64,000 nucleotides of DNA, from contig OZ287083.1 in NCBI GenBank assembly GCA_965645245.1, forward strand, positions 682,001-746,000. Reading direction: 5' to 3'. Source of the DNA: Massalongia carnosa (lineage: Eukaryota). Positions 1 through 64,000 of this stretch are shown piece by piece. The translations under genes and the position numbers were made by a program. The notes below the pieces were generated by a model. It saw only the letters and a list, made by a program, of their open reading frames with translations. It ran no database searches and was not told the DNA's origin. Numbering within the stretch: the stretch's first letter is position 1; every line of letters begins with the position of its first letter.

Positions 1-561
1 TAAGCCTTTTCGGATTAGTATATAATTAGTCAGAAGCTAAGTCAATTTAGTTAAATGTTTAACTGTTTTAGGATAAGATTCTATTTAGCTTACTAGTCAT
101 GCTTCGGGCGGCAGGTCTGAGTTCAAAACTCTGTAATTTTGTCAGGTTCTCGTTATTTTGGTGACAACACACGTAAGTTTAGCGCTTAAGATTTAAAATC
201 ATCGTTTTTCACGTTTAAGACAAGATCAACGACAACGCATGAAAGTTGTAATATTATAATACGTTATTGTCGTCGCTACTTAAAGATATGCTTTATTAAA
301 TGATCTAAAATTTAAACATCCTGTGTGCGTTGCGCAGTTATCTTCATCATCGAGCAACATCGACTCAAATTGACTCTCAAATCTCGACGACAGCACAACA
401 ACTTCGAATTGAGTCTTGCTCTTCAATTCAACGATCGGCGCTCATATTCATCATATTGCCTTGGCGGATCATGTTATCGTAGTTCTTCAGGACTTCAAAC
501 TCAAAAATATAGTCGTTGTCCTTGCTAGCGTGCTTTCTTGTTGTAGCGATATTACATCAAT

Positions 562-858
562 ATGAGTGACGCGATACAGATGTTGACTCGTGAGAAGATC
601 GAGAGCGTTGTTGATCAGTATTTCGGATTTCGTCCAAAGAGGGAGCAGGTGGATGCGCTTCATCATCTGTTGTGTGATAGGATGGAGTTGATCTTGATAG
701 CAAAAACAGGTTTCGGAAAGAGCATACTGTTTCAAGCTGCTTCTTTGATGTTTTCGCGTTGCAAGTCAGTGTTGATAATCATGCCTTTGATTGCACTGGA
801 AGAGGAGCAATGTGAAAAAACCCTCTTTAAACGCCTCGTCGACCTTCACCGGAGTTAA
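562..858 (+). pseudogene. RecQ-like SF2 helicase N-terminal fragment (transposon-associated)
   Basis: FGFRPKREQVDAL (Q-motif), LIAKTGFGKS (Walker A), IIMPLIALEEEQ (motif Ia). Homology breaks off after ~90 aa; upstream flank is AT/TpA-rich. Confidence 0.8.
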
Positions 859-915
859 CGTCTATCGCCTCAAAGGAGCTGCCCGATTCTCGCTCGGGGC
901 GAAAAAGAAGGCGAC

Positions 916-2614
916 TAGCTTACCTGGATGAGTGATGGCGGAGAGCAAAGCCGCGCGGCGCGGATTTGCTCCTCCGGTGAGCGATGAATAGAACGGGTTT
1001 AATCAACAAACATACCGCCTGAGGGTTCCAGCGTACTTGCTGGAAGGGTGGGGCTTTCAGGTGCTTCACTGGTTTCGTTTGTAGGCGCGAGTCCAAGTTC
1101 AACATCCTTTTCATGATCGTCAAGGGGTACCGTTTCACTTATGTAATGTCGATTGTACTTCATCGAGCTCTCACCCAAGCGAGCGAGGCCTTCCATATAA
1201 AGGTTAACTGTCGGATTCATCGAAAATCGATCCCCATTGACCTCAACGAGCGACTTAGAGGCCAGTTGCAAAGCCATACTCCATATGTCCTCGGCGGCGG
1301 ATTTTGAAGAATTAGCCCTTCCGAACGTAAATTCGACCGCGGCTTTAACTTCCAGTAAATAAGGCCCGTTCATTGCCCAGTCTTCCAGTAACTTATCGCT
1401 ATTCTTCGAAAAATAAGATCGTTCTCGCTGAAATGTCTTAAGATTATTGTTTAATAATTCCAAAAGCCGATCGGTTTCAAAATTTGAATCCTCGTTGTCT
1501 CCTAGATTGACTAAACTGTTAGCCAAAATTGCATCTTGCAGCTCCAGGGTCGCAGCCGGTGAATCGGTCATGTGAAGAACCCGTAGCAACGCCTGCGCGT
1601 AATTGGGAGTTCCAGCTGACTCTGCTTGAAACATCATCGTCACCTGACGCAGGGCCCGTCGAAGCAGTCCAATATCCGCATGTTTGATGGCATATCGAAG
1701 AGTCAAATACAGTTCCACATGGGGGCAAAAATTCTGATGATTACGAAATTCTTGATCGAGCGCTGGCGCTGAGAATAAGTGGACTCGTCTCGGTGAACAT
1801 CGCAACAGGCGCGCTGAATGAGATCTAGCCATCGTGGCGCCTTACTCGTGATAACCGCCGCGGCGCCCTTGAAGCTATTTAAGGTGCCCAGCTCGTCGGT
1901 CTCCGAAGGCGGGTGAAAAACCCCAAAGGCGGCCGTAGCAATCAGTGCATTGAGCTCCGCTCGAAGGGCCTGCACGACCCAAGTCCAACCCTGTTCATGA
2001 AGAATGACTGCTGCTCGATCCTTCCCAATAAGCTCACCTAGTCCTTCGTCTTTCATCATTTCAACATAGGCGAAATCCATAAATTGAGCCTGTCCAGCCC
2101 GCATGCGGTGACGCCCTCGATATTTTAGCAATGTAGAGAGAAAATCCTTGATTGTCCATTTCAAGGTTCCGAATATGCTCCATCAACTCAAGAAGTTTAC
2201 CCCAATCATCCAAACGACGTCGTGATCGTCCTCGTCGTTTTCGGCGTTCCTTAGATCGCCTTGAGGACGACGAACGGAGGAAGGAATCAGAATAATCATG
2301 ACCGCTGGAAGTTGATTGAGGGCGCCTTAAAGGAGTTTGGCTTTCTGGCAGTGAAGGGGTTGAAACTCTCGAGGTCAGGGGACTTGTCAACAGGTCAGTG
2401 GGCGAGGAGGCGCTGGCTTCGGGTGAGGCCATGATGAAGTCAATGTTTTTTTTTGCGCAGGGATCGCTCGATGAAGGCAAACTTCTGTGGACAGGTAACC
2501 TTTCCTTTGTTTACATACTGCGTATCTACTCCGTACAACTGCAGGGTATAGCCATGTAAGTTTATGCCGCGCTAGGTCGAATCCGCGCCGCGCGGCTTTA
2601 AGTTCAAGAGACTA
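916..2614. mobile_element. Internally deleted Academ-like DNA transposon unit (TAG...CTA ends, shared subterminal GC palindrome)
   Basis: AAAGCCGCGCGGCGCGGATT at 947-966 and its exact reverse complement at 2580-2599; GACTAGCT at 913-920 and 2610-2617; encloses the DUF6589-like ORFs. Confidence 0.5.
999..2432 (-). pseudogene. DUF6589-like putative transposase, frameshifted and internally deleted
   Basis: ORFs 2061-2480, 1703-2164 and 999-1832 in tandem; C-terminal part has YAIKHADIGLL, NYAQALL, NSLVNL and ETDRLLELLNNNLK, resembling DUF6589 proteins. Confidence 0.65.
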
Positions 2615-2669
2615 GCTCAAAAACAGGCACGCTAACTAAACAGGCTTGACGCAGGCATCGACTGCATAA

Positions 2670-4118
2670 TTATTTACGAAAAAACTATCCTCTCCAAACA
2701 TCAATCTCTCCGCCATTTTCACTCTTCCATACGCGGCCTTGAAACTGCGCAAGCGTTCAACCTATGGTTCTGAATCGCCTCTTGCTAACTTGCGATCTTC
2801 TCCCAGTATTACGTTTGCCTGCGCTTGAACGACAGGGTCCTCCCAGCTTGTCCGACAGACGAGCGCGTGACTGATAGGAGAATCAAGCCAGAGCTGAGTG
2901 GATGGTGGAAACTTATGGATAGGCCCAAATCGATTCGCGAGTCCTGAAGGAGTGACTCTGGGTGCTGTTTGACTAGCATGCGCCCTTGCGAGGTCACTCT
3001 ATTTATCGGACTCGACAATGTCCTGCGTCTCGCCGTCTTCTTGCACGCCGACGTACCAAGGCAGAACCGTCCGACGCGGGCCGTTTCCTTTTTTTGGAGT
3101 CGAACCATAAAGGATTTCTGGCTTCGTGACTCTCACGTCTCCTCTTTTGCAGGGAACAGGAATAAAGTCTCCAAACTGAGCGGCATCCTCTTTGATCCAT
3201 ATTTTTTCAAGGCCATGTACGTGTCCATCCGGGACCTCTCCACGAGCGCACACGTTATTCCACCACTGGGCAATGTGTAAATGAAAACCAGGGACTATTT
3301 TAGTACACCCCTCGGCGGTCTCTTCATTAAGCGACACCGAACCTTGAATGATGTTGCCCCCATGACCATTATCCAGATATTTTGGTACGTTAATATCAAT
3401 ATGGCGAAAAATAGTTGGATCTCCCTCCCGTGTATACTTCGCGTAATACGGATATGATACCAATCGAATATTGCGATCGGGACGGAGGCACGCGTACAGT
3501 GCCCAGTATTCGATGTCTTGACGGATCAACTGTTGGGTTAAAGAGTAATACATAGTTCGTAACCATCCACGATTCGACTGACCATTCCTCTCCCGCTGAT
3601 GCCACTGATAGATGTCGAACTCTTCGAGTATCAGATCTCCGATTCCGGTCTCTACTTCGTCTTTGGATTTTATCCCTTTCCACAACCAATCAAACATGTC
3701 TTTAACAATTAGATTTTCATCTTTCATCCAGAGATCCCAAGCGAACTCTCCTCCAATCTCGTCGACTATGATTTTGGCTTGCTCCTCAATGAGCCCTCTT
3801 ATCAGAGATGATCTCGTTGCTCGTTGCTCGTTTGTAATAGACGCCAAGAGCATCATCATCACCCCTCGGTCTAGCACATAAACGAAACCAGAAGCTTGTC
3901 TCCCGTCCTGTTTTCAGATCATCGAGGTTGGAACGATGATGATGACAAGACTTGAGCCTCTGTCTTAAGTCTTCTGCATTTAAATTATTGACTTGAAGAC
4001 CGAAATGACCGCCTATAGCTAGAAGATGACGATAGCAGACGTGAGTTAACTCCTCTCCGTGGATAACTGCAGACATTATTTTTCTAATAGTGCCTAGATA
4101 CTCTGCGTCACCTTTCAT
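2670..4118 (-). pseudogene. Fe(II)/2-oxoglutarate dioxygenase (PhyH-like fold), frameshift plus premature stop
   Basis: SYPYYAKY...FRHIDIN (HxD), IQGSVSL, CTKIVPGFH, GDVRVTKPEILYGS. The frame continues past the TAG at 2999-3001 (SDLARAHASQTAP...SWEDPVVQAQAN). End coordinates approximate. Confidence 0.65.
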
Positions 4119-5500
4119 TCCTGCCGCTGAGGCAGTCTTTTACAATCCGGCCTTCCTTTGAAGAATTAAGTGTGAAGGATTTAGCTTCAAGATAGACTAC
4201 AAAGCCGAGGTCCAGCTCCCGGCTGGCGATCCAGAAGACCCGACAGATTTTTCAGGTTCTAGCAAACGCGGCAAAGCTGCAAAAACCTCCAAGGACATCA
4301 AGACCCCGAAGGCCGCCAAAATCAAAAGCGCCAAATCCAACCTTGGACCGGTAGAGGCGGCCAATGAATCAGCGAAAAAGGCAGCCAAGGGAAGAAAGAG
4401 GTAGAGACCACATGTCATGTGGCAAATCCGCGCAGCGCGGCTTTGCCGTGGATAGTCTAGCTATAGAGATGTACTAGCTAATTATGAATCAATGAACGAC
4501 TGCAACCGACTTTCTCTTACTATTTTCGTGACCCAAATCGATGTCCATTGTAGACTGGGACCCGGGCTTTTTGTCCAGCTTGCATCGAGTTTAAAAAGCA
4601 TGCTCGCCATCCCTTGATGTCGTTCTTTACTGCACATATTCGACCGCGCGGTTCCAAAACATAAAAATAACACATATAAAAAACGACGGTATGGTATAAC
4701 ATGATTGAGCTGATATTTTTACGCTCAATCGGGGAAGGCCGCTCGATAATTAAGTATTATTTCATTTATCAAGCAAACCTGCCCGTATTATTGAGTTTTG
4801 TCCTCAGACGTGTAAGCACAGCGAACTTAGTAAGCAAAGCCTAACTTGAAAGGGTTAGGCACATATTCTAAATAAGTTAGCGCTGAGCTAACCGAAGGAG
4901 GTTTGTGCAGGTGAAGGCTGTGCCACAACACGTCTGAGGTACTGAGGCAATATATCAGGAGGTTCTCGATCCAGAGTAGTCTCATCCTTAAGTTCGTTCC
5001 AGTTGATGATACAGAGTCCGGTTGCGCAGGGGCGAGGCCTGTGTCAAGAGCGATAGTTATTGCAGTGTGCTGCCCATCCTTGGAAGTAGGCAAGTAGGAT
5101 AGATATCTTCAAGCTTAGCGAGGTGGAGGGTGAAAGAGAATATAGAGCGTTTATGTTCAGCTGGAAGGATATTGTATGCGATAACACTCAATGTTAACAT
5201 CTACCTCGGTACCGGGGTTGACGGGGTACTCTGCACATCGAGTACAGGTCTCTTAGCGCTTCCATGACGTCACGGACCAACTGTTAAAGATGCTTAACTG
5301 ACAAGCGCGTTCCCGCTACTCTCATCATAATCTGGATGTAGAATCCATATATGACGGTGCTCAACTACAGCAATAGATCTCCAGTCTTTTCTGCAATCTC
5401 ATTGTGTCGCCTCTCGTTCAAAGTAGTGAATGCACTCTGATTCGAGCCATTGACGAAGTAAAGAGACTATCTTTGAGCTGAAATTCATTTACACTGGAAC

Positions 5501-8500
5501 ATGGCTGCGAACGAACAACAGCCTCTGCCAGGAGGCCATTATAGTGGTAGGTATTCTCCTTCTCGATTTAGGCTTGTTACATATTTATGGATTCATAAGG
5601 TATAAATAAAATACCTGATATCAAAACCTTTGTGCATAATCTGGATAGGAACAAACGAAATAGAGACCAGAAGCTTGACGAAAGTCGCATGGAAGGCAAG
5701 CAGGCTCAGGATGATGTGCATCCGCATCACGCAAGTGAAGCCGGCAAGGAGGGAACACGCAAGACCGTCCATGATCCCACGACTGGGAAAGAGGTTCAGA
5801 TTGAGGATGTAGATGCGAGCTTCATGAAAGCCGCACTTGACCCACAAGTGCGGTTTTTTTCACTTCACCTTCCTTCCACCAGGTAACTTGCTGAGATGGC
5901 GCTTTAGTTGTCAGTACCCAATGCGAACCTTGGAAAAGACACCGTGAGCCATCCCCCTTCGTCGCATTGACATTCAATTAACTCTGGTAGACTGTCAAAA
6001 CGGACCCTTCGCAGCCTTATCCCGAATATAAGCATAACCAAGATGGTTAGTCTATTGAAGTAGCGATCTATAGAACCTTCTATTGATTTAAAGTAAACAG
6101 TAACGGCACCACCTGACCCGGTGGCCAAAGGAAGTACATCCGATGTGCCTATTCATGGCGAGAAAACAAATATTTTATTCCATCCTACACCATCGGTCAG
6201 CTATGAGCCTATGTTTGCGTCTTTGGAGACGAGAGCTGGAGGCTTTTGTATTGGTGTCTTCTTTGCGACAGTTTTGCTTGGAAAAATGTTTGGAGGTTCG
6301 CTGAAGGGATTGATTCCACTGGCTGCATGTATAGTTTCAGGTATCTGGCTATGGATGAAGGAGGTAGTCCGTAGTGGAAGAGAGGTTGAGTGGTCAAGCG
6401 AACAGTCAAGAGGAGAGACAGTGCGTGAATAGGATCCAATGGGTATCAAGATGGAAATGCTGATAGCTTTTAGGCCGTTGCCAATTTACTCCCAGAATCT
6501 GTGGAATGGATGAATACCTTGTTGGCTATCGTGTGGGGACTGATCAACCCGGAAATGTTTGCCTCTGTCGCTGATACCCTTGAAGACGTTATGGGAGCTT
6601 CCGTCCCAGCAGTCATCGAGAATGTTAGGGTGGCAGAAATCAACCAGGGTAGCAACCCTATCCGTATCCTTAGTCTTCGTGCACTCCCAGACACGCATGT
6701 TAAAGAACTCAAAGAGAGCATTCATGAAGAAAATAAGAAAAATAAGGATCCACAAGAGGCTGCCGCTGATGAAGAAGGGGGAGACTACTATAATCTCGAA
6801 GCCGCGTTTGCTTACCACGCCAAGCCCAGCGGTGCCGATTCTTCCTCGAAAGCGCGAAATATGCACATGCAACTTGTATTTTACCTGGGTATGAAGGGAC
6901 TTTTCGGTGTTCCATTGCCTATATTTGTTGAACTACAGGGTTTGGTTGGCACAGTGAGACTTCGACTTCAAATGTCTCCCGAGCCACCTTTCCTAAAAAC
7001 CCTTACTTTTACCCTGATGGGCCTACCACATGTCCAAGCAGGGTGTGTTCCCATGGTACAGAAAGGTGTCAACATCCTCAATCTACCCTTAATCTCGAAC
7101 TTCGTCAACTATGCCATTGGTGCTGCAGCTAGCATGTATGTAGCTCCTAAATCAATGTCCCTAGACATTGGCAAGATGCTACAGGGTGATGATATCCAGA
7201 AAGACGTGATTGCTCTTGGAGTCTTGTGGATTAGAATCCACAAGGCTGAAGGATTAAGCAAGCAAGACAGGCGTGGAAGTAAACATGGAGGTTCGGATCC
7301 ATACATCACGTTGTCATTTTCAAAATACGGCAAACCTATGTATTGTACACGAGTAATTGCTGATGATCTCAACCCGATCTGGGAAGAAACTGCTGCGTAA
7401 GCAGATAGCATCCGCGCACCATGGAGATTTGCTGATTGTCGGCAGGCTGCTGGTTACTCCCGAGTTGATCAAAGCCGATGAACAGCTCAGCGTAGAGCTG
7501 TGGGACTCAGATCGATCGAGTGCGGATGATATTGTAGGCAAGATTGAACTTTCAATGCAGAAAATGATACAGCATCCTGGGAAAATGTACCCACAGGTAT
7601 CAAAACTTCGGGGAATGGAAGTCGATAGTGAGATGCCTGGAGAGCTTCACTGGGAAGTTGGATATTTCTCAAAACCCAAATTTAGGCCTGCTCTGCGCAC
7701 GGATGGGAAAAATCGAAACCTTCCCAAATCTCTGCAAGACCGAGAAGAATTACAAGACGACAAAGGGACACTAAATACCGAGGACGAGGACGCTGTAGCG
7801 CACACCCCTCCTGACCCTCTTTGGCCAAGTGGTGTTTGTAGTGTTGTTATTCATCAAATTGTTAATCTCGAGCTTGAGAATATTCAAGGCAGTGAAGGCA
7901 ATAGAAAGGGGAGGGAATACGAGCCGGCTAAACCTGCAGGGGAAAACATAGAGGAAGAAAGTAAAAAACTTCCCAGCAGCTACTGCACGATTTTATTCAA
8001 TGACCAGTTGGTAGGAATCTTAGTGGAACTATCATTCTGACTGCTTCTGACAATCCATTAGGTATACCGTACTCGAACCAAAGTCGTTAGCAGCAAGCCT
8101 ATCTTCAACGCTGGAACGGAAAGGTTCATGCGGGATTGGCGGTCTGGTATCGTCACGGTTACTGTTCGTGACCAGCGCCATAGACAGCACGATCCACTTC
8201 TTGGTGTTGTGCCGTTGCGACTGTCAGATATCCTACAAACAAGCTCTCAAGTCACGCGCTGGTATCCATTAGATGGCGGAATCGTAAGTTAGGTTCTATT
8301 CCTCTCTGCAATTTGCTAATTAGTTCAGGGGTTTGGACGTGTGAGAATTTCCCTCCTATTCAGAAGCATCGAGACTCGATTACCACCAAATATGCTTGGT
8401 TGGGATGTTGGGACATTTGAATTTGCTTCCGACAGAATCTTAGCACTGAATTACCATAACAACGCCAGATTGAAGCTACGAACTGGAGGCAGTAGTGGTA

Positions 8501-9601
8501 CGATTGGCAGAACTCAGTGTCAGAAATTGGCAGAAGGCGATGGAGTGTTTTTCGACATTGCTAAGAAAACCGTGAAGAATAATGTACGTTTACCTGTCAA
8601 ATTCCGATATCGATCTCCAGTAGTATTTGAGTTTCATACAGCAGGAAAACGAGGAGCTACGGCGTATTCAGTTATCTGGCTTCATCATCTGGTAGACAAT
8701 GAAGTGACAAATACCAACATTCCCATATGGACCGCTAAAAACGGTGCCCGGTTGACACAAAATTACTTCACCGAAGAAAACGTTCGGGCCGGTGATATTC
8801 CTGGTCTTGAGGACCTTCAGGAAATAGGACGCTTGCACTTTCGGTGTCAATTTAAAGCCGGTATTGACGAAGACCACGAGCAGTATGTTGTCGATAATGA
8901 TTCCCGCGAAACATACGAGACATGGGAAGCCTGTGTAGCGGAAGGCGTTCGGGATCGGAGAGTGACGAAAGAGTTGCCGCCTATGGTCCAAGAACTTCAC
9001 GAGCAATCATTGACCGAAGGCCGGGATATTCTGTCGCAGGCCGATGCTGAAGAAAAAAAGAAGTGGCTAGCAAAGGACGGTCAAGATTGGAGCGGCGCCT
9101 TCACGCACGATCCCAAAGCGTACATGGATTCCTCAGGGCGGAAGCGAGCTGAGCCTGGAGCACAGAAGCCAGTCCGTGATCCTTACAATCCAAGCTCCGA
9201 CGATGGCAATATCAGCGGCTCCGACTACAACGCTAGCAGCGACTCCGATTCCGATGATCTGGAAATTCAGGATGCCACCAACACCACCGCGGCCAAGGAC
9301 ATGGACGGTACTGCTCAAACGAATGGCGGACTGCAAGACGGAGGCAGCAAGGACGAGCAGAAGAGTAGGGATGTTGCCAATAAGAAATCCGAGAAGCGGA
9401 AGCACCGCGGATTGCTGCAGTGGAAACCTGTAAGGGTACGTTCCTCAGGAGAAGTCGTTATGTCATTGTCCGGGGTGTGGCTAACGAATGCAGAATCTGG
9501 CTTTCGCCAAGGACGAGGCCAAGTTCACCATGAAGAAAGTGCAGCATAAACTTACAGGAGGCTTGGGCGGCCGTGAACCCAAGGTGGAAACGGAAACCTA
9601 A
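5501..9601 (+). CDS. Mug190-like SMP/C2-domain membrane tether (tricalbin-related), multi-exon
   Basis: ATG 5501; TM hairpin, PESVEWMN SMP start, C2 motifs GSDPY and LNPIWEE, VELWDSDR; GT-AG introns join the ORFs; TAA 9599-9601. Confidence 0.85.
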
Positions 9602-10529
9602 CACACCTAAGCGCGCTCGGTTTACGAATGGGGTTAGCTGTTTTCCTTGGGATTTGAGATTATTGATATCTAAAGGGGATAAGTAAGAAAAGGGCGAAAG
9701 CTTCCGATTTCGACGGATAAGACAGCGCCAAATTAGTGTCTCTGAAGCCTTAATATTTATTTTTCTCAGTAAAGCTTCCAACCAAAAAATTGAGATTGCC
9801 CTCCACAATCGTAACGTTTTCTCACGCAGTCACGCAAGAAATTGTAACGTACGTAAAACGGATGGACACAACAACGTATTCAACCAAGTCCCAAAATATA
9901 TATATATGCCACGTAAGAATTATTTCCACCCCAGTCCCTCTCGTCCGCGGAGAATGTAAATACGCCTTCACATTACCTCCGACCACATGGCTCTCAGACA
10001 AGAGCAGTCATCATCCCGTGATGATGCCAGGAGGAATATATACATGGGATATAACGAAATGTACCGCATTGCAGCAAAGCTTCATTCGCTACTAGCTCCA
10101 CACACTAGGAGGGGGCCTCGTGGGTCTCATCTCCCCTAAGGTTCACATCGTCATTGATCGTCATCGCATCGTTCCTTCTCGTGCCCCCATGCGTACATTT
10201 TGCACCACGAAAACTTTTCGTCTCTTCGTCCAATCTTAAAAGAACATTTGTCGAGGGTGCTCAAGACCTTCTTGGGTTTGGTAGTATTGAGCAGCACGTC
10301 CGGGCTAGCGGAAGACTTTGCACGCATCGTTGGTGTTCTGGATAGTGTAGGTGAAGGACATAGCTCGTCGGATTCAATATCAAGCGGGGCTAATACCGCA
10401 TGCGATTGAATATAGAACCCAGGTTGAAATCGTTTCCGTCCACGTCTTGGTTTCTTTGATCAGGGTTTAGGTCGCTACGTGTTCGCCATTTTTTCAAGGC
10501 CCAAAATACTGAAGCAGGATTAATGAAGG

Positions 10530-11324
10530 CTAGTTCGGAGATCGCTGGCTGTTGGCATCAAGGTGGCTCGCGCTAGCGAGTTTCGCTTTTTCGAAACTGG
10601 TGGATTCGGTTTCATCAGTGTTTTGGGAATCGATATCGTCAGTCATATGGTGTACTGCCAGGATATCATCGTCCAAAGGGCGCCAAACCCATTCTCTCCG
10701 TCGCTTCCGCCGTCGTTGTACCGGCATCAACGGCGCGTCTTCAGCCGCGTTCTGCCTTCCTCTCGTCCCGCCATTGTCGAGTTTAGCCCTTGATCGTTTT
10801 TCTCCACAATCCGAACTGGAAGCGTCGGATGCGTACTCTACCGATGGTGTCGGGATTATATCTTCCAAGAGCTCGCGAAACATGACTCGCTTAACTGGAA
10901 GGAATAATCGCCGGTTTACCCGGGTGGTCGATGCCGGCAAATGTCTTCGGGGAAGGGGGCTATTGCGAAGAATGCTGCGAGCTCCCATCGGAAGGGAGTA
11001 TGGTGCTGACACGGGAAACGGGGAGGTGAGCACCGAGGATGAAGAGGTAACTGAAGATGAATTTGACAAGGGCGGAGTTGGAAGGTCGCTAGAGAAAGTT
11101 TGCGATGTAGAATCCGGCGTTTGCTGAACGAGCGTGGGAGGAGGTTGAAGAAGAGCGAGCGCAGACGGAGAGGCGACACGGTCAGTTGGCGTGTCCAATG
11201 TGGTATTGGGGACGAGGTTCGTCTTGACCGTGTCACTAAGCGGCGAAGATTCTGCGAAGGTCTGAAGGGACAGCTTCGGACGCTTTGGCATTGGCGGTTT
11301 CGAAGGTGGTATTACAGACATCAT
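10530..11324 (-). CDS. Ser/Pro-rich fungal hypothetical protein
   Basis: Long ORF with KRPKLSLQT, RSILRNSPLP and RRKRRREWVW motifs; start could be 11324 or 11465. Confidence 0.65.
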   Translation of the reverse strand: MMSVIPPSKPPMPKRPKLSLQTFAESSPLSDTVKTNLVPNTTLDTPTDRVASPSALALLQPPPTLVQQTPDSTSQTFSSDLPTPPLSNSSSVTSSSSVLTSPFPVSAPYSLPMGARSILRNSPLPRRHLPASTTRVNRRLFLPVKRVMFRELLEDIIPTPSVEYASDASSSDCGEKRSRAKLDNGGTRGRQNAAEDAPLMPVQRRRKRRREWVWRPLDDDILAVHHMTDDIDSQNTDETESTSFEKAKLASASHLDANSQRSPN

Positions 11325-11881
11325 GGCGCCAGTATTTCGCGACGGGGGATTCGGTGCCAGACACGGGTCTTGGCTGGTTCTTGCGGGGGACGAGGTTACA
11401 CAAGAATCGTTATCCTCCTGGTTATGACGGCGCGGAGGTTGTGGGCGCACGGGCAAGATAAGCATGGCGAAGGCCTATTGTTGCCACGCAGGCTGAGCAA
11501 AGGACAGAACGCGAGACTTGGATCTAAGGATGGACCTGAGGATGGACCCTCGAATCCTCTTCCCTTACGAGTAGATGGTAGGCTTGGACCGCGAGACGGC
11601 GGTGGTTAAGATCAACGGAAGTCCGATCATGCAGACAACCCAATGAGAAAGGGAACGCAAGACATATATACGACGTAGATCAAATAAGACGAAGACGAGG
11701 TCAGCTCCGACCAAAAGTGGCAACCTGTGCCGTGAAGAAGATAGAACATAAGTACGTATTCGGCATGACGATTGCGCGTATGTGTACTCTGTAAGGAGAA
11801 GCAATCGGTTGGAGAAGGCAGGGCGAAGGGGCAGGAAGAAAGTGCGAGGGTGTGGGTTGGACAAGACTAGAAATAGACGGG

Positions 11882-12472
11882 GGTACAGAGTACAGAGTAC
11901 AGAAGTACAGAGTATGAGTACTCCGTACAGAGAAGGGGATAGCGTACCGTGAAGGTTCCACCAATACCGGACGAGTTTCGATGAAAGTTCCGTTGGATAC
12001 GGGTAGGATACGTAGGGAAGGTAATTTTAGTAATGAGTCTAAGCACCGTACCAAGTACTCTGTACAACTCGGTGCCTACTCTAGGGCACGACATGCCGGA
12101 AGGAGGGCATCTGGAACCGACGCGATGGGTATGAATGAAACACCGACGGCTGATTGGATAGCTCGACGATTTCCGATAGGGATCGTGATCCGGAGTAGTT
12201 GTTTCCTCTTGTTGGGCATGATATGACCTGTACGGAGTACCCTGTACAGAGTAACTCACTCGCTCTGGCTAGATGGCTGGATCTGTCAACGGGAACACTT
12301 CAATCCGCTTTCCACGTTCCGCTTTCATAACCCCGTTGGGTACGAGTACCGGGTGCTGGAAACCGTACATCGTACTCGTACCCATGTACAGAGTACAGAG
12401 TACAAACTAGTCGATCTAAAAGCTTAAAATACCTTGCGCCTAACTTATTTTGTACCCAAGTACAGAGTACGG
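11882..12472. repeat. Cluster of GTAC(A/G)GAGTAC-like motifs in a divergent promoter
   Basis: Tandem GTACAGA x3-4 at 11883-11911, further copies at 12230-12252, 12386-12403 and 12460-12472. Confidence 0.7.
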
Positions 12473-12717
12473 ATGGCCAATCGTATGCGGTCCTAAATCC
12501 GAGAGACCGAACGGCGAAGACGCTAATCCGTGTTCGTCCGCGCCACTTCGGGAGTTCGCGAAAACGTTAAAGCGAGTGCTGCCTGTTGGGCCCACACCAT
12601 GTATCCATAAAGTTCGTCAACCACGTCGGATTAGGAGAAATCGCAGGTCTTCCCTCATACTCGTCGCTCGTGGATTCATGGAGCCGAAGACCCGTGGGCA
12701 ATAACAATGCATACAAT

Positions 12718-14816
12718 ATGCCTTGGGAGATCCTGTCCCAAAAAAGAAACGACGGAAGGATAATTATACATTTTGTAAGTAGCCATAGCTCAGAGCAACG
12801 CAACCTTGCCTAGACCCCCGTGACACCGTGGGGGCCCTTGGTTGACCGTGACCTCAGGACTATGATTGTTTTTATGCAGCAACGTTTGAGAGGGAAGATC
12901 CTCATCTCCGCCATCTGCCCCTTGCCGTCCAGCAAAAGCAAATCATTGTGACCTGTAACTACGAGGCGCGCCGGAAAGGGCTTCGTAAGCTGCAGCTGGT
13001 CAAGGAAGCTCGGAAACAATGCCCTGAGGTCATCGTCGTCCTCGGCGAGGACCTGACCCGATTTCGGAATGCCTCCAAAGAACTCTATGCCTTCTTGAGG
13101 GCTTTCGCGTGGAGTGACAAGGTGGAGAAGCTTGGGTTCGATGAAGTGAGCAGTTGCGATGCCATTAAAGCAGGACTCCACGCGGAACTGGGCTAAGCGG
13201 GCCAGGTCTTCATGGATGTGACTGACATGGTTGACTATAACATGGAGCTGCTGAACCGAAATGACCGGAGCGCATCCTTTTTCCATTTGGATCGCAATGA
13301 TCCGTTGGTAGGCTTCGCCTTTGATGCGTCTTACGTGGCTGGCCATGTGTTTCCTACGCCAACTGAAAATGCTGTAAGCTCACCGGGTTGCGTGTCAGCC
13401 TTGCCGAAACATGATGACTCTTCCGGTCTCTATTTACGTCTTTTACTCGGGTCGCATCTTGCTCTGTATCTAAGGCACCAGTTAGAAGAGCAGAAAGGCT
13501 ACTCCTCTACCGTAGGAGTCAGCACCAACAAGCTTATCTCCAAATTGGTGGGCAATCTACACAAGCCACAGGGCCAAACTACGCTGATGCCACCCTACAC
13601 CTCTTCTGAAGACCAAATCGAGAGCAGCGTCACCAAGTTCATTGATGATCATGGCATCGGTAAAATACCTGGGATTGGTTTCAAGCTGGCGCAGAAAATC
13701 CGAGGTCATATCCTGGGACAACCCGCTGTCGTTGGTGCAGGTCTTATCCATGGTCCTGCTAAAGACGTGATTTCAGTGAAAGAGGTACGATTGCGAGCCG
13801 GCATGGGACCGGATCTGCTTGACAAAATTCTTGGTGGCCCGGGCGCTCCGAAAGGCATTGGTCAAAGAATATGGGGGTTAATAAACGGGATTGACGATTC
13901 CGAGGTTTTAAAAGCCAAAGCGGTGCCCCAACAAATCAGCATTGTCAGTCCTTTTTGGAACTAAACCCGTAATTTGAACTGACAGATATGGTAGGAAGAT
14001 AGCTATACCAAGCTTAACGTAATGGGAGATGTTGAGAAAGAATTGTTAATGCTTGTAAAGAGTCTCATTCGAAGAATGCGTGTAGATCTTATGTCAACTA
14101 TAATCGAGACGGATGATTTCGATCTAGACATCGAACAAGACTCGTTGCAAAACAAAGAATACATGGTTGACAAGCAATGGATAGCTCATCCACGAACATT
14201 GCGCCTCACAACCCGCCAGCGTTCACCGTTAAAACCTGATGGGACGCGCTTGCGTATTATGTCTCGCATCTCGAAATCATGCGCTATGCCTTCTCTCATC
14301 TTTAACAAAACCCACAGTATTGAGTTTACGGCAGAAAGCATAGTTCATGAAACGCTTCTGCCTCTATTTCGCAAGTTGCATCCAGAACAGTCGGAATGGA
14401 ACCTCAATTTGGTCAATATCTGTGCTTCCAACATGTCTCTCATCGCAACAGGTAACAAGGACGGTGCTGGGCGACACATAGGTCGAATGTTTAAACAGCA
14501 AAAAGGTGCTCTTAGAGACTGGAAGGTCGCAGATGTTGATGTTGCACCTTCTTACAACGACTCGGGTTTGCAACAAAGTAAAGAGATGGTCCATGCGAAG
14601 GGAGAGTCCGAGGAAGCCGCGGACAAGCCCCTCGATGACTATTACCATGGCTCAGAAGACAAACACATATCTACTCAGGAAAGCTTTTTTGAGGATATCT
14701 TATGGGATATTGATCCCGCCGCACCTGACGCTGGTGAAGCTTGTAGAACCTGTGGTGCTGTCATGCCAGCCTTCGCAATAACCGCACATGAGCGGTTTCA
14801 TGCAATGCTGGATTGA
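12718..14816 (+). CDS. Y-family (IMS/DinB, iota-like) DNA polymerase with C-terminal UBZ-type Zn finger
   Basis: Spliced IIIHF|DYDCFYA, VTCNYEAR, LGFDE|VFMD, KLISKL, IPGIG, CRTC...AHERFH; three introns. Confidence 0.9.
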
Positions 14817-15704
14817 GAATCAATCATCAAGCGTTTCTCGGCTTGACTGCGCCTTTGGTTACCTCCCTTGCGTTCCCCATTCAACCATCAAAAAAGCGAC
14901 TTACCAATACCCTACTGCACGGGCATTCCCAACACTCAGGCTTCAAAGCAAAAGGTCCTCCGCATCCTCATCCTCTACGCTCTTTACCAGTGATCCCCCC
15001 AGAGCGGCCCTCGATAGTAGTCTCGTTGTCTCGGTGTGCGGTCCTCATCACCAGTCCTCCACCGCGCAGCATCGTGGGTTCTGCAGCCGGAACACACCCC
15101 CGGCAGTCGATGGAACTTGCTTCGCTGTCGGCAAGGCTGGCCGTCACGGTGAAGCTGACAGCCTCTGATACCAGCATTGCGGACGCAGCCACACGCGTAT
15201 AGTATCCAGATTCTGATGCACATCTCTTTGATGAGAAGTTGACTTCTTCCTCCCCCCTCCTCAAACCCCCCAAGAGGTGGCTTTTCAGCAGCGGAAAATC
15301 TCGTTCCTGGCGAATGTTTTCTATTCGAGGCAAAGGGTGATAGGGTAGGCAAGCTCTGGATAGGGGAAACAGAATCCCCCCACCCAATCGTTTGAGAAAT
15401 TATAGATAGATGGGTATTATTCAACCTGTGAACGTTTCCGGTTAGTCATAATACCGTGAGTCTTGGTTTGCTGTAAACAAGAGGGGGGGCCCATGAGGTG
15501 GATTGCCGCAAGGTTTGGTGCATCGAAACCCAAACTGCCTGACACAGGGGGTTCCAATCAATCAAACAATCAAATCCACTTTTCCCCCCATCCCGCTTCG
15601 CAACAGTAAACCAAGTATGTATGCACTATAAGACAGACATCAAACAATACACATCACCCACCCGTTGCCTTCAACCCGACCCAAACCCCCCACCCCTCGC
15701 TCAC

Positions 15705-16863
15705 TCAAGAACCCTCCCTCTTCCACCACGCCACAACCCCCAACACAAAAACCACCACCATGGCATCCCTCACCACCACCGCATAAACCCCCCCATACCT
15801 CCTCGCCAGCAGCACCCACCCCCTCCACGGCTCCGGCAAAACCGCCCCGGCCAAAACCCCCACCCACCCTCCCCCTCCCCGGGGGCTCGCGTGACGCCCG
15901 CGCTCCGCCAGAAACCGCGCCGACTGCAGCCCCACCTCGGCCGTCGCGAACGCCCAGAAGAGGAAGTGCCGCACGTTGATTTCTATCCCCCCCCCCTCTC
16001 CCTCCTTGGTGGCGCTGCTCCACAGCGGCCCGGGTGCCGCGCGCGAGAACCATGTCCCGCTGAAGGGGGTGGCGGAGACCATGTACACGCCCAGCGCGAG
16101 CGCGAGCAGCGCGTGCGCAATCGTCCAGAGATGGTCCGTTCCGGGCTCTTCTTCTTGCTGCTGCTGCTGCTGTTGCTGCTGCTCCGAACCCGCGCTTTCC
16201 CCTCCTCCAAACCCCCCAAGCATGGCTGCCAACCCGGGCGGCAATCCGGCCATTATTCCCTGTCCGCCGCTCGGCATCTCGCCCCCACCCCCTCCTCCTC
16301 CTCCCATCAACTGCTGCAACATGGCCATGAGCGGATCGTCGATGACCTGGTGTTGTCCCCTGCCCTGGTCCCCCCGACCCAGAGGCTGCCCCGGGGGCGC
16401 GAACCCGCGGGGGCCCGAGACGCCATCTTGCATATCGGGGCGGTCGTGCGAGGAGCGGGAGTTGGCGTGGTAGGCATGGGTGGAGATGTCGACTTCTTCC
16501 GGGTCGGTTGGGGAAGGATGGTGGTGGGAGGGCGACGCAGGGGCAGATTGAGGGGGGGCGGGTGCTTTTCGGATGAGTGAGGTTAGTTGCGGAGCTGAGC
16601 TTTGGGTTGGGGCGGGCGAATAGATGAGGGCTTGGGGGGGGGATTGTTGCTTGCTACAACGACGAGGAGACGGAGGGGGAGGAAGGGTGTTTTGCACCTG
16701 CTTCGGCGGATCGACCGGATAGGGAGGTGATTTTGTCAAGGCGAGAGGAGCCGCCGGCTTTGATCTTAGCCTCGCGGCGTTCGCGGCGGAGGCGAGCTTG
16801 CGTCTGCGTTGGGGACTCGTCGCGAACAACAACGGGGTTGGCGGGTTCGGTGTTGGTGGCCAT
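15705..16863 (-). CDS. GET2: GET complex subunit Get2
   Basis: QARLRRERREAKIKAGGSSRLDKIT N-terminal motif, DPEEVDIS, DPLMAMLQQL, C-terminal TM segments; one intron; poly-Q tract. Confidence 0.8.
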
Positions 16864-17174
16864 TATGAGTATTTCATTTGAATGCGATATTTGGGGGTGG
16901 GGGGGTGAGGGGGAGTGAGGATGGTGTGCGTGTTTTCGCGATTGAGGTGAGAGGTGGGTAGAATGTAGAGAATATTTACGATCACGGGTTTTATTCATAT
17001 GCATGATAGATAACTATATAACGACATCCTCCTGACAGCTTTTAGAGTCCATGTCACATCACAAGCCCAACTCTGGCCGCATAAAAGTGGCTCGCTGGTT
17101 ATTTGCCAGTCATAAGCTAATTTGCGTTCTATTTAAGGGGAACTATTTTATCATCAAATAGTCGTGCAAGCCAT

Positions 17175-20100
17175 CTAAGGTGTAGCTCTACTCATACCGA
17201 TCAAACGCTTCACACCGACCTAAGATGAACAAATTAGCCCTTATCAAGACTGCCACGCAATGTCCAACTTACCATCCAATTCCCACACTCTTCTGTCCTA
17301 TTTGTCATAATGTCAATATGTATCGTTTGGGCTTGTTCATAATTTCGTGCCTGGAGCGCCTGTGCTAATTGCACCATATCCTGAACCGTCTGTTCCTTTA
17401 GAAGGTCTTCGTTATTTAAGTGGTCGAACAATATGTTTAGTCGCTTCTCGGTATCCATGACCTGCGGCTTGAATGATTGTGGGGCCCGAGCCTTTACGCG
17501 TTGCATATCACCACCGAGAATTTCGAAAATAGCCCTTGCCCCTGCTGGAATGTGAGATCGATCACCAGGAGCTATAGATGGTTAGTAATGTTTTGGAGCA
17601 ATGTGGATCCCTCTTGTGTAAACTTACGATACTTGGACGCAGAAGGCGTTCCGGTTTTGGAGCGCTGGTTTTGAAGAGCTTCAGGTCGAGAGCCTTGAGC
17701 TGGTCCTTGCGGTGGTCCAATTAGCGATGTGGACGCCTTTGGAGGGGGACCTTGAGATAACGGCGCCGCCTGATTCTTGTTTGATGGAACTGAATGGTTC
17801 TGAAGTGGTGAATATGGGTTGATAGGTGGAGGCCCCGGCCGGGTGCTTCCAGATCCGAATGAAGGGTCTACTTGAGATGAAGGCGCCGAGGCTTGATTTG
17901 ATGGTAAAGGTGCATAGCGATTACTCGGCGGGGGGGCCGAAGGTGGAGCATTATACGGTGAAGGCCCACGAGATGTTGGCTGTTGCTGCTGGACAAATCC
18001 CAAAGTCGGGTTCGACCCAAGACCGGATACGGGTCCAGGACTCAGCAGAGACTGTTGTGGTGCGTAAGCGCTTGCGGCCGATGAGGTTGGCCTTTCGGGC
18101 GGCTGATATGGCTGCGGAATGCTAGTAGCTGGGGAACTTAGCCTTGGGGGAGGCCCTATTGAACTCTTAGGCGGTGGAGGGAGCGGCGATGTTGATTTCG
18201 GCTGTACCCCGTACGACGGCCCAGCACTTGATTGTCCTGTCCCTGGATACCCCACTAGAGTGGCTGGGTTGGACATACTAACGCCAGGTGTCCCACGACG
18301 GGATGTTGGAGGCTTAAAAAAACTCTCTGGAGTATCATTCCAATTCCCCATGCTCTGAGCCTTAGACGGTGGTGGAATTGAAGGAGACGCATTAAAATTG
18401 CGAGGGGGTCCAAATTTTTGGGTTTGATAAGGCGCGCCAGAAATAGGTGGGGCGATGCTGGACTGTCTTAATAGGTCTTGTTGTTGGGATTGCTGAGGCT
18501 GCTGGTATTTTGTTGGGTCAACATAAGGAGCGGCGCTGTAAGGTCCGTCGCTGGGCTGGGCATGAGAATTCTGCGGCTGAATTGGGGGATATGATGCATA
18601 TGGATTACGTTGATTAGCGGCGACTGGGTTGGCTATGTTTTGGTGTTGGTGAAACCCTGTTGCGTTAGGAGGAGCTTGGTGGGTAGATCGGGTTGGATCT
18701 GCTGGTTGTTTTGTTGGTTTCGGTGCTGTTGGCCTACTGATGGCTTGCTTGATTCTGTTACGGGCAATCTCCGCGGCTGGGTACTTTTCTGGTAATAAAT
18801 CAAGATACTTTTCGGCAGTCTCTAGTTGTCCATGTGAAGCGATGATATCCGCAAACTCGATATATTTGTCATATAGTGCTCGCAATCTCCATGCTGAAGT
18901 AACGTTTTGATCACCGTCTTGGAAGTGAGTGATCTCACGAAAAACTGTGACCTTTTCGATAAAGCGCTGCAATGAACGTGCATGGACGGAAAAGAAGGAA
19001 TCCGTTTCTGAATCATCTCGACTTGTTTCATCGTGTTTATCCAACTTAGCTAACCATATTGTAACAACCTTCTCCAATTTCGAGCTCGCAAGATAGCAAA
19101 AAGACGCACTCTTTTGAAGTTCAAGGTCTTCGTCATGGGTCCTCAGATGCTCGTCCAGTCTATCTCCAAGAGCATCGCAAAGATCTGGAAACTCCTCAGC
19201 AGTGGCATAGGTGCAAATTACGGCCATGACCTCTTTCCAGCCATTCAACTCAGCATTATACACCACATCCCATAGGTTTTTGCCCGCCACAGAGGCCAAT
19301 AAACGGAGGTAATTAGGAGTTCCTGACTTTCTACCGAGGTACGCCTTCTGCGCTTTGTCGATACAAGCCTGGCCTCCACAAATAGCCACCATAAAGGCAT
19401 CAGACAACCTATCTTCCTGCAAACATACATCTAACGCTTTATCAAACTGCCCTAGCAAAAGAGCATGGGTAATCGTTTTATCCGGTTCCGACTCGGACCC
19501 TGTGTATATTTGGAACGGATTATTAGTCTTTGCTCCTTTAGTAGCTGCAAGGTCAGACAGGAAGCTATCTCCAGTACCAGAGCTCTCAAAAAAGGCTGAC
19601 AAACGGCTTGGTTTGTTTTCTGAAGGCTCAGTCAGGTGGGATACATCTTCTTCCTTGGATTCCCCAGTAATGGCCAATGTGGAAAGCCTGTCCGATGCCT
19701 CGTCACTTATGCTTGAGAAGCCAAGATATTTAATCAGTTCTTTTCGAGGATTTTCAGAAGTCAGCGTTTCAATAACCTTCCAATCGGCTTTTTCGGTCTC
19801 GAGGGTAGCCTTGATAATCTTAGACTCGCATATACCCTTAAGGTCATTCCCATTCAGCGCTTTTTCAAATGCGTTCGTCGACGTACCAACCCTAGCATCA
19901 ATCACGAACGTTGATATACGTAACGTCGAGGTTCGTGGTGCTGCCGAGTTGCCGACGGCTGTGAAGCTGAGGACCTTTCCTCCAAATCCAAAGGATGCCC
20001 CGCAAGAGCGCTCCAACCACCTAGGCGCTTTCTGTAGACTAAAACTTGCGCCTTGAGGCTGCGATTGAGTTTTATTGAAAAAACTTTCATCGTCCACTTG

Positions 20101-21394
20101 TTGTGCGTGGCTTCCAGAGGCTTGGTTAGCGTCGACATTGGTGTTTTGAATTGATTGTATTCCAATTTTGCCATCAAACGAAGCCGTTGCAAGGATATTT
20201 GGGTTGTGAGGATTCCATCTAGTCAAAAAGGTCCAGTTCGTAACTACATCAAAATCACCGTATGACTCGCCGGTCTGCGGGTTCCAGCAAATCGTTCTAT
20301 TATCTTTGCCACAAGAGAGTAAAAGATCATTATCTTGAGAGCACCAAGAGAGCGAAAGGACACCTCCATCATGCCCCCGGAGGACCTAAGTATGTCAACC
20401 TAATGCTTGTAATGGGGTTAGATGTATTGCTTACGCGCTCCGGGGCATTTGAGTTCCTCAAGTCCCATACAAGAATGAGTGGATCAGTATCATGGGGAAT
20501 GGCAGTAACGAGACGAGTATGCTGCAAGTCGATTTAGCATTGTATGTGTTGTATGGGTCATTCTCGCTTATCACCTTGTCTGGATCCCATGCCACAGCGC
20601 TCACGGCTTTCCTACCTAGATTATTAAGAGTCAAGCTCTCTTTCTTCGTCTTAACATCCCACACCGTGACAAATCCCCCATTACTCCCTGTAACCATGAT
20701 ATGCGGTACATTCTTGTTCCAATCGAGACACTCAAAATCATCAGCCCTTGCGACTGAGTTGCCCATGCGAAACGGGTTGTGGATATTGTTCAAATCGGAA
20801 ATAAAGAGCTTTGGCAATTTAGTCATAGTAATCCAATCAACACAGGTACCATACCTCGCCTTTTGCGCCTGCGGTCGCTAGCAGCTCCGGCCTGAAAGGA
20901 TTGAATTGTAACGTTTTAATAGCCCCGCTGTGCTTGGAAGTGCGCGACATGAAAGATTCTCTGTCTCAACCTTTGAGTTAGACAAAATAGACAAGATAAC
21001 TGGGGAAGACCTGCCCTTGACCACCGAAGAGCTTCTCGGCGTTCCACAGATCCAGAGATCCGTTTTCCAGAGCCCCAGCAATAACTCCCTTGGGAAAATC
21101 ATCAGTCGCTTGGACCCAGGCGATATCGTGAAATCTAGCTCAAATATGATTAGGCATGTTTCGTCAAGCCAAAAACAAGTTTCACCTGGAGTCAGTGTCT
21201 ATGCTGGCCGTAGGTTGTAATTCGTGGCCTTGCTTCGTGTTGTCAAGATTCAAGTCCCAAAGCTCCAGTTGAGTGTCATTCGAAAAGTCTGCGTCGACAG
21301 CGCCAGCTCTTGTCCCCGTGGCCAGGCAAGGTGAAGCAGTCCCTGGTGACCAGGCAAATGTAGCTGTCCTCGGGATTTCTCGCAGTCTAACCAT
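17175..21394 (-). CDS. SEC31: COPII coat protein Sec31
   Basis: [18 protein letters not shown] start, WD40 repeats, alpha-solenoid, Pro-rich region, C-terminal [15 protein letters not shown]...GVKRLI; multiple introns. Confidence 0.95.
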
Positions 21395-21711
21395 GATGTC
21401 CAAAAGAGCCAAACCCTCAAACAGTAGAATCAAATTCACTTGGGGGTTTGGAATGCAGATCGTAGAAAGAATCGCTAAACGATTTCCAGAACTCGTGCAT
21501 AATATTTTCTAACCATAGACGCTTCTACCATGAGATTTAAGACCAACTGTCCCCCGGTCAACTCTAAATTCAAGCGAGTATTAACACGTGATATCAAGTT
21601 CAATACAGCGGCTTCAGGACCTACCTAGTTGTCAATGCCTTCAACATGATAGCGGATTCACAACGGACCCTACCATCAGCGGCGTCTTCCCGATAGCGCA
21701 CACCCCAAACA

Positions 21712-22295
21712 ATGACTGAACTTGTTTGTGTCTCGTTCTTGTAATACATCAATACGGTGAAGCTAACTATCCTACAAAGGCTCGACTAAAGGCAACAATA
21801 TTTGTGGGAGGGTTGGACAACGCAGTAGATGAAAGGATTTTGAATGATGCTTTTTTGCCATTCGGCGTTGTGGTAGATGTCACTATACCTAAACCTGAGT
21901 TGCCATCATCGTCCGAGCCCCACCGTGGGTTTGGCTACATCGAGTTTGAAGTCCCTGGAGATGCTAAAGAGGCGATCGAGAACATGGATCAAAGCGAGTT
22001 ATTTGGCCGGGTCATTAAAGTCGCAGCCGCAAAGCCGCAGAAGGAAAGTAATGAGGGGCTTTCGAGCCGAACAGCTGTATGGGAGCAGGTAAGTTTGTTC
22101 TCCGAAACGCTTTAATCATGAATGTTAACTACACTAACCATGTCTTGACGGTAGGAGGGCTGGTTGGCCGCGCATGCCGTGAGCGATGAAGATAGGCTTA
22201 CCGCTGAAAAAGCAAGGCATGACTTAGATTCAAGACCTGAGGATCCAATGCAGGGGCTCGAAGGACTAGATGTTGCCGGTCCTCACCCTGCCTGA
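21712..22295 (+). CDS. RRM protein (cyclophilin E/PPIE RRM-like, no PPIase domain)
   Basis: IFVGGL (RNP2), HRGFGYIEF (RNP1), AIENMDQSELFGRVIKV, AVWEQ|EGWL; two introns. Confidence 0.85.
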
Positions 22296-23299
22296 AAGTA
22301 TTGTTGAACAAGAACTAGAGTGTTTGAAGCATGGTGTATTGAAAACCCTCTCTTCACTGGCCATTTGATGTACCTGTCATACTGACGGTTTGCTTGAAAT
22401 CGACCACATGAATCAAACAGAAATTCGGCATTTTATATCGATCGCACGTTTAACAAAGCTAAAGGTCTGGAAGAATACCCATCCTGTGAGATAAAATCAA
22501 CGCGTCACCGGTCTGAAGAATCGTCTGTACTATCTCTATCTGAATTTATCTGAGTTTTTCGATCTCGTAAGACGTAGGGTTTTGTCGGTGACCAATTTGT
22601 TGCCTAGACTATAGATTCCTGCGCCAAGGGCAACACTTGGTTGTAAGGTGCCAAATGAGCAAGTTTCGTTGAAGCGTAGAGGAATGGATTCACTAACCCA
22701 AGCACCACACCTAATTGCAAAAACGATTTATTAGCAAATATTTCAGTTCGAAATCAGAAAGACTTTGCCTTACCTAGAGGAATTAATTCCGGTGGGATTT
22801 TCTTGAGCGTTCGCAAACGCTGGGAGATTGTATGTGCTGTCAGAAGCATTGAGTTAGCTCTAGAGACAAGATCTATCGCAGCGGTTCTTCAATGTCTGGT
22901 TTGTATTCCAGCGACAATTACCAGCGACCTACCGCTATGTTCTTCTTTCTAAATTCCTGTCAACAACAAGCTGCCAATACAGAGCAAATGCTAACTCACA
23001 GGTATGGGTCTCCAAAGTGCCTGCGTAGGCTTCATTCTCAAAACTCGTGTAGGATACATGTTATGGGAATCCTTCAAACAAATAATGAGGAGGATGATCG
23101 TGGTTAGGAGAACCTACTCCGTAATCTGCGGACGCTATTCAGCCCTACGCTATGTACTGCGAAGTTGAGATGGCAATCCAGACTCGGTACCTTCTCCCGA
23201 TAGTATTGTCTTTGTCCACTATTAATTACTATTACTACCAACAAGCACCACGGGAAAACCTTGAGGACTTCAAGTTGGCTTTCAACTACAGCTTTCATC

Positions 23300-23915
23300 A
23301 TGTCAGATGAAGATGAGCTTGTTACCAAGCCTTTCAAGTTTGTAACTGGTCAGAACCTATCTGCTGCCAAAATAAACACTTCTCCGTATCCAAATGACTA
23401 ATTCACTTTTAGCCGGTATGTTGAACTGGCTATGGGCCCGGGCCCCTACACAGCAACACTCAACACTCAAAGAGACTTCAAAGCGCCCAATGGGTGTTTG
23501 TGTGGTAAAGCTGATCCGTGTACACCGCAGGGTTTGATGCAAGGTTTCCCAATCAAAACCAGTAGGTTCCCGTTGCGACTTTAGGTCTCATACAAGAAGC
23601 TTATATGATATAAAGGACGAAACATTGCTGGCAAAACTATGTCGACTATCACAAATGCATTCTTGCCAAGGGCGAGGACTTTGCTCCCTGTCGTCAGGTA
23701 CTTATGATATTCCGCTTGCGATCGACCTCTGGATCGGTTCTTATAATCTGAGCGCGTTCTCTAGTTCTTCCTCGCATACCGTTCGTTATGTCCAAGTGCT
23801 TGGTGTGCAAGATGGGATGAGCAGAGGGGTATAGGCTCCTTCTTGTCCAACTTGGTTCACATATTAATATCAAGCTCCAGAGAAGGGTACTTTTCCTGCT
23901 CGGCTGGATCAATAG
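23300..23915 (+). CDS. COX12: Cytochrome c oxidase subunit VIb
   Basis: Spliced [42 protein letters not shown]...APCRQFFLAYRSLCPSAWCARWDEQREKGTFPARLDQ; six exons including the 3-nt exon 23413-23415. Confidence 0.93.
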
Positions 23916-24203
23916 GACTATTGAAATGGAGGACTTATCAATGATCAGAGGACGGCGAGAGATGGCTTGCTGATTAGTCTCGTCAGATGTAGTTTGACCT
24001 GATATACATATTACTGTAACAAAGCGCCTCCAACGCTACCGGTTATCTCTACAACTCTCAATGTATGCACTATAATTTCCCATGTGACCTTCGAATCTCT
24101 CTGTCACATAGGTGGCATTCCCAGCTATAGAGAGCTTCTGGCACCACACGAAATCCGCAGCTCATAAAAGTGGCCGTTTAGTGCCGATTTTAGCTTGCTC
24201 TAG

Positions 24204-24909
24204 TTATCCTTCCAAAATGCCCCCTCTTGCCTGGTCAAGTAAAGCCTTATCTTGCATTAACTTCTCGCGGTGTTTGGCACCTACGAGTGCGTCCCGCCTG
24301 CAAAGGTCGTTCTCCTCCTTCAGCTTCTGTACCTCCGCCTCTTCCTCAGGAGTTGCGGTGACTTGAGCCGCTTTGGTAAGAGCCAAGAAGCGAGACAAAA
24401 TAATATGGTCTTGAATATTCTTCATATCAATAGATTCCATTCGATCGAAAGGGGTATGGTCTGACGGGAGAGCTGTAGTGGTGGAGGAGGACGGCGCAGG
24501 TGATGAGACTCCCGATGCAGCCGGCGGTGGACGCGCGAAGAACACCGTAAGAGTTGCTGGGCCGGCCTGATCTTTTGTCCGGTTGACTGTCATCGACACG
24601 GCAGGATTATGGTATTTGAGACGAGGGAGGTATTTCCGCCAGAATTTACGAGCGCCAAAGTGGCCATTGTTGATTTTGAAAGCAAAGTCCAGATTGATTC
24701 GTTTGATATCTTGAGGGAGTATAGCAGCTCCAGGTCCAAGCCGTAGATCGAGCAGCTGCGTGCATAATTAGATCTAAAACCCATATCCGTAGTCAATCTG
24801 TACTGTACGTACTTTCTGCATTGTTAATTAGACTCCGGCTCAACTTCTTTCCAGAAGAAATGAAACTCACCGTTTTCAACTTTCTCATTCGTGAATGAAG
24901 ATTTACCAT
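24204..24909 (-). CDS. MRP49: Mitochondrial ribosomal protein Mrp49 (mL61)
   Basis: Spliced MVNLHSRMRKLKT-K-LLDLRLGPGAAILP...GARKFWRKYLPRLKYHNP; 3-nt exon 24813-24815. Confidence 0.85.
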
Positions 24910-25151
24910 AACGTTGAGTTTACCGGTTACATTCAATTATCTTGGTTCCGAATGACATTGATTAGATGAAGAGGACAAAACAGCTATGGGTTCCTACTCC
25001 ATAAACTTTTTGATGGAAAAAGCAACACTAAACAGATAAGATAACCAAAGAATGTTGTTTCCTAATTGGCGGGTAGAAGCTCTATTTTGTTCTGTACGTA
25101 CATAGATAGTTTGTGTATCAGGATAGCTACATATTCGCAGGAGATATTCGA

Positions 25152-27227
25152 TCAACTACCACTTGAGTTCTCTTTTTGACGTCGAGCCAACTTCAGACTC
25201 TTTTTAACTCCTTTCATACTTCGCCTGGGTCGAACCATCCTTTTGCTATATGGAACAGATCTCCGACCACCATGCAGCCATGCATTCATAGTTTGGCGAG
25301 CTCCAATATGCTTTCCCTCTGGGCTAAAAACTTCCACAGTTGGGAAAGCCTCTGTACTATTCACGTCTTCACCCTCATTTTCGGCATCTCCAGTTTGTCC
25401 CTTTCGCACCTGCGCCACAAGTTCTACCCATCCACAACCTTCAATCAAAATGTCTGTAGAAAATACAACGAATGAAAGTATTTTTGGATTCAAGCCAATG
25501 GCAGTAGGTGACGTTAGGGGACCAGCACGCTTCCTAGTAACATCCCCATTCAACTGAAAAGTGCCAGCAGAGAGCATATTTGTTCCGACGCCTGGTTTTG
25601 TGATCGAGGGTACACCAGAAGATCGCTGCTCAGTATGAATCGCAATCGCCTTCTCAGTTGACGTAACATGACCTTCTAAGGGTAGAAAAGGGTATGCTAA
25701 AACTGTCACCCCGGTGGTTTTCGGGGTGATCCGGATGAGACGACCTAGTAGAAGTGACTGGCCAGGTTTAAGAACGAACTGCTCAGGTTTCGGTCGATGT
25801 TGCATAACAAGATCTAGCTTATTTTTATCGGCGACATAATCGTCTAGATTTCCACGTGCTAATCCCGGTAGATCTATAAGTTCACCCTTTCCACCGCCAA
25901 AAAGATGTCGGATCGGCGAAGCAGTTGTACCAGGCATCGAAGAAACAACAGGCATAATTGGAAAAGGTTGTTCCTGTGGTGCTGGAGGAAGCATGCTATC
26001 TTCCTGTAAGTAATGTTCATCGAGGTTGGGTAACCCCATGGATCCTTGCAAAGCCCGTATACCCAGTTTTTCCGATCGATTCCCGACCTGGTTCAACATG
26101 TCATGGCTACCATTTTCGCTCTGTCCTTCAGCATCTCGCAAAGAACCAGTGTTAAGCTCTTCATTCCGTCCTTTTGGAAATACGCATTCAAATAGGCTGC
26201 TCTTCCCAACGTTCACCTTTCCGACCATCCATCCACCTCCTCCACGATTCCATATCTCTTCTTTCAAGTTTCTCGTCCACCAACCCCTTTTAGAGCTGAC
26301 ACAGCATACATTTCCTAACCGGATATCTCTGGCAGAAGGTCCTAATGCATCACGTAGTACTTGAACAAGATATGGCATCATTGCATCAACCTGCTCTTTC
26401 TTGGGAGCCAAGAGGTCTGAGCGTGTAATTACGAAGCTCAATTCCGCTTGTCGCCCATGATAAAACTTATGTGTCTTGGCCCGGCGATTTAGTGATCGCT
26501 GGGGCGTCAACGACAAATGTTGATGTAGCTGCGGTATCACTGAAAGGGGAAAGTCGGCTGCATCGAGAACATGGTAGATGTGATTGTATTTGTAAGGCGA
26601 TTCGGATATAATATCCTGTATTGACTGCAACGTCGGGTGTATTATTGAGACACCAGTATGGTGATGTAGCAAATCATGGCAACGGTCACATATTGGCATG
26701 GAAACAGGTTTCTCGCGGTTTGATACTACCTAAAAAGTCAACTATTTGTTCAGCCTAAGGTTAAGGGAAGGGGACTTGGTTTATAGCAGACCAGAAAGAC
26801 CGCATCCTCCCTTTAAATCCCAATCCTGCCCAAGCGCCTGGTTTGCAAACCCTAGAGACTGCTCAAATGCTTTTCTTTCATGTCCTTCCCTGAAGTTACG
26901 TCCTTGCTGTCCCACAAACGCCTTCACAGTCTTTCGATTGATGTTGTAAAACCCAGCTGTATCCGGGGATATAGTTTGTGAGAAAGCACCGCATCCTGGG
27001 CAAGACTTAGGCAAAGCAAATAGCTGCGAGGATGACGTTGAGTCTGCGGCAGGCTTTGCGATTGTCTCTTGCTGTAATAACCGCTTTTGCAAGCTTGAAT
27101 GGTGAGCCTGTAGTTGCCACTGGGCCCTGGGAGTTAACTGGAGACTGCTAAACACGCGGCGGAAAGATACAGGTATTAAAGACTTGCTGGACAGTATTTT
27201 TGATACGAGTTTAGTGAGGGAGGCCAT
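25152..27227 (-). CDS. GEP3: Mitochondrial circularly permuted GTPase Gep3/Mtg3
   Basis: CPGCG and CDRCH Zn motifs, DAADFP, TRSDLL (G4), VGKVNVGKS (G1), PGTT (G2), DLPG (G3); one intron near 26730-26790. Confidence 0.9.
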
Positions 27228-27475
27228 GAAGAAATTGCGGTGGCTAACATTTCATTGTTTAAACGTGAAATACCTACACATCGAAATCACTGATAACAAC
27301 CTCACTGGTTAACAACCATTAATGTATCTAATAGGCAAATCATGGGTTTGACATTATGTGTAGCGTCACCAGATTTATGGTGAGCAGGGAATCAACATTG
27401 GGAGTAAATATAAGAAAAATCTAGGCACTGTCGGACGTATATGTATTAAGTGATCGATTATATATTTTATGTACT

Positions 27476-27624
27476 GAAAATAACGACCAACCAGCCAAAC
27501 TTCCCTCACCGTCTATGTGATAACTATGCATTGTCACCTGCTCTAGTACTGAAATTCGTAGCTGTAGAATATAGTCACTGCCATCCCCAGCTCCTTCGCC
27601 CTTGCCCGCTCTATTTTTCGTCAA
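27476..27624 (+). repeat. Left 149-bp inverted repeat
   Basis: Reverse complement of 31183-31331 with 6 mismatches, all transitions (compared by hand). Confidence 0.95.
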
Positions 27625-27645
27625 ATTGTCCCCCCATTCTTCGAC

Positions 27646-30093
27646 ATGAAACTAAGAGGTCCTCGCTCAAAACGAGCGAATACCGGGCCTCCAAATGCCT
27701 CGACAGAGCCTGTAAAGGCAAAGATAAAACTGACCTTGGCGGGGCCGAAGGGCAAAGATGCTGTCGACGACGATGATCCCATATCGACGCCAACCTCAGC
27801 TCCGAAGGCATCTCGCAGGCAAAAGATCGTTCCCAAGACAAAGCCCCCCCCCCAAGCAAAGTCTTCCAAAGCAAAGCCTCCCAAAGCAAAGCCTCCCAAA
27901 GCAAAGCCCCCTCCCATTATCAAGCCCAGGCCGCCTCCCGGCTCGAATTATTATGCATCCCTAATGGTCCCGGATGACGAAGATGATACAATTGACTCGG
28001 AGAATGACGTAGATGTAGAAAGTGTCGAGGGGAATGTCGAGGAGATTGCCGAGGGGAATGTTGAGGAAGAAGTCGAGAGTGCTGAGGAGAATGTTTTCGT
28101 TTCTGCTGCAAAGAAGATTGTCAAAAATGCCACTACTAGAAAGCCAAAGTCAAATCCACGTACCAAGACCAAGAAGACGCCCTCGTCAGACTCGCCCATT
28201 GTCATCACCTACCTGCTGAATGTGACGGTGATGTTTGAAAAGGATGTCGTTCATCAGATGTCCAGTACTCGAAAAGTTAACTCGGAATCGGAATTCGAAA
28301 AGAGATTCTTTTTCAGACCTCATCTCAATGAGATGAGTTTAAAGGCTCAACGTCATGCAGATGACAAAACTTTTGCTTGTCGACTAGTCAATGTCAAAGC
28401 CACTGTTGCATGGAATGGCATCAAACCTCAAGAACGTATGTCTCTGATGTTGGAAGAGTCTTGGCTTCCAATTGAAGAAGTCTTGATTTTCCGATATGAG
28501 AATGGAGCAAAAAGTTTGGCCGTCGATCTAATCTATCAATTCGCTCGGACCAAAAGCGGTGAAATTCCAGAAGATCCGACTGCTGCCGTTTCCAAAAAGT
28601 TGGGAACGGCCACCTTGAAATTGCAGAAGGAGTTGGAGGAGAGGGCCATTCTTCATGGTCAGACAGTTGAAAGAATGACGGCTCTACAATCTCTGCATGT
28701 CTGTAAGAAGAAGACATGTGAGAATTTCGGCCGATACTGTTGGAACGATGAAGAAAGAGATCAACATTACATTATCAGCAGTCATCAGTTCGTGGCTTGG
28801 AATAAGGCATTGGATGATGACGTTTCGGGAGTCACTTCTCAGATGCCTCCATCGACTATCAGGGAAAGTATGTATTCGCAAAAAGGTAAAAGGAAGACTG
28901 CATCATCGACTCCGAAACAGGAAAGTCAGGAAGATTCGACCAGACATTTGCATCCCATCTATCAGCATCCCGCGTATCAATCCTTCCCCCCCTGGGCATT
29001 TGGACCCCCCTCGACGTTTGTCAACCCCTCAGCATTTGCCAACCCCTCGGCATTTATTCCTTCTTCACCACTTCCCCAGCTTCATTCGTCCCAGTTTCCT
29101 TCTTATTCTCCTTCTCAAGCTTCCGACTTCAGACGTCATCGAGACGAAACGCCTGTGGATCGAAGAGATCGTCAAGGAAGTTATGCCCCCTCCGTCGTCG
29201 CCCCTCCCGCCGCTCCGAGCAGTCCAGTGGAGGAAGATTTGGAAGACTATGTCAATTGGCATATCCAATCCAAACCTCATCTGAAAGGCGTACTGAGGCA
29301 TGCGTACGATCGACTGATGGAAAGGTGGGTACGATTTAATGACTATCCAGACATTAAAGGGTATTGAGCATCAGTCCTTCTGGTCGAAGCTGAGTATTCC
29401 TCCCGGTATCGGAATTCAGCTGGCACGAGATGTCAGCAAATTTGGAAGACAGATGCAGATGCAAATGCCTCCGCCTTCCTCTCGGCGAATGCATCCGCCC
29501 CGTCTCGGCAAATGTCTCGACGTCCACGTTACCTGCCAACTTCGCAAATGACCACTCAGGCCAATACTCAGGTCATAAAAGAGGTGGATGAGGAAGAGGT
29601 GGATGAGGAAGAGGTGGATGAGGAAGAGGTGGATGAGGAAGAGGTGGATGAGGAAGAGGTGGATGAGGAAGAGGTGGATGAGGAAGAGGTGGATGAGGAA
29701 GAGGTGGATGAGGAAGAGGTGGATGAGGAAGAGGTGGATGAGGAAGAGGTGGATGAGGAAGAGGTGGATGAGGAAGAGGTGGATGAGGAAGAGGTGGATG
29801 AGGAAGAGGTGGATGAGGAAGAGGTGGATGAGGAAGAGGTGGATGAGGAAGAGGTGGATGAGGAAGAGGTGGATGAGGAAGAGGTGGATGAGGAAGAGGT
29901 GGATGAGGAAGAGGTGGATGAGGAAGAGGTGGAGGAGGAAGAGGTGGATGAGGAAGAGGTGGATGAGGAAGAGGTGGATGAGACACTAGGGGAGATAAAA
30001 AGGGTTGATCCGAGAATGGAAGATGCCATTGAGGAGGATGAGTTGGAAAATACGTATAATCTAGAATACGACTATGCCGAAGAAGAATATTAG
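27646..30093 (+). CDS. Transposon-borne ~815-aa protein (basic N-terminus, Cys/His Zn-finger-like domain, Pro-rich linker, helical domain, EVDEE tail), two apparent frameshifts
   Basis: 573-aa ORF joins 29339-29551 by removing one G near 29326-29328, then joins 29512-30093 by adding one C near 29498-29501; motif HVCKKKTCENFGRYCW...H. Confidence 0.65.
27855..27915 (+). repeat. 15-bp coding repeat (KAKPP)
   Basis: GCAAAGCCTCCCAAA-like unit about four times. Confidence 0.8.
29581..29982 (+). repeat. 15-bp minisatellite GAGGTGGATGAGGAA (EVDEE)
   Basis: 26 full units plus a 12-nt partial; one variant unit at 29926-29940. Confidence 0.98.
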
Positions 30094-30144
30094 ATTAGAT
30101 TTCGAAATGAGACAGACAAGATGTCTGCAGACAGCAATCTAGAT

Positions 30145-31181
30145 CTAGATCTGAATAGTGGGATACTGAATACCGGCCATTCTAAATAAATTTCCCGGGT
30201 CTCCCATTCGACTTCTTTCTTTGACTGCATCCCGAAGAAATTGTCCGAACCCTCCATACACCTCTGTATATGAGAGACTCATCTCTCCATTTCGACGAAT
30301 CCATGCTTTCAGCAATGCAAACGACGTCTCAATTGGATTGAAATCCGGAGACTAAGGAGGTAGTCTTGCCAAGGTGACGTTGGCAGCCTCACACATCTGA
30401 ATGAGATCGTCATTCCAATGAATTCGAGCATTATCTAACACTAAAACAGATCTAGGACCTCCGTCGGCAGTGCAATGAGGAAGGACGTGATTTAGAACAA
30501 AATCATTGAAGATCAATGCAGTTATGGAGCCCTGATGCACCTCCCAAGCTATATATCCATCGACCGTAAATGCAGGAAGAATGCTCCATCTCTTTGACCT
30601 TCTCAAATCCTGAACCATGGTCGCAGGAACACCGGCCGGTGCCCAGCCGTATCGACGATCACCTATATATGAGATGAGAAGAAAGATGAGAAGAAGATAG
30701 GAAGATAAATACCGGTTCTTTCACACGCGGCACTTTCGTCTAGGAAGACCAATTGCTCGGCAGTCCAACCTCCTAGTCGTTGCATCCAACCGTCGCGTAG
30801 AGTTTGATTCCGTTGAGCTGCCTGACGTCTCACCTTCTTTCGATTCCAACCAAGTCGTCTGAGGGCACGACTGACAGTGGATTCGTCGACGGAAATCTGA
30901 AATTCATCCCAGACAAACCAGCACATTTCATCCAGGTAGGCATGGGGGCGTTGCTCCAGGAATTCCAACAGTTGCAATTCATGATACTGACTCAACTTTC
31001 TAGGTCGATGACCAAGAGTTATTTGTGGAGCGACGTCTCCAAAATTCGTCCAATTGGACCTCATCAATTGCACCTGCCGAAGACTGACTCCGGTGACAGC
31101 TGCTATTCTTTTGTTATCGTCATTTCTTACAAATCTGAGGGTAATTGTCTCCCTCATGGCGGGACTGAGGGGGCGAGGCAT
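30145..31181 (-). pseudogene. Tc1/IS630-family DD34E transposase with one intron and a premature stop
   Basis: HTH N-terminus (YLDEM, STVSRAL), FLDES, intron ~30664-30711, YGWAP, LDNARIH, LPP*SPDFNPIE (TAG at 30352-30354 where Tyr is expected). Confidence 0.9.
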
Positions 31182-31182
31182 C

Positions 31183-31331
31183 TTGACGAAAAATAGAGCG
31201 GGCAAGGGCGGAGGAGCTGGGGATGGCAGTGACTATATTCCACAGCTACGAATTTCAGTACTAGAACAGGTAGTAATGCATAGTTATCACATAGACGGTG
31301 AGGGAAGTTTGGCTGGTTGGTCGTTATTTTC
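31183..31331 (-). repeat. Right 149-bp inverted repeat
   Basis: Partner of 27476-27624; ends 1 nt before the transposase ATG. Confidence 0.95.
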
Positions 31332-31506
31332 GCTAAATTTTGAGGTGTCGTGGCCATTTCAGGGTCCGCGCAGACCCTTTTGCAAGCGACAGTATCTAAA
31401 ATAGATATGCAATTTCGCTCGATATCTTAAAATCAATATCATGGAAAAGTAAAACCATAACTTTGAATGAAAGATCATTTTTATATTATTATACAATAAG
31501 CGGCCA

Positions 31507-32385
31507 CTATTGAGTTGCTACAACTTTAGATGAATTACCGTTGTTGTCCTGTCCTTCAGTTGACTCGTCGCTCATATATTCATCATCACCATCATCGTCG
31601 AAGCCGAAATAGGACTGCGTAAGGTTGTTCTTCGCTGATCTTCGGGCGCTTGTTCCGTGATTGTGCTTGTCAAGGTTTTCGTCCTCATTCTCATCACTTG
31701 TCTGATCTGATCCTCCCCCAGAACTGCCACCTGATATTCGCATAAGATTATCTTGATATCCACCCGTCTTCATAGCGGCAAAAACAGCCTCTCTGGTCCG
31801 CTCTCCTACTTCCTCTTTATCCTCCACCCACCTCCCATCCACTCGCCCTTTCGATCCGTTTCTAATTTCTTCCTCCCTCTTTTCAGCCAAGTTAGCCACT
31901 TGTTCCCAACGCTTTCGCCGAGCTTCCTTCACTTTCTTGTCCATGTCTGGCTTAAGCGCCAAATACTCGGCAAGTGCTTTTGCTTCCGTTATGGTTCTTA
32001 GACGTCGGCCATCCAAATTCCGGTTGGAGCTATTCGCCTCCCCTTGATTCTTCTTACGACGAGACGACATACGCCCTCCTGCTGCTCGTAGTTGTGAGCC
32101 GAAACCACCCTTTCCACCACATAACGGGACAGACAGTCGAATCGGGAGGAATGCATCGGTATCACAAGACAGTAAAGAAGCGATGGGCGCTGAAGAGAGC
32201 GGCTGTATCTCTCTATTCGCAGTAGTTGTAAGGATAAGTCGGCTTTTCAGCTCAGGTAGGTAGCATAAGAGTTTTGTATAAAAGTCCTTGATGGGTGCAG
32301 AGGAAGAAATAGGAATAGATAGTGTGGCTGGCAAGCTGAGACCAGAAAAGGTGGTAAGAAGTACATTGATCATCTTGGGAGCCAT
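31507..32385 (-). CDS. SDE2: Sde2 ubiquitin-fold splicing/telomere-silencing factor
   Basis: LCGGKGGFGSQLRAAG cleavage motif; SNRNLDGRRLR. Confidence 0.93.
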   Translation of the reverse strand: MAPKMINVLLTTFSGLSLPATLSIPISSSAPIKDFYTKLLCYLPELKSRLILTTTANREIQPLSSAPIASLLSCDTDAFLPIRLSVPLCGGKGGFGSQLRAAGGRMSSRRKKNQGEANSSNRNLDGRRLRTITEAKALAEYLALKPDMDKKVKEARRKRWEQVANLAEKREEEIRNGSKGRVDGRWVEDKEEVGERTREAVFAAMKTGGYQDNLMRISGGSSGGGSDQTSDENEDENLDKHNHGTSARRSAKNNLTQSYFGFDDDGDDEYMSDESTEGQDNNGNSSKVVATQ

Positions 32386-32619
32386 GTTGCTTGATGGATA
32401 TTTTGGCTTGCGGATGATGTGGATGATGTGTTACAAAGTAGATTGATGAAGTTTCATCCGAAAGCGACTTGACTAGATTAGTTATCTTATCAAGCTAGGT
32501 GCTAGGGCCACAGCCCTAATACTTCGCCTATGCTGATCGCCATAATTTCTTAAACCCTCAACTTTCAAAAGCAGCATTGATTGAAGCGATTCCCCGAAGT
32601 GTAATAGGAACTCGCAATC

Positions 32620-33278
32620 ATGTCAGTGGCACATTGAGACATTTTGTAGTTTCTCTTTCTGACTCGTATCTACAGGCTTATCCCGAAAGCTGACCGCAAG
32701 AAAATTCATGAATACCTCTTTCGCGGTATGTGTTCGTATTATTAAATCTTGATAAATTAAGGAAAGCTAATTAGAAACTATAGAGGGAGTACTTGTTGCT
32801 AAGAAAGACTTCAATCTGCCGAAACACAATGAGATTGATACTAAAAACCTTTATGTGCGTCCCACATTGCCAGAGAGCCCGAAACAAAGCTCACAGAACG
32901 CAGGTTGTGAAAGCTTGCCAATCTCTAACGTCTCGCGGGTATCTTAAGACTCAGTTCTCTTGGCAGTGGTATTACTATACGCTTACCCCGGAGGGCCTTG
33001 ACTACCTCCGCGAATGGCTACATCTACCAGCCGAGATCGTGCCCGCAACACATATCAAACAGCAGCGCTCGCACGCTCCTCCTAAAGGCATGATGGGAGG
33101 GGATGATCGTGAGCGCCGACCTGGTGGGCGTGGGGCACCTCGTGGGGATCGTGGTGAACGTGAAGGCGGATACCGGAGACGTGATGCAGGAGACGGAAAA
33201 GAGGGCGGTGCACCAGGAGAATTTGCCCCTACCTTCCGTGGTGGCTTCGGTCGTGGACGTGGTGCTCCACCTGCTTGA
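32620..33278 (+). CDS. RPS10: 40S ribosomal protein S10 (eS10)
   Basis: MLIPKADRKKIHEYLFREGVLVAKKD...FSWQWYYYTLTPEGLDYLREWLHLP; three introns, the first splits the ATG. Confidence 0.97.
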
Positions 33279-34563
33279 TATGGTGCAACTGGTTAAGATA
33301 GCATCAATGGTTATATGACAAACATGTGCTTGGCGGTAACTCGTTCGATTCGGCAAGAGGAAGCGTCAACTAGGCACATGTCTATGGAAGTAAGAGAAGT
33401 TTACAGCTAAATAGTTGATGGGACAATCAGATTTTTGCTGTCATATATGGAATACCCCCCCCCCCTCCCCTCCAAAAATACATGCATCAATGTTGTAGAG
33501 CAATCTTTCAAAGTTAGGTTTCATAAAATACGGACGATGAGGCCCTTGGGATAATTCTTAGATTTGGACATAAGGATTATCCGTCTAATATGCTGGGTAT
33601 TTACCAAACAAAACATAAGTCCTCTTACTGCCCGACGCTTCAAGCTACTCAAACAGGGCCATTTGATTCCCATTTTAAGTATCCATCAACTTATTCTGAC
33701 GGTTCTCCGTAAGCAGGAGCTGTGTCCTGCAGCACTGGACCACAAATGTTAGGAGAAACTACAACACGAGTAATAAGCATTGTCTATTATAGAATTTGAT
33801 GACACAAAGTTAACGATAAGCAATCTAGATTAAAGATTGAAATGAAAAACATTGATAGTCTTCTCAATCGTTGAAGAACATGAGGTAAGAAATCATACTC
33901 TCTGTCTAGCAGCTCATCTATCCTTCCCCCAGATCACCACCAGTGCAACAGGCAACCTTGAGGCGGGTTAAATTGTCTGGAAACTTGACTTTAGGTGCTG
34001 GGAGTGGTTCCTCGTTGGCTCATTGATCAGCTTTGCCCCAAGACTGCTCCTTATTCACCCAGCACACGACTGAGGTGCCGGCGAGATATGATGTCAGATT
34101 CGAATCGGCCTCTCGTGACTTGTAGGTGACGCCACTTTGGCGAATAAAGGAGTCTCTTGGAACACTTGCTAGTTATAGAAAATCTGACGGGACGGATTTG
34201 CCTTACCAATTATGTCGCCTAATCTATTGAAGGAGTAAGAGACATAAGCAGGCGCACTTGCTACATCGTCTGGGTTATGCAAATCATTCAAAGAATTTTC
34301 AAAGGCTGGAAAAAACTGTTATCATAAAGGTTGCCGCGACGAAAGATGGAAGACTGAATATCTCAGTTAAGATGGTGGCAGAAGATTCATATATAGAAGG
34401 TAAAACATTTGTAGCGAAATGTGTCAGCTTATGATGGCCAGCAGCGGCGAACCCAAACTTGAGATACTTTCATACAACTTGAAAAGAGCATGTATAAGAC
34501 ATCAAAGATGATTAAGGCTAGTATCGACAGTACGACTAACTACACAGCACAAAAATCAAGTTA

Positions 34564-35028
34564 GGCCCCGTTCGGTAACCTCCTTATAATGAAAAAGGCC
34601 TTCCGTTCGGTTCGGCCTCCTCCTTATTTTTTAAGGAGTCTCCTTCGCGGCAAGTTCTATAATTGGTATATTGCAAAGGGTCTGCAGGGATTGTTGCAGG
34701 GGGCCAAAAAAAGGTGGTCGCGAGGTCCTTTTTTTATTAAGGAGGGTTCTATTTGCCTCTGTATTCGACGATTGTATGTCTTTTAAATATGGAACACTAC
34801 TTGCAGCGACGATCGCAAACAGCGACGGTTATCAATTTAATCTTGATGAGAAAATTTCCCAATCTAATTCTGACTACTCAGCATGAGTCGAATAGAGGCA
34901 AAGAATATACGACGAGTTTACTTGTCAATAGCTTCTTATTGTAGCCGCGAATAAGACGCTATAAACGCACGGACACCAGCTTATTCAGGGTGCAAAAAGG
35001 AGCAGTCTTAATGTTACCGAACAGACCC
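34564..35028. mobile_element. PIF/Harbinger (Tourist-like) MITE
   Basis: TIRs GGCCCCGTTCGGTAAC / GTTACCGAACAGACCC (13/16 match); TTA at 34561-34563 and 35029-35031; no coding capacity. Confidence 0.75.
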
Positions 35029-36166
35029 TTACATGGATAGAGCTAACAGTGAATGGACGAAAAGGAGCAAAAAATGGGTGCATGAGATTCCTTGGGCTCA
35101 TGCGCCACCTCCCATAGATCGAGCCCAACTGTTGTTTCATTGTTACGTTTTTCCTTGTTCTAAACATGCAACCTATCAATTCCTCTCCGAAGCATATTTT
35201 CATCGTTACGTACTCGTACCCTGGTGCTCCATATATACATACCTACCGATATAGCTTGTCCAAGATTCTGATCCTGTTTACTCGGGTAGGTAAGGCAGCT
35301 AATCAATCCAATCTCACTGCTCTCGTAACCTCCTCATCAAGGAGATAGGTACCTAGTCATCTAAAACCAAACAATAACCACTTTTAGCCATTGCTATTTG
35401 CTGCACTTGGGCCTTTTTTTTGGCATAGTGAGCCTTCGATAGGAGGGCGGTTGATGTAGGCACGCGTTTGGTACGAGGACCTTTGATAGAAATGTACTTA
35501 CCTACTTGATTGCGTTAAACTAAGGTAGAAAACGATCAACGATCATGGATCATGGAAGTAGTGTGTACTGAGTAGCGCTTTGAGTCCAGAGGATTCTAAG
35601 ATTGCTCTACCACGTCACGCGGGTGGCAGAAACAGGCGGACACCAAAATTCCCTCGCACCACTTACACCTTAATTTTTCATCGTACATGCACACGTTTAT
35701 CAATTCTTTACGTGCAATGAAGCCTGTTTTAAAGTCACGAATGACTTAAAATACTGACATACCACTCCTACCAAGGCGAAATGAATGATAAGATGACTGG
35801 GTGGTAAATCGTTTTGTAAATGATAGCAGCTTCAAAGTTGATTATATTCGCTTATTTCGGTGTCCCTGTTTCTGTCACGCGCTGCACGTCTAGCTCCACT
35901 AGCTCCCACATTTAGGCTTAGCTTGCTGAAGCGATCATAACTCGCTTGTAATGCGCAAGCGCACAAAACCTTGAGTGGAAGCGTTCTATCTTCGAATCTC
36001 ATTTATATCCTAAGACGAAAAGAACTACCCTCGGAGCTGAATTCTAAAGGTATACTGATCATTCCTAAATCAAATTCTCAGAAGCTGTCTATTTTTTATT
36101 TGGCAAATATGATTAAGGCTTCATAGATGATCTTCTGCAAGCCTAATGCTGACATGTGAGGCATAG

Positions 36167-37061
36167 ATGGGGGCACTCAAATATGTTGAGGAACTTCAAA
36201 AGAAGAAGCAGTCCGATGTTCTGCGATTTCTTTTACGTGTGCGATGCTGGGAGGTAAGGTGGTTCCTAATTCCTTTTAGACTGGCAGCCAAGCTTCCTGG
36301 GGTGTACTGTGGGAAACAATGGTGTCATGAAACCACTGCCCTGCTATGCTGTACATGGGCGTTACTAAAAGCAAATTATGTCAGCTTCGACAACTCAACG
36401 TCATTCATCGAGCGTCGCGCCCGTCCCGACCAGACAAAGCTCGCCGTCTCGGTTACAAGGCCAAGCAGGGTTATGTTATCTATCGCGTGCGTGTGCGTAG
36501 GGGAGGAAGGAAGCGACCTGTACCAAAGGGAGCTACTTACGGTTTGTTCTGAGCATTTCTTCTCTGAGAACGTTCGCTAAAATCCTTGAATGAAGGCAAA
36601 CCGACCAATCAAGGGGTGAATCAGCTCAAATATCAGAGATCACTCAAGTCTACGGCCGAAGAACGTGTTGGGCGTCGCTGTGCAAATCTTAGAGTGTTGA
36701 ACTCTTACTGGATCAATCAAGACTCTACCTACAAGTATTTTGAGGTCATTCTAGTGGATCCACAACATAAAGCCATTCGTCGTGATTCGCGAGTGAACTG
36801 GATTGTGAAGCCTGTCCACAAGGTATGTCATATCTGGCTATTTTTGGGAAGGTCAAACCTAACTTCGTTTAGCATCGCGAATCGCGTGGCCTCACCGCGA
36901 CAGGCAAAAAATCGCGCGGTTTGGGCAAAGGTCATAAGTTCAACAAGACCACTGCTGGACGACGAAAGACCTGGAAGAGGCACAATACAGAGTAAGTTTG
37001 ATACTTTTGGTCTGAAACCGTTGTTGACATTTTATGCAGGAGCTACTGGCGCTATCGTTAA
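36167..37061 (+). CDS. RPL15: 60S ribosomal protein L15 (eL15)
   Basis: [29 protein letters not shown]...[15 protein letters not shown]...[17 protein letters not shown]; four coding introns and a probable intron ending right before the ATG. Confidence 0.97.
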
Positions 37062-37996
37062 GGACGATATGCCTAGGGTCTACCTTAACCTCTTAAAACA
37101 GGGAACTTAGATTGCCAAATTGTATGGCATGTTAGTAAATATTAGGGCATACAAATACAAGCTTTTTGTTACCTATGATGACTGTTCATTAAATTGCTCG
37201 AAACATAGGACTATAATCCTTTTTGAAGCCAGATTAGAATCTGGGTGTAAGTATTGATGAAACATCTATTTTAGTACTTTCAGTCTGCTTTGCAGCTTTT
37301 TCATGTACATCTCTGATCTTCCTCGATGGTGCTATTAGTATGTATTTACCCTTATGCCTACAAAAATAGCGAAACCCCTGATATCTTTCAACCTCATTCT
37401 GTTTGGTTGTTGCTGGCTCTTTGCTTAAGGAGCAAAACATCCTACTCGACTCTAACAACATCGGACAAAATCATGTGGTATCCGAAAATCCTCAAATTCC
37501 ATGATATTTCCCTAGATTTTTTAACGGCTAAAAGAATTTACTGAGCTTTAAGCCACTCCATTTCAACCAAAGCAATCTCAAAGTCTTGAGCGCTTGCAAA
37601 GTTCAGTACATGTAGAGACCAAGCATAGTAAATATCATGTCAGTTAGAACCATCAAAGGCATTAACATGAATGACCGAGTTCGTTTCACGCACCGCAGGG
37701 ACTTGATCGCTAGAAGAGACGAAGCTCAGCAGCTTCTTTTGATTCTTCGATGTCTAGTTATGCTAGCGAAAAACCATTACACTAGAGATGCCCAAGTTTA
37801 GTATCATTAGCTGATCAATCCCATAAGGTTATTTTGGAGACAAGACCTTTACTGCATATCTTAAAACCCCCTTTTTGAAAGATTGAGAGCCGTAATACCT
37901 GAAAGATTGTTCCAAAAATCGCTTATATAGCGATAACAAGTTGGTATTAATAATTAATAATAGCTATTGTAAACAGTTATTGATACAAAATTTAAA

Positions 37997-39029
37997 ATGA
38001 TCAATCGCATAACAAAGCAAATTAAGCCTAGGCTAAAGACAAGAACTATATGGAATACTGTAAAGCTTTACGAGAGATCGATTCATGTCGCTGTCAAAAG
38101 CTCTGCGTTGACGTCTTCGAGATCCCGTTTACGACCTGCCACGCAATCGTTTTTGTCCGCATCTTTCATCTCGCCTGTTAATCTTCGAAGTATCTTCATA
38201 CAGACTGAAAGTACTCCCAACATTGATGTGAGTGTCAAAAATAAGCTTTTCTGCTTTTCGGGAATGCTGATCGACAAAGGCCGTGAAGTTTTTACCCAAC
38301 CATCCTATATTGCCTCAAGGCCTATCGTCGCCTTACTTGGAGTACCTATCTCCAAGATCCACTTTGGCTGCTCCTCATCCGTCTCCACTTGCAGCACGAC
38401 TGCTTAGCATAGACGGGATTTCATCGGTATTCTACGGCCCTGACTCTATAACTGTTACAAAGGCAGCAGATGCAAACTGGGCACACTTGAAGCCTGAAGT
38501 ATTTAGTCTTATCACGGAAGCTGTCACCTCCGGTGAGAGCATTGTTCATACCAGCAAAGATATTGCCACAAATGCTGGCCAGGAAGGCTCAACGCAGGAT
38601 ACACTCGCTTACAACGATAATGACTCTGAGGTTGTTAGTCTAATCAAAGAGCTTCTTGAGACCAGGATTCGACCATCAATTCAAGAGGACGGTGGAGATA
38701 TTGACTTCCGGGGGTTTGTCGATGGAATCGTCTTATTGAAGTTGCGTGGTGCCTGTCGAAGCTGTGACTCAAGCACAGTCACATTAAAAAATGGTATCGA
38801 GAGTATGTTAATGCACTACGTAAGTCCCAGCATTTTTACCTAAGACCAATAGCCTTCTGATTTATTCCCCGGATAGATCGAGGAAGTTCAGGGTGTAACT
38901 CAGGTTCTTGATCAGGAAGAGGAAATATCAATAAAGGAGTTTGCAAAATTCGAGGAGAAGTTAAAGGAGCAGAAAGACCTCCAGGCTATCTCTTCCACTG
39001 CTGGTAAAGGGAGTTTGGATAGCGGGTAG
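37997..39029 (+). CDS. NFU1: Mitochondrial Fe-S cluster carrier Nfu1
   Basis: IFIQTESTPN, RIRPSIQEDGGDI, GACRSCDSS, LKNGIESMLMHY; two introns. Confidence 0.95.
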
Positions 39030-41523
39030 CTTTCATGACGGAATTTACGAACGAACTTTCAGTTTGAGCTAAAAGGCGCATCCCAACGTAGACAGCAGGT
39101 TATTGATGTAGCTAGTTCACGATGCGTTCTCCAGAGCAATCACAAGATGACACAGGCAAACAAACCATTCTTCCTAGCCTAATCACCATCAATCCGGCAA
39201 TGTGATTACCTGAATGTGAACTCGATGGATGATTTTAAAATGATTAATTATAGACAAAGCTAGGAAAACTTTCAAGTGTTGATATAAAGAATGTACATGC
39301 ATTACTTTAAATAAAATGTTAACAAGCATTTAAAATCAGATTATGTTTTTTTTACATATATCATATTATGATACTGCTGTATTTCTATTTGACAATTCAG
39401 AATATAAATTCAAACTGACGATGATTGGTTCGTCCTCGGTTTTGTCCGATGAGAAGATCGTCAGCATGGAGTTTCTCCGCATTTCCCCCTCGTTGCAAGA
39501 ACGCCTTCTCGCTTCGAATAACCCTGAAGACGAAGTGCAAGGATCCGGCATTTATTTTGGCTTCGTTTAGTCGTCGCCCACGGTTCCGTGGACAAGCAAC
39601 CTTAAACTGCTGTCCCCCAAATTCATGCTTTGAACCCAATCCGACTACAAGGACCCAGCCTGTCAGCGGTCAAGGTCTTACTCCCCACCAGCTACCTCCG
39701 CAGATGATTTTTCAACTTCATGACCTTGCATCATAGTATCTTTGCGCGCTCGACGCACGATTCGTCTTCCTATCCCCCCCTCCGCAATTGTATTTTTGCC
39801 CCGCCATCCTTTGTCTAATTCTCGAGTCGCAATCTACCATCGAGCATCAAATCCATACACCCAACGATTCCGCATTGAGCAAGAAAAAGACATTGACCGG
39901 CTTGCACCGTCGATCTTCTGATTGGGCTTCCCAACAATTCTTCAGCACTGAACTGCCATGTAAACTGGAGTTTATGCCACGCGCACATCGCCACCCCTGA
40001 GTTGACAACGCTAGACCCCTCCTACATCTATTAGCAGCAAGCCGCAACATAGCTGGGCATGCCATAACGCAAAGGCAAGTAGTCCCTGGGGAACACTTGG
40101 TGCACTTTATGTGCCAGAGCGAATGCGAAGGGATTTCGATTGGTGTAAGATCTCGATTTCCACAACAAAGAGGATAACATCAGCTCTTCCTAAGTCCTGT
40201 CCGCCGTTGTATGAATACAATTCTGTGGTATCTTTCAATTCTCACCAAAGCCCGGTATGATTTCACTACACCCTGTTTCATGTGGCAATAAAAAGCACAT
40301 TACAGAGCCTCGATGATGCTGGTTCTAGCTAATATCGTGAGGATTGATCAAGCTCTCTGCATTGTCCACTTAATCTAGTCAGAGGTCAAAAGTGGGTACA
40401 TCTACAGTAGAAAAGATATCAGTTTATGTCATAAAGGTTCCATGCATGCTAGTCAGGCTAGGTAAGCAGTCAATATCCGTAATGAAGTTATATTTCTTTA
40501 TCTTAACTTATAAAACCCAGTTTTCTTTCCAATTAGCTGTCTCTAGTGCTTTCTTGTGCAATCCACCGATGATCTTTGGCTGCCGGACCAACGAGCACTA
40601 GGACTAAAGTGAGACCTTATAGTGTGGTGAATGTAGTAAGCAACTTTCCGACTTCCAACTCTTATTTATTAAAATTACTGACATATATCAGATAGTGCGA
40701 GACCAAGACCCCGTAAGTATTCAGGCTTAATCAATTAAGTAGGTATAATCCGTTTTGATTCTTCGGCTCGGTGGTATTGGACAAACGAGGCGTTCCAATC
40801 GGTTCATATATTTGAAGAAAGATATCTCGTTTGATCTAGTCAATTTGATATCTGTATCTTGTTTGCGACAGCACCGTAAACAGGCTAGTTGACTTTAGGT
40901 GAAGGCTACCTGTTTTTTATCTTCATTGCCATTCAATACTTCTATCAGCCTCTTCTTGATACTTCTACCTATATTACGTGAGTCAACACTTGATTCAACG
41001 ATTATTAGGGTCTCACCCGAGTTTGATACATGGCGCATATTAAAAAGCGCTCTTTGTAATTGAGACTTGTCCACCGTTCTCCTGTTTCCTTGTCGCGCCT
41101 CATGTCTCAACTTCAAACCAAGTCTCAAGAGAGTTTTTGTATCATCTCAACTGCTATCAATGGCCCATTCTCTCTATGTTAAACTGCAAGACTGATGAAT
41201 GAATAAGACATTCACCGCCCTAGACCACAATTTAAAGGATGAGGTTGGAACTCTGCTAATGTGTCATAGACATTAGACTAGATTCAGTTGGAGCTTATAC
41301 AACAAGAATCTAAAAGTCTCGTTCAAATCGCTAAAAAGGCAATCTAACAGCAACGCGGCCTACTTCTAAGCCTTCCGTCAACGGCGCATTTAGCTGACGA
41401 TTATTCTCCGAACACTGTACAGCAACCTAGTTCGAAATCGCTATTGTTACCTCATATAGAGCCCTTTTTATTAGTTTGTGGCTGGACGTTGATAGCGCGA
41501 GAATATCTTCCGGTTTTGGAGCC

Positions 41524-44367
41524 ATGGCATCCAATATCAGCTCTCAGGCTCAAACGAGTCACCCAAAGCGTTCATCCTTCAGTAGCTTCCCCGGAGGCAA
41601 CGCAGCTATTTTGCTGGAAAAATCTAAACCCGGGATACGGGGCTCCACACCTGATTCGGAGGCGCTTGCATCGTCTGATGATGAACAAGATCACTATCAT
41701 CGTCTTCAATCAATCACGAATACACTAGGCCCGAGAGCAGCACGTCGTTCATCGTGGCTGACAGAAGTACAGGCACTCCCACAACGGAAAGCGTCCTTGA
41801 GTGGAAGTACAACATTCTCACCCACCAGCTCCCATCCTCCAACCCCGCCAGCCGATTCGTCGGCTTGGGGTGTCAATACTGTTCAGTCCACAGGCGCCAC
41901 CATTGGCCGTTCTCATTCTAACAGCACTTCCTTTCCTTGGGCGAGTTCAAGCGCAATTTGGAATGCCGAGTCACAAAAGGGACCACCGCTACGCCTCACA
42001 GAGGTTTTACCCTCTCCAAAAAGTCTTGGTACACAAGGATCAGCTGGCGCCTATCATGAGGAAGCTATATCAGGCATTTCAATGGGTCGAGACCATACTA
42101 CAGAATCCGCCATCCCGTTTGCGATTCCGCTCCACCCAACCCTAAAAACTTACCGCTCTCAATCATACTCCGTAGGTCAACTAGAACCAGAGCCAACAGT
42201 AACACCTCTTAATTACGGAGGGCACTTTGCCAATGCCCGATCTCGGAATTCGGCTTCATATGCTGGTCTTCAGCATAGACCGTCGCGTCCAAGCATGCTA
42301 GGCGAGCTACCCCATGATGCTTCGCTTCTCGGACAGCTCAGAGAGGTTGATGATGATGACGAAAGCTCTAATGGATCGGAAGCTGGCGTGCAATTATCGG
42401 CTACTCGAGCAAGAACCATTGAGCAACTTGCTATGGAAAATGCTGTGCTCCGTCATGCGGCTGCTGATCAAATTGATAATAATAGAGGTAGAAATCGAGC
42501 AATCTCCACTAACTCCACTACCAGAAACCTCCAGATCGGTGCTCAGAGGCTTCATCAGCCACAGCATGAAATCGGACTTCAGGAGTCTGAATATGCAATT
42601 TACGAAGCCGATGAATCGACGACAAATCACTTATACGATTATGAAGGGGTAAGTGAAGTGTAAATCTAAAGTGTACAACGCTAAACAAAGCTTTCAGTAC
42701 TCGTTATCGGGTGCCGCAGAGAATCGAACTTTGGAGACCGTCAAAAAGGGCCAATGGCAAAGCTCCCTGGGGTTTGGAGGCCTCGGGGAAATTCCTCAGA
42801 GCCGTCGCCATTCTTTCGCTGACGTCCCCACTCGCCAAACCTCCATCAGCTCCGCTGACGAGCTTCCAAATGAATTGGCGATGACAGATAAGAACCTCGG
42901 TATTGGGGTTGGGCATGGAAGTCCGGCAAGATATCGTGAAGTATTGGTGCGCCCTGTACAAGGCGAAAATAGTGAGTATGCCCTATTTCGTTCATGTCAG
43001 AGTAGTCAAGAAAAAGCATTAGAATTTGAACATTTACGCGATCGGAATTTTGCAGCATCCTACTTCTCCACGGCGGAATCGGCTTTGCGAAGCGGAGAAA
43101 CTCACCGACCCTCGAGCTCTCCAGCATCGGCGCACCAATCGTACAACTTGCAGGGCCAGTACGGTCGTTCACAACATCTGAGTCACGCCCCGCCGCGTCC
43201 TAACCAGCTCCTTTATGTCGTTACATTCAAAGCTTGCCGTGCTGATGTATTCTACGTTCAAGAGGGCACAGGACTTCAAGTTACACCCGGTGACTTGGTT
43301 ATCGTTGAAGCGGACCGAGGCACAGATCTTGGGACCGTTGCTCATGAGAATGTTACCTGGACCAAGGCCAAAGAACTAAAAGAACAACTCATTGAGGAAC
43401 ATTATCGGTGGCTTATGCTTTTTTCTCGTCATGGCCAAAATGGCATTCCTGCGAGACCAAATCCAAATGGACAGATTACTCATTCTAACGGTGCGCCGAT
43501 CAGTGCGGTTGGAGGAATGGGCCTCTCAAGTGGACACTCTGGTGTCTCCGATATATCCAGCGCGGATTTGAAGCCAAAATTGATCAAGCGACTTGCACAG
43601 GCTCATGAAATACAAAGTCTGAAAGACAAGGAGGGAAATGAGGCGAAAGCAAAACGTGTGTGTCAGCAAAAGGTGGTCGAGCATCGGCTTAACATGGAGA
43701 TACTCGACGCGGAATTTCAAGTGTAAGCGTCATGGTCTTATTAGTAATTCAGTCTTCTGACATTATTCTTTGCAGGGATTGGAAAAAACTCACTTTCTAT
43801 TACTTTGCCGATTCTTATATCAACTTCAATCCCTTGGTCACCGATCTATTTAAGATTTACAAAACTCGAATCTGGATGTCTGCGATCAACCCTGCATCGT
43901 TTGTAACACCTGTCGCAGGTTTACAACTACCATCAGGCTTAGGACCTGGCGCTTTCGGTCCGGATCTGGAAAACTACACTGATCGCCGCCAACAGAAGGA
44001 TTTTTCAATATTTCATCCGCTTGGCCTATCCCAAGCAGGATCAGGGAGTTTTGATCACATTTGGGATCCAAGTCGGGATAGCGGGGCCCCTGGCGGATTG
44101 AACTTTCCCCATGTCTACACCCAAACATACCAACCTCACGATCTCGATGCTCGTCATATAGAACAATATCCCATCGAATACAGTCATGTTGGACAACAAG
44201 CAATGGGCTTACATCCACGGTTGAATCCAAATTCCTATAACGTCCCCGACCTTCAACATTCATCATATGCTATACTGGCAGAGAATAACCGCGGAGGGTC
44301 GAGAAAATCTCAAGCTTTAGATACCGAGTGGACCCATTCGTTTCAAAGTTTGTCACTTGGCTCTTGA
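41524..44367 (+). CDS. PSP1 C-terminal domain protein
   Basis: VTFKACRADVF, VIVEADRGTDLG, MEILDAEFQ|DWKKLTFYY, LFKIYKTRIWM; long disordered N-terminus; two introns. Confidence 0.88.
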
Positions 44368-45254
44368 TGGAGGCTTATGGAGTTATTTGGTGGGCATTAT
44401 TCGGTCTAGATACAACAGGAATAATCTTGGATCAGGGCCCGTATTCCTGGCTTCGTGGAGCCTAGCTAAAATCCGTATATTCGTTGATACAGCGGATCCA
44501 GCCGGTGCCCGGTCCTCCTTTATACTCAATTGAAAATTACGTGTGCATATCCTCTGATCATCCAACTCCTAGGTTCTTATCAATGCGAATGGCTGCACTA
44601 GCTATGATAGTGCACAGATTGCAGCTTGTATACCAGCTTTTTCTTGCGTCAGACTTACGCATTACAAGCACACTTTACTTCTTGCGTGCAAGATTGATTC
44701 TCCTTACGATTCAATGAACACACCGTGGATGGGTGGATGAAGCTATAGCTTCCACTGTTGTGGTAATGACCGTTAAAGATTTCATCTATTCTACGAAAAG
44801 TAGACGGGACTTATCTAATAGGATTAGATATCTGAAATTCCTTCTGTATAACCTATCAAGCTCATATAGGTCTATTGGTGTTGTCGTAGTTGTAGTATGC
44901 TATGTATTAATTAAGCTGTGATGCCCCATGATCGTTAATATACAGTCTTACATTCTGGGGATCCTGAAGATTTACAGTTCGCATACAGCACGGTTCAAAT
45001 GCATATCAAAAGGCGTGTTAAGTTATGATACACTGGGAAAATCACAATAACTTGATTATAGAGGGCTACGTTAGGGCAATGTGGTATAGAGGTTAAGCTT
45101 ACATAGAGTTGAAAAATAAGTTAGGTTGTCCCAATGCCTTATGATCGACCAATCCCAAAGATCGAGGCTAAAAATTCCAATCACAAAATCAAAGAACTAT
45201 TGATTTTTCTTCATCCGGGTTCTGCTACTGTTCTCTCTGACTGTTCAAATACAA

Positions 45255-46258
45255 ATGGCAAGATATAACAGACAGCCAGCTTGTAAAGAAGGTAACTTGT
45301 TTCGTCAGTCCTTCGCTTGTTTGACTTCTGTTCTTGTTCTGGATAAATCACTGGGAGATAGGGTCTAAAGAAAAAACAGACCAGAAGATACGGAAGAAAT
45401 TCACACTAAGCAAATCAGCATCTGATGGTCAAGACCTTCCACTTGAAGAATACCAAGGACAGTCCGACAATCGGTAAGTTCTAGTGAGTCCCCATTATAT
45501 AAACGTAGCACTCATAGATTGAACAGAGATATTCTATCAATGAGCAAATCTTTGCATAGTCTAACCGCGAAGCAGAGAGATGCTTTCTTGGGCGATATGA
45601 AGAATAAAGTTGAGGAGCGCAGAAAAGGGGTTGGAAATCTACTTCTGCAAAAGACAGAAGAAATGTGAGGCGGTGCTTGACGAGGGCCAGGTGTACGATG
45701 TGGAGCATTGATTGACTGTTGGTATTTAGATTGCAAGAGGATGCTCGATTGAGAACTGTGTTTGTGCTGGCCGCAGCGGATTCCCTTAGACGAAATATTC
45801 CCAACGATGGCGCGCCTCTAGAACCAAATACCACAAAAGACATAACTTCGCATATGCCAATCCATCAAATGCCGAAATCTCTTATCAATTCTTCAAAGGA
45901 TCTTATCAAGCTATACGACAACCTGTGTCTAGAGATTTCCAATTCATGGGAAGAATGCGAAGCAGTGGACAAGGAATGGGACGATGACTGCGTGAAGCTC
46001 AATAGCCTGATCATACAAAGAAGGAAGCACACAAAACAGCATCTCGACTCCATGATGCAAGAAAAGGGAAATGCTGCCAAAGAAAGCTTAGTAGATTCTC
46101 CTCTCGCAACGAAGGAGAGCATTTGGACGACTTTTGGAGGAGGCCAGTCTACGGAGGGTAGAGATAGTGTGAATGGCGGAGACTGGGCACAGGCTGCGAG
46201 TAGGGCAGAAAAAGGGGTGCGGAGGTTGGTTAAGAATCTTCCTGAGGATGGAAACTAA
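45255..46258 (+). CDS. Hypothetical coiled-coil protein, multi-exon
   Basis: 179-aa terminal ORF plus short upstream exons with GT/branch/AG signals; exon structure partly uncertain. Confidence 0.55.
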
Positions 46259-46597
46259 ATGGATTGAGATGCCGTATAATGGAACTCTAAAATAGAAGTC
46301 GATCGGATTATTGTTGATGACCTTCATCCTTGTAATAACGTCAAAGAAAATCTTGCGCCGTGAGATCGTTTTTTCCTGCGTTAATTGAAATTGAGGACTT
46401 CGAGGCTAAGACCTCGACCAATAAGAACTTCATGAATCGTTTTCGCACTAAAAATCTCAGTCTGATTGTCAGACACTCAAAGATTATTATTTGATTCGAC
46501 TTGCTTTATCTGCCCTGAAAGATGGTGTGCAAAACTTCATTTATTATCTCGTCTGTTTTCTGATTTTTTTCTTCTTGTCGTTTATTACTTCTATGAT

Positions 46598-47376
46598 GAT
46601 GATGATATATTAATACTCCGATATGACACCGGCCGTAGGCTGGCCCATGCGGGCAAAGCTATCTAAGTTATGTTACATGGAAAACCTTTCACAGGTGTAA
46701 AAACCATGTCCCTTGATACCCGTCCGATGTGACTACGGGTCGACGTCGGGCGGGAGACGCAGTGCAAAAGACGTGTGGGAACTGTAATGCCTTGTGAAAA
46801 GAAAAGAAAGAAAGAAAGGTTCAACTATTGTTGATTTTACAATAATGTTGATGCTAGTGAGAATTGATTCAATAAGCCTGTTTTCATTAGCCAAGCAGTT
46901 AGTATCTTCAGAGTTTTTGATGATTTGGTCAGCTGCTGATAGTCACTCGTGCCGGCGGCGCAAAACATCTGTTCTCTATTGTCAATAAGTCTGCAGAACA
47001 TGATTACATGTTCTGGAGTTTGTCTGTGCCAGCCACATGAGCAGGCCGGTGAGGTGACGGAGGGCACCCGTCGCTTGTAGAGGAAGTCAGCTAACCCGAT
47101 CTTGCCAGTGCGGATTTGAGTTGTTAGAGCGCTTTCTGCCTTTTTTAGCTGCGTGTGTATTTTCAGCCGTTTTTTGCTCAGTGGGACTGATTGTGCTATG
47201 GAGGGTTCGATGACGCGATTTTGATATGCGCACCACGAGTCGTTCCAGACCTTCATTTGTCGTGCTTTGATTATTTGCATCTGCTTGTGTCGGGCCGTTG
47301 CCGCAACGGTAGCTTCGCGGTGCCACGCCGGGTAGACTTCGAACCATGGTGGGTGTGCCTTTGGTGGTTGAACTAT
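46598..47376 (-). mobile_element. 5'-truncated non-LTR retrotransposon (Tad1/I-like LINE) 3' end with target-site duplication
   Basis: ORF2 C-terminus QIRTGKIGL...CSCG...TPEHVIMFC; (ATC)n tail; direct repeat GTTTATTACTTCTATGAT at 46580-46597 and 47377-47394. Confidence 0.88.
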
Positions 47377-47889
47377 GTTTATTACTTCTATGATTTCTAT
47401 AATTTCATTTGTTTTGTTTATCTCGTTTATCTATTAATTTTAATTTTTTTTCTTCTATTTCTTCTTTTTTACTTTATCCTTTTTGTTCTTTTAAAAACGC
47501 TTTAATATCACGACGTATTCTTCGAAAACAGCATGTAAATAAAGCTTGCAACAAGATTGTCAAATGAAAAATGTAACGAAGCGAGATAATAAATAGATTT
47601 CTATTATTAGGCGTCATCTATCTCAACAAAAGATATAATATTTAATTCGTAGATTAAACTCTATTTGTCACGGTAATAAAACATAATATGTTTTCGTAAT
47701 CTAATACTTGCTTTTCTTAGTGATAAGCCTGACTTAATCAAATAACTCTTTGATTCTTTCATGATAAAAGCAGGTTCAGATTGAAACTAGTCTAAATTAG
47801 CTGTATATAGACGAGCTTGCTCGCATGTCTCAATAAATCATTCTTTTATATATTTTTATTATGATAATTATCTTTACATTATTCTATTG

Positions 47890-48275
47890 ATTTAATTTGA
47901 TTATTCTTACGCCGTTGTGTCACCGGCCGAAGGCTGGCCCATGCGGGAGATGTTATATAAGCTATGTACTAAGTAGAAAACCAAAGGTGAAAAACTACTC
48001 CTGCGTATCCGCTTTATCGGGGGTTCGCCGCTCCCGCGGATTGATTCCTGTATCTCGAAAATCTGCGATACCTGTTTTTCAAACTGAAGAGAGACTGCCC
48101 GGCTGCTGTTCAAGCAGTTGCGTGGCAATGGAATACTGTGTTAAAATACCTGTGCGCATGAGCCACGCGGTTACTACTTTGAGAGCTTTGGGTTCGGTGA
48201 TTAGCTTGCGGTAGTCTGACGAGCCTGGCGTTCGTAGCATGTGCGTTCTGTGTTCGTGCAGTCTGCAGAACATGC
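47890..48275 (-). mobile_element. Second, diverged LINE 3' fragment cut by the MULE
   Basis: MFCRL...SDYRKL...KALKVVTAWLMRTGILTQYSIA parallels the first copy; shares a 27-nt 3'UTR motif at 47921-47947. Confidence 0.8.
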
Positions 48276-50147
48276 GAGGTGCTTAGGGACAGCCCCCGGA
48301 CCGTCCCCCCCCCCCCTGTGTAAATCTTTGCTAGTAAACAGCCATTTCACTGCTCATTCAGGGTGCGTGCACATTAAACTCTTTACGGCTAAATCGTATG
48401 ACGTGTTATTGCTACTTATAATTATCCTACTCGGCTAACGCTATCTCTTTCGCAGGATTATCTCACGAATTTTTATCAAGAATTTCAATTCGTGCATGCA
48501 TATACTACTAAACTCCCTAATTTAGGCGCACACAGCACTGCATTCATTGATTAAAATGTGATCAATAGAAACACCCTATAAGACAATCGGTGCAGAAAAT
48601 ATGTGATGAGGTGCGGAAAAACAATTAGATCAGGAGATTTCGTGCAATCAACAGCGAATACGCAATCCTAGATTGATAGAAAGAAATGCTTTTACGCTAC
48701 TCATTGAGAAATTTACGCATCATGCCATTGGCCTCGTTTCAAGAGAACTCGATGCCGCCAAATCATTAGCTGAACGAATCCTTTCAATTTTCCCTGATGA
48801 TGAAAGCTGTGTTTATGATTGTGAATTGCCTTTAAGGTACGGTCTCCCATGCAAATGCTGATTGTATAAATGCATCATCGACTCGATCCCTATTCCCGTT
48901 TCCCTCATCTACCCCCGCTGGTTTTTTGATGGCCCACCTTATGCGGTCTCTTGACAAATGACCTTCGATCTCGCTCGCGGCTCGGAGCCCGAGATCGAAA
49001 AGATTGTCGATGAGGTCGAAGGGACGAGAGAGATTGAGGCGAATAAGAATGAGGTCGAGCCTGAAGAAGGCGTGTTGAGTGAGGATAGATTTCGCCGCGG
49101 GGGCCTTGATTTGCTACATTCTGTGGCATATCAATCTATTGACCTGCATCAATCAATAAAAGATTCTCATCGAAGGAAGGAGTACGCTCGCGAGCATGCT
49201 CACATCGTTGAAAAGTTCAATAAGAAATGGCAAAAGAAGGAGCTGATAAGACCTCACATCCCCATCACAGTCCCCGACGAAATTCGGCCCAAAGAAAACC
49301 TCATGTATAAGAAAGGAGGGAGTCGTCGACGTGCCTACACTGATCGCGAGGCAGCTGAGGCTAGAGAAACTGAACAGCGACGTACTAGGCGAAGGGACTC
49401 TATTGAACAAGGGAGGAGGCTTAGATATAATAGATTGCGTGCTGGGGGCGACGATGAGGTTGAAGGTGAAACAGAAGATAAAACTCACGATGTTGCAAAG
49501 TTATTGCGCCCGGGTCGGCTAATACTCTATTGGGTACAACAGGTTTAGGAGAAAACTTAGTTATGAAGAGAATCGAAAACGCGCTTATCGTCTCCGACGA
49601 CGATGACGAGGTGCAGTATATAAGCACTCAGCCCATTCTCGGTCGTTCTATGGGTCCTATGCTTCCTTCGGATGACGATAATGATGTTATTCTCACATCA
49701 GAAGCCTCGTCGGATTCGCTCGAAGATATTGACGATGTGCTTGCCAAGCATAGTCGAAAAGCCCTACCTCAGGCAGCGCCGCCTTCATCTCTTTATAGTC
49801 TTAGTCAAAACGTGCGCGCCAGTCAAATTCTCCCTACTTCCTCTGCAACAACGCGAAGGTCTCGGGGTGTGGCGAAGAAATCAAAGGCTCAGTTGGAGTT
49901 GGAATCTCAGCAAAGAGTTGAGAATCAGTCAAACAGGCTAGGGCTCAAGCGAGAAAGGAAACGGCGATGAGAAAGGTGGCTAAAACCATGAAACCTAGAA
50001 AAGATGATGTATCGCAATTGGCTGACGAGTTTATGGAGTTAGATTTGTAGATGTTGAATACACTTAGTCAGTAACTAATACGTAGTGTAACTGCTAGCTT
50101 GTACGCACCCGGGGGGGACGGTCCGGGGGACTGTCCCTAAGCATCTC
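48276..50147 (+). mobile_element. Mutator-like (MULE) element, internally deleted
   Basis: ~35-bp TIRs GAG(G/A)TGCTTAGGGACAG..CCCCGGACCGTCCCCCCC; interior holds a broken transposase C-terminus with SWIM-like CVYDCELPLRYGLPCKC and IYPRW. Confidence 0.8.
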
Positions 50148-50748
50148 GCTGCGATGGGACACAGTTTTAAATCAGATATCTTTTTTTACAATGTTTCGGG
50201 TAACACCAACGGAAAGATGAGTCAAAAGGCTACATCGAGCAGATTTTGAATCCGATTGTTCTTCCATGGCTGCAAACGGGTCAAAGGTTCGTTTTAGAAG
50301 AAGATGGTGATTCAGGTCATAGACCAGGCAAATCGAATATCGTACGCACCTGGAAGGAGAAAAATGAGTTGAATCATTATTTCAATTGTGCTTCATCTCC
50401 TGATCTGTCTCCGATTGAGAATTGCTGGCAGCCTGTCAAACAACATCTTCGAAAATATTCTCATTGGGACGATGCTACTACTAAAAAGTTGTTTTATGAG
50501 GGATGGAGTCATGTTTCTCAGCGATTTGTCAACGAACAGGTGGTCACGATGCCCAAACGACTGCAAGCGGTGATTGATGATGAAGGTAGAATGACTGGTT
50601 ATTAGTTGTAGCAAATGAAATTCAAACATCATCAAATGAACTGAATAGACGTTACAATAATGGATGAAAAGTCTGATGATTTTGGTGGGGTAGAAATTTT
50701 GGTGTAAATTTTATTTTGTCACCCGCGTGGGTGCAAATGGGAATGTGT
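50148..50748 (+). mobile_element. Tc1-like transposase 3' remnant (D37E spacing)
   Basis: NTNGKMSQ, LEEDGDSGH, SPDLSPIENCW, MPKRLQAVI...MTGY; the 5' part is missing at the MULE junction. Confidence 0.85.
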
Positions 50749-50892
50749 ACGAGTACGGAGTATCTCCATAAAAAGAATCAGTTAAAAGTATTTAAGGTTT
50801 CGAAAGACTTTACATATACGGAGTAGAGCGGTGGTGTATGCCTTAGCAGCCGTGAAAGGGATACCCCTTCTCTTTGCTTCACCTTCTAGCCT

Positions 50893-50960
50893 TTATCCGT
50901 GCCACCCACATCGCTCGGGTCGCCTCGCTTAGACCCGAGCGATGTGGGTGGCACGGATAA
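50893..50960. repeat. Perfect inverted repeat, 29-bp arms and 10-nt loop
   Basis: TTATCCGTGCCACCCACATCGCTCGGGTC-gcctcgctta-GACCCGAGCGATGTGGGTGGCACGGATAA. Confidence 0.98.
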
Positions 50961-51131
50961 GTCTTTGCCTCTAACTAATCCATACTCTGCATGATGTAAC
51001 GCAACCATCCCTGGTAATTTATGCAAGCCTTCTCGGACTAGGTGCGTAGTATGATATTCAGGCTGTTACCTGAATCTTCAAATTCGAGTTACCGTCTTAC
51101 CTAGTTCATTGTTGGAGTTTGAGCCATTGCT

Positions 51132-54100
51132 ATGGATGAACAGAAGAGTTGGCTCTCGTATCTTACATTTGGTTATTTAGGACCGAGCCAGGACAGAATT
51201 GCTCTACCTGGTTTTGCACCTTTATCTCATGGACCTGGACTGTATAGAATCCACGAACCCGTTAATGCGGCTGTGGAGTAAGAGATATAACTCAAAACAC
51301 TCACTGTCACGCCCACTCCACTAACAGGTGGCTAGCATTGTCCTTGTCCATGGTTTGACTGGAAGCCGGCAAACGTGGTACGAACCACAGAGCCACACCT
51401 TTTGGCCCAAAGATCTCTTACCAAACAGTTTACCATTTGCTCGCATATTTATTTGGGAATACGATGCTGATGTCTTCAAGAACTGGGTAAATCATCACCC
51501 AAGCGCCAATAAGCTTTATGCGCATGGTTCGAATGTCTGTGAGAGACTTGCCGGGCATCGTGTCCGGACAGGCACGGTGAGATTAAAAATCTCGAGAAGC
51601 GCTTAATGACGCGGTCTAATGAGAGCTAGCAACGACGCCCGCTCATCTTTATCGGCCATTCTCTTGGAGGGCTAGTCATACAAAAAGCTCTGCTTCACTC
51701 TGATGAAAGTCCAGACACTCTTTACAGCGACATCGTTGATTCTACTGCCGGGGTCATCTTTCTTGGTACTCCGCATCGGGGATCAACATTGGCAGACTGG
51801 GGAGGTTTGGGAGCAGACTTTGCTCATGTCATGAAAGATGTAAACCGAGCCATTGTGGAGCTGTTAAAACCCAGATCGGAACTCTTGTTTCAATTAAGAG
51901 ACTCCTTTTTGAAGCTCGTGATCCGAAGATCGCGGGACCCAAACACGGCATTGAAGATCAAATGCTATTTTGAAGAGCTTGGGATGACTCTCATTGGTAA
52001 GGTCAGGAGCCAAGACCTCAACGCCAAACTTATCTTTTGCTAAAATCATCGTAGATCGTTACGGAGGACAGTGCTGTCTTCGAGGGCTATCCATTTGGCA
52101 GTATCCACGCAAATCATGTAAAAATGGCCAAATTTGGCAGCCAAAATGGGCTTGTTGATCAGGGATATGAAGACGTATTGGAATGCATTTGTATGATGAT
52201 TGGTCATGCAACACGTATGCAAGATTATAGAGGGGGCGCAGAGTCGGTTTTTGGGCGGCAAAGGCTTCGTTTGCCGATTGAGGGCGGCGAAGTTGTTCGG
52301 GAGAGTGGGTTTACGCAAAAACTACTACCAGACGATTTGAAGAACATTCACCGACCGATGACCGCTACGGCAGTTTGGATCAAGGCCCAGGCAGCTGATT
52401 CTCATGGGTTCTTAGCACAGTTTCAGACGAGATTTGTGGAGAAGAAATCATTTTTTCCATCGCGGACTTCGTCGCGTGTCCCGAGTAATGAGGAAGTTGA
52501 AAACAAAAAAATGGACTCTTTCTCGACGGTGTCGAAGCCTGACGAGATGGCTAGTACCAGGGAAATTTTCGAGATAGTGGAACAACAGTCGCAAGGAAAA
52601 GCTCCTTTGCCTATGACCCAACCAACTGACCAAAAACGAGTAGTCACTATTTTGGATTGGCTGTCGAATATCAACCATCAGGAAATGCATAATTTCAAAT
52701 GCTCCGAACGGTACCAACAGACAGGCGTTTGGATTTCGACCGACGCCGGGTTTCAGAAGTGGCGGGATACTTCTCAGTCAAGTGTGTTTTGGTTGCATGG
52801 CAAAGGTGAGACCTTCTCCGGTAGCTTTTGTGTGTTTTAATAGCTTACGTGCTTTAAGCTGGGGCTGGTAAATCGGTCCTTTCGTATGTGATAACCATAT
52901 GGCTGAGATTTCTCATGCTGTATCTAATCTAAACGAAGGTCTTTTGTTATCGATGCCCTTTCCGCAAATAAGACCGTCAATGTTCTTTACTTTTACTGCC
53001 AAAATAAGCAGTTTCGGAACCATATTTCTATACTTCGCTCATTTCTAAAGCAGCTGTACCTCAGAACCAACTTCTGTATGGTAATCGATGAGTTCTATCT
53101 CGCACACAAGAACGATACCCCTTGCGATGGGAGCGGAGAAGATATAAGGTCATACCTCGAACTCTTCCTCGGAATGCTTTCAACATCACGAACCTACATT
53201 GTACTGGATGGAATGGATGAATGCACAGAAGACGGCATAGAGAACCTTCTCAGTGCTTGGAAATATATTTCTCGGCGATCACGCAGAGTTGTCAAGCTCT
53301 TCGTATCTAGTCGCGATTCAGATTATATCCGTAATTTAATGAACCGCGAGTTAAACGAACGACCGCAAGCCAGCGCCCAGCTATCTCTCTCGATAAACGC
53401 AAATCAAGTTTCAGACGTTAAAGCCTTCATCGAAGGCCAATCTGAGCAAGTCGCCAGGGAATGGGATATATGGCAAACCTCCAGCCATGAAATACTCCAG
53501 TATGCAAAGTCAATGATTATGGAGCAATCACGTGGAAGGTATTTTTTTTTTGGCTGCGGATAAACCCTGCTAATGACATAACAGTTTCTCGCGGGTCCGT
53601 CTGCTTTTCGAGTCCATTAAGAATTCTACTACGTCATCTATAAATTACGCGACCGATGGACCAAAACCGAGATCTCTTCCCAGTAGCTTGGAAGCTGCCT
53701 ATAGTCATCTGATCAGAAATGTTGCCTCAAAAGACCCAATCACTGCATCAGTAATGGAAAGAACGTTTTACTGGCTTGTTTTTTCCCTTGAACCCTTGAG
53801 AGCCAGAGACATCGCATTTGCCATATGTCTCGGACTTGAGGAGGCGGATGAACAGCAGCTGAAGCCATTGAACGCCGCTCGGATATCCGATTGCTGCAAA
53901 GGCTTGGTGGTTTACATCGCACCGGACGAGCTGCGCTTGGTGCACCTTTCAGCTAAAGAATTCCTTTGCCAGCGACTGGACAGCAGCCTCGCTCATATGT
54001 ACCTGGCGAAGATTTGCCTGTCGGCTTTGACGTCTATGGCTCACCGGCAAGATGCGGACACGAGCCTGTGTGATGAAGAAAGCAGCGGCCAAGAAGGGCT

Positions 54101-54242
54101 GTATGCGTATGCGCAGCGTAATTATTTGCTCCATGGCTTCAAAGCCATTGCTTTGGACCAGCGAGTTGGGCCTTATATTGACGCAGATGAGCTCCCAGGT
54201 TTTGAGAGGACTCATCACATTAGCAGCCCACAGGGGCAATGA
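51132..54242 (+). CDS. NLR-like protein: SesB-type alpha/beta hydrolase + NACHT + winged helix, no obvious C-terminal repeats
   Basis: IVLVHGLTG, WPKDLLP, RPLIFIGHSLGGL, FLGTPHRGS; WLHGK|AGAGKS (Walker A), IVLDGMDEC (Walker B), LVHLSAKEFL; many introns. Confidence 0.85.
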
Positions 54243-54878
54243 AATAATGAAGTATCGGGATGTCAGGCTTTGCATCTTTTTGTTCATGCAAGGTACTCTC
54301 AAAGACCACTCTAAACTTGCATCGATATGTCTGCAACGTCGTAGAGCGATGACACAGGATCCGCCCATAGATAAATGGTTAATGGAATCTTGGTTCTCTA
54401 TTTGCGTGTTGGTGGGGCCTAGGAACCTCACAGGACGACTTAAAAGCAGCAACCTATAGGGAAAACTACTTATAATCTAGACTAGAACTGATATCAGGGG
54501 GACGATAGGTAAGATGTGCTTCGAAAATTGTTATGTAGGCTCAGTTAGGCCTTATATGACATCTCCATTCAATCTTGAACAACAGGGTAAATTATGACTA
54601 GAAAATCTTCTCCCAGCTCCCCTCTTGAATATATTTTGGGTTCTAAAATGCCCGTACACCAGCTAGATGAGAAATCGCCTGTAGCTCCTTTTGGCCCTGC
54701 TTTTCAGAGGAGATACCAATGAAAGAAAGTGAGAGTAGGTGTCTTGGTATGAACAGGACACATCTGCGCTACGCAACCACGTGGCAACGGTCGGGTTTTG
54801 TACTTGAAAACCCGACTCGAACCCCACTTGACCACGGGTTAAATCTGTTGATCCGTTCGACTTTTTACGTCTTTTAAA

Positions 54879-56508
54879 CTAATATTTAAACCCCCAAGAA
54901 CCACCTGCCCAATCTTTTCGCGGTGCGATGTCAACAAGAACCCGGCCCCTCGGTGGTGCAATTGCTAAAGACATGTTGCTTGTATCCTGCTGAGGATCAA
55001 CCCATTGGCCTGACGCTGGGTGTATGTCAAATTTCAAAACGAACATAGCGATCATCACTACGATCTCAGTTGTGGCAAAGTGTTTACCAGGACAAAGATT
55101 AACGCCACCCCCAAAACCTCGGAATGCTCCAGATTGTATCTTCTTCGAGTTTGATTTGACAAACTTTTGGCAGTCGAAATCTTTGGCCTTTCCGCCCCAA
55201 ACGGATTCGTCAAAATGTAGTTCATGGTTTGGTAAGATAAGAAAAGAGTCTTTCTTTAATAGATAGCGGTTGTCTAGTAGAACGTCCTCCAAAACCATGC
55301 GAGCTCCTGCACCTGACGTGCGATGGCGGAGCGATTCGTGAAGGATGGAAGTGAGAACAGTTATTTCTCTAATCTTGTTGACATCTAATATTCTAGATAT
55401 CACGCCTCCCTCTTCTTTGATTGTCAGACAGGCGCTAACCTGCTCTCGTACAGTTCTCAGGATTGCAGAATCCGAAAATACATGGTACATTGTCCAAAAG
55501 GTTGTTGGAATTGTGTTGGCGAGGAGTGCAACGCCATTTACACATTCGAAGCGCGCGGTATCATTTGGAACAAAATCCTGGCTCAGAATCTGGTTACGGA
55601 CTTTTGTCAAATGGGAACCTTTTTGTTGACCTTTGGCGGCAAAGTACTTTTCAAAGGCAGCAACAACCTTTTCGCGCCCAACATATCCTTTCGACACAAA
55701 CACATTGGGCGTGATTCCTGTAAGGAGCATGATAGTGTCATCCAGAAAATCCCTACAACGCTCAGTAAGTGCTGGACTTACCCTTACAAACCTTGTGATA
55801 GGCTTACCAAAACCCCTCCTCAACTTCTGGATCTCGATACGGATTCATTGGGCCATAAACACTTTCTGTCGTTGCAATGGTCATTTCATGCTGCACCCAT
55901 TTCCAAAGGTTTATCCGCCTCGCTTCAGGCTTCATCTCGAACTGTTCAAGTGCGGTTGCAATAATCTGGGAGGTGCCCTGAACCATTGCATCAACTTCTT
56001 GTCCCGGCATCATCGCTTGATGCGTCGCCCTTATCCCTTTAACTAACAAGCTGTGGTCAACCTGCTCGCCGTGGAGGTTCTCCACTATTCGCTCACTCGC
56101 TTCCTTACTCATTCCCCCCAGCTTTGCTGTGAATTTGCCTTCAACAAACCAAAATGACACGGTTTTAGGAAGCCGCTGACAGGAAAGCACGAGCTCGGGT
56201 GAGTTTACAACATAAACTCGGCCACGAAGCATGGCTAAGCTGTAAATTTTGAGGGCGTATCTGGCACTAGATGGGAGTTAGCTTTAGCATCCATGGTGAC
56301 CTTTGTCTTACTTGAGCTTAGCATAGTACCGGTTCTTGTGCCAGAATAGACCAATAACATGGCCAAAGTACGGGATCGTAGAGGGGACGAAAGGAGGCTC
56401 TCTAGAATCCCGCTTAACTCTAAGCACTGTGTCGAGGACAAGGAGACCGCATGCTATAGCCACCAGCGTCAGAAGTATACCTGTTGTGTCAAAAGCGGAA
56501 ACTTCCAT
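54879..56508 (-). CDS. Cytochrome P450 (CYP7/prostacyclin-synthase-like fungal clade)
   Basis: N-terminal TM and EPP, ANTIPTTFW, ESLR, FGGGVNLCPG heme motif; two introns. Confidence 0.92.
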
Positions 56509-57130
56509 AACAAGTCTTATGTTCCAGTGCGTCTAAACGTCTCTAATAAACCATACAACAATCAGCAATGACGGTTGAGATTAAGAAAGATCGTAAATAA
56601 ATTACGTCGGGATAGAGTAGGAAATGTAAAATCCCACTTTATTGCACAGACGAAATCAACAAGTAAATAAGGTCAAGTAAGGAGCACAACACGTCCATAT
56701 CTGCCTACAGTAGGTAACAACATTGCTGGATCTTTGGAGTCGTGTGGCTCGGTGCTTGATCCTCGCCAGAGTGTCACCTTGCAGCTCAAATCCTGAGGAG
56801 GTAAAGTTCTGCGCCGCCTCCTGATCCATATATGTAGCCATGCCTCATCTCCATGCACGCAAAGCGATTTGTAACCGACGCTGGCACCCTGTACGACACT
56901 GCCTTAATTTTAATGCTATACCTCTAGTGGTGGCACAGTAGCTGTACGTAGCTGTCGTTGATTGTACTCGCATGATGGGCCGCTGGCATAGATATCTCCT
57001 CGCATATGATAATAGCTTTTTACTTCAGCTATATTTGTAAACTCCCACCTTGAGAACCTTGTTCAATGCTTCATACACTGTCAGAACTAGCCGAAAAATC
57101 ACTCCTCATAGACTTTGCAAATCTCCATCC

Positions 57131-58267
57131 ATGGAGCCATCACCAGCCCGCCCTCTAGGCTCGGTGCTCGTCGTCGGCGGCTGCGGATTTGTCGGCGTCC
57201 ACATTGTCCAACACTTCCTCCGCTCACCCGACTTCACCTCCGTCTCCGTCCTGAGCCGTAACCCCACTCTCAACATTCTCCCCAACGTAAACTACCATGT
57301 CGGGGACATCACCTCCTCTCCCATCCTTCACACCCTCATCGCCCAAATCCGCCCCACCATTATCGTCCACGCCGCCTGCCCCTCCGCCACCACCGCCCCC
57401 GCCTCAACCCTCGAAAAAGTAACCGTAACCGGCACGCGCAACCTCCTCTCCGCCGCGCTCTCCACCCCTTCCGTCCGCGCCTTCATCTACACCTCCTCCA
57501 GCACCATGGCCGCCGGCCACGCGCACATCAACCTCGATGAGACCGCCCCGCTCGCCGATTCCATCGCCTCTAGCCACCCGTACGCCCGCACCAAAGCCCA
57601 AGCCGATACTCTGGTCCTCGCCGCTAACCATCCGGCCTCCTCTTCCCCAACGGAAGGTTCTCTGCACACAGCCTGCATCCGCCTCCCTATCGTCTACGGC
57701 GAGCGAGACCTCTTGGGCACCCCCGGAGTGCTGGGCGCGCTGCAGCGTGGCCAGACGGGCGTGCAGATCGGGGACGGCGGCAATCTGTGGGACTTCTGTA
57801 GCGCGGAGAACGCGGCGGCCGCGCACGTGCTGCTCGCCAAAGCCCTGCTGCTGCGTTATTCATGGACGGGGGCACCGAAGGTGGACGGCGAAGCGTTCCA
57901 CATCAACGACGGGGAGAGGCATCTATTCTGGGATTTCCCACGAGCGGTGTGGACGGCTGCCGGGAAGCCGGTGCGGCGGGAAGAGATGTGGGTGATTCCG
58001 ACGTGGTTGGCACTGCTGATGGCGGGGGTGACGGGGTGGGTGCTTTGGATAGGGACGGCGGGAAGGAAGCGACCGGGGCAGTTCGGGAGGCAGCAGGTTG
58101 ATTATTATTGTTTCGAGCACACGTATGAGATTGGGAAGGCGAGGGAGATGCTAAGGTATAGGCCCGTGACTGGAGGGTGGGAGGAGGGGATCCAAAAGGC
58201 GGTGGAGTGGTCGTTGAAGGAGGGCGGGTGGGGTGAGAAGCTTGGGGGCCATGAGAAGAAGTCGTAA
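57131..58267 (+). CDS. 3-beta-hydroxysteroid dehydrogenase/C4-decarboxylase-like (Erg26 family) extended SDR
   Basis: VLVVGGCGFVG, YTSSS, YARTK, IVYGERD, DGEAFHINDG; intronless. Confidence 0.88.
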   Translation: MEPSPARPLGSVLVVGGCGFVGVHIVQHFLRSPDFTSVSVLSRNPTLNILPNVNYHVGDITSSPILHTLIAQIRPTIIVHAACPSATTAPASTLEKVTVTGTRNLLSAALSTPSVRAFIYTSSSTMAAGHAHINLDETAPLADSIASSHPYARTKAQADTLVLAANHPASSSPTEGSLHTACIRLPIVYGERDLLGTPGVLGALQRGQTGVQIGDGGNLWDFCSAENAAAAHVLLAKALLLRYSWTGAPKVDGEAFHINDGERHLFWDFPRAVWTAAGKPVRREEMWVIPTWLALLMAGVTGWVLWIGTAGRKRPGQFGRQQVDYYCFEHTYEIGKAREMLRYRPVTGGWEEGIQKAVEWSLKEGGWGEKLGGHEKKS

Positions 58268-58419
58268 ATGACAATCAGTAGCATTCGATTTGATACTAAG
58301 CATTTTATACAGGCTCTATGGGTATTCTGACAAGACTTACACTGGGTTGGTATCGAATATGTATGCTTTACTGAAATAATGGCAGAAATCATGCTAATCC
58401 CTCCCTCCTCCATTGCTGA

Positions 58420-60529
58420 CTATCGACTGTCTACCGGGGTTCGGGGTCTTATCCGGAGAGTTAGGCTCGCTTTCGGAATGATAGCCGAGCGCCATTGGAA
58501 GGATCTTGAACCTTTGATAGGATCTAGTTTGCAGTCATAGTTCCGTAGCAGGTGGGCGACAACCAATTTCAGAACCAAGGTTGCATAGAACCTCCCTGGG
58601 CTATCCAAGAAAAACATGTTATTGGCCTGCCGGTGAATGGCGGGATGAGACGGCGGGATTAGGTGCAGTACATACCACAAAATTCGGCCGGCTCCCCACA
58701 CCAGCCAGTCTTCCGAAGCATCGGTCAATTTGGATGGCTTGACGGCATCTGTAGAACTAGTGCTGGTGTTATTGATAAAGCGGAAGGCGTTGAACTCCAA
58801 AGGATTCTCGTAGTACTGGCTGTCACGCATCATGGGGCGGTGAGGAACGCAAATCCAGTCTCCGACTGAAACACGGAATCCATCAGAGAATGAGAAGGGA
58901 GTCAGAGCTTGTCGCCGCACACCAGCTGGAAGGGTATTAGGATACTTAAGTGGCAAGTGAATTTGGAAAGACTTACTGCTCTCGAAAGCGCTCAATCGCG
59001 CGGATTCCCTAATAAAGCTATCTAGAAGTGGTAGGCCATCAGCAGTCTTCTTGAAGTCGTCGTAGAGAGATCCCTGAACTTCGTTCCGAAGAGGCTCAAT
59101 GTACTCCTCATGGGAGTATAGATCTACCAAGGTGTATGTGGTCGCCTGAGATCCCCATGTCAGCCTATCTAATTTCTCTTGCACAGGTTTACATACAATC
59201 GCTAGGGTGTGAACCGAGCCATACCAAATCCCCATGATCTCGCCCACAAGTCGATCTGCGCTCCAGTTCTCCCTCCTCGGTGATGTGTCTACCAACCACT
59301 GGATGCCATCGCTCTATGTTGTATGAGCAGTATAATATGCGCGGAAGAAAAATGACTATACCGGCTTTTCTACATACGGTCCTAGATTTATGGTGTCCCT
59401 GGCTTCAAGACGCTGCTCGACTACCGGAAGGAGAAAACTGTACATGATTGTCGTAGACCGATATCTTCGAGTCGCTATACTTGCAAGAGACCTAAAACAC
59501 TTATATCAGACAAGCAGAACGATAGTGAAAGAAAGACGTACGGAGCGATAACACCTGGCATAATGCGAAGGATTTCTGCGGCAAGAAAAACATCCTCAGG
59601 AAATGCGAGGGCAGCATCGACAAATTTTTGAATTCGTGCTACCAGAGTCAGCGAAGGAAATACCGAGCGTCCCGTGAGTCTTACACAATTCAGATCCAAA
59701 GAAGACAAGAGAATTGGTTCTTGTCACCAGTCTTTTGGCTAGAGCAAAAAGCGGAATTCGACAGTGGGCTTGTCAAATTTTAGAGTACTCAGAGATGTTC
59801 TTGCTAGACGATATGTATTTTGACTTACATTTAGTGGCTTTATGCCTATCAAGTTCCATTTCAAAATGATCCGCAATGGTTGAGTTTAGATTTGGAAGCA
59901 CGACAGGTAGGTGGGCTGTAAGAAGACATCGCAGTGCACGAACAAATCCCGTGCCTTCAACACCTCTTCGATCTTTCCATTCAAATCCATGCATTGTATG
60001 CTTTGGCTGTAGAAACTGAGGGTCATACTTGTCAGTTTAAACTGTGAAATGCGATTTTTCCACCCACATCCTTTGCAACTGCGTGCAGGGATAGTTGATT
60101 CAATGGAGCTCTGTTTAACTCTTGAATATGCGTTCGAGACGTGATCATGACATTCTGCTTGCCTAGAGTTTGGATAATGAATGGTTTTCCTTTGGCCTGA
60201 GAATCGTGTTAAAAGCTTATATGCAAGATCTGGGTTATAATAATTGCCTTGATGTATGCCCTGTCTATTACAGACGCACCGGCAAATAGGTATAATATCC
60301 CAAAGATTTTGTTCTGAATGATCTCGAATGCTCTCCATGCATATAATGGCTTTTCATATGAAGACTCGCCATTCTATAATGCTCGTTAGCGCGAACAGTA
60401 TGGAAAGCATTAGTTAATAGAGAATACTATGTACTGGCTTCTCAATTTCAGGAGTACATAGCCCAAATAAATAATCATAACAGCAAGTGAACTAGGCAGA
60501 TGATTGTTTTCCAACAGAGCTCCGAGCAT
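58420..60529 (-). CDS. Cytochrome P450 (ent-kaurene-oxidase/terpenoid-type), many introns
   Basis: N-terminal TM exon from ATG 60529; LDSFIRESAR, FNAFRF, WGAGRIL|CPGRFYA. Confidence 0.88.
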
Positions 60530-61975
60530 CTTGAGTTACTCGTGGCTTGATACTCTTATGAGGTTGCGATATGAGGTGCAAATGGGTGCGTTGAATCAAT
60601 AGAATTGCTGTATGGTATGAATGAGATGAATGGAAAAAGAAGCGTAACTAGCTGTTTGCACTCGCAAAACCTAACTAACTACACAGAACGAGGTGAGAGC
60701 GATGCCCCTTCTTGGTGGGCCTCTCATCTAATTTATACCCTCAGCTTGCCCCTCGCTGTGCACCTCGCCTCTCGACCGCACTTTCTTACCCCGAAATCGA
60801 TGTGACTAGTCACCACCAAGGCTGACTCGTTTTATCATGCAGTAGTATGAGATTTACAGAGCATATATTTTATCTTATACAAAAAACAGAAATTATATAG
60901 GAAAAGCGAGCAGTCATCAGCTATCAAAGGATCTAGACGCCACTAGACGAAATGTCCCGTCACAATTATATTTTTACCCACGTTGGCTCTGCCATGCTCC
61001 TATCCCGGCAAAGTTCTGGAACGAGCAGATGGACAAGAGGATTGCTCATGTTGGCATTTGATTTTGGAATATGGTGCTATGCCTTAAAGGATCATAAGAT
61101 TTGAAACACGGCCTCATCCATTCCTTTGCACTGAAGCTTTTATAAACTAGTATCAACTATCGAGATATACCTAGTGTGGTGATGCCTGGCCGACCCTAGT
61201 GGGCCCATGTGTATCTGCGCTTATGCTAGATAGTCTGATCTGCAAGGACAATCCAGTGGACAGTTTGCAAGAAATGTAATGCTGAATCTTGAATAGATAG
61301 TGAAAAGACGCAAATCAACCTTTCGCTATAAGGAGATGAGGAGAGGATATGGAATAAAGATTGTTAGATAAAAAATATACAGCACAACCAGGATGATTCG
61401 GACGATGCAAGGATATAAGGGGTGCTAAGGCAAGTCTACCGCATATGCACGAAATTCTTATCCCAGTCTCAAGCTAAGAGAGCCTGTTACCCGTACCCAC
61501 TAGGTGGAAATGTAATCTGTACGGCACAGCGAAGGAGATGGATAGATCGTCTGTCATTGCACTGCCTTCCAGGAAGAATATGCTCCAGGTATACTAGAAG
61601 GTGGCAGCGGGATTACCAGAGGCCTTTGTTGGTTTGGTAGGCACGATAGGGTTCTGTGAGAATTACGCCAAGCCTTGGGTGAAGGTGGTAGAGTAGCATC
61701 GATGCAGTCATCTCTCATCTGCACCTAGGAACTTATCTTCATCGGGTTTCTATGCCGTATGAGTGCTTGATTTCAAACATTTCGATTGAGCCGATCGCTG
61801 CATTTTGCTAAATGTAGAGAACCGCTAGACCAACAGATCGATTGAAATTATGAGGTATTCTAGCTCAGTCTTAGATGGACAGTCCGTCACAGCCGCACAA
61901 ACTCCATCTGTTGGCATCAAATCCCTGACCATCCTTGAAGTTCGCTTTGGAAAGGCGCACCAAAGTTATTATTCA

Positions 61976-62022
61976 TCTCTCTCTCTCTCTCTATCTCTCG
62001 CTCTCTCGCCTTGCTCTCTCTC
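61976..62022 (+). repeat. (CT)n microsatellite
   Basis: Interrupted CT run upstream of the Pth11-like gene. Confidence 0.8.
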
Positions 62023-62134
62023 TTTGTTTTCCCCCTTTCTCTTGCCATAGTCCTTCGTTGTGCCTATATGCCTTCATCTTTGTAACGAAAAGAAATCATC
62101 TACCCCCATAATATCCGTCCGAGAACTGTCCAAA

Positions 62135-63670
62135 ATGACGACTTCTCTTGCAAATATAAGCCCAGAACAAATCAATAGCCTTTCCAACTATCCTGCGCTG
62201 CAACCACCCCCAGGAGTTGTGCCAAATTTCGTGAACCCGGAAAACCAGAATCGGCCTCTTCTTGTTACGGCTTCACTTGAGCTTGGACTTATGATAGTGT
62301 TTGTTCTAAATCGGTTCTATTCTAAGTCTTTCCTTGTTCGTAAATACTCTTGGGATGACTGTCAGTCAAGCCTTGCTCTCTCTGAGCTCGAATCTGTAGC
62401 TAATACAAGCAATAGTGACAGTGCTGCTTGCTGTTGTAAGTACTAGTACGTCGTAAAGGTTGCGATATGAGGAGGGAGCGTTAACGGGAGTGTTTGCCAG
62501 ATCGGCTCCGTTGCCTATTACGTCGCCTGTGTTTGGGGTAAGCCATGCCGTTATCTACGATCAAGATGAGTTATCTGACTGTGGTTTTCGTTTCTTAGGG
62601 GCTCAAAAGGGTAGATTAGGAGTACATCAATGGGACATTAACATTCCTGAAATTTCAAGCCTAGATTTGCTCGTCGTAAGTTATACTTCTGGGGGATACA
62701 AACAATGTCTTACACCCAAAATCAAAAAGCCTAGCTACTTAATCGCCATCATTACACCACCTACTCTGTTATTTACAAAAATATCGTTTTTTTTTCTCTA
62801 CCTTCAAGTCTTCAAACCAATGCGATGGTTGCGAATTTCCGCGTACATCGGCACTCTTGTTACCACTGCTTTTTATCTAGGCATGACAGTTGCGCAATTT
62901 GTCTTTGCAACGCCCAGGCGGGGAGAAACGTGGACTTCGCACCAGACAACACGGAATGAACACTGGGCTCTTGCCATGTCCGTCCCACAATCTGCAGTCG
63001 GTCTCGCTATCGACCTTTACATCTTGGTTCTGCCGGTTATAGCCGTTAGCCAGCTGCAACTCCCAACCCGACGCAAAATCGGTGTTATTCTACTATTTAT
63101 GACTGGCATACTGTACGAACATCGTGCTCCTTCGCTCTAAGTCCGTCATGCTAATTTTGACAGGGCTTGCTTGAGTTCCACGCTCAGTATATACTACAGA
63201 TATATTCTGGATCATTCTGCAGACGTTACGTGGAATCTTATGCCTGTAAATACCGTTACGCAAGTCTTTCATTACTCTTTCAATCATGATGAGCTAACAA
63301 CTAACCATTCACAAGTCTTACTGAGATGTTTGTCGGTATTATTTGTACCTGTATGCCATCTGCCGCTTACACGTGTCGCCAAACGCTTCCTTCTTTCGAT
63401 ACCCTGAAAACTCTATTGTATTCTCGATCCAAGTCTTTTGGATCCAGTCTGAACCGAAACGACAATTCAATGTCAGACGCGGAAAAACCAATTCCGAGGA
63501 ACCCGCACGGGTCCTACATCAATCTTAGTAGCTCTAAAAACCCACAAGGTTCGGACTTAGCGCAGTATCAGACCGTACATACCGTCATAGGAGCTGGAAC
63601 TCAGGATAATGTGGAAAAGAACGGTATTTATATAGATCATCACTTGCAAATGAGTTGGGAGCAGGTTTAG
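62135..63670 (+). CDS. Pth11-like (fungal rhodopsin domain) integral membrane protein without CFEM
   Basis: PPPGVVPNFVNP, SWDD, GVHQWDI, KISFFFLYLQVF, DLYILVLP, EMFVGIICTCMP; several short exons. Confidence 0.88.
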
Positions 63671-64000
63671 GTATCGTTGTTGGGAAACTTTGTCTTAGAA
63701 GATCGAGATTATCAAATGCTAGCCATGAGTAGAATACACTGTAACATCGCAGTGGAATCTAGAGCACGTTTTTTTCAGGCTTTGACCGCAACTTTAAACC
63801 AGCGATGAGCGAAGCAGGATTACGCAGAACGACCGCTGCAAATCGTCGTTTCTGTTTCCGTCGAAGTCTACCTAAATCTGGTTCCTTATAAAGCAGCGCA
63901 CCTTGATTCATAAAGCATCTATTTACTTCAGAAGCCATAATAAAATCTGATGATCAAGTCTCTAGGCAATTCATGAAATCCCACCGAAGTTACTATAATG

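Follow-up and report, generated by a model that had tools for sequence, protein, structure and literature searches.

Genes for TET/JBP dioxygenases are reportedly carried by fungal DNA transposons, a finding ascribed to Iyer et al. in 2014, and AcademH transposons are said to encode a RecQ-related helicase (as told by Kojima in Mobile DNA in 2020). Telomere-linked RecQ-like helicases (TLH) are present in Magnaporthe and S. pombe, and Helitron 3' ends consist of a hairpin, a short spacer and a CTAG-like end. In fungi, the excerpted text of a more recent paper names KDZ, hAT, Harbinger, IS3EU, EnSpm, ESTA, Plavaka and Helitron elements as carriers of TET/JBP genes (Kojima 2025; PMC12730594), and an excerpt of PMC10799480, which cites Kojima 2020 for AcademH, places those elements in fungi and animals. 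For Fusarium oxysporum, part of a preprint describes multi-copy subtelomeric proteins of 1317–1454 aa that combine OrsD/DUF3505, DEAD and Helicase_C domains (bioRxiv 10.1101/2023.02.05.527183). By word search, the terms 'PhyH', 'phytanoyl', 'lichen', 'Lecanoromycetes' and 'hairpin' are absent from PMC12730594, and 'dioxygenase' from the preprint. A literature search returned nothing relevant linking a telomere-linked helicase with a dioxygenase, and found no published description of a PhyH/YbiU-type dioxygenase as a mobile passenger.

The window considered here is a 64,000-nucleotide stretch of contig OZ287083.1 of Massalongia carnosa. Its positions 1–4950 are a dead mosaic of decayed repeat fragments in an ascomycete that is probably lichen-forming, and the locus is a broken representative of a fungal mobile element that exists in multiple copies. 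Within the mosaic we recognise, with good though not complete confidence, a deletion derivative of a multi-copy dioxygenase/DUF6589 element in which the dioxygenase is a passenger. A preliminary description, made from the letters of this DNA, was partly confirmed overall; all the sequence features that it named are real, and they are given below with those added here.

1..540, no strand: AT-rich repeat-derived DNA (GC 36%) with small TTAG/CTAA-type hairpins
562..858, plus: RecQ-family helicase reduced to a 5' stump with its start codon and motif I region, from Pfam DEAD and PDB matches
820..822, no strand: breakpoint at which the RecQ repeat gives way to the DUF6589-dioxygenase repeat; contigs end at 757/819 or start at 822
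945..969, no strand: copy 1 of the GC-rich palindrome, ~35 bp on the 3' side of the DUF6589 stop; DNA hairpin of -17.9 kcal/mol, z -4.8
999..1766, minus: C-terminal ~250 residues of the DUF6589 protein (PF20231), 58% identical to P0060 residues 217–456
1767..1767, no strand: internal deletion junction of DUF6589, central core gone; tblastn matches stop at 1757–1805
1768..2510, minus: N-terminal region of DUF6589 in two frames (ORFs 1703–2182 and 2061–2510), from similarity to locus L001
2580..2617, no strand: degenerate palindrome copy 2 (2580–2599), 12-nt spacer and CTAG; weak hairpin, z 0.07
2648..4139, minus: PhyH/YbiU-type Fe(II)/2OG dioxygenase pseudogene, middle and C-terminal parts, from a PhyH match and paralogue comparison
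4140..4421, minus: degenerate remnant of the linker/CxC region, compared by eye with P0040
4422..4462, no strand: palindrome copy 3 (4422–4446), 12-nt spacer and CTAG; hairpin of -12.1 kcal/mol, z -3.0
4463..4950, minus: conserved end region, containing small hairpins, after which the element gives way to unique DNA
4929–4950, minus: end 22-mer TTGCCTCAGTACCTCAGACGTG, closing the conserved end region

Contigs were compared from four public runs, including X1, X3, X4 and X5, and the depths given here are sums over contigs, not copy numbers, relative to the single-copy reference 5074–8000. On this scale positions 822–4950 reach about 3.5–10 times the reference in X1, X3 and X4, and the contigs over them are shattered into pieces of 150–1600 nt. 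In contigs of the four runs the dioxygenase is joined to DUF6589 at about 4–10 times single-copy depth. Contigs of multi-copy depth bridge DUF6589, palindrome copy 2 and the dioxygenase (X1 2414–3393, X3 2540–4140, X5 2402–2940), several deletion joints occur in element copies among the run contigs, and close paralogues of the dioxygenase lie on two other megabase contigs (P0001, 96%; P0040, 91%). The DUF6589/dioxygenase core of the window is probably derived from a DNA element present in multiple copies. On the left, the repeat-derived stretch 1..540 has a summed depth of about 10–35 times the reference in the same three runs, and repeated DNA extends beyond the first base of the window. To the right, the boundary with unique DNA lies at about 4950, outside the span 562..4462 originally assigned to the complex; long single-copy contigs begin at 4921–4966, one of 22.6 kb at 4921, and differing loose ends follow 4950. 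The end 22-mer recurs identically in L001 (5708–5729) and with three mismatches in L002 (6825–6846), with a different flank each time. Joints from about 97–114 to 4809–4829 are seen in all four runs, and 112–148 shows an inverted similarity of 37 nt to 4775–4812 that none of 300 shuffles reached. Neither a target duplication nor a terminal inverted repeat was identified for the DUF6589 element, the left end of which lies beyond the window, and the window region carries no RIP signature.

The minus-strand DUF6589 frame was upheld by a PF20231 match (E 4.4e-24) covering profile positions 259–408 of 410 only. With eight full or half-length relatives, tblastn gave matches only at 1026–1805, and ORF 1703–2182 (minus) matches residues 133–254, in the N-terminal half, of the DUF6589 protein of L001 (L001:11511–12860; E 4e-32). 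Since the C-terminal matches stop at 1757–1805 and this ORF matches the N-terminal half, the central part has been deleted at about 1767; loose ends at 1766/1768 indicate that other copies run on past the junction. The region 1768..2510 itself has no Pfam match. Relatives of DUF6589 number 316 representatives at E<=1e-3, with clusters in Basidiomycota, Mucoromycota, Cnidaria and Mollusca, and Sclerophora amabilis carries four paralogues of 82–100% identity. DUF6589 looks like a mobile-element protein and it is likely to be the mobility protein of the dioxygenase/DUF6589 element lineage, although neither a transposase fold nor a catalytic motif was identified in it.

The RecQ fragment (plus) is equally genuine: window 547–858 scores 28.2 bits with Pfam DEAD, for which the cut-off is 26 (E 1.9e-6), and all 14 PDB matches of 562–858 are to RecQ-family chains (13 WRN, one RECQ4; best E 6.6e-5). 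Only about 90–115 residues remain, the RecQ homology stopping at about 819 before foreign sequence and a stop. The preliminary description combined this helicase, DUF6589 as an Academ-type transposase and the dioxygenase into a single AcademH-like transposon, and indeed all three lie within 4 kb, a RecQ-family helicase lies beside the dioxygenase in 13 of the 80 related metagenome loci surveyed (at <=1.3 kb in 12), and DUF6589 is present both in fungi and in animals, the range that the excerpt of PMC10799480 gives for AcademH. However, the contigs of all four runs break at 819/822, none bridges the breakpoint and other RecQ-repeat copies continue differently beyond 819 in every run, so a single Academ-like unit is unsupported. 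Depths also differ several-fold across the breakpoint, the summed contig depth of the RecQ bin 535–801 being about 20 times single-copy in X1 and about 46 times in X4. Moreover, DUF6589 is found in none of the 13 RecQ loci and is unrelated to the N-terminal region of the RecQ proteins (hhalign probability 0.09%), the stump has a short N-terminus unlike that of the OrsD-RecQ helicases found elsewhere beside the dioxygenase (weak match, best E 2e-5 over 55 residues), and terminal inverted repeats were not found for the element in the window. We therefore consider the AcademH-like unit very doubtful; the stump would belong to another, more abundant repeat abutting the dioxygenase/DUF6589 element. 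The likeness to AcademH lies in a RecQ-related helicase associated with fungal mobile DNA at low to moderate copy number, whereas helicase and DUF6589 here occupy separate repeat units and the linked helicases of other loci combine an OrsD zinc-finger domain with about 600 aa of conserved N-terminal sequence.

The palindrome had been proposed as a shared terminal motif. It is real, its three sites giving six pattern matches over both strands against 0.02 expected (0/100 shuffles), and copies 1 and 3, but not copy 2, form strong DNA hairpins. It is not a terminus: it lies at gene boundaries, copy 2 about 50 bp beyond the 3' end of the dioxygenase coding sequence, and the repeat runs on to about 4950. 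Window-type palindromes also adjoin gene ends in L001 and L002, with a diverged copy of the unit in L003. In L002 and L003, which make up two of the four lichen-clade places, a Helitron RepHel stands in place of DUF6589, and a 50-bp unit with the window-type palindrome is repeated two to three times directly 3' of the RepHel gene; between these loci identity is 95.7% in the RepHel block, which stops at the 50-bp unit, but only 84% in the dioxygenase block. Copies 2 and 3 in the window show, on the plus strand, the Helitron-like 3' layout of palindrome, 12-nt spacer and CTAG. A Helitron-type composite may thus be envisaged, in which the palindromes are 3' termination hairpins, such a RepHel is the mover, and dioxygenase and DUF6589 were captured by read-through; three further loci (L041, L042, L047) hold the dioxygenase in Helitron units. 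We consider this rather improbable, as tblastn detected no RepHel in the window, the base after CTAG is C and not T, no 5' TC end was defined, and the repeat terminates at 4950 in ...GGCAA rather than CTRR. Across the dioxygenase family the gene usually has a long, covarying palindrome immediately on its 5' side and, because this holds also in Gypsy, RecQ and unlinked contexts, the long palindromes travel with the dioxygenase gene and not with RepHel.

The dioxygenase (minus) reached 23.4 bits with PhyH, over the cut-off of 22 (E 8.3e-5), but the pseudogene extends over 4139–2648, not 3913–2999. It is 96% identical to P0001 and 61–64% to P0002/L001, and carries a frameshift at about 3807–3826, a TAG at 2999–3001 where the 96%-identical paralogue has Trp, a second stop in its C-terminal part, and Tyr in place of the distal catalytic His (codon 3107–3109). 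Missing at the window are both the ~390-aa N-terminal domain that intact relatives possess and the ORF-X that lies upstream in L001–L003, the N-terminal parts of L001/L002 giving no tblastn match. Since both genes are inactivated, no working function is left at this locus. An AF2 model of the dioxygenase (pLDDT 87.6) resembled YbiU best (Z 19.5), followed by GIG2 (17.9), human PHYH (14.9) and NgTET1 (8.1), so that the modelled fold is PhyH/YbiU-like and not that of TET or AlkB, and lends no support to a TET/AlkB-like action on nucleic acid of the kind raised initially. No Tet_JBP Pfam match was obtained for the PhyH/YbiU-type enzyme. With the PhyH-clan 2OG oxygenases (YbiU, 4rgk; DUF1479/GIG2, 6akz; human PHYH, 2a1x; PHYHD1; EctD; GriE) it shares the double-stranded beta-helix fold, the HxD...H iron triad, an Arg for 2OG and a PF05721 score above the gathering cut-off, but it differs in its 12–16% sequence identity, its extra N- and C-terminal domains and its carriage by mobile elements. 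For every characterised structural relative the substrate is a small molecule or an amino-acid side chain. Of 32 N-terminal regions, 27 contain basic clusters, and the CxC motif is invariant.

Intact genes in the related loci encode about 850–1000 aa, and carriers are diverse. L010 is a complete Gypsy element: its 279-bp TG..CA LTRs match at 99.6%, a CTAC target duplication and a polypurine tract are present, and the dioxygenase ORF is placed after pol and before the 3' LTR; L006 is laid out alike. L041 and L042 are collinear at 78–81% over RepHel, palindrome, dioxygenase and about 800 bp further, L041 holding two tandem units, and the Helitron units that carry the gene belong to two distant families. 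L001 has the dioxygenase beside DUF6589, with order, orientation, palindromes and end 22-mer as in the window. Since it is present in these other kinds of elements, the dioxygenase is, judged by its sequence context, a passenger of several unrelated kinds of fungal mobile DNA, which bears out the earlier idea of a recurring cargo. That it is an ordinary host metabolic enzyme merely residing in repeat-rich DNA is extremely improbable: the fold relatives are small-molecule enzymes and some loci have only ordinary neighbours (kinase, NLR-like and Snf7 genes among them), yet the gene lies within the LTRs of L010 and L006 and within collinear Helitron units. Single-copy, syntenic metabolic genes are rejected because the homologues are multi-copy, partly degraded in a RIP-like manner and embedded in mobile elements. 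Six loci (L024, L048, L050, L067, L071, L073) have 9–15 stops each, with His-to-Tyr changes in all six and Asp-to-Asn in four, a pattern that appears RIP-like, while 62 of the 80 retain HxD..H and have a core match uninterrupted by stops, and dN/dS is 0.08–0.35 in the 10 pairs, of 12 computed, with unsaturated dS.

Neighbours were scored in those 45 loci whose flank reaches 2 kb or more on one side. RecQ occurs in 10, RepHel in 5 and Gypsy in 9; at least one of RecQ, RepHel, Gypsy, ORF-X and Tet_JBP occurs in 24, and none of these five sought families in 21. In L045 a Tet_JBP ORF lies immediately upstream of the PhyH-like gene. A RecQ-family helicase is a frequent neighbour; DUF6589 adjoins the dioxygenase in only one of the 80 loci (L001). 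Another reading takes the dioxygenase as half of a two-gene subtelomeric repeat with the OrsD-RecQ helicase, which would have spread as chromosome ends recombined, and regards the copies in transposons as secondary. RecQ linkage is scattered over the dioxygenase tree (at least seven changes forced among 12 rows of a quick tree), two of the 80 loci end in telomere repeats about 4–7 kb from the gene, and the linked helicases resemble in architecture and size the OrsD/DUF3505 proteins that the preprint excerpt reports as multi-copy and subtelomeric in F. oxysporum. Against this, telomere repeats are lacking in the window, which borders on housekeeping genes of an ordinary kind, RecQ is absent from 35 of the 45 flanked loci, and the linkage to DUF6589 is left unexplained; we regard a subtelomeric origin as unlikely.

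Returning to the dioxygenase/DUF6589 element, the window core 822–4950 (minus) would be a deletion derivative of the form represented intact by L001, in the order end 22-mer, small hairpins, ORF-X, dioxygenase (860–880 aa) and DUF6589 (~950 aa), with a GC-rich palindrome after each gene. At the level of the family, a unit of long palindrome and dioxygenase gene, under purifying selection, would have been taken up by a Gypsy lineage, two distant Helitron families and DUF6589 elements, and paired most often with subtelomeric-type OrsD-RecQ helicases. The parallel with TET/JBP, as far as the excerpted literature describes it, is that an Fe(II)/2OG dioxygenase serves as accessory gene in unrelated fungal element lineages, Helitrons included, and appears to move between carriers. 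The enzyme here differs in its PhyH/YbiU-like class and, relative to the same excerpts, in its much larger size, its own N-terminal domain and CxC motif, and its carriers, among which are an LTR retrotransposon and units with a RecQ helicase; the named hosts belong to the Pezizomycotina, and many form lichens.

The cargo idea is therefore wider than first proposed, one gene occurring in LTR, Helitron, DUF6589 and RecQ settings. By analogy, the dioxygenase is most likely an accessory nuclear enzyme that aids the persistence of its carrier; it would oxidise a chromatin-associated target, as proposed for TET/JBP in other fungal transposons, and, as pure conjecture, it might counteract silencing.

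The locus at the left end of the window is a collection of broken genes. A Pfam scan of seven window ORFs, three of which were matched, defines its gene remnants, which are listed here with the copies of a GC-rich palindrome:

547-858, plus strand: start of a DEAD-box helicase domain (Pfam E 1.9e-6)
945-969, 2580-2599 and 4422-4446: three copies of the GC-rich palindrome AAAGCCGCGCnGCGCGGnTTT
999-1841, minus strand: the last 150 profile positions of DUF6589 (Pfam E 4.4e-24)
2999-3913, minus strand: ORF of a PhyH-type dioxygenase (Pfam E 8.3e-5, barely over the gathering score)

The preliminary description had recognised a RecQ fragment on the plus strand and a DUF6589-like ORF on the minus strand, and both identifications are borne out by these Pfam matches and, for the helicase stump, by 14 PDB matches that are all to the RecQ family proteins WRN or RECQ4. 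The HxD dioxygenase that it had also named is of PhyH type by Pfam, while the window copy proved to be broken, with its distal iron-binding histidine (H323, codon 3107-3109) replaced by Tyr, and therefore it cannot be active. This pseudogene extends from 4139 to 2648, with a frameshift at about 3807-3826, a TAG at 2999-3001 instead of the Trp codon of paralogue P0001 (96% identity), and a second stop beyond it, and it carries no trace of the N-terminal domain, of about 390 residues, of intact relatives. For DUF6589, window 1026-1766 matches the C-terminal 250 residues and the ORF at 1703-2182 resembles residues 133-254, in the N-terminal half, of the DUF6589 protein of metagenome locus L001 (E 4e-32); the gene is thus reduced to its two ends, with the core deleted at about 1767. 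The RecQ stump has three database relatives among 66 candidates and none, beyond weak motif-I matches, in the 80 metagenome loci (L001-L080) that hold dioxygenase relatives. Rfam and tRNA scans of window 1-5600/6000 found nothing and RIP indices for 561-4462 gave no RIP-type dinucleotide bias.

The remainder of the window carries ordinary fungal genes. At 54879-59313, partly within a stretch of 61% GC, a 3-beta-HSD/epimerase gene neighbours two cytochrome P450 fragments, and the three may constitute a small metabolic cluster. A GC-rich region (57-63%) at 15543-16862 contains long ORFs overlapping on both strands, one of which matches GET2.

The extent of the repeated DNA was examined by aligning contigs of four public sequencing runs, one of them labelled a lichen metagenome, on window 1-8000. 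Only short contigs occur to the left of about 4950, and long contigs at single depth start at 4921-4966. Relative to 5074-8000, the summed contig depth, which is not a copy number, is about 3.5-10 times higher over the dioxygenase and DUF6589 parts and 20-46 times higher over the RecQ stump. Depth, shattering, loose ends and several deletion joints together lead us to conclude that the DNA left of about 4950 is repeated. Contigs of multi-copy depth span the DUF6589 start, the second palindrome and the dioxygenase (2414-3393 in run X1, 2540-4140 in X3 and 2402-2940 in X5), and the two genes therefore form one repeat unit. Among the contigs listed for the four runs none crosses 819/822, and after 819 other copies continue differently in all four, so that the RecQ stump most likely belongs to another, more abundant repeat. 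The earlier proposal of a single Academ-like complex of RecQ, DUF6589 and dioxygenase is thus not supported here, given the contig breaks at 819/822, the differing depths and the absence of DUF6589 from all 13 of the dioxygenase loci that carry RecQ. What the window locus preserves is instead a DUF6589-type element, with the dioxygenase as its passenger, in a copy that is dead and has lost internal sequence; this copy abuts the stump of a separate RecQ repeat.

The right end of the repeat lies at 4950 and the left end beyond the first base of the window. The right end is marked by a 22-mer (4929-4950, minus strand) that is identical in L001 and has three mismatches in L002, with different flanking DNA each time; no inverted copy was found in the window or the 80 loci, with up to five mismatches allowed. 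A 37-nt inverted similarity was observed between window 112-148 and 4775-4812, which none of 300 shuffles reached. Beside it, joints from about 97-114 to 4809-4829 occur in all four runs, skipping about 4.7 kb at single-copy-like depth, and these may represent a short element derivative or a recombination product.

The GC-rich palindrome is strongly overrepresented in the window, with six strand-matches against 0.02 expected and none of 100 shuffles reaching this number; copies 1 and 3 form strong DNA hairpins and copy 2 is decayed. The terminal motif said to be shared by the DUF6589 and dioxygenase genes is therefore real, and present at three sites. The palindrome was nevertheless rejected as a terminal repeat because it follows genes in L001 and L002 and the window repeat continues to 4950. 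It lies after the dioxygenase and the DUF6589 gene in L001, with a third copy after ORF-X, an ORF located upstream of the dioxygenase, and likewise after the dioxygenase in L002, so that it is better described as a gene-boundary palindrome; in L002 and L003 it is found inside a 50-bp unit repeated two to three times. In Helitrons a hairpin precedes the 3' CTRR end by about 10-12 nt, the 5' end is TC, and insertion takes place between A and T. Two of the three window palindromes are followed 12 nt on by CTAG on the plus strand; CTAG is followed by C, no 5' end of TC type is defined, and the repeat extends further, to its end at 4950.

DUF6589 has 316 representatives at E<=1e-3, full-length proteins are about 860-1050 residues long, Sclerophora amabilis carries four paralogues at 82-100% identity, and there are clusters from Basidiomycota, Mucoromycota, Cnidaria and Mollusca; numbers, paralogues and spread fit a protein encoded by mobile elements. 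Similarity to other proteins was sought in several ways: a profile search of PDB sequences gave nothing significant (best E 0.073), Pfam at E<=5 returned only DUF6589 itself, an Atlas search yielded only DUF6589 clusters, and the protein shows no relationship to the N-terminal portion of the RecQ proteins described below. Conserved acidic residues of the full-length protein P0116 (D421, D595, D661 and E665) are candidates for the active site of the proposed Academ-type transposase; another full-length DUF6589 protein is encoded at L001:11511-14352. AcademH elements, as described by Kojima in 2020, reportedly have terminal inverted repeats and 9-10-bp target duplications. An RNase_H_Academ HMM is given in Supplementary File S1 of PMC5751038; the supplements of PMC10799480 contain no DUF6589, PF20231 or Academ, and the literature search turned up DUF6589 in a single paper, as one item of a list. 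As a multi-copy gene between conserved element ends, as expected of a transposase, DUF6589 gains a context.

A word-indexed protein search yielded 55 relatives of the dioxygenase, many of them fragmentary or on short contigs, with several copies in some genomes (three in Pseudocyphellaria aurata, two in Endocarpon pusillum), and two close paralogues of the window gene are located on other contigs of megabase size. Among JGI metagenome contigs 414 coding relatives were detected, of which the best 80 loci were examined. In these, the gene reads as a single long ORF of about 750-1240 residues. Its N-terminal domain is weakly conserved, basic clusters occur in 27 of 32 sequences and an acidic run is frequent; a CxC motif never varies, and there are also a helical region, the catalytic domain and a conserved helical tail at the C terminus. 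The N-terminal domain gave no match among PDB sequences (best E 0.21) and no usable Atlas match. The HxD..H triad, with no stop in the core match, is present in 62 of the 80 loci; among 26 sequences, H225 and D227 show no variation and H323, R334 and R335 are conserved in at least 90%. Values of dN/dS range from 0.08 to 0.35 for the ten pairs with usable dS among 12 computed. Six loci carry 9-15 stops each, together with His-to-Tyr changes in all six and Asp-to-Asn in four, a pattern expected of RIP acting on repeats.

That the dioxygenase might be a recurring cargo of mobile DNA is confirmed. In locus L010 it lies inside a Gypsy element. Here LTRs of 279 bp (127-404 and 10470-10748) are 99.6% alike with TG..CA ends, a polypurine tract GGGGGAGG is present, CTAC is duplicated on both sides as target, and the dioxygenase ORF (7456-10419) is located between pol and the 3' LTR; this is a complete Gypsy element with the dioxygenase as a passenger ORF. 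In six loci (L006, L010, L024, L050, L068 and L071) Ty3/Gypsy pol immediately precedes the dioxygenase in the same orientation, the LTR parts of L006 are 100% identical, and the Gypsy-linked L036 looks circularly permuted. The Gypsy setting is confined to relatives and does not extend to the window copy.

Helitron replication/helicase protein (RepHel) is encoded beside or around the dioxygenase in five loci (L002, L003, L041, L042 and L047) by two families that are only 27% identical; tblastn with three RepHel ORFs detected none in the window. L041 and L042 are collinear at 78-81% over RepHel, a palindrome, the dioxygenase and a further 800 bp, and no Helitron ends were definable in them by eye. 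L041 also carries two Helitron-dioxygenase units in tandem (1-785 versus 9706-10490), spaced about 9.7 kb apart and 91% alike.

When the 80 loci were scored for the neighbours named in the preliminary description, DUF6589 adjoined the dioxygenase in one, L001, in the same order and orientation as in the window (the sequence stops 240 bp beyond DUF6589), and a RecQ-family helicase was present in 13 (best PDB match RecQ5, E 1.7e-33), within 1.3 kb of the dioxygenase in 12 of them. These helicases have a well-conserved region of about 600 amino acids ahead of the helicase core (L053:2213-4108, L077:137-2716, L020:14212-16926 on the minus strand, and others), which the window stump lacks; the region gave no PDB match, and Pfam found only the OrsD zinc finger, in three of six members. 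Part of its consensus resembles what we took to be a tyrosine-recombinase box, a likeness that nothing supports. OrsD is present in four of the RecQ loci (L020, L038, L077 and L078), and an OrsD+DEAD+Helicase_C architecture is attributed in a preprint to multi-copy subtelomeric helicases of Fusarium oxysporum (bioRxiv 10.1101/2023.02.05.527183). Telomere repeats end two of the 80 loci (L019:2-115 and L027:6212-6241), about 7 kb and 4 kb from the dioxygenase, respectively, with a RecQ fragment in between in L019; the window has no telomere repeat. Long ORFs made up of internal repeats, 65-76% alike and lacking a Pfam match, were noted near RecQ-dioxygenase pairs (L020:3644-7471, L012:9541-12131).

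ORF-X, of 360-516 amino acids, is divergently placed upstream of the dioxygenase in the three lichen-clade loci (L001:6335-7882, L002:7313-8479 and L003:3423-4502, all minus strand); it has no Pfam match and is absent from the window. In L045 and the nearly identical L046 we observed a Tet_JBP ORF (3-851, plus strand; PF12851 E 1.5e-9) about 1 kb upstream of the dioxygenase (1859-4771, plus strand), and the Tet_JBP and PhyH-like classes may share one carrier there.

Flanks of 2 kb or more on one side are available for 45 loci; 24 of these show one or more of RecQ, RepHel, Gypsy, ORF-X and Tet_JBP, and 21 show none, some of the latter having ordinary neighbours. A quick tree was built from 68 loci, after exclusion of the 12 among the 80 whose aligned core was below 300 residues. 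In this tree, RecQ linkage is scattered throughout and Helitron linkage falls in two distant clades, while Gypsy linkage also occurs in two.

A second structure conserved among the loci is a long palindrome, defined by a stem of at least 13 with at most one mismatch. Such palindromes are rare, 38 in 676 kb of loci, and 22 of them fall 2000-500 bp before the anchor point, a position immediately 5' of the full-length gene, with a peak density of 0.48 per kb against about 0.0-0.15 elsewhere. They belong to several sequence families. One family, aligned for seven loci that include Helitron-linked, RecQ-linked and unlinked examples, shows changes on both sides in 10 of 18 stem pairs, with 94% of cells paired, a result reached in none of 500 shuffles, and its outer GTCAG/CTGAC is invariant. 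L053 and L051 share 92% identity in the palindrome and 78.5% in the gene. The covariation shows that the structure is maintained; it says nothing about the role, because repair between the arms can also yield covariation.

Against a PhyH (PF05721) gathering score of 22, the window ORF (23.4 bits) and that of L001 (23.7 bits) lie over and that of L002 (21.7 bits) barely under. An AlphaFold model of the intact relative P0002 (pLDDT 87.6, pTM 0.82) comes closest to members of the PhyH clan, with YbiU at Z 19.5 (rmsd 3.5, 281 aligned; Foldseek E 4e-7), DUF1479/GIG2 at Z 17.9, human PHYH at Z 14.9 and PHYHD1 at Z 14.2. NgTET1 (5cg8) ranks 48th at Z 8.1, far under the PhyH-clan entries, a level that fits a shared general beta-helix. 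Tet_JBP (PF12851) was detected neither in the window ORF (E<=0.1) nor in the full-length ORFs of L001, L002 and L005 (E<=0.01). The fold therefore offers no support for the TET/AlkB-like action on nucleic-acid bases that had been suggested earlier; the modelled enzyme may still have a macromolecular substrate. Its predicted location is the nucleus.

TET/JBP dioxygenases on fungal transposons presumably serve escape from methylation-based silencing. The proposed parallel to TET on KDZ elements holds insofar as the window-type dioxygenase also rides mobile DNA, and the picture is broader than was proposed. The hitch-hiking is of the same kind as that of the TET/JBP dioxygenases carried by fungal transposons (PMC12730594), whereas the enzyme comes from another dioxygenase family, one that is much larger, its range of carriers is wider and takes in an LTR retrotransposon as well as RecQ helicase repeats, and its hosts are lichen-forming and other Pezizomycotina, which do not figure in the TET account. 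A word search of this 2025 survey of TET-bearing transposons gave no PhyH, phytanoyl or lichen, and searches of the literature brought up no account of PhyH-type dioxygenases on mobile elements of fungi.

A speculative explanation, to which we give a rather low probability, is that the long palindrome and the PhyH/YbiU-type dioxygenase gene, of about 880 amino acids, constitute a self-contained cassette that has moved repeatedly among at least four unrelated kinds of selfish DNA. Its carriers in Pezizomycotina would be Gypsy retrotransposons, Helitrons of two families, elements with DUF6589 and subtelomeric RecQ units. The cassette would owe its retention to an enzyme that disarms silencing by the host; and the covarying palindrome, with its conserved outer GTCAG/CTGAC and compensating inner stem, would serve as its recognition or capture site. 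As for the copy in the window, it is dead and without functional consequence. If the explanation is true, the cassette would represent a second, independent invention of the TET-on-transposon strategy by a different dioxygenase class. Should chromatin, DNA or a silencing factor be the target of the enzyme, this would reveal a new route of selfish DNA against genome defence and supply a testable biological role for the unstudied YbiU/DUF1479-like branch.

Follow-up and report, generated by a model that had tools for sequence, protein, structure and literature searches.

The textbook example of a minimal transposon is the Tc1/mariner element, made up of one protein and two ends; because of this simplicity such elements work across kingdoms and serve as gene-transfer tools. 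Fungal and animal elements of the Tc1 family (DD34E), such as Tc1 and impala, are roughly 1.3–2.4 kb long. MuDR of maize carries the convergent genes mudrA and mudrB, each beside a long terminal inverted repeat that holds a promoter; its transposase is of the MULE type and its insertion makes a 9-bp duplication. PIF/Harbinger elements combine a transposase with a second, Myb/SANT-type DNA-binding protein and make a 3-bp duplication.

The original prediction for the locus described here took Tc1/mariner elements normally to encode only a transposase; this is overstated. Bao and Jurka 2013 (PMC3627910) describe Mariner elements that carry Fanzor1, as well as others borne by viruses that have genes for endonuclease and methyltransferase; their table of hosts names early-diverging fungi, yeasts, protists and viruses. 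In ciliate TBE/Tec elements, as summarised in a second source (PMC7325037), long inverted repeats of ~700 bp enclose a DD34E transposase together with additional ORFs, of which one runs on the other strand. There are three ORFs, a recombinase or zinc-finger/kinase-type protein among them, and the hosts are ciliate germlines. Fungi are reported to contain the RepeatMasker class TcMar-Sagan, of which the literature searched gave no structural description.

The present locus, situated in a 64-kb stretch of DNA (the window), is likely one copy of a cut-and-paste Tc1 (DD34E) transposon that is young and multi-copy and has two genes; we hold this to be the probable explanation in its full form, including the promoter and accessory roles proposed below. 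The host is probably a lichen-forming fungus. Like fungal and animal Tc1-family elements, this one has a DDE_3 transposase with 34 residues between D and E, an N-terminal helix-turn-helix, inverted repeats and a TA duplication. Unlike them, it is ~3.9 kb long, has repeats of probably 210 bp with genes starting 1–21 nt inside the repeat, and adds to the usual single-gene architecture a second, convergent gene of ~690+ codons (ORF2). The comparison with MuDR made in the original prediction stands for the layout, as convergent genes do start beside the repeats; it goes no further, since a DDE_3 transposase and a TA duplication take the place of the MULE-type transposase and the 9-bp duplication. 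With PIF/Harbinger the element would share, under the model proposed for ORF2, a cut-and-paste mode that may need a second DNA-binding protein, the transposase family being different and the 3-bp duplication and Myb/SANT-type second protein being specific to PIF/Harbinger. It resembles the Fanzor1-carrying and virus-borne Mariner elements (PMC3627910) in having Tc1/mariner-type ends, a TA duplication and extra protein genes inside. As in TBE/Tec (PMC7325037), a DD34E transposase is accompanied by an other-strand ORF inside long inverted repeats; homologue searches revealed no sequence relation of TBE/Tec proteins to ORF2. A description of such a two-gene fungal Tc1 element was not found in the literature searched, in agreement with the suggestion of a possibly undescribed fungal Tc1 lineage.

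The ends of the mobile unit were set from an empty site. Contigs of public sequencing runs were compared with positions 25000–29700 (left flank, left arm and most of ORF2). A contig from another public run (X5) covers 25000–27473, and its next 30 letters are those of 31395–31424 (0 mismatches, one match in the window). Since this contig joins 27473 to 31395 and leaves a single TA, the true ends are 27474 and 31392 (3,919 bp), and the precise empty TA site lacks both genes at once; the original prediction had proposed to seek such a site in the GEP3-SDE2 interval. Run X5 has no contig cover over 27512–29700, and this missing cover is not evidence of the element's absence in the sample; loose contig ends of run X4 that start with GATC were left aside as probable library junctions. 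Short outer termini flanked by TA had earlier been placed 42–55 bp outside the repeats: the left one (27424) proved to be ordinary flank, and the right one (31396) was 4 nt off.

The insertion lies 115 bp downstream of the SDE2 stop codon and 247 bp upstream of the start of a GEP3-like gene. SDE2 was identified by Pfam (Sde2_N_Ubi, 3.7e-22; SDE2, 1.1e-19). The other neighbour is a YqeH-type GTPase whose match to TIGR03597 is weak (5.7e-14, below the curated cut-off); it is compatible with GEP3.

The predicted 149-bp inverted repeats were recovered exactly (27476–27624 against 31331–31183, 95.97% or 143/149 identical). The repeat can be extended to 167 nt at 92% identity, and no further copy of it was found within the window. 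It begins 2 nt from the left end of the element and 61 nt from the right end, and the tips of the two arms have only CT(G) in common. We infer that the canonical repeat is ~210 bp on both sides and that 58–59 bp were lost from the left arm in this copy, a deletion that would explain the unequal arm ends. The single-copy flank contig of run X1 continues through 27504, which suggests that the left tip is unique to this copy. The spacing of genes and repeats was also as predicted: 1 nt lies between the transposase ATG (31181) and the inner end of the right repeat, the ATG of ORF2 (27646) is 21 nt past the inner end of the left arm, and the stop ends (30093 and 30145), given earlier as ~50 bp apart, have 51 nt between them. 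This start-codon geometry makes a role of the repeat as a duplicated promoter plausible. The features are collected in Table 1.

Table 1. Features of the two-gene element and its target site (window coordinates)
Feature	Position	Strand	Evidence and remarks
TA target-site duplication, left copy	27472..27473	.	Run X5 empty-site contig: TA once there, twice here
Left terminal inverted repeat, 151 bp	27474..27624	+	Arm-versus-arm alignment; lacks 58–59 bp just after the terminal CT(G)
ORF2, putative accessory gene	27646..30093	+	Stop at 29365–67 between compensating 1-nt indels (~29321, ~29497)
15-bp coding minisatellite	29579..29982	+	26.9 units, 99% identity; encodes (EEVDE)n, acidic tail of ORF2
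Transposase exon 2, DDE_3 catalytic domain	30145..30662	-	In-frame TAG at 30354–30352; stop codon 30147–30145
Transposase intron, 50 nt (GTATTT...TATAG)	30663..30712	-	Removal gives one 987-nt frame
Transposase exon 1, helix-turn-helix DNA-binding region	30713..31181	-	Pfam HTH_33 2.8e-07, HTH_32, HTH_23
Right terminal inverted repeat, 210 bp	31183..31392	-	Arm alignment; boundary from empty site; tip 5'-CTGTCGCTTGC (minus strand)
TA target-site duplication, right copy	31393..31394	.	Same run X5 empty site

By its sequence, the transposase is a member of the DD34E Tc1 branch of the IS630-Tc1-mariner group. Splicing joins ...ACERTG to DRRYGWAP in a 328-codon frame with the TAG inside. In exon 1 the HTH_33 match is above its cut-off, while HTH_32 and HTH_23 are below theirs; exon 2, with X at the TAG, matches DDE_3 (PF13358) at 2.8e-23 (82.9 bits versus a cut-off of 28.6). 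The TAG stands for the Tyr of PPYSPDFNPIE. In the spliced translation, with the TAG codon counted as a residue, 34 residues separate the second D (VLDNARIH) from the E (NPIE), which we take from their motif to be the triad residues. An intact exon from another copy (P0166) is 99% identical to exon 2, the intron-less homologue P0314 is collinear with the spliced transposase, and the N-terminus MPRPLS is similar to those of P0314 (MPPPLS) and P0321 (MPPLLE). The predicted Tc1/IS630 transposon with a second gene inside the inverted repeats is thus borne out, with a DD34E transposase and ORF2 both missing at the empty TA site.

In this copy both reading frames are broken, by the TAG in the transposase and by two frameshifts in ORF2; in other copies the transposase exon and ORF2 are intact. 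The ORF2 family frame is restored only after both 1-nt indels, and, relative to the window, contigs of runs X1, X3 and X4 are without the extra base at 29321 and have an additional C after 29497. Homopolymer runs hold both frameshifts, which may be errors of the assembly instead of mutations. The minisatellite has ~2 units in the homologue P0001. Because of the TAG, the two frameshifts and the shortened left arm, the window copy is probably non-autonomous; it could still be moved by intact copies.

Homology searches place ORF2 in a family of uncharacterised fungal proteins for which Pfam has no model; it comprises 174 representative clusters at E<=1e-3, of which 67 reach <=1e-10 and 9 reach <=1e-30. 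None of 21 long members matched a Pfam family, and no Pfam family was matched by more than two of 63 members. The members are named ‘hypothetical protein’ only, two of them coming from metagenome-assembled genomes of lichen fungi, and no named cellular orthologue turned up in the homologue searches. In seven diverse members the invariant columns are C, C, C, H, W, P, SSP, W, A, G, W, PGxG and A; they include C247, C252, C259 and H268, the ligands of a predicted zinc module C-x4-C-x6-C-x8-H, and P480, G481, G483 and A487. A Fanzor identity was considered and rejected because the Fanzor/TnpB motif is absent: the signature, D...[TS][TS]xx-C4 zinc finger...RD (PMC3627910), has no counterpart in an invariant D or RD among the seven members. 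No OrfB-type Pfam match was present among the families shown for the 63 members.

The predicted structure of P0001 is confidently folded at residues 75–310 and 425–500. Residues 81–196 aligned with the PB1 domain 4mjs_A at Z 7.4 (rmsd 3.0, 85/88 aligned), where a Z below 8 can mean a common arrangement; their best Foldseek matches (E 3.5e-3) were to beta-grasp domains. No PB1 match by Pfam was found in ORF2 or among the families shown for the 63 members. Bacterial superantigen-like proteins, the weak top Foldseek matches, were set aside as reflecting the shared beta-grasp fold only, without functional meaning. Residues 422–501 were compared with the five-helix SAM bundle and with helix-hairpin-helix domains; they aligned with the SAM domain of Tankyrase (5jti_A; Z 6.3, rmsd 2.7, 61 aligned), the N-domain of RAD51C (Z 5.4) and the AR domain of NusA (Z 5.3), all again at Z<8 and possibly sharing just a common arrangement; the score of the Atlas SAM cluster was 0.79 only. 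The PGIG motif was likened to the Gly-hydrophobic-Gly hairpin of the helix-hairpin-helix consensus. Folded alone (mean pLDDT 79.4), the middle CCCH domain reached a Z of at most 4.5 (no chain at Z>=5) and matched nothing in Foldseek at E<=0.001 and nothing usable in the Atlas; the family profile, searched against the sequences of the Protein Data Bank, had 0 matches at E<=1. ORF2 is predicted to contain a PB1-like beta-grasp domain, a CCCH zinc module and a SAM/helix-hairpin-helix-like C-terminus.

In the explanation that we favour, each repeat would serve as promoter and short leader for the gene starting just inside it, giving convergent co-expression. ORF2, with its basic N-terminus, would be a dedicated nuclear accessory factor. 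Its PB1-like and SAM-like modules may mediate self-association and its CCCH zinc module and helix-hairpin-helix-type PGIG motif may bind DNA; ORF2 would help the transposase to find, or assemble on, the element ends, as the second protein of PIF/Harbinger or MuDR does. A bolder version is tentative and, in our view, doubtful: a widespread undescribed fungal Tc1 lineage dependent on a second protein that polymerises on the 210-bp repeats and recruits or licenses the transposase, both genes being driven inward by the same repeat promoter.

We compared contig sizes to find ORF2 homologues and transposases residing together elsewhere. Seven sizes matched exactly between 66 distinct ORF2-family sizes and 149 distinct transposase sizes, with ~0.5 expected from the local density; transposase sizes came from the best 120 of 222 matches, with the longest contig per cluster, so that the number of matches is at least seven. 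The matching contigs have 4,066, 8,756, 50,441, 71,736 and 356,187 nt, and two are Mb-scale. Five of them belong to other assemblies and carry distant ORF2 homologues (~25% identical); three of these five are contigs of 50–356 kb, where co-residence need not mean adjacency, and one of the two small-contig matches could be due to chance, with ~0.5 expected in all. The 4,066-nt size is common to P0011 (771 aa), an ORF2 homologue with 25% identity to P0001 (E 2e-33), and P0314 (333 aa), which is 60% identical over the catalytic part of the transposase. Contigs of 3.6–4.15 kb, the size of this element, hold 12 of the 70 listed ORF2-family rows. The convergent two-gene layout within repeats is directly seen in this copy only; elsewhere it is read from depth and equal contig size. 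Scans for related loci, over metagenome contigs with an ORF2 alignment and with P0018 and over genome contigs with two alignments, one of them of the transposase, found none. The proposed linkage of second-ORF homologues to DD34E transposases is supported by equal-size contigs in five other assemblies; the remaining homologues have no partner among the matches listed. Because homologous transposases are co-resident at ~25% ORF2 identity, the pairing looks old, as judged from these comparisons.

These data bear on the possibility that ORF2 is a passenger, a gene captured by a Tc1 element (from the fungus or from another mobile element) and carried along without serving transposition, comparable to Pack-type transduplication or cargo. 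There are published Mariner elements with a captured second gene, for example Fanzor1 (PMC3627910), and the role of ORF2 in transposition is here inferred. ORF2 also diverges much faster than the transposase: the putative pairs have ~25% versus 49–64% identity, and a second subfamily, on Mb-scale contigs, has 54% versus 82–86%. Co-divergence of the two identities over six putative pairs gave a Mantel r of 0.35, with 64 of 720 permutations as high, and a partner transposase was seen for five outside matches out of the 66 ORF2-family sizes, among the transposase matches listed. We nevertheless regard a passenger as unlikely. Co-residence in five other assemblies at such low ORF2 identity argues for one old association over recent capture, long open frames and the invariant Cys/His and PGIG residues are kept across the family within a multi-copy element, and the searches yielded no named cellular orthologue.

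More unlikely still, to our mind, is that ORF2 acts against the host by regulating copy number or suppressing genome defence or silencing, its PB1/SAM-like modules binding host proteins. Its fast evolution relative to the transposase and its predicted protein-interaction modules would fit such a role, as would the lack of RIP-type mutation bias in the element: the indices are 0.44 (TpA/ApT) and 1.44 ((CpA+TpG)/(ApC+GpT)), and RIP of this copy was rejected on these dinucleotide ratios. However, the lack of RIP marks is explained equally well if the copies are young or if RIP is weak in this fungus, and nucleic-acid binding suits the conserved zinc module and the helix-hairpin-helix-type motif at least as well.

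That the element, at least in its ORF2-bearing half, is repeated follows from k-mer depth in run X1, where the flank contig has a depth of 138.9 and the 2,012-nt contig spanning 27597–29607, which links the left arm to ORF2, has 1114.5, ~8-fold the flank throughout, although depth is not a copy number. Arm pieces had depths of 1304 (variant of this arm) and 951 (variant of the other arm), both multi-copy against the flank at 139. The cluster of P0001 has six members on six contigs of different Mb sizes, and that of the intact transposase exon P0166 has five members on four contigs; intact copies of both genes are found on several Mb-scale contigs, two of equal nucleotide size for both. A composite origin (two insertions, or a Tc1 element beside a resident gene, with the 149-bp sequence inverted and duplicated by rearrangement and the whole unit not mobile) could draw on the unequal arms and the apparently unique left tip but is very improbable, as the empty site removes exactly 27474–31392 with one TA remaining, both arm variants and the arm-ORF2 contig are multi-copy, and both genes are intact on those Mb-scale contigs. 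The transposon looks recently active: a near-identical genome has the site empty, the copies are free of RIP marks, and intact ones exist.

For this reason the element could serve population studies as a marker, in a group for which genetic tools are scarce, and might later itself become a tool. Under the bolder version, fungi would here have their first two-component system of the Tc1/mariner type, matching PIF/Harbinger and MuDR, in a superfamily known for getting by with its transposase alone. If a second large gene has indeed been kept through deep divergence (~25% identity), this lineage would show that the Tc1/mariner superfamily can evolve accessory factors too, and it would provide a name and a genomic context for at least 174 uncharacterised fungal protein clusters and a simple natural case of one repeat acting as promoter for two convergent genes.

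The element moved into its present place as a single piece carrying both genes. Five public sequencing runs contain the region, and we compared their contigs with the window over positions 25000-29700. Run X5, labelled lichen metagenome, has a 13.8-kb contig that fits 25000-27473 with 11 substitutions and then diverges from the element. Because the first 30 letters beyond 27473 equal 31395-31424, the sole such match in the window, this contig represents an empty site. The empty TA site expected by the original prediction between the GEP3-like gene and SDE2 is thus found in a contig joining 27473 to 31395; X5 has a single TA, the window one on each side of the inserted segment. The element is a TA-duplicating DD34E transposon with long inverted repeats, and a composite of two insertions, not moving as one unit, is the least likely of the readings considered given this empty site. 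Coordinates are collected in the table.

Coordinates of the element, its genes and its surroundings in the window
Feature	Position	Description
GEP3-like gene, first exon (minus strand)	26781-27227	
Interval between GEP3-like start codon and element	27227-27474	247 bp; element upstream of the start codon
TAGGCACTGTCG in left flank	27422-27433	its ACTGTCG matches the true right tip of the element in inverted orientation
TA, left side	27472-73	
Inserted segment	27474-31392	3,919 bp
149-bp inverted repeat, left copy	27476-27624	
ORF2 start codon (plus strand)	27646	21 bases past the inner end of the left arm
Stop within ORF2 frame	29365-67	
15-bp array in ORF2 coding frame	29579-29982	26.9 units, 99% identity
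Ends of the two convergent frames	30093 and 30145	51 nt apart
TAG in transposase gene	30354-30352	
Transposase intron	30712-30663	50 nt, GTATTT...TATAG
Transposase start codon (minus strand)	31181	one base beyond the inner end of the right arm
149-bp inverted repeat, right copy	31331-31183	
Right arm, aligned from the tips	31392 down to 31183	210 bp
TA, right side	31393-94	
Interval between element and SDE2 stop	31392-31507	115 bp; element downstream of the stop

The 149-bp inverted repeat was recovered as predicted (BLASTN, 95.97% identity, 143/149), with no further match elsewhere in the 64-kb window when the region was searched against it; a repeat finder extended the repeat to 167 nt at 92%. 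The outer ends had to be redrawn. The left terminus proposed at 27424 is flanking DNA that also occurs at the X5 empty site. On the right, the proposed 31396 lies 4 nt outside the real end. When the arms are aligned from their tips, the left one differs from the right by a gap of 58-59 nt directly after the terminal CT(G) and by six substitutions. Since the single-copy flank contig of run X1 extends to 27504, 31-letter words over the left tip are not common to other copies; the loose ends of runs X3 and X4 before 27476 are of the right-arm type. From these contigs we infer a canonical repeat of 210 bp and a shortened left arm in the window copy. The flanking TAGGCACTGTCG occurs at the empty site too, which makes it older than the insertion; its likeness to the right tip may be accidental or left over from an earlier terminus.

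The flanking genes had been named GEP3 and SDE2. The latter name holds (Pfam Sde2_N_Ubi 3.7e-22, SDE2 1.1e-19), while the left-hand GTPase (MMR_HSR1) has a weak YqeH-type match (TIGR03597, 5.7e-14, under the curated cut-off) that is compatible with GEP3 and leaves the name unproven. The insertion may affect the promoter of the GEP3-like gene and the 3' end of SDE2.

The element is repeated and recently mobile. Contig depths, which are not copy numbers and serve here only as a sign of repetition, rise in X1 from 138.9 (flank contig) to 1114.5 in an unbranched 2,012-nt contig (27597-29607, starting within the left arm and running on through ORF2); the piece 27504-69 has depth 1304 with left-arm letters and 951 with right-arm letters. 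A like step is seen in X3 and X4. By this sign, both arm types and ORF2 are repeated roughly eight-fold. Repetition is independently supported by protein clusters with members on several contigs: that of P0001, an ORF2 homologue 96% identical to the window copy (six members on six contigs of differing Mb sizes), and that of P0166, a transposase exon 99% identical (five members, four contigs). No RIP-type bias was detected in the element (TpA/ApT 0.44; (CpA+TpG)/(ApC+GpT) 1.44). Long loose ends of X4 contigs lie at 27778, 28192 and 28759; two of the three start with GATC, like junctions of a proximity-ligation library, and none was taken for an insertion variant. Given its repetition, its duplicated TA and the existence of an empty site, the two-gene transposon is real, and more firmly so than sequence alone could show.

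Both start codons and the convergent stops stand where they were predicted. Once its intron is spliced out, the transposase gene reads as one frame of 987 nt (328 codons); exon 1 has helix-turn-helix matches (HTH_33, 2.8e-07) and exon 2 matches DDE_3 (2.8e-23). Counted on the spliced translation, 34 residues separate the D of VLDNARIH from the E of NPIE, which makes the enzyme DD34E (Tc1-type). In the window copy, a TAG replaces the Tyr codon of PPYSPDFNPIE that P0166 and other relatives retain. Fungal relatives comprise 222 exon-size clusters and 32 longer ones, among which some are intron-less, about 330 aa long, and start with MPPPLS, resembling the MPRPLS of the window transposase. One homologue, P0203, has a called N-terminus that runs through intron-like sequence to ...DRPSGWAPKG, as if its gene had an intron in the position seen in the window gene; homologues P0314 and P0321 are intron-less.

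ORF2 appears damaged as well. Its frame halts at the internal stop and resumes in the same phase, and comparison with P0001 and P0003 (an ORF2 homologue 54% identical) shows the family frame to be shifted in phase from about 29321 to about 29497. Contigs of X1, X3 and X4 have one base fewer at 29321 and an extra C after 29497. Taken together, these comparisons give the window ORF2 two compensating 1-nt indels flanking a stop; the indels may be real or two homopolymer errors of assembly. Within the acidic tail, the 15-bp array codes for (EEVDE)n; as P0001 carries just two or so of these units, the array is either expanded in the window copy or variable between copies or assemblies.

The features tested place the element in the Tc1 family, the exceptions being the additional gene and, in the window copy, tips that are unequal. 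The statement that Tc1/mariner elements normally encode only a transposase was too strong: published relatives with several genes include Fanzor1-carrying Mariner elements and virus-borne Mariner elements with endonuclease and methyltransferase genes (PMC3627910), as well as TBE/Tec of ciliates (PMC7325037). ORF2 lacks the Fanzor signature. The proposed likeness to MuDR is borne out in layout and fails in family. In the literature searched, including passages of PMC5751038, PMC6431247, PMC8773270, PMC9977792 and bioRxiv 10.64898/2026.02.14.705750, we found no fungal Tc1 element described as carrying an ORF2-like gene; an unpublished consensus deposited in Repbase or Dfam (e.g. under TcMar-Sagan) is possible. 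The original prediction is therefore corrected in three respects, namely the left end, the damage in both genes of this copy, and the precedent of multi-gene Tc1/mariner elements.

A word-based search for relatives of ORF2 returned only four. When 1.84 billion representatives were searched with a profile, the number of matching clusters was 174 at E<=1e-3, 67 of them also passing <=1e-10 and 9 passing <=1e-30. The family includes full-length proteins of 600-800 aa with parts in the same order: basic N-terminus, disordered stretch, conserved core, Pro/Tyr-rich linker, conserved C-terminal domain and acidic tail. Source names were only 'hypothetical protein', two from metagenome-assembled genomes of lichen-forming fungi. 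No Pfam family was found in the 21 long members, none matched more than 2 of 63 members, and a PDB sequence search with the family profile gave no match. DUF7924 matches one of the 63 at 2e-20, possibly a gene-prediction fusion.

No loci related to ORF2 or the transposase turned up when metagenome and genome contigs were scanned. As a substitute test, the recorded contig sizes of ORF2-family proteins and transposase homologues were compared (66 and 149 distinct values). With each cluster entered by its longest contig only and transposase exon matches taken as the best 120 of 222, there were at least seven exact size matches versus about 0.5 predicted from local near-miss density. Two of the seven are Mb-scale contigs, probably of the window's own species. 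Two are small, 4,066 nt (ORF2 homologue P0011, 771 aa; transposase homologue P0314, 333 aa) and 8,756 nt (P0026; P0203), of which one could be chance; at 50,441 nt (P0081; P0321), 71,736 nt (P0289; P0214) and 356,187 nt (P0017; P0192) a shared contig does not prove adjacency. P0011 and P0001 share 25% identity over 469 residues (E 2e-33), and P0314 shares 60% and 46% with the two transposase exons; P0011 and P0314 together would occupy 3.3 kb of the 4.07-kb contig. Among the matches listed, 12 of 70 ORF2-family entries are on contigs of element size (3.6-4.15 kb), and for most ORF2 homologues no partner transposase was seen. A Mantel test of co-divergence on the six putative pairs gave r 0.35 (64 of 720 permutations as high). 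Putative co-residence, judged indirectly from equal contig sizes, points to an old two-gene lineage.

A second subfamily is represented on Mb-scale contigs by ORF2 homologues P0003 and P0004 and by transposase exons P0168, P0170 and P0171. P0003 and P0157 (of the 96% ORF2 cluster) have the same recorded contig size, 3,767,895 nt, and this subfamily seems to reside in the same genome or in that of a close relative. With 54% identity in ORF2 against 82-86% in the transposase exons, ORF2 is diverging far more rapidly.

AlphaFold2 (63-row alignment) folded residues 75-310 and 425-500 of P0001 confidently. In the predicted structure, residues 81-196 resemble a PB1-like beta-grasp (4mjs_A, Z 7.4, rmsd 3.0, 85 aligned) and the stretch 422-501 matches a SAM-like bundle (5jti_A, Z 6.3, rmsd 2.7, 61 aligned) as well as the N-terminal domain of RAD51C (Z 5.4) and the acidic-repeat helix-hairpin-helix domain of NusA (Z 5.3); every one of these scores is below the safe threshold of Z 8. 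The invariant C-terminal motif P480-G481-x-G483...A487 presumably fits the helix-hairpin-helix consensus. C247, C252, C259 and H268 are invariant in the middle part, which folded alone gave no structural match (best Z 4.5) and no Foldseek match at E<=0.001.

Both start codons are preceded by a pyrimidine-rich stretch with AATATAG before it, an arrangement typical of filamentous-fungal core promoters. Judged by the geometry of the element, each repeat would supply a promoter and short leader to the gene beginning just inside it, so that one repeat sequence, in two copies, would drive both genes inward. ORF2 could be a passenger gene or, alternatively, an anti-host factor. Its predicted domains and long association with the transposase suggest instead a nuclear, self-associating, nucleic-acid-binding accessory factor. 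Such a factor may act with the transposase at the element ends, in a role like that of the second protein in PIF/Harbinger or MuDR elements.
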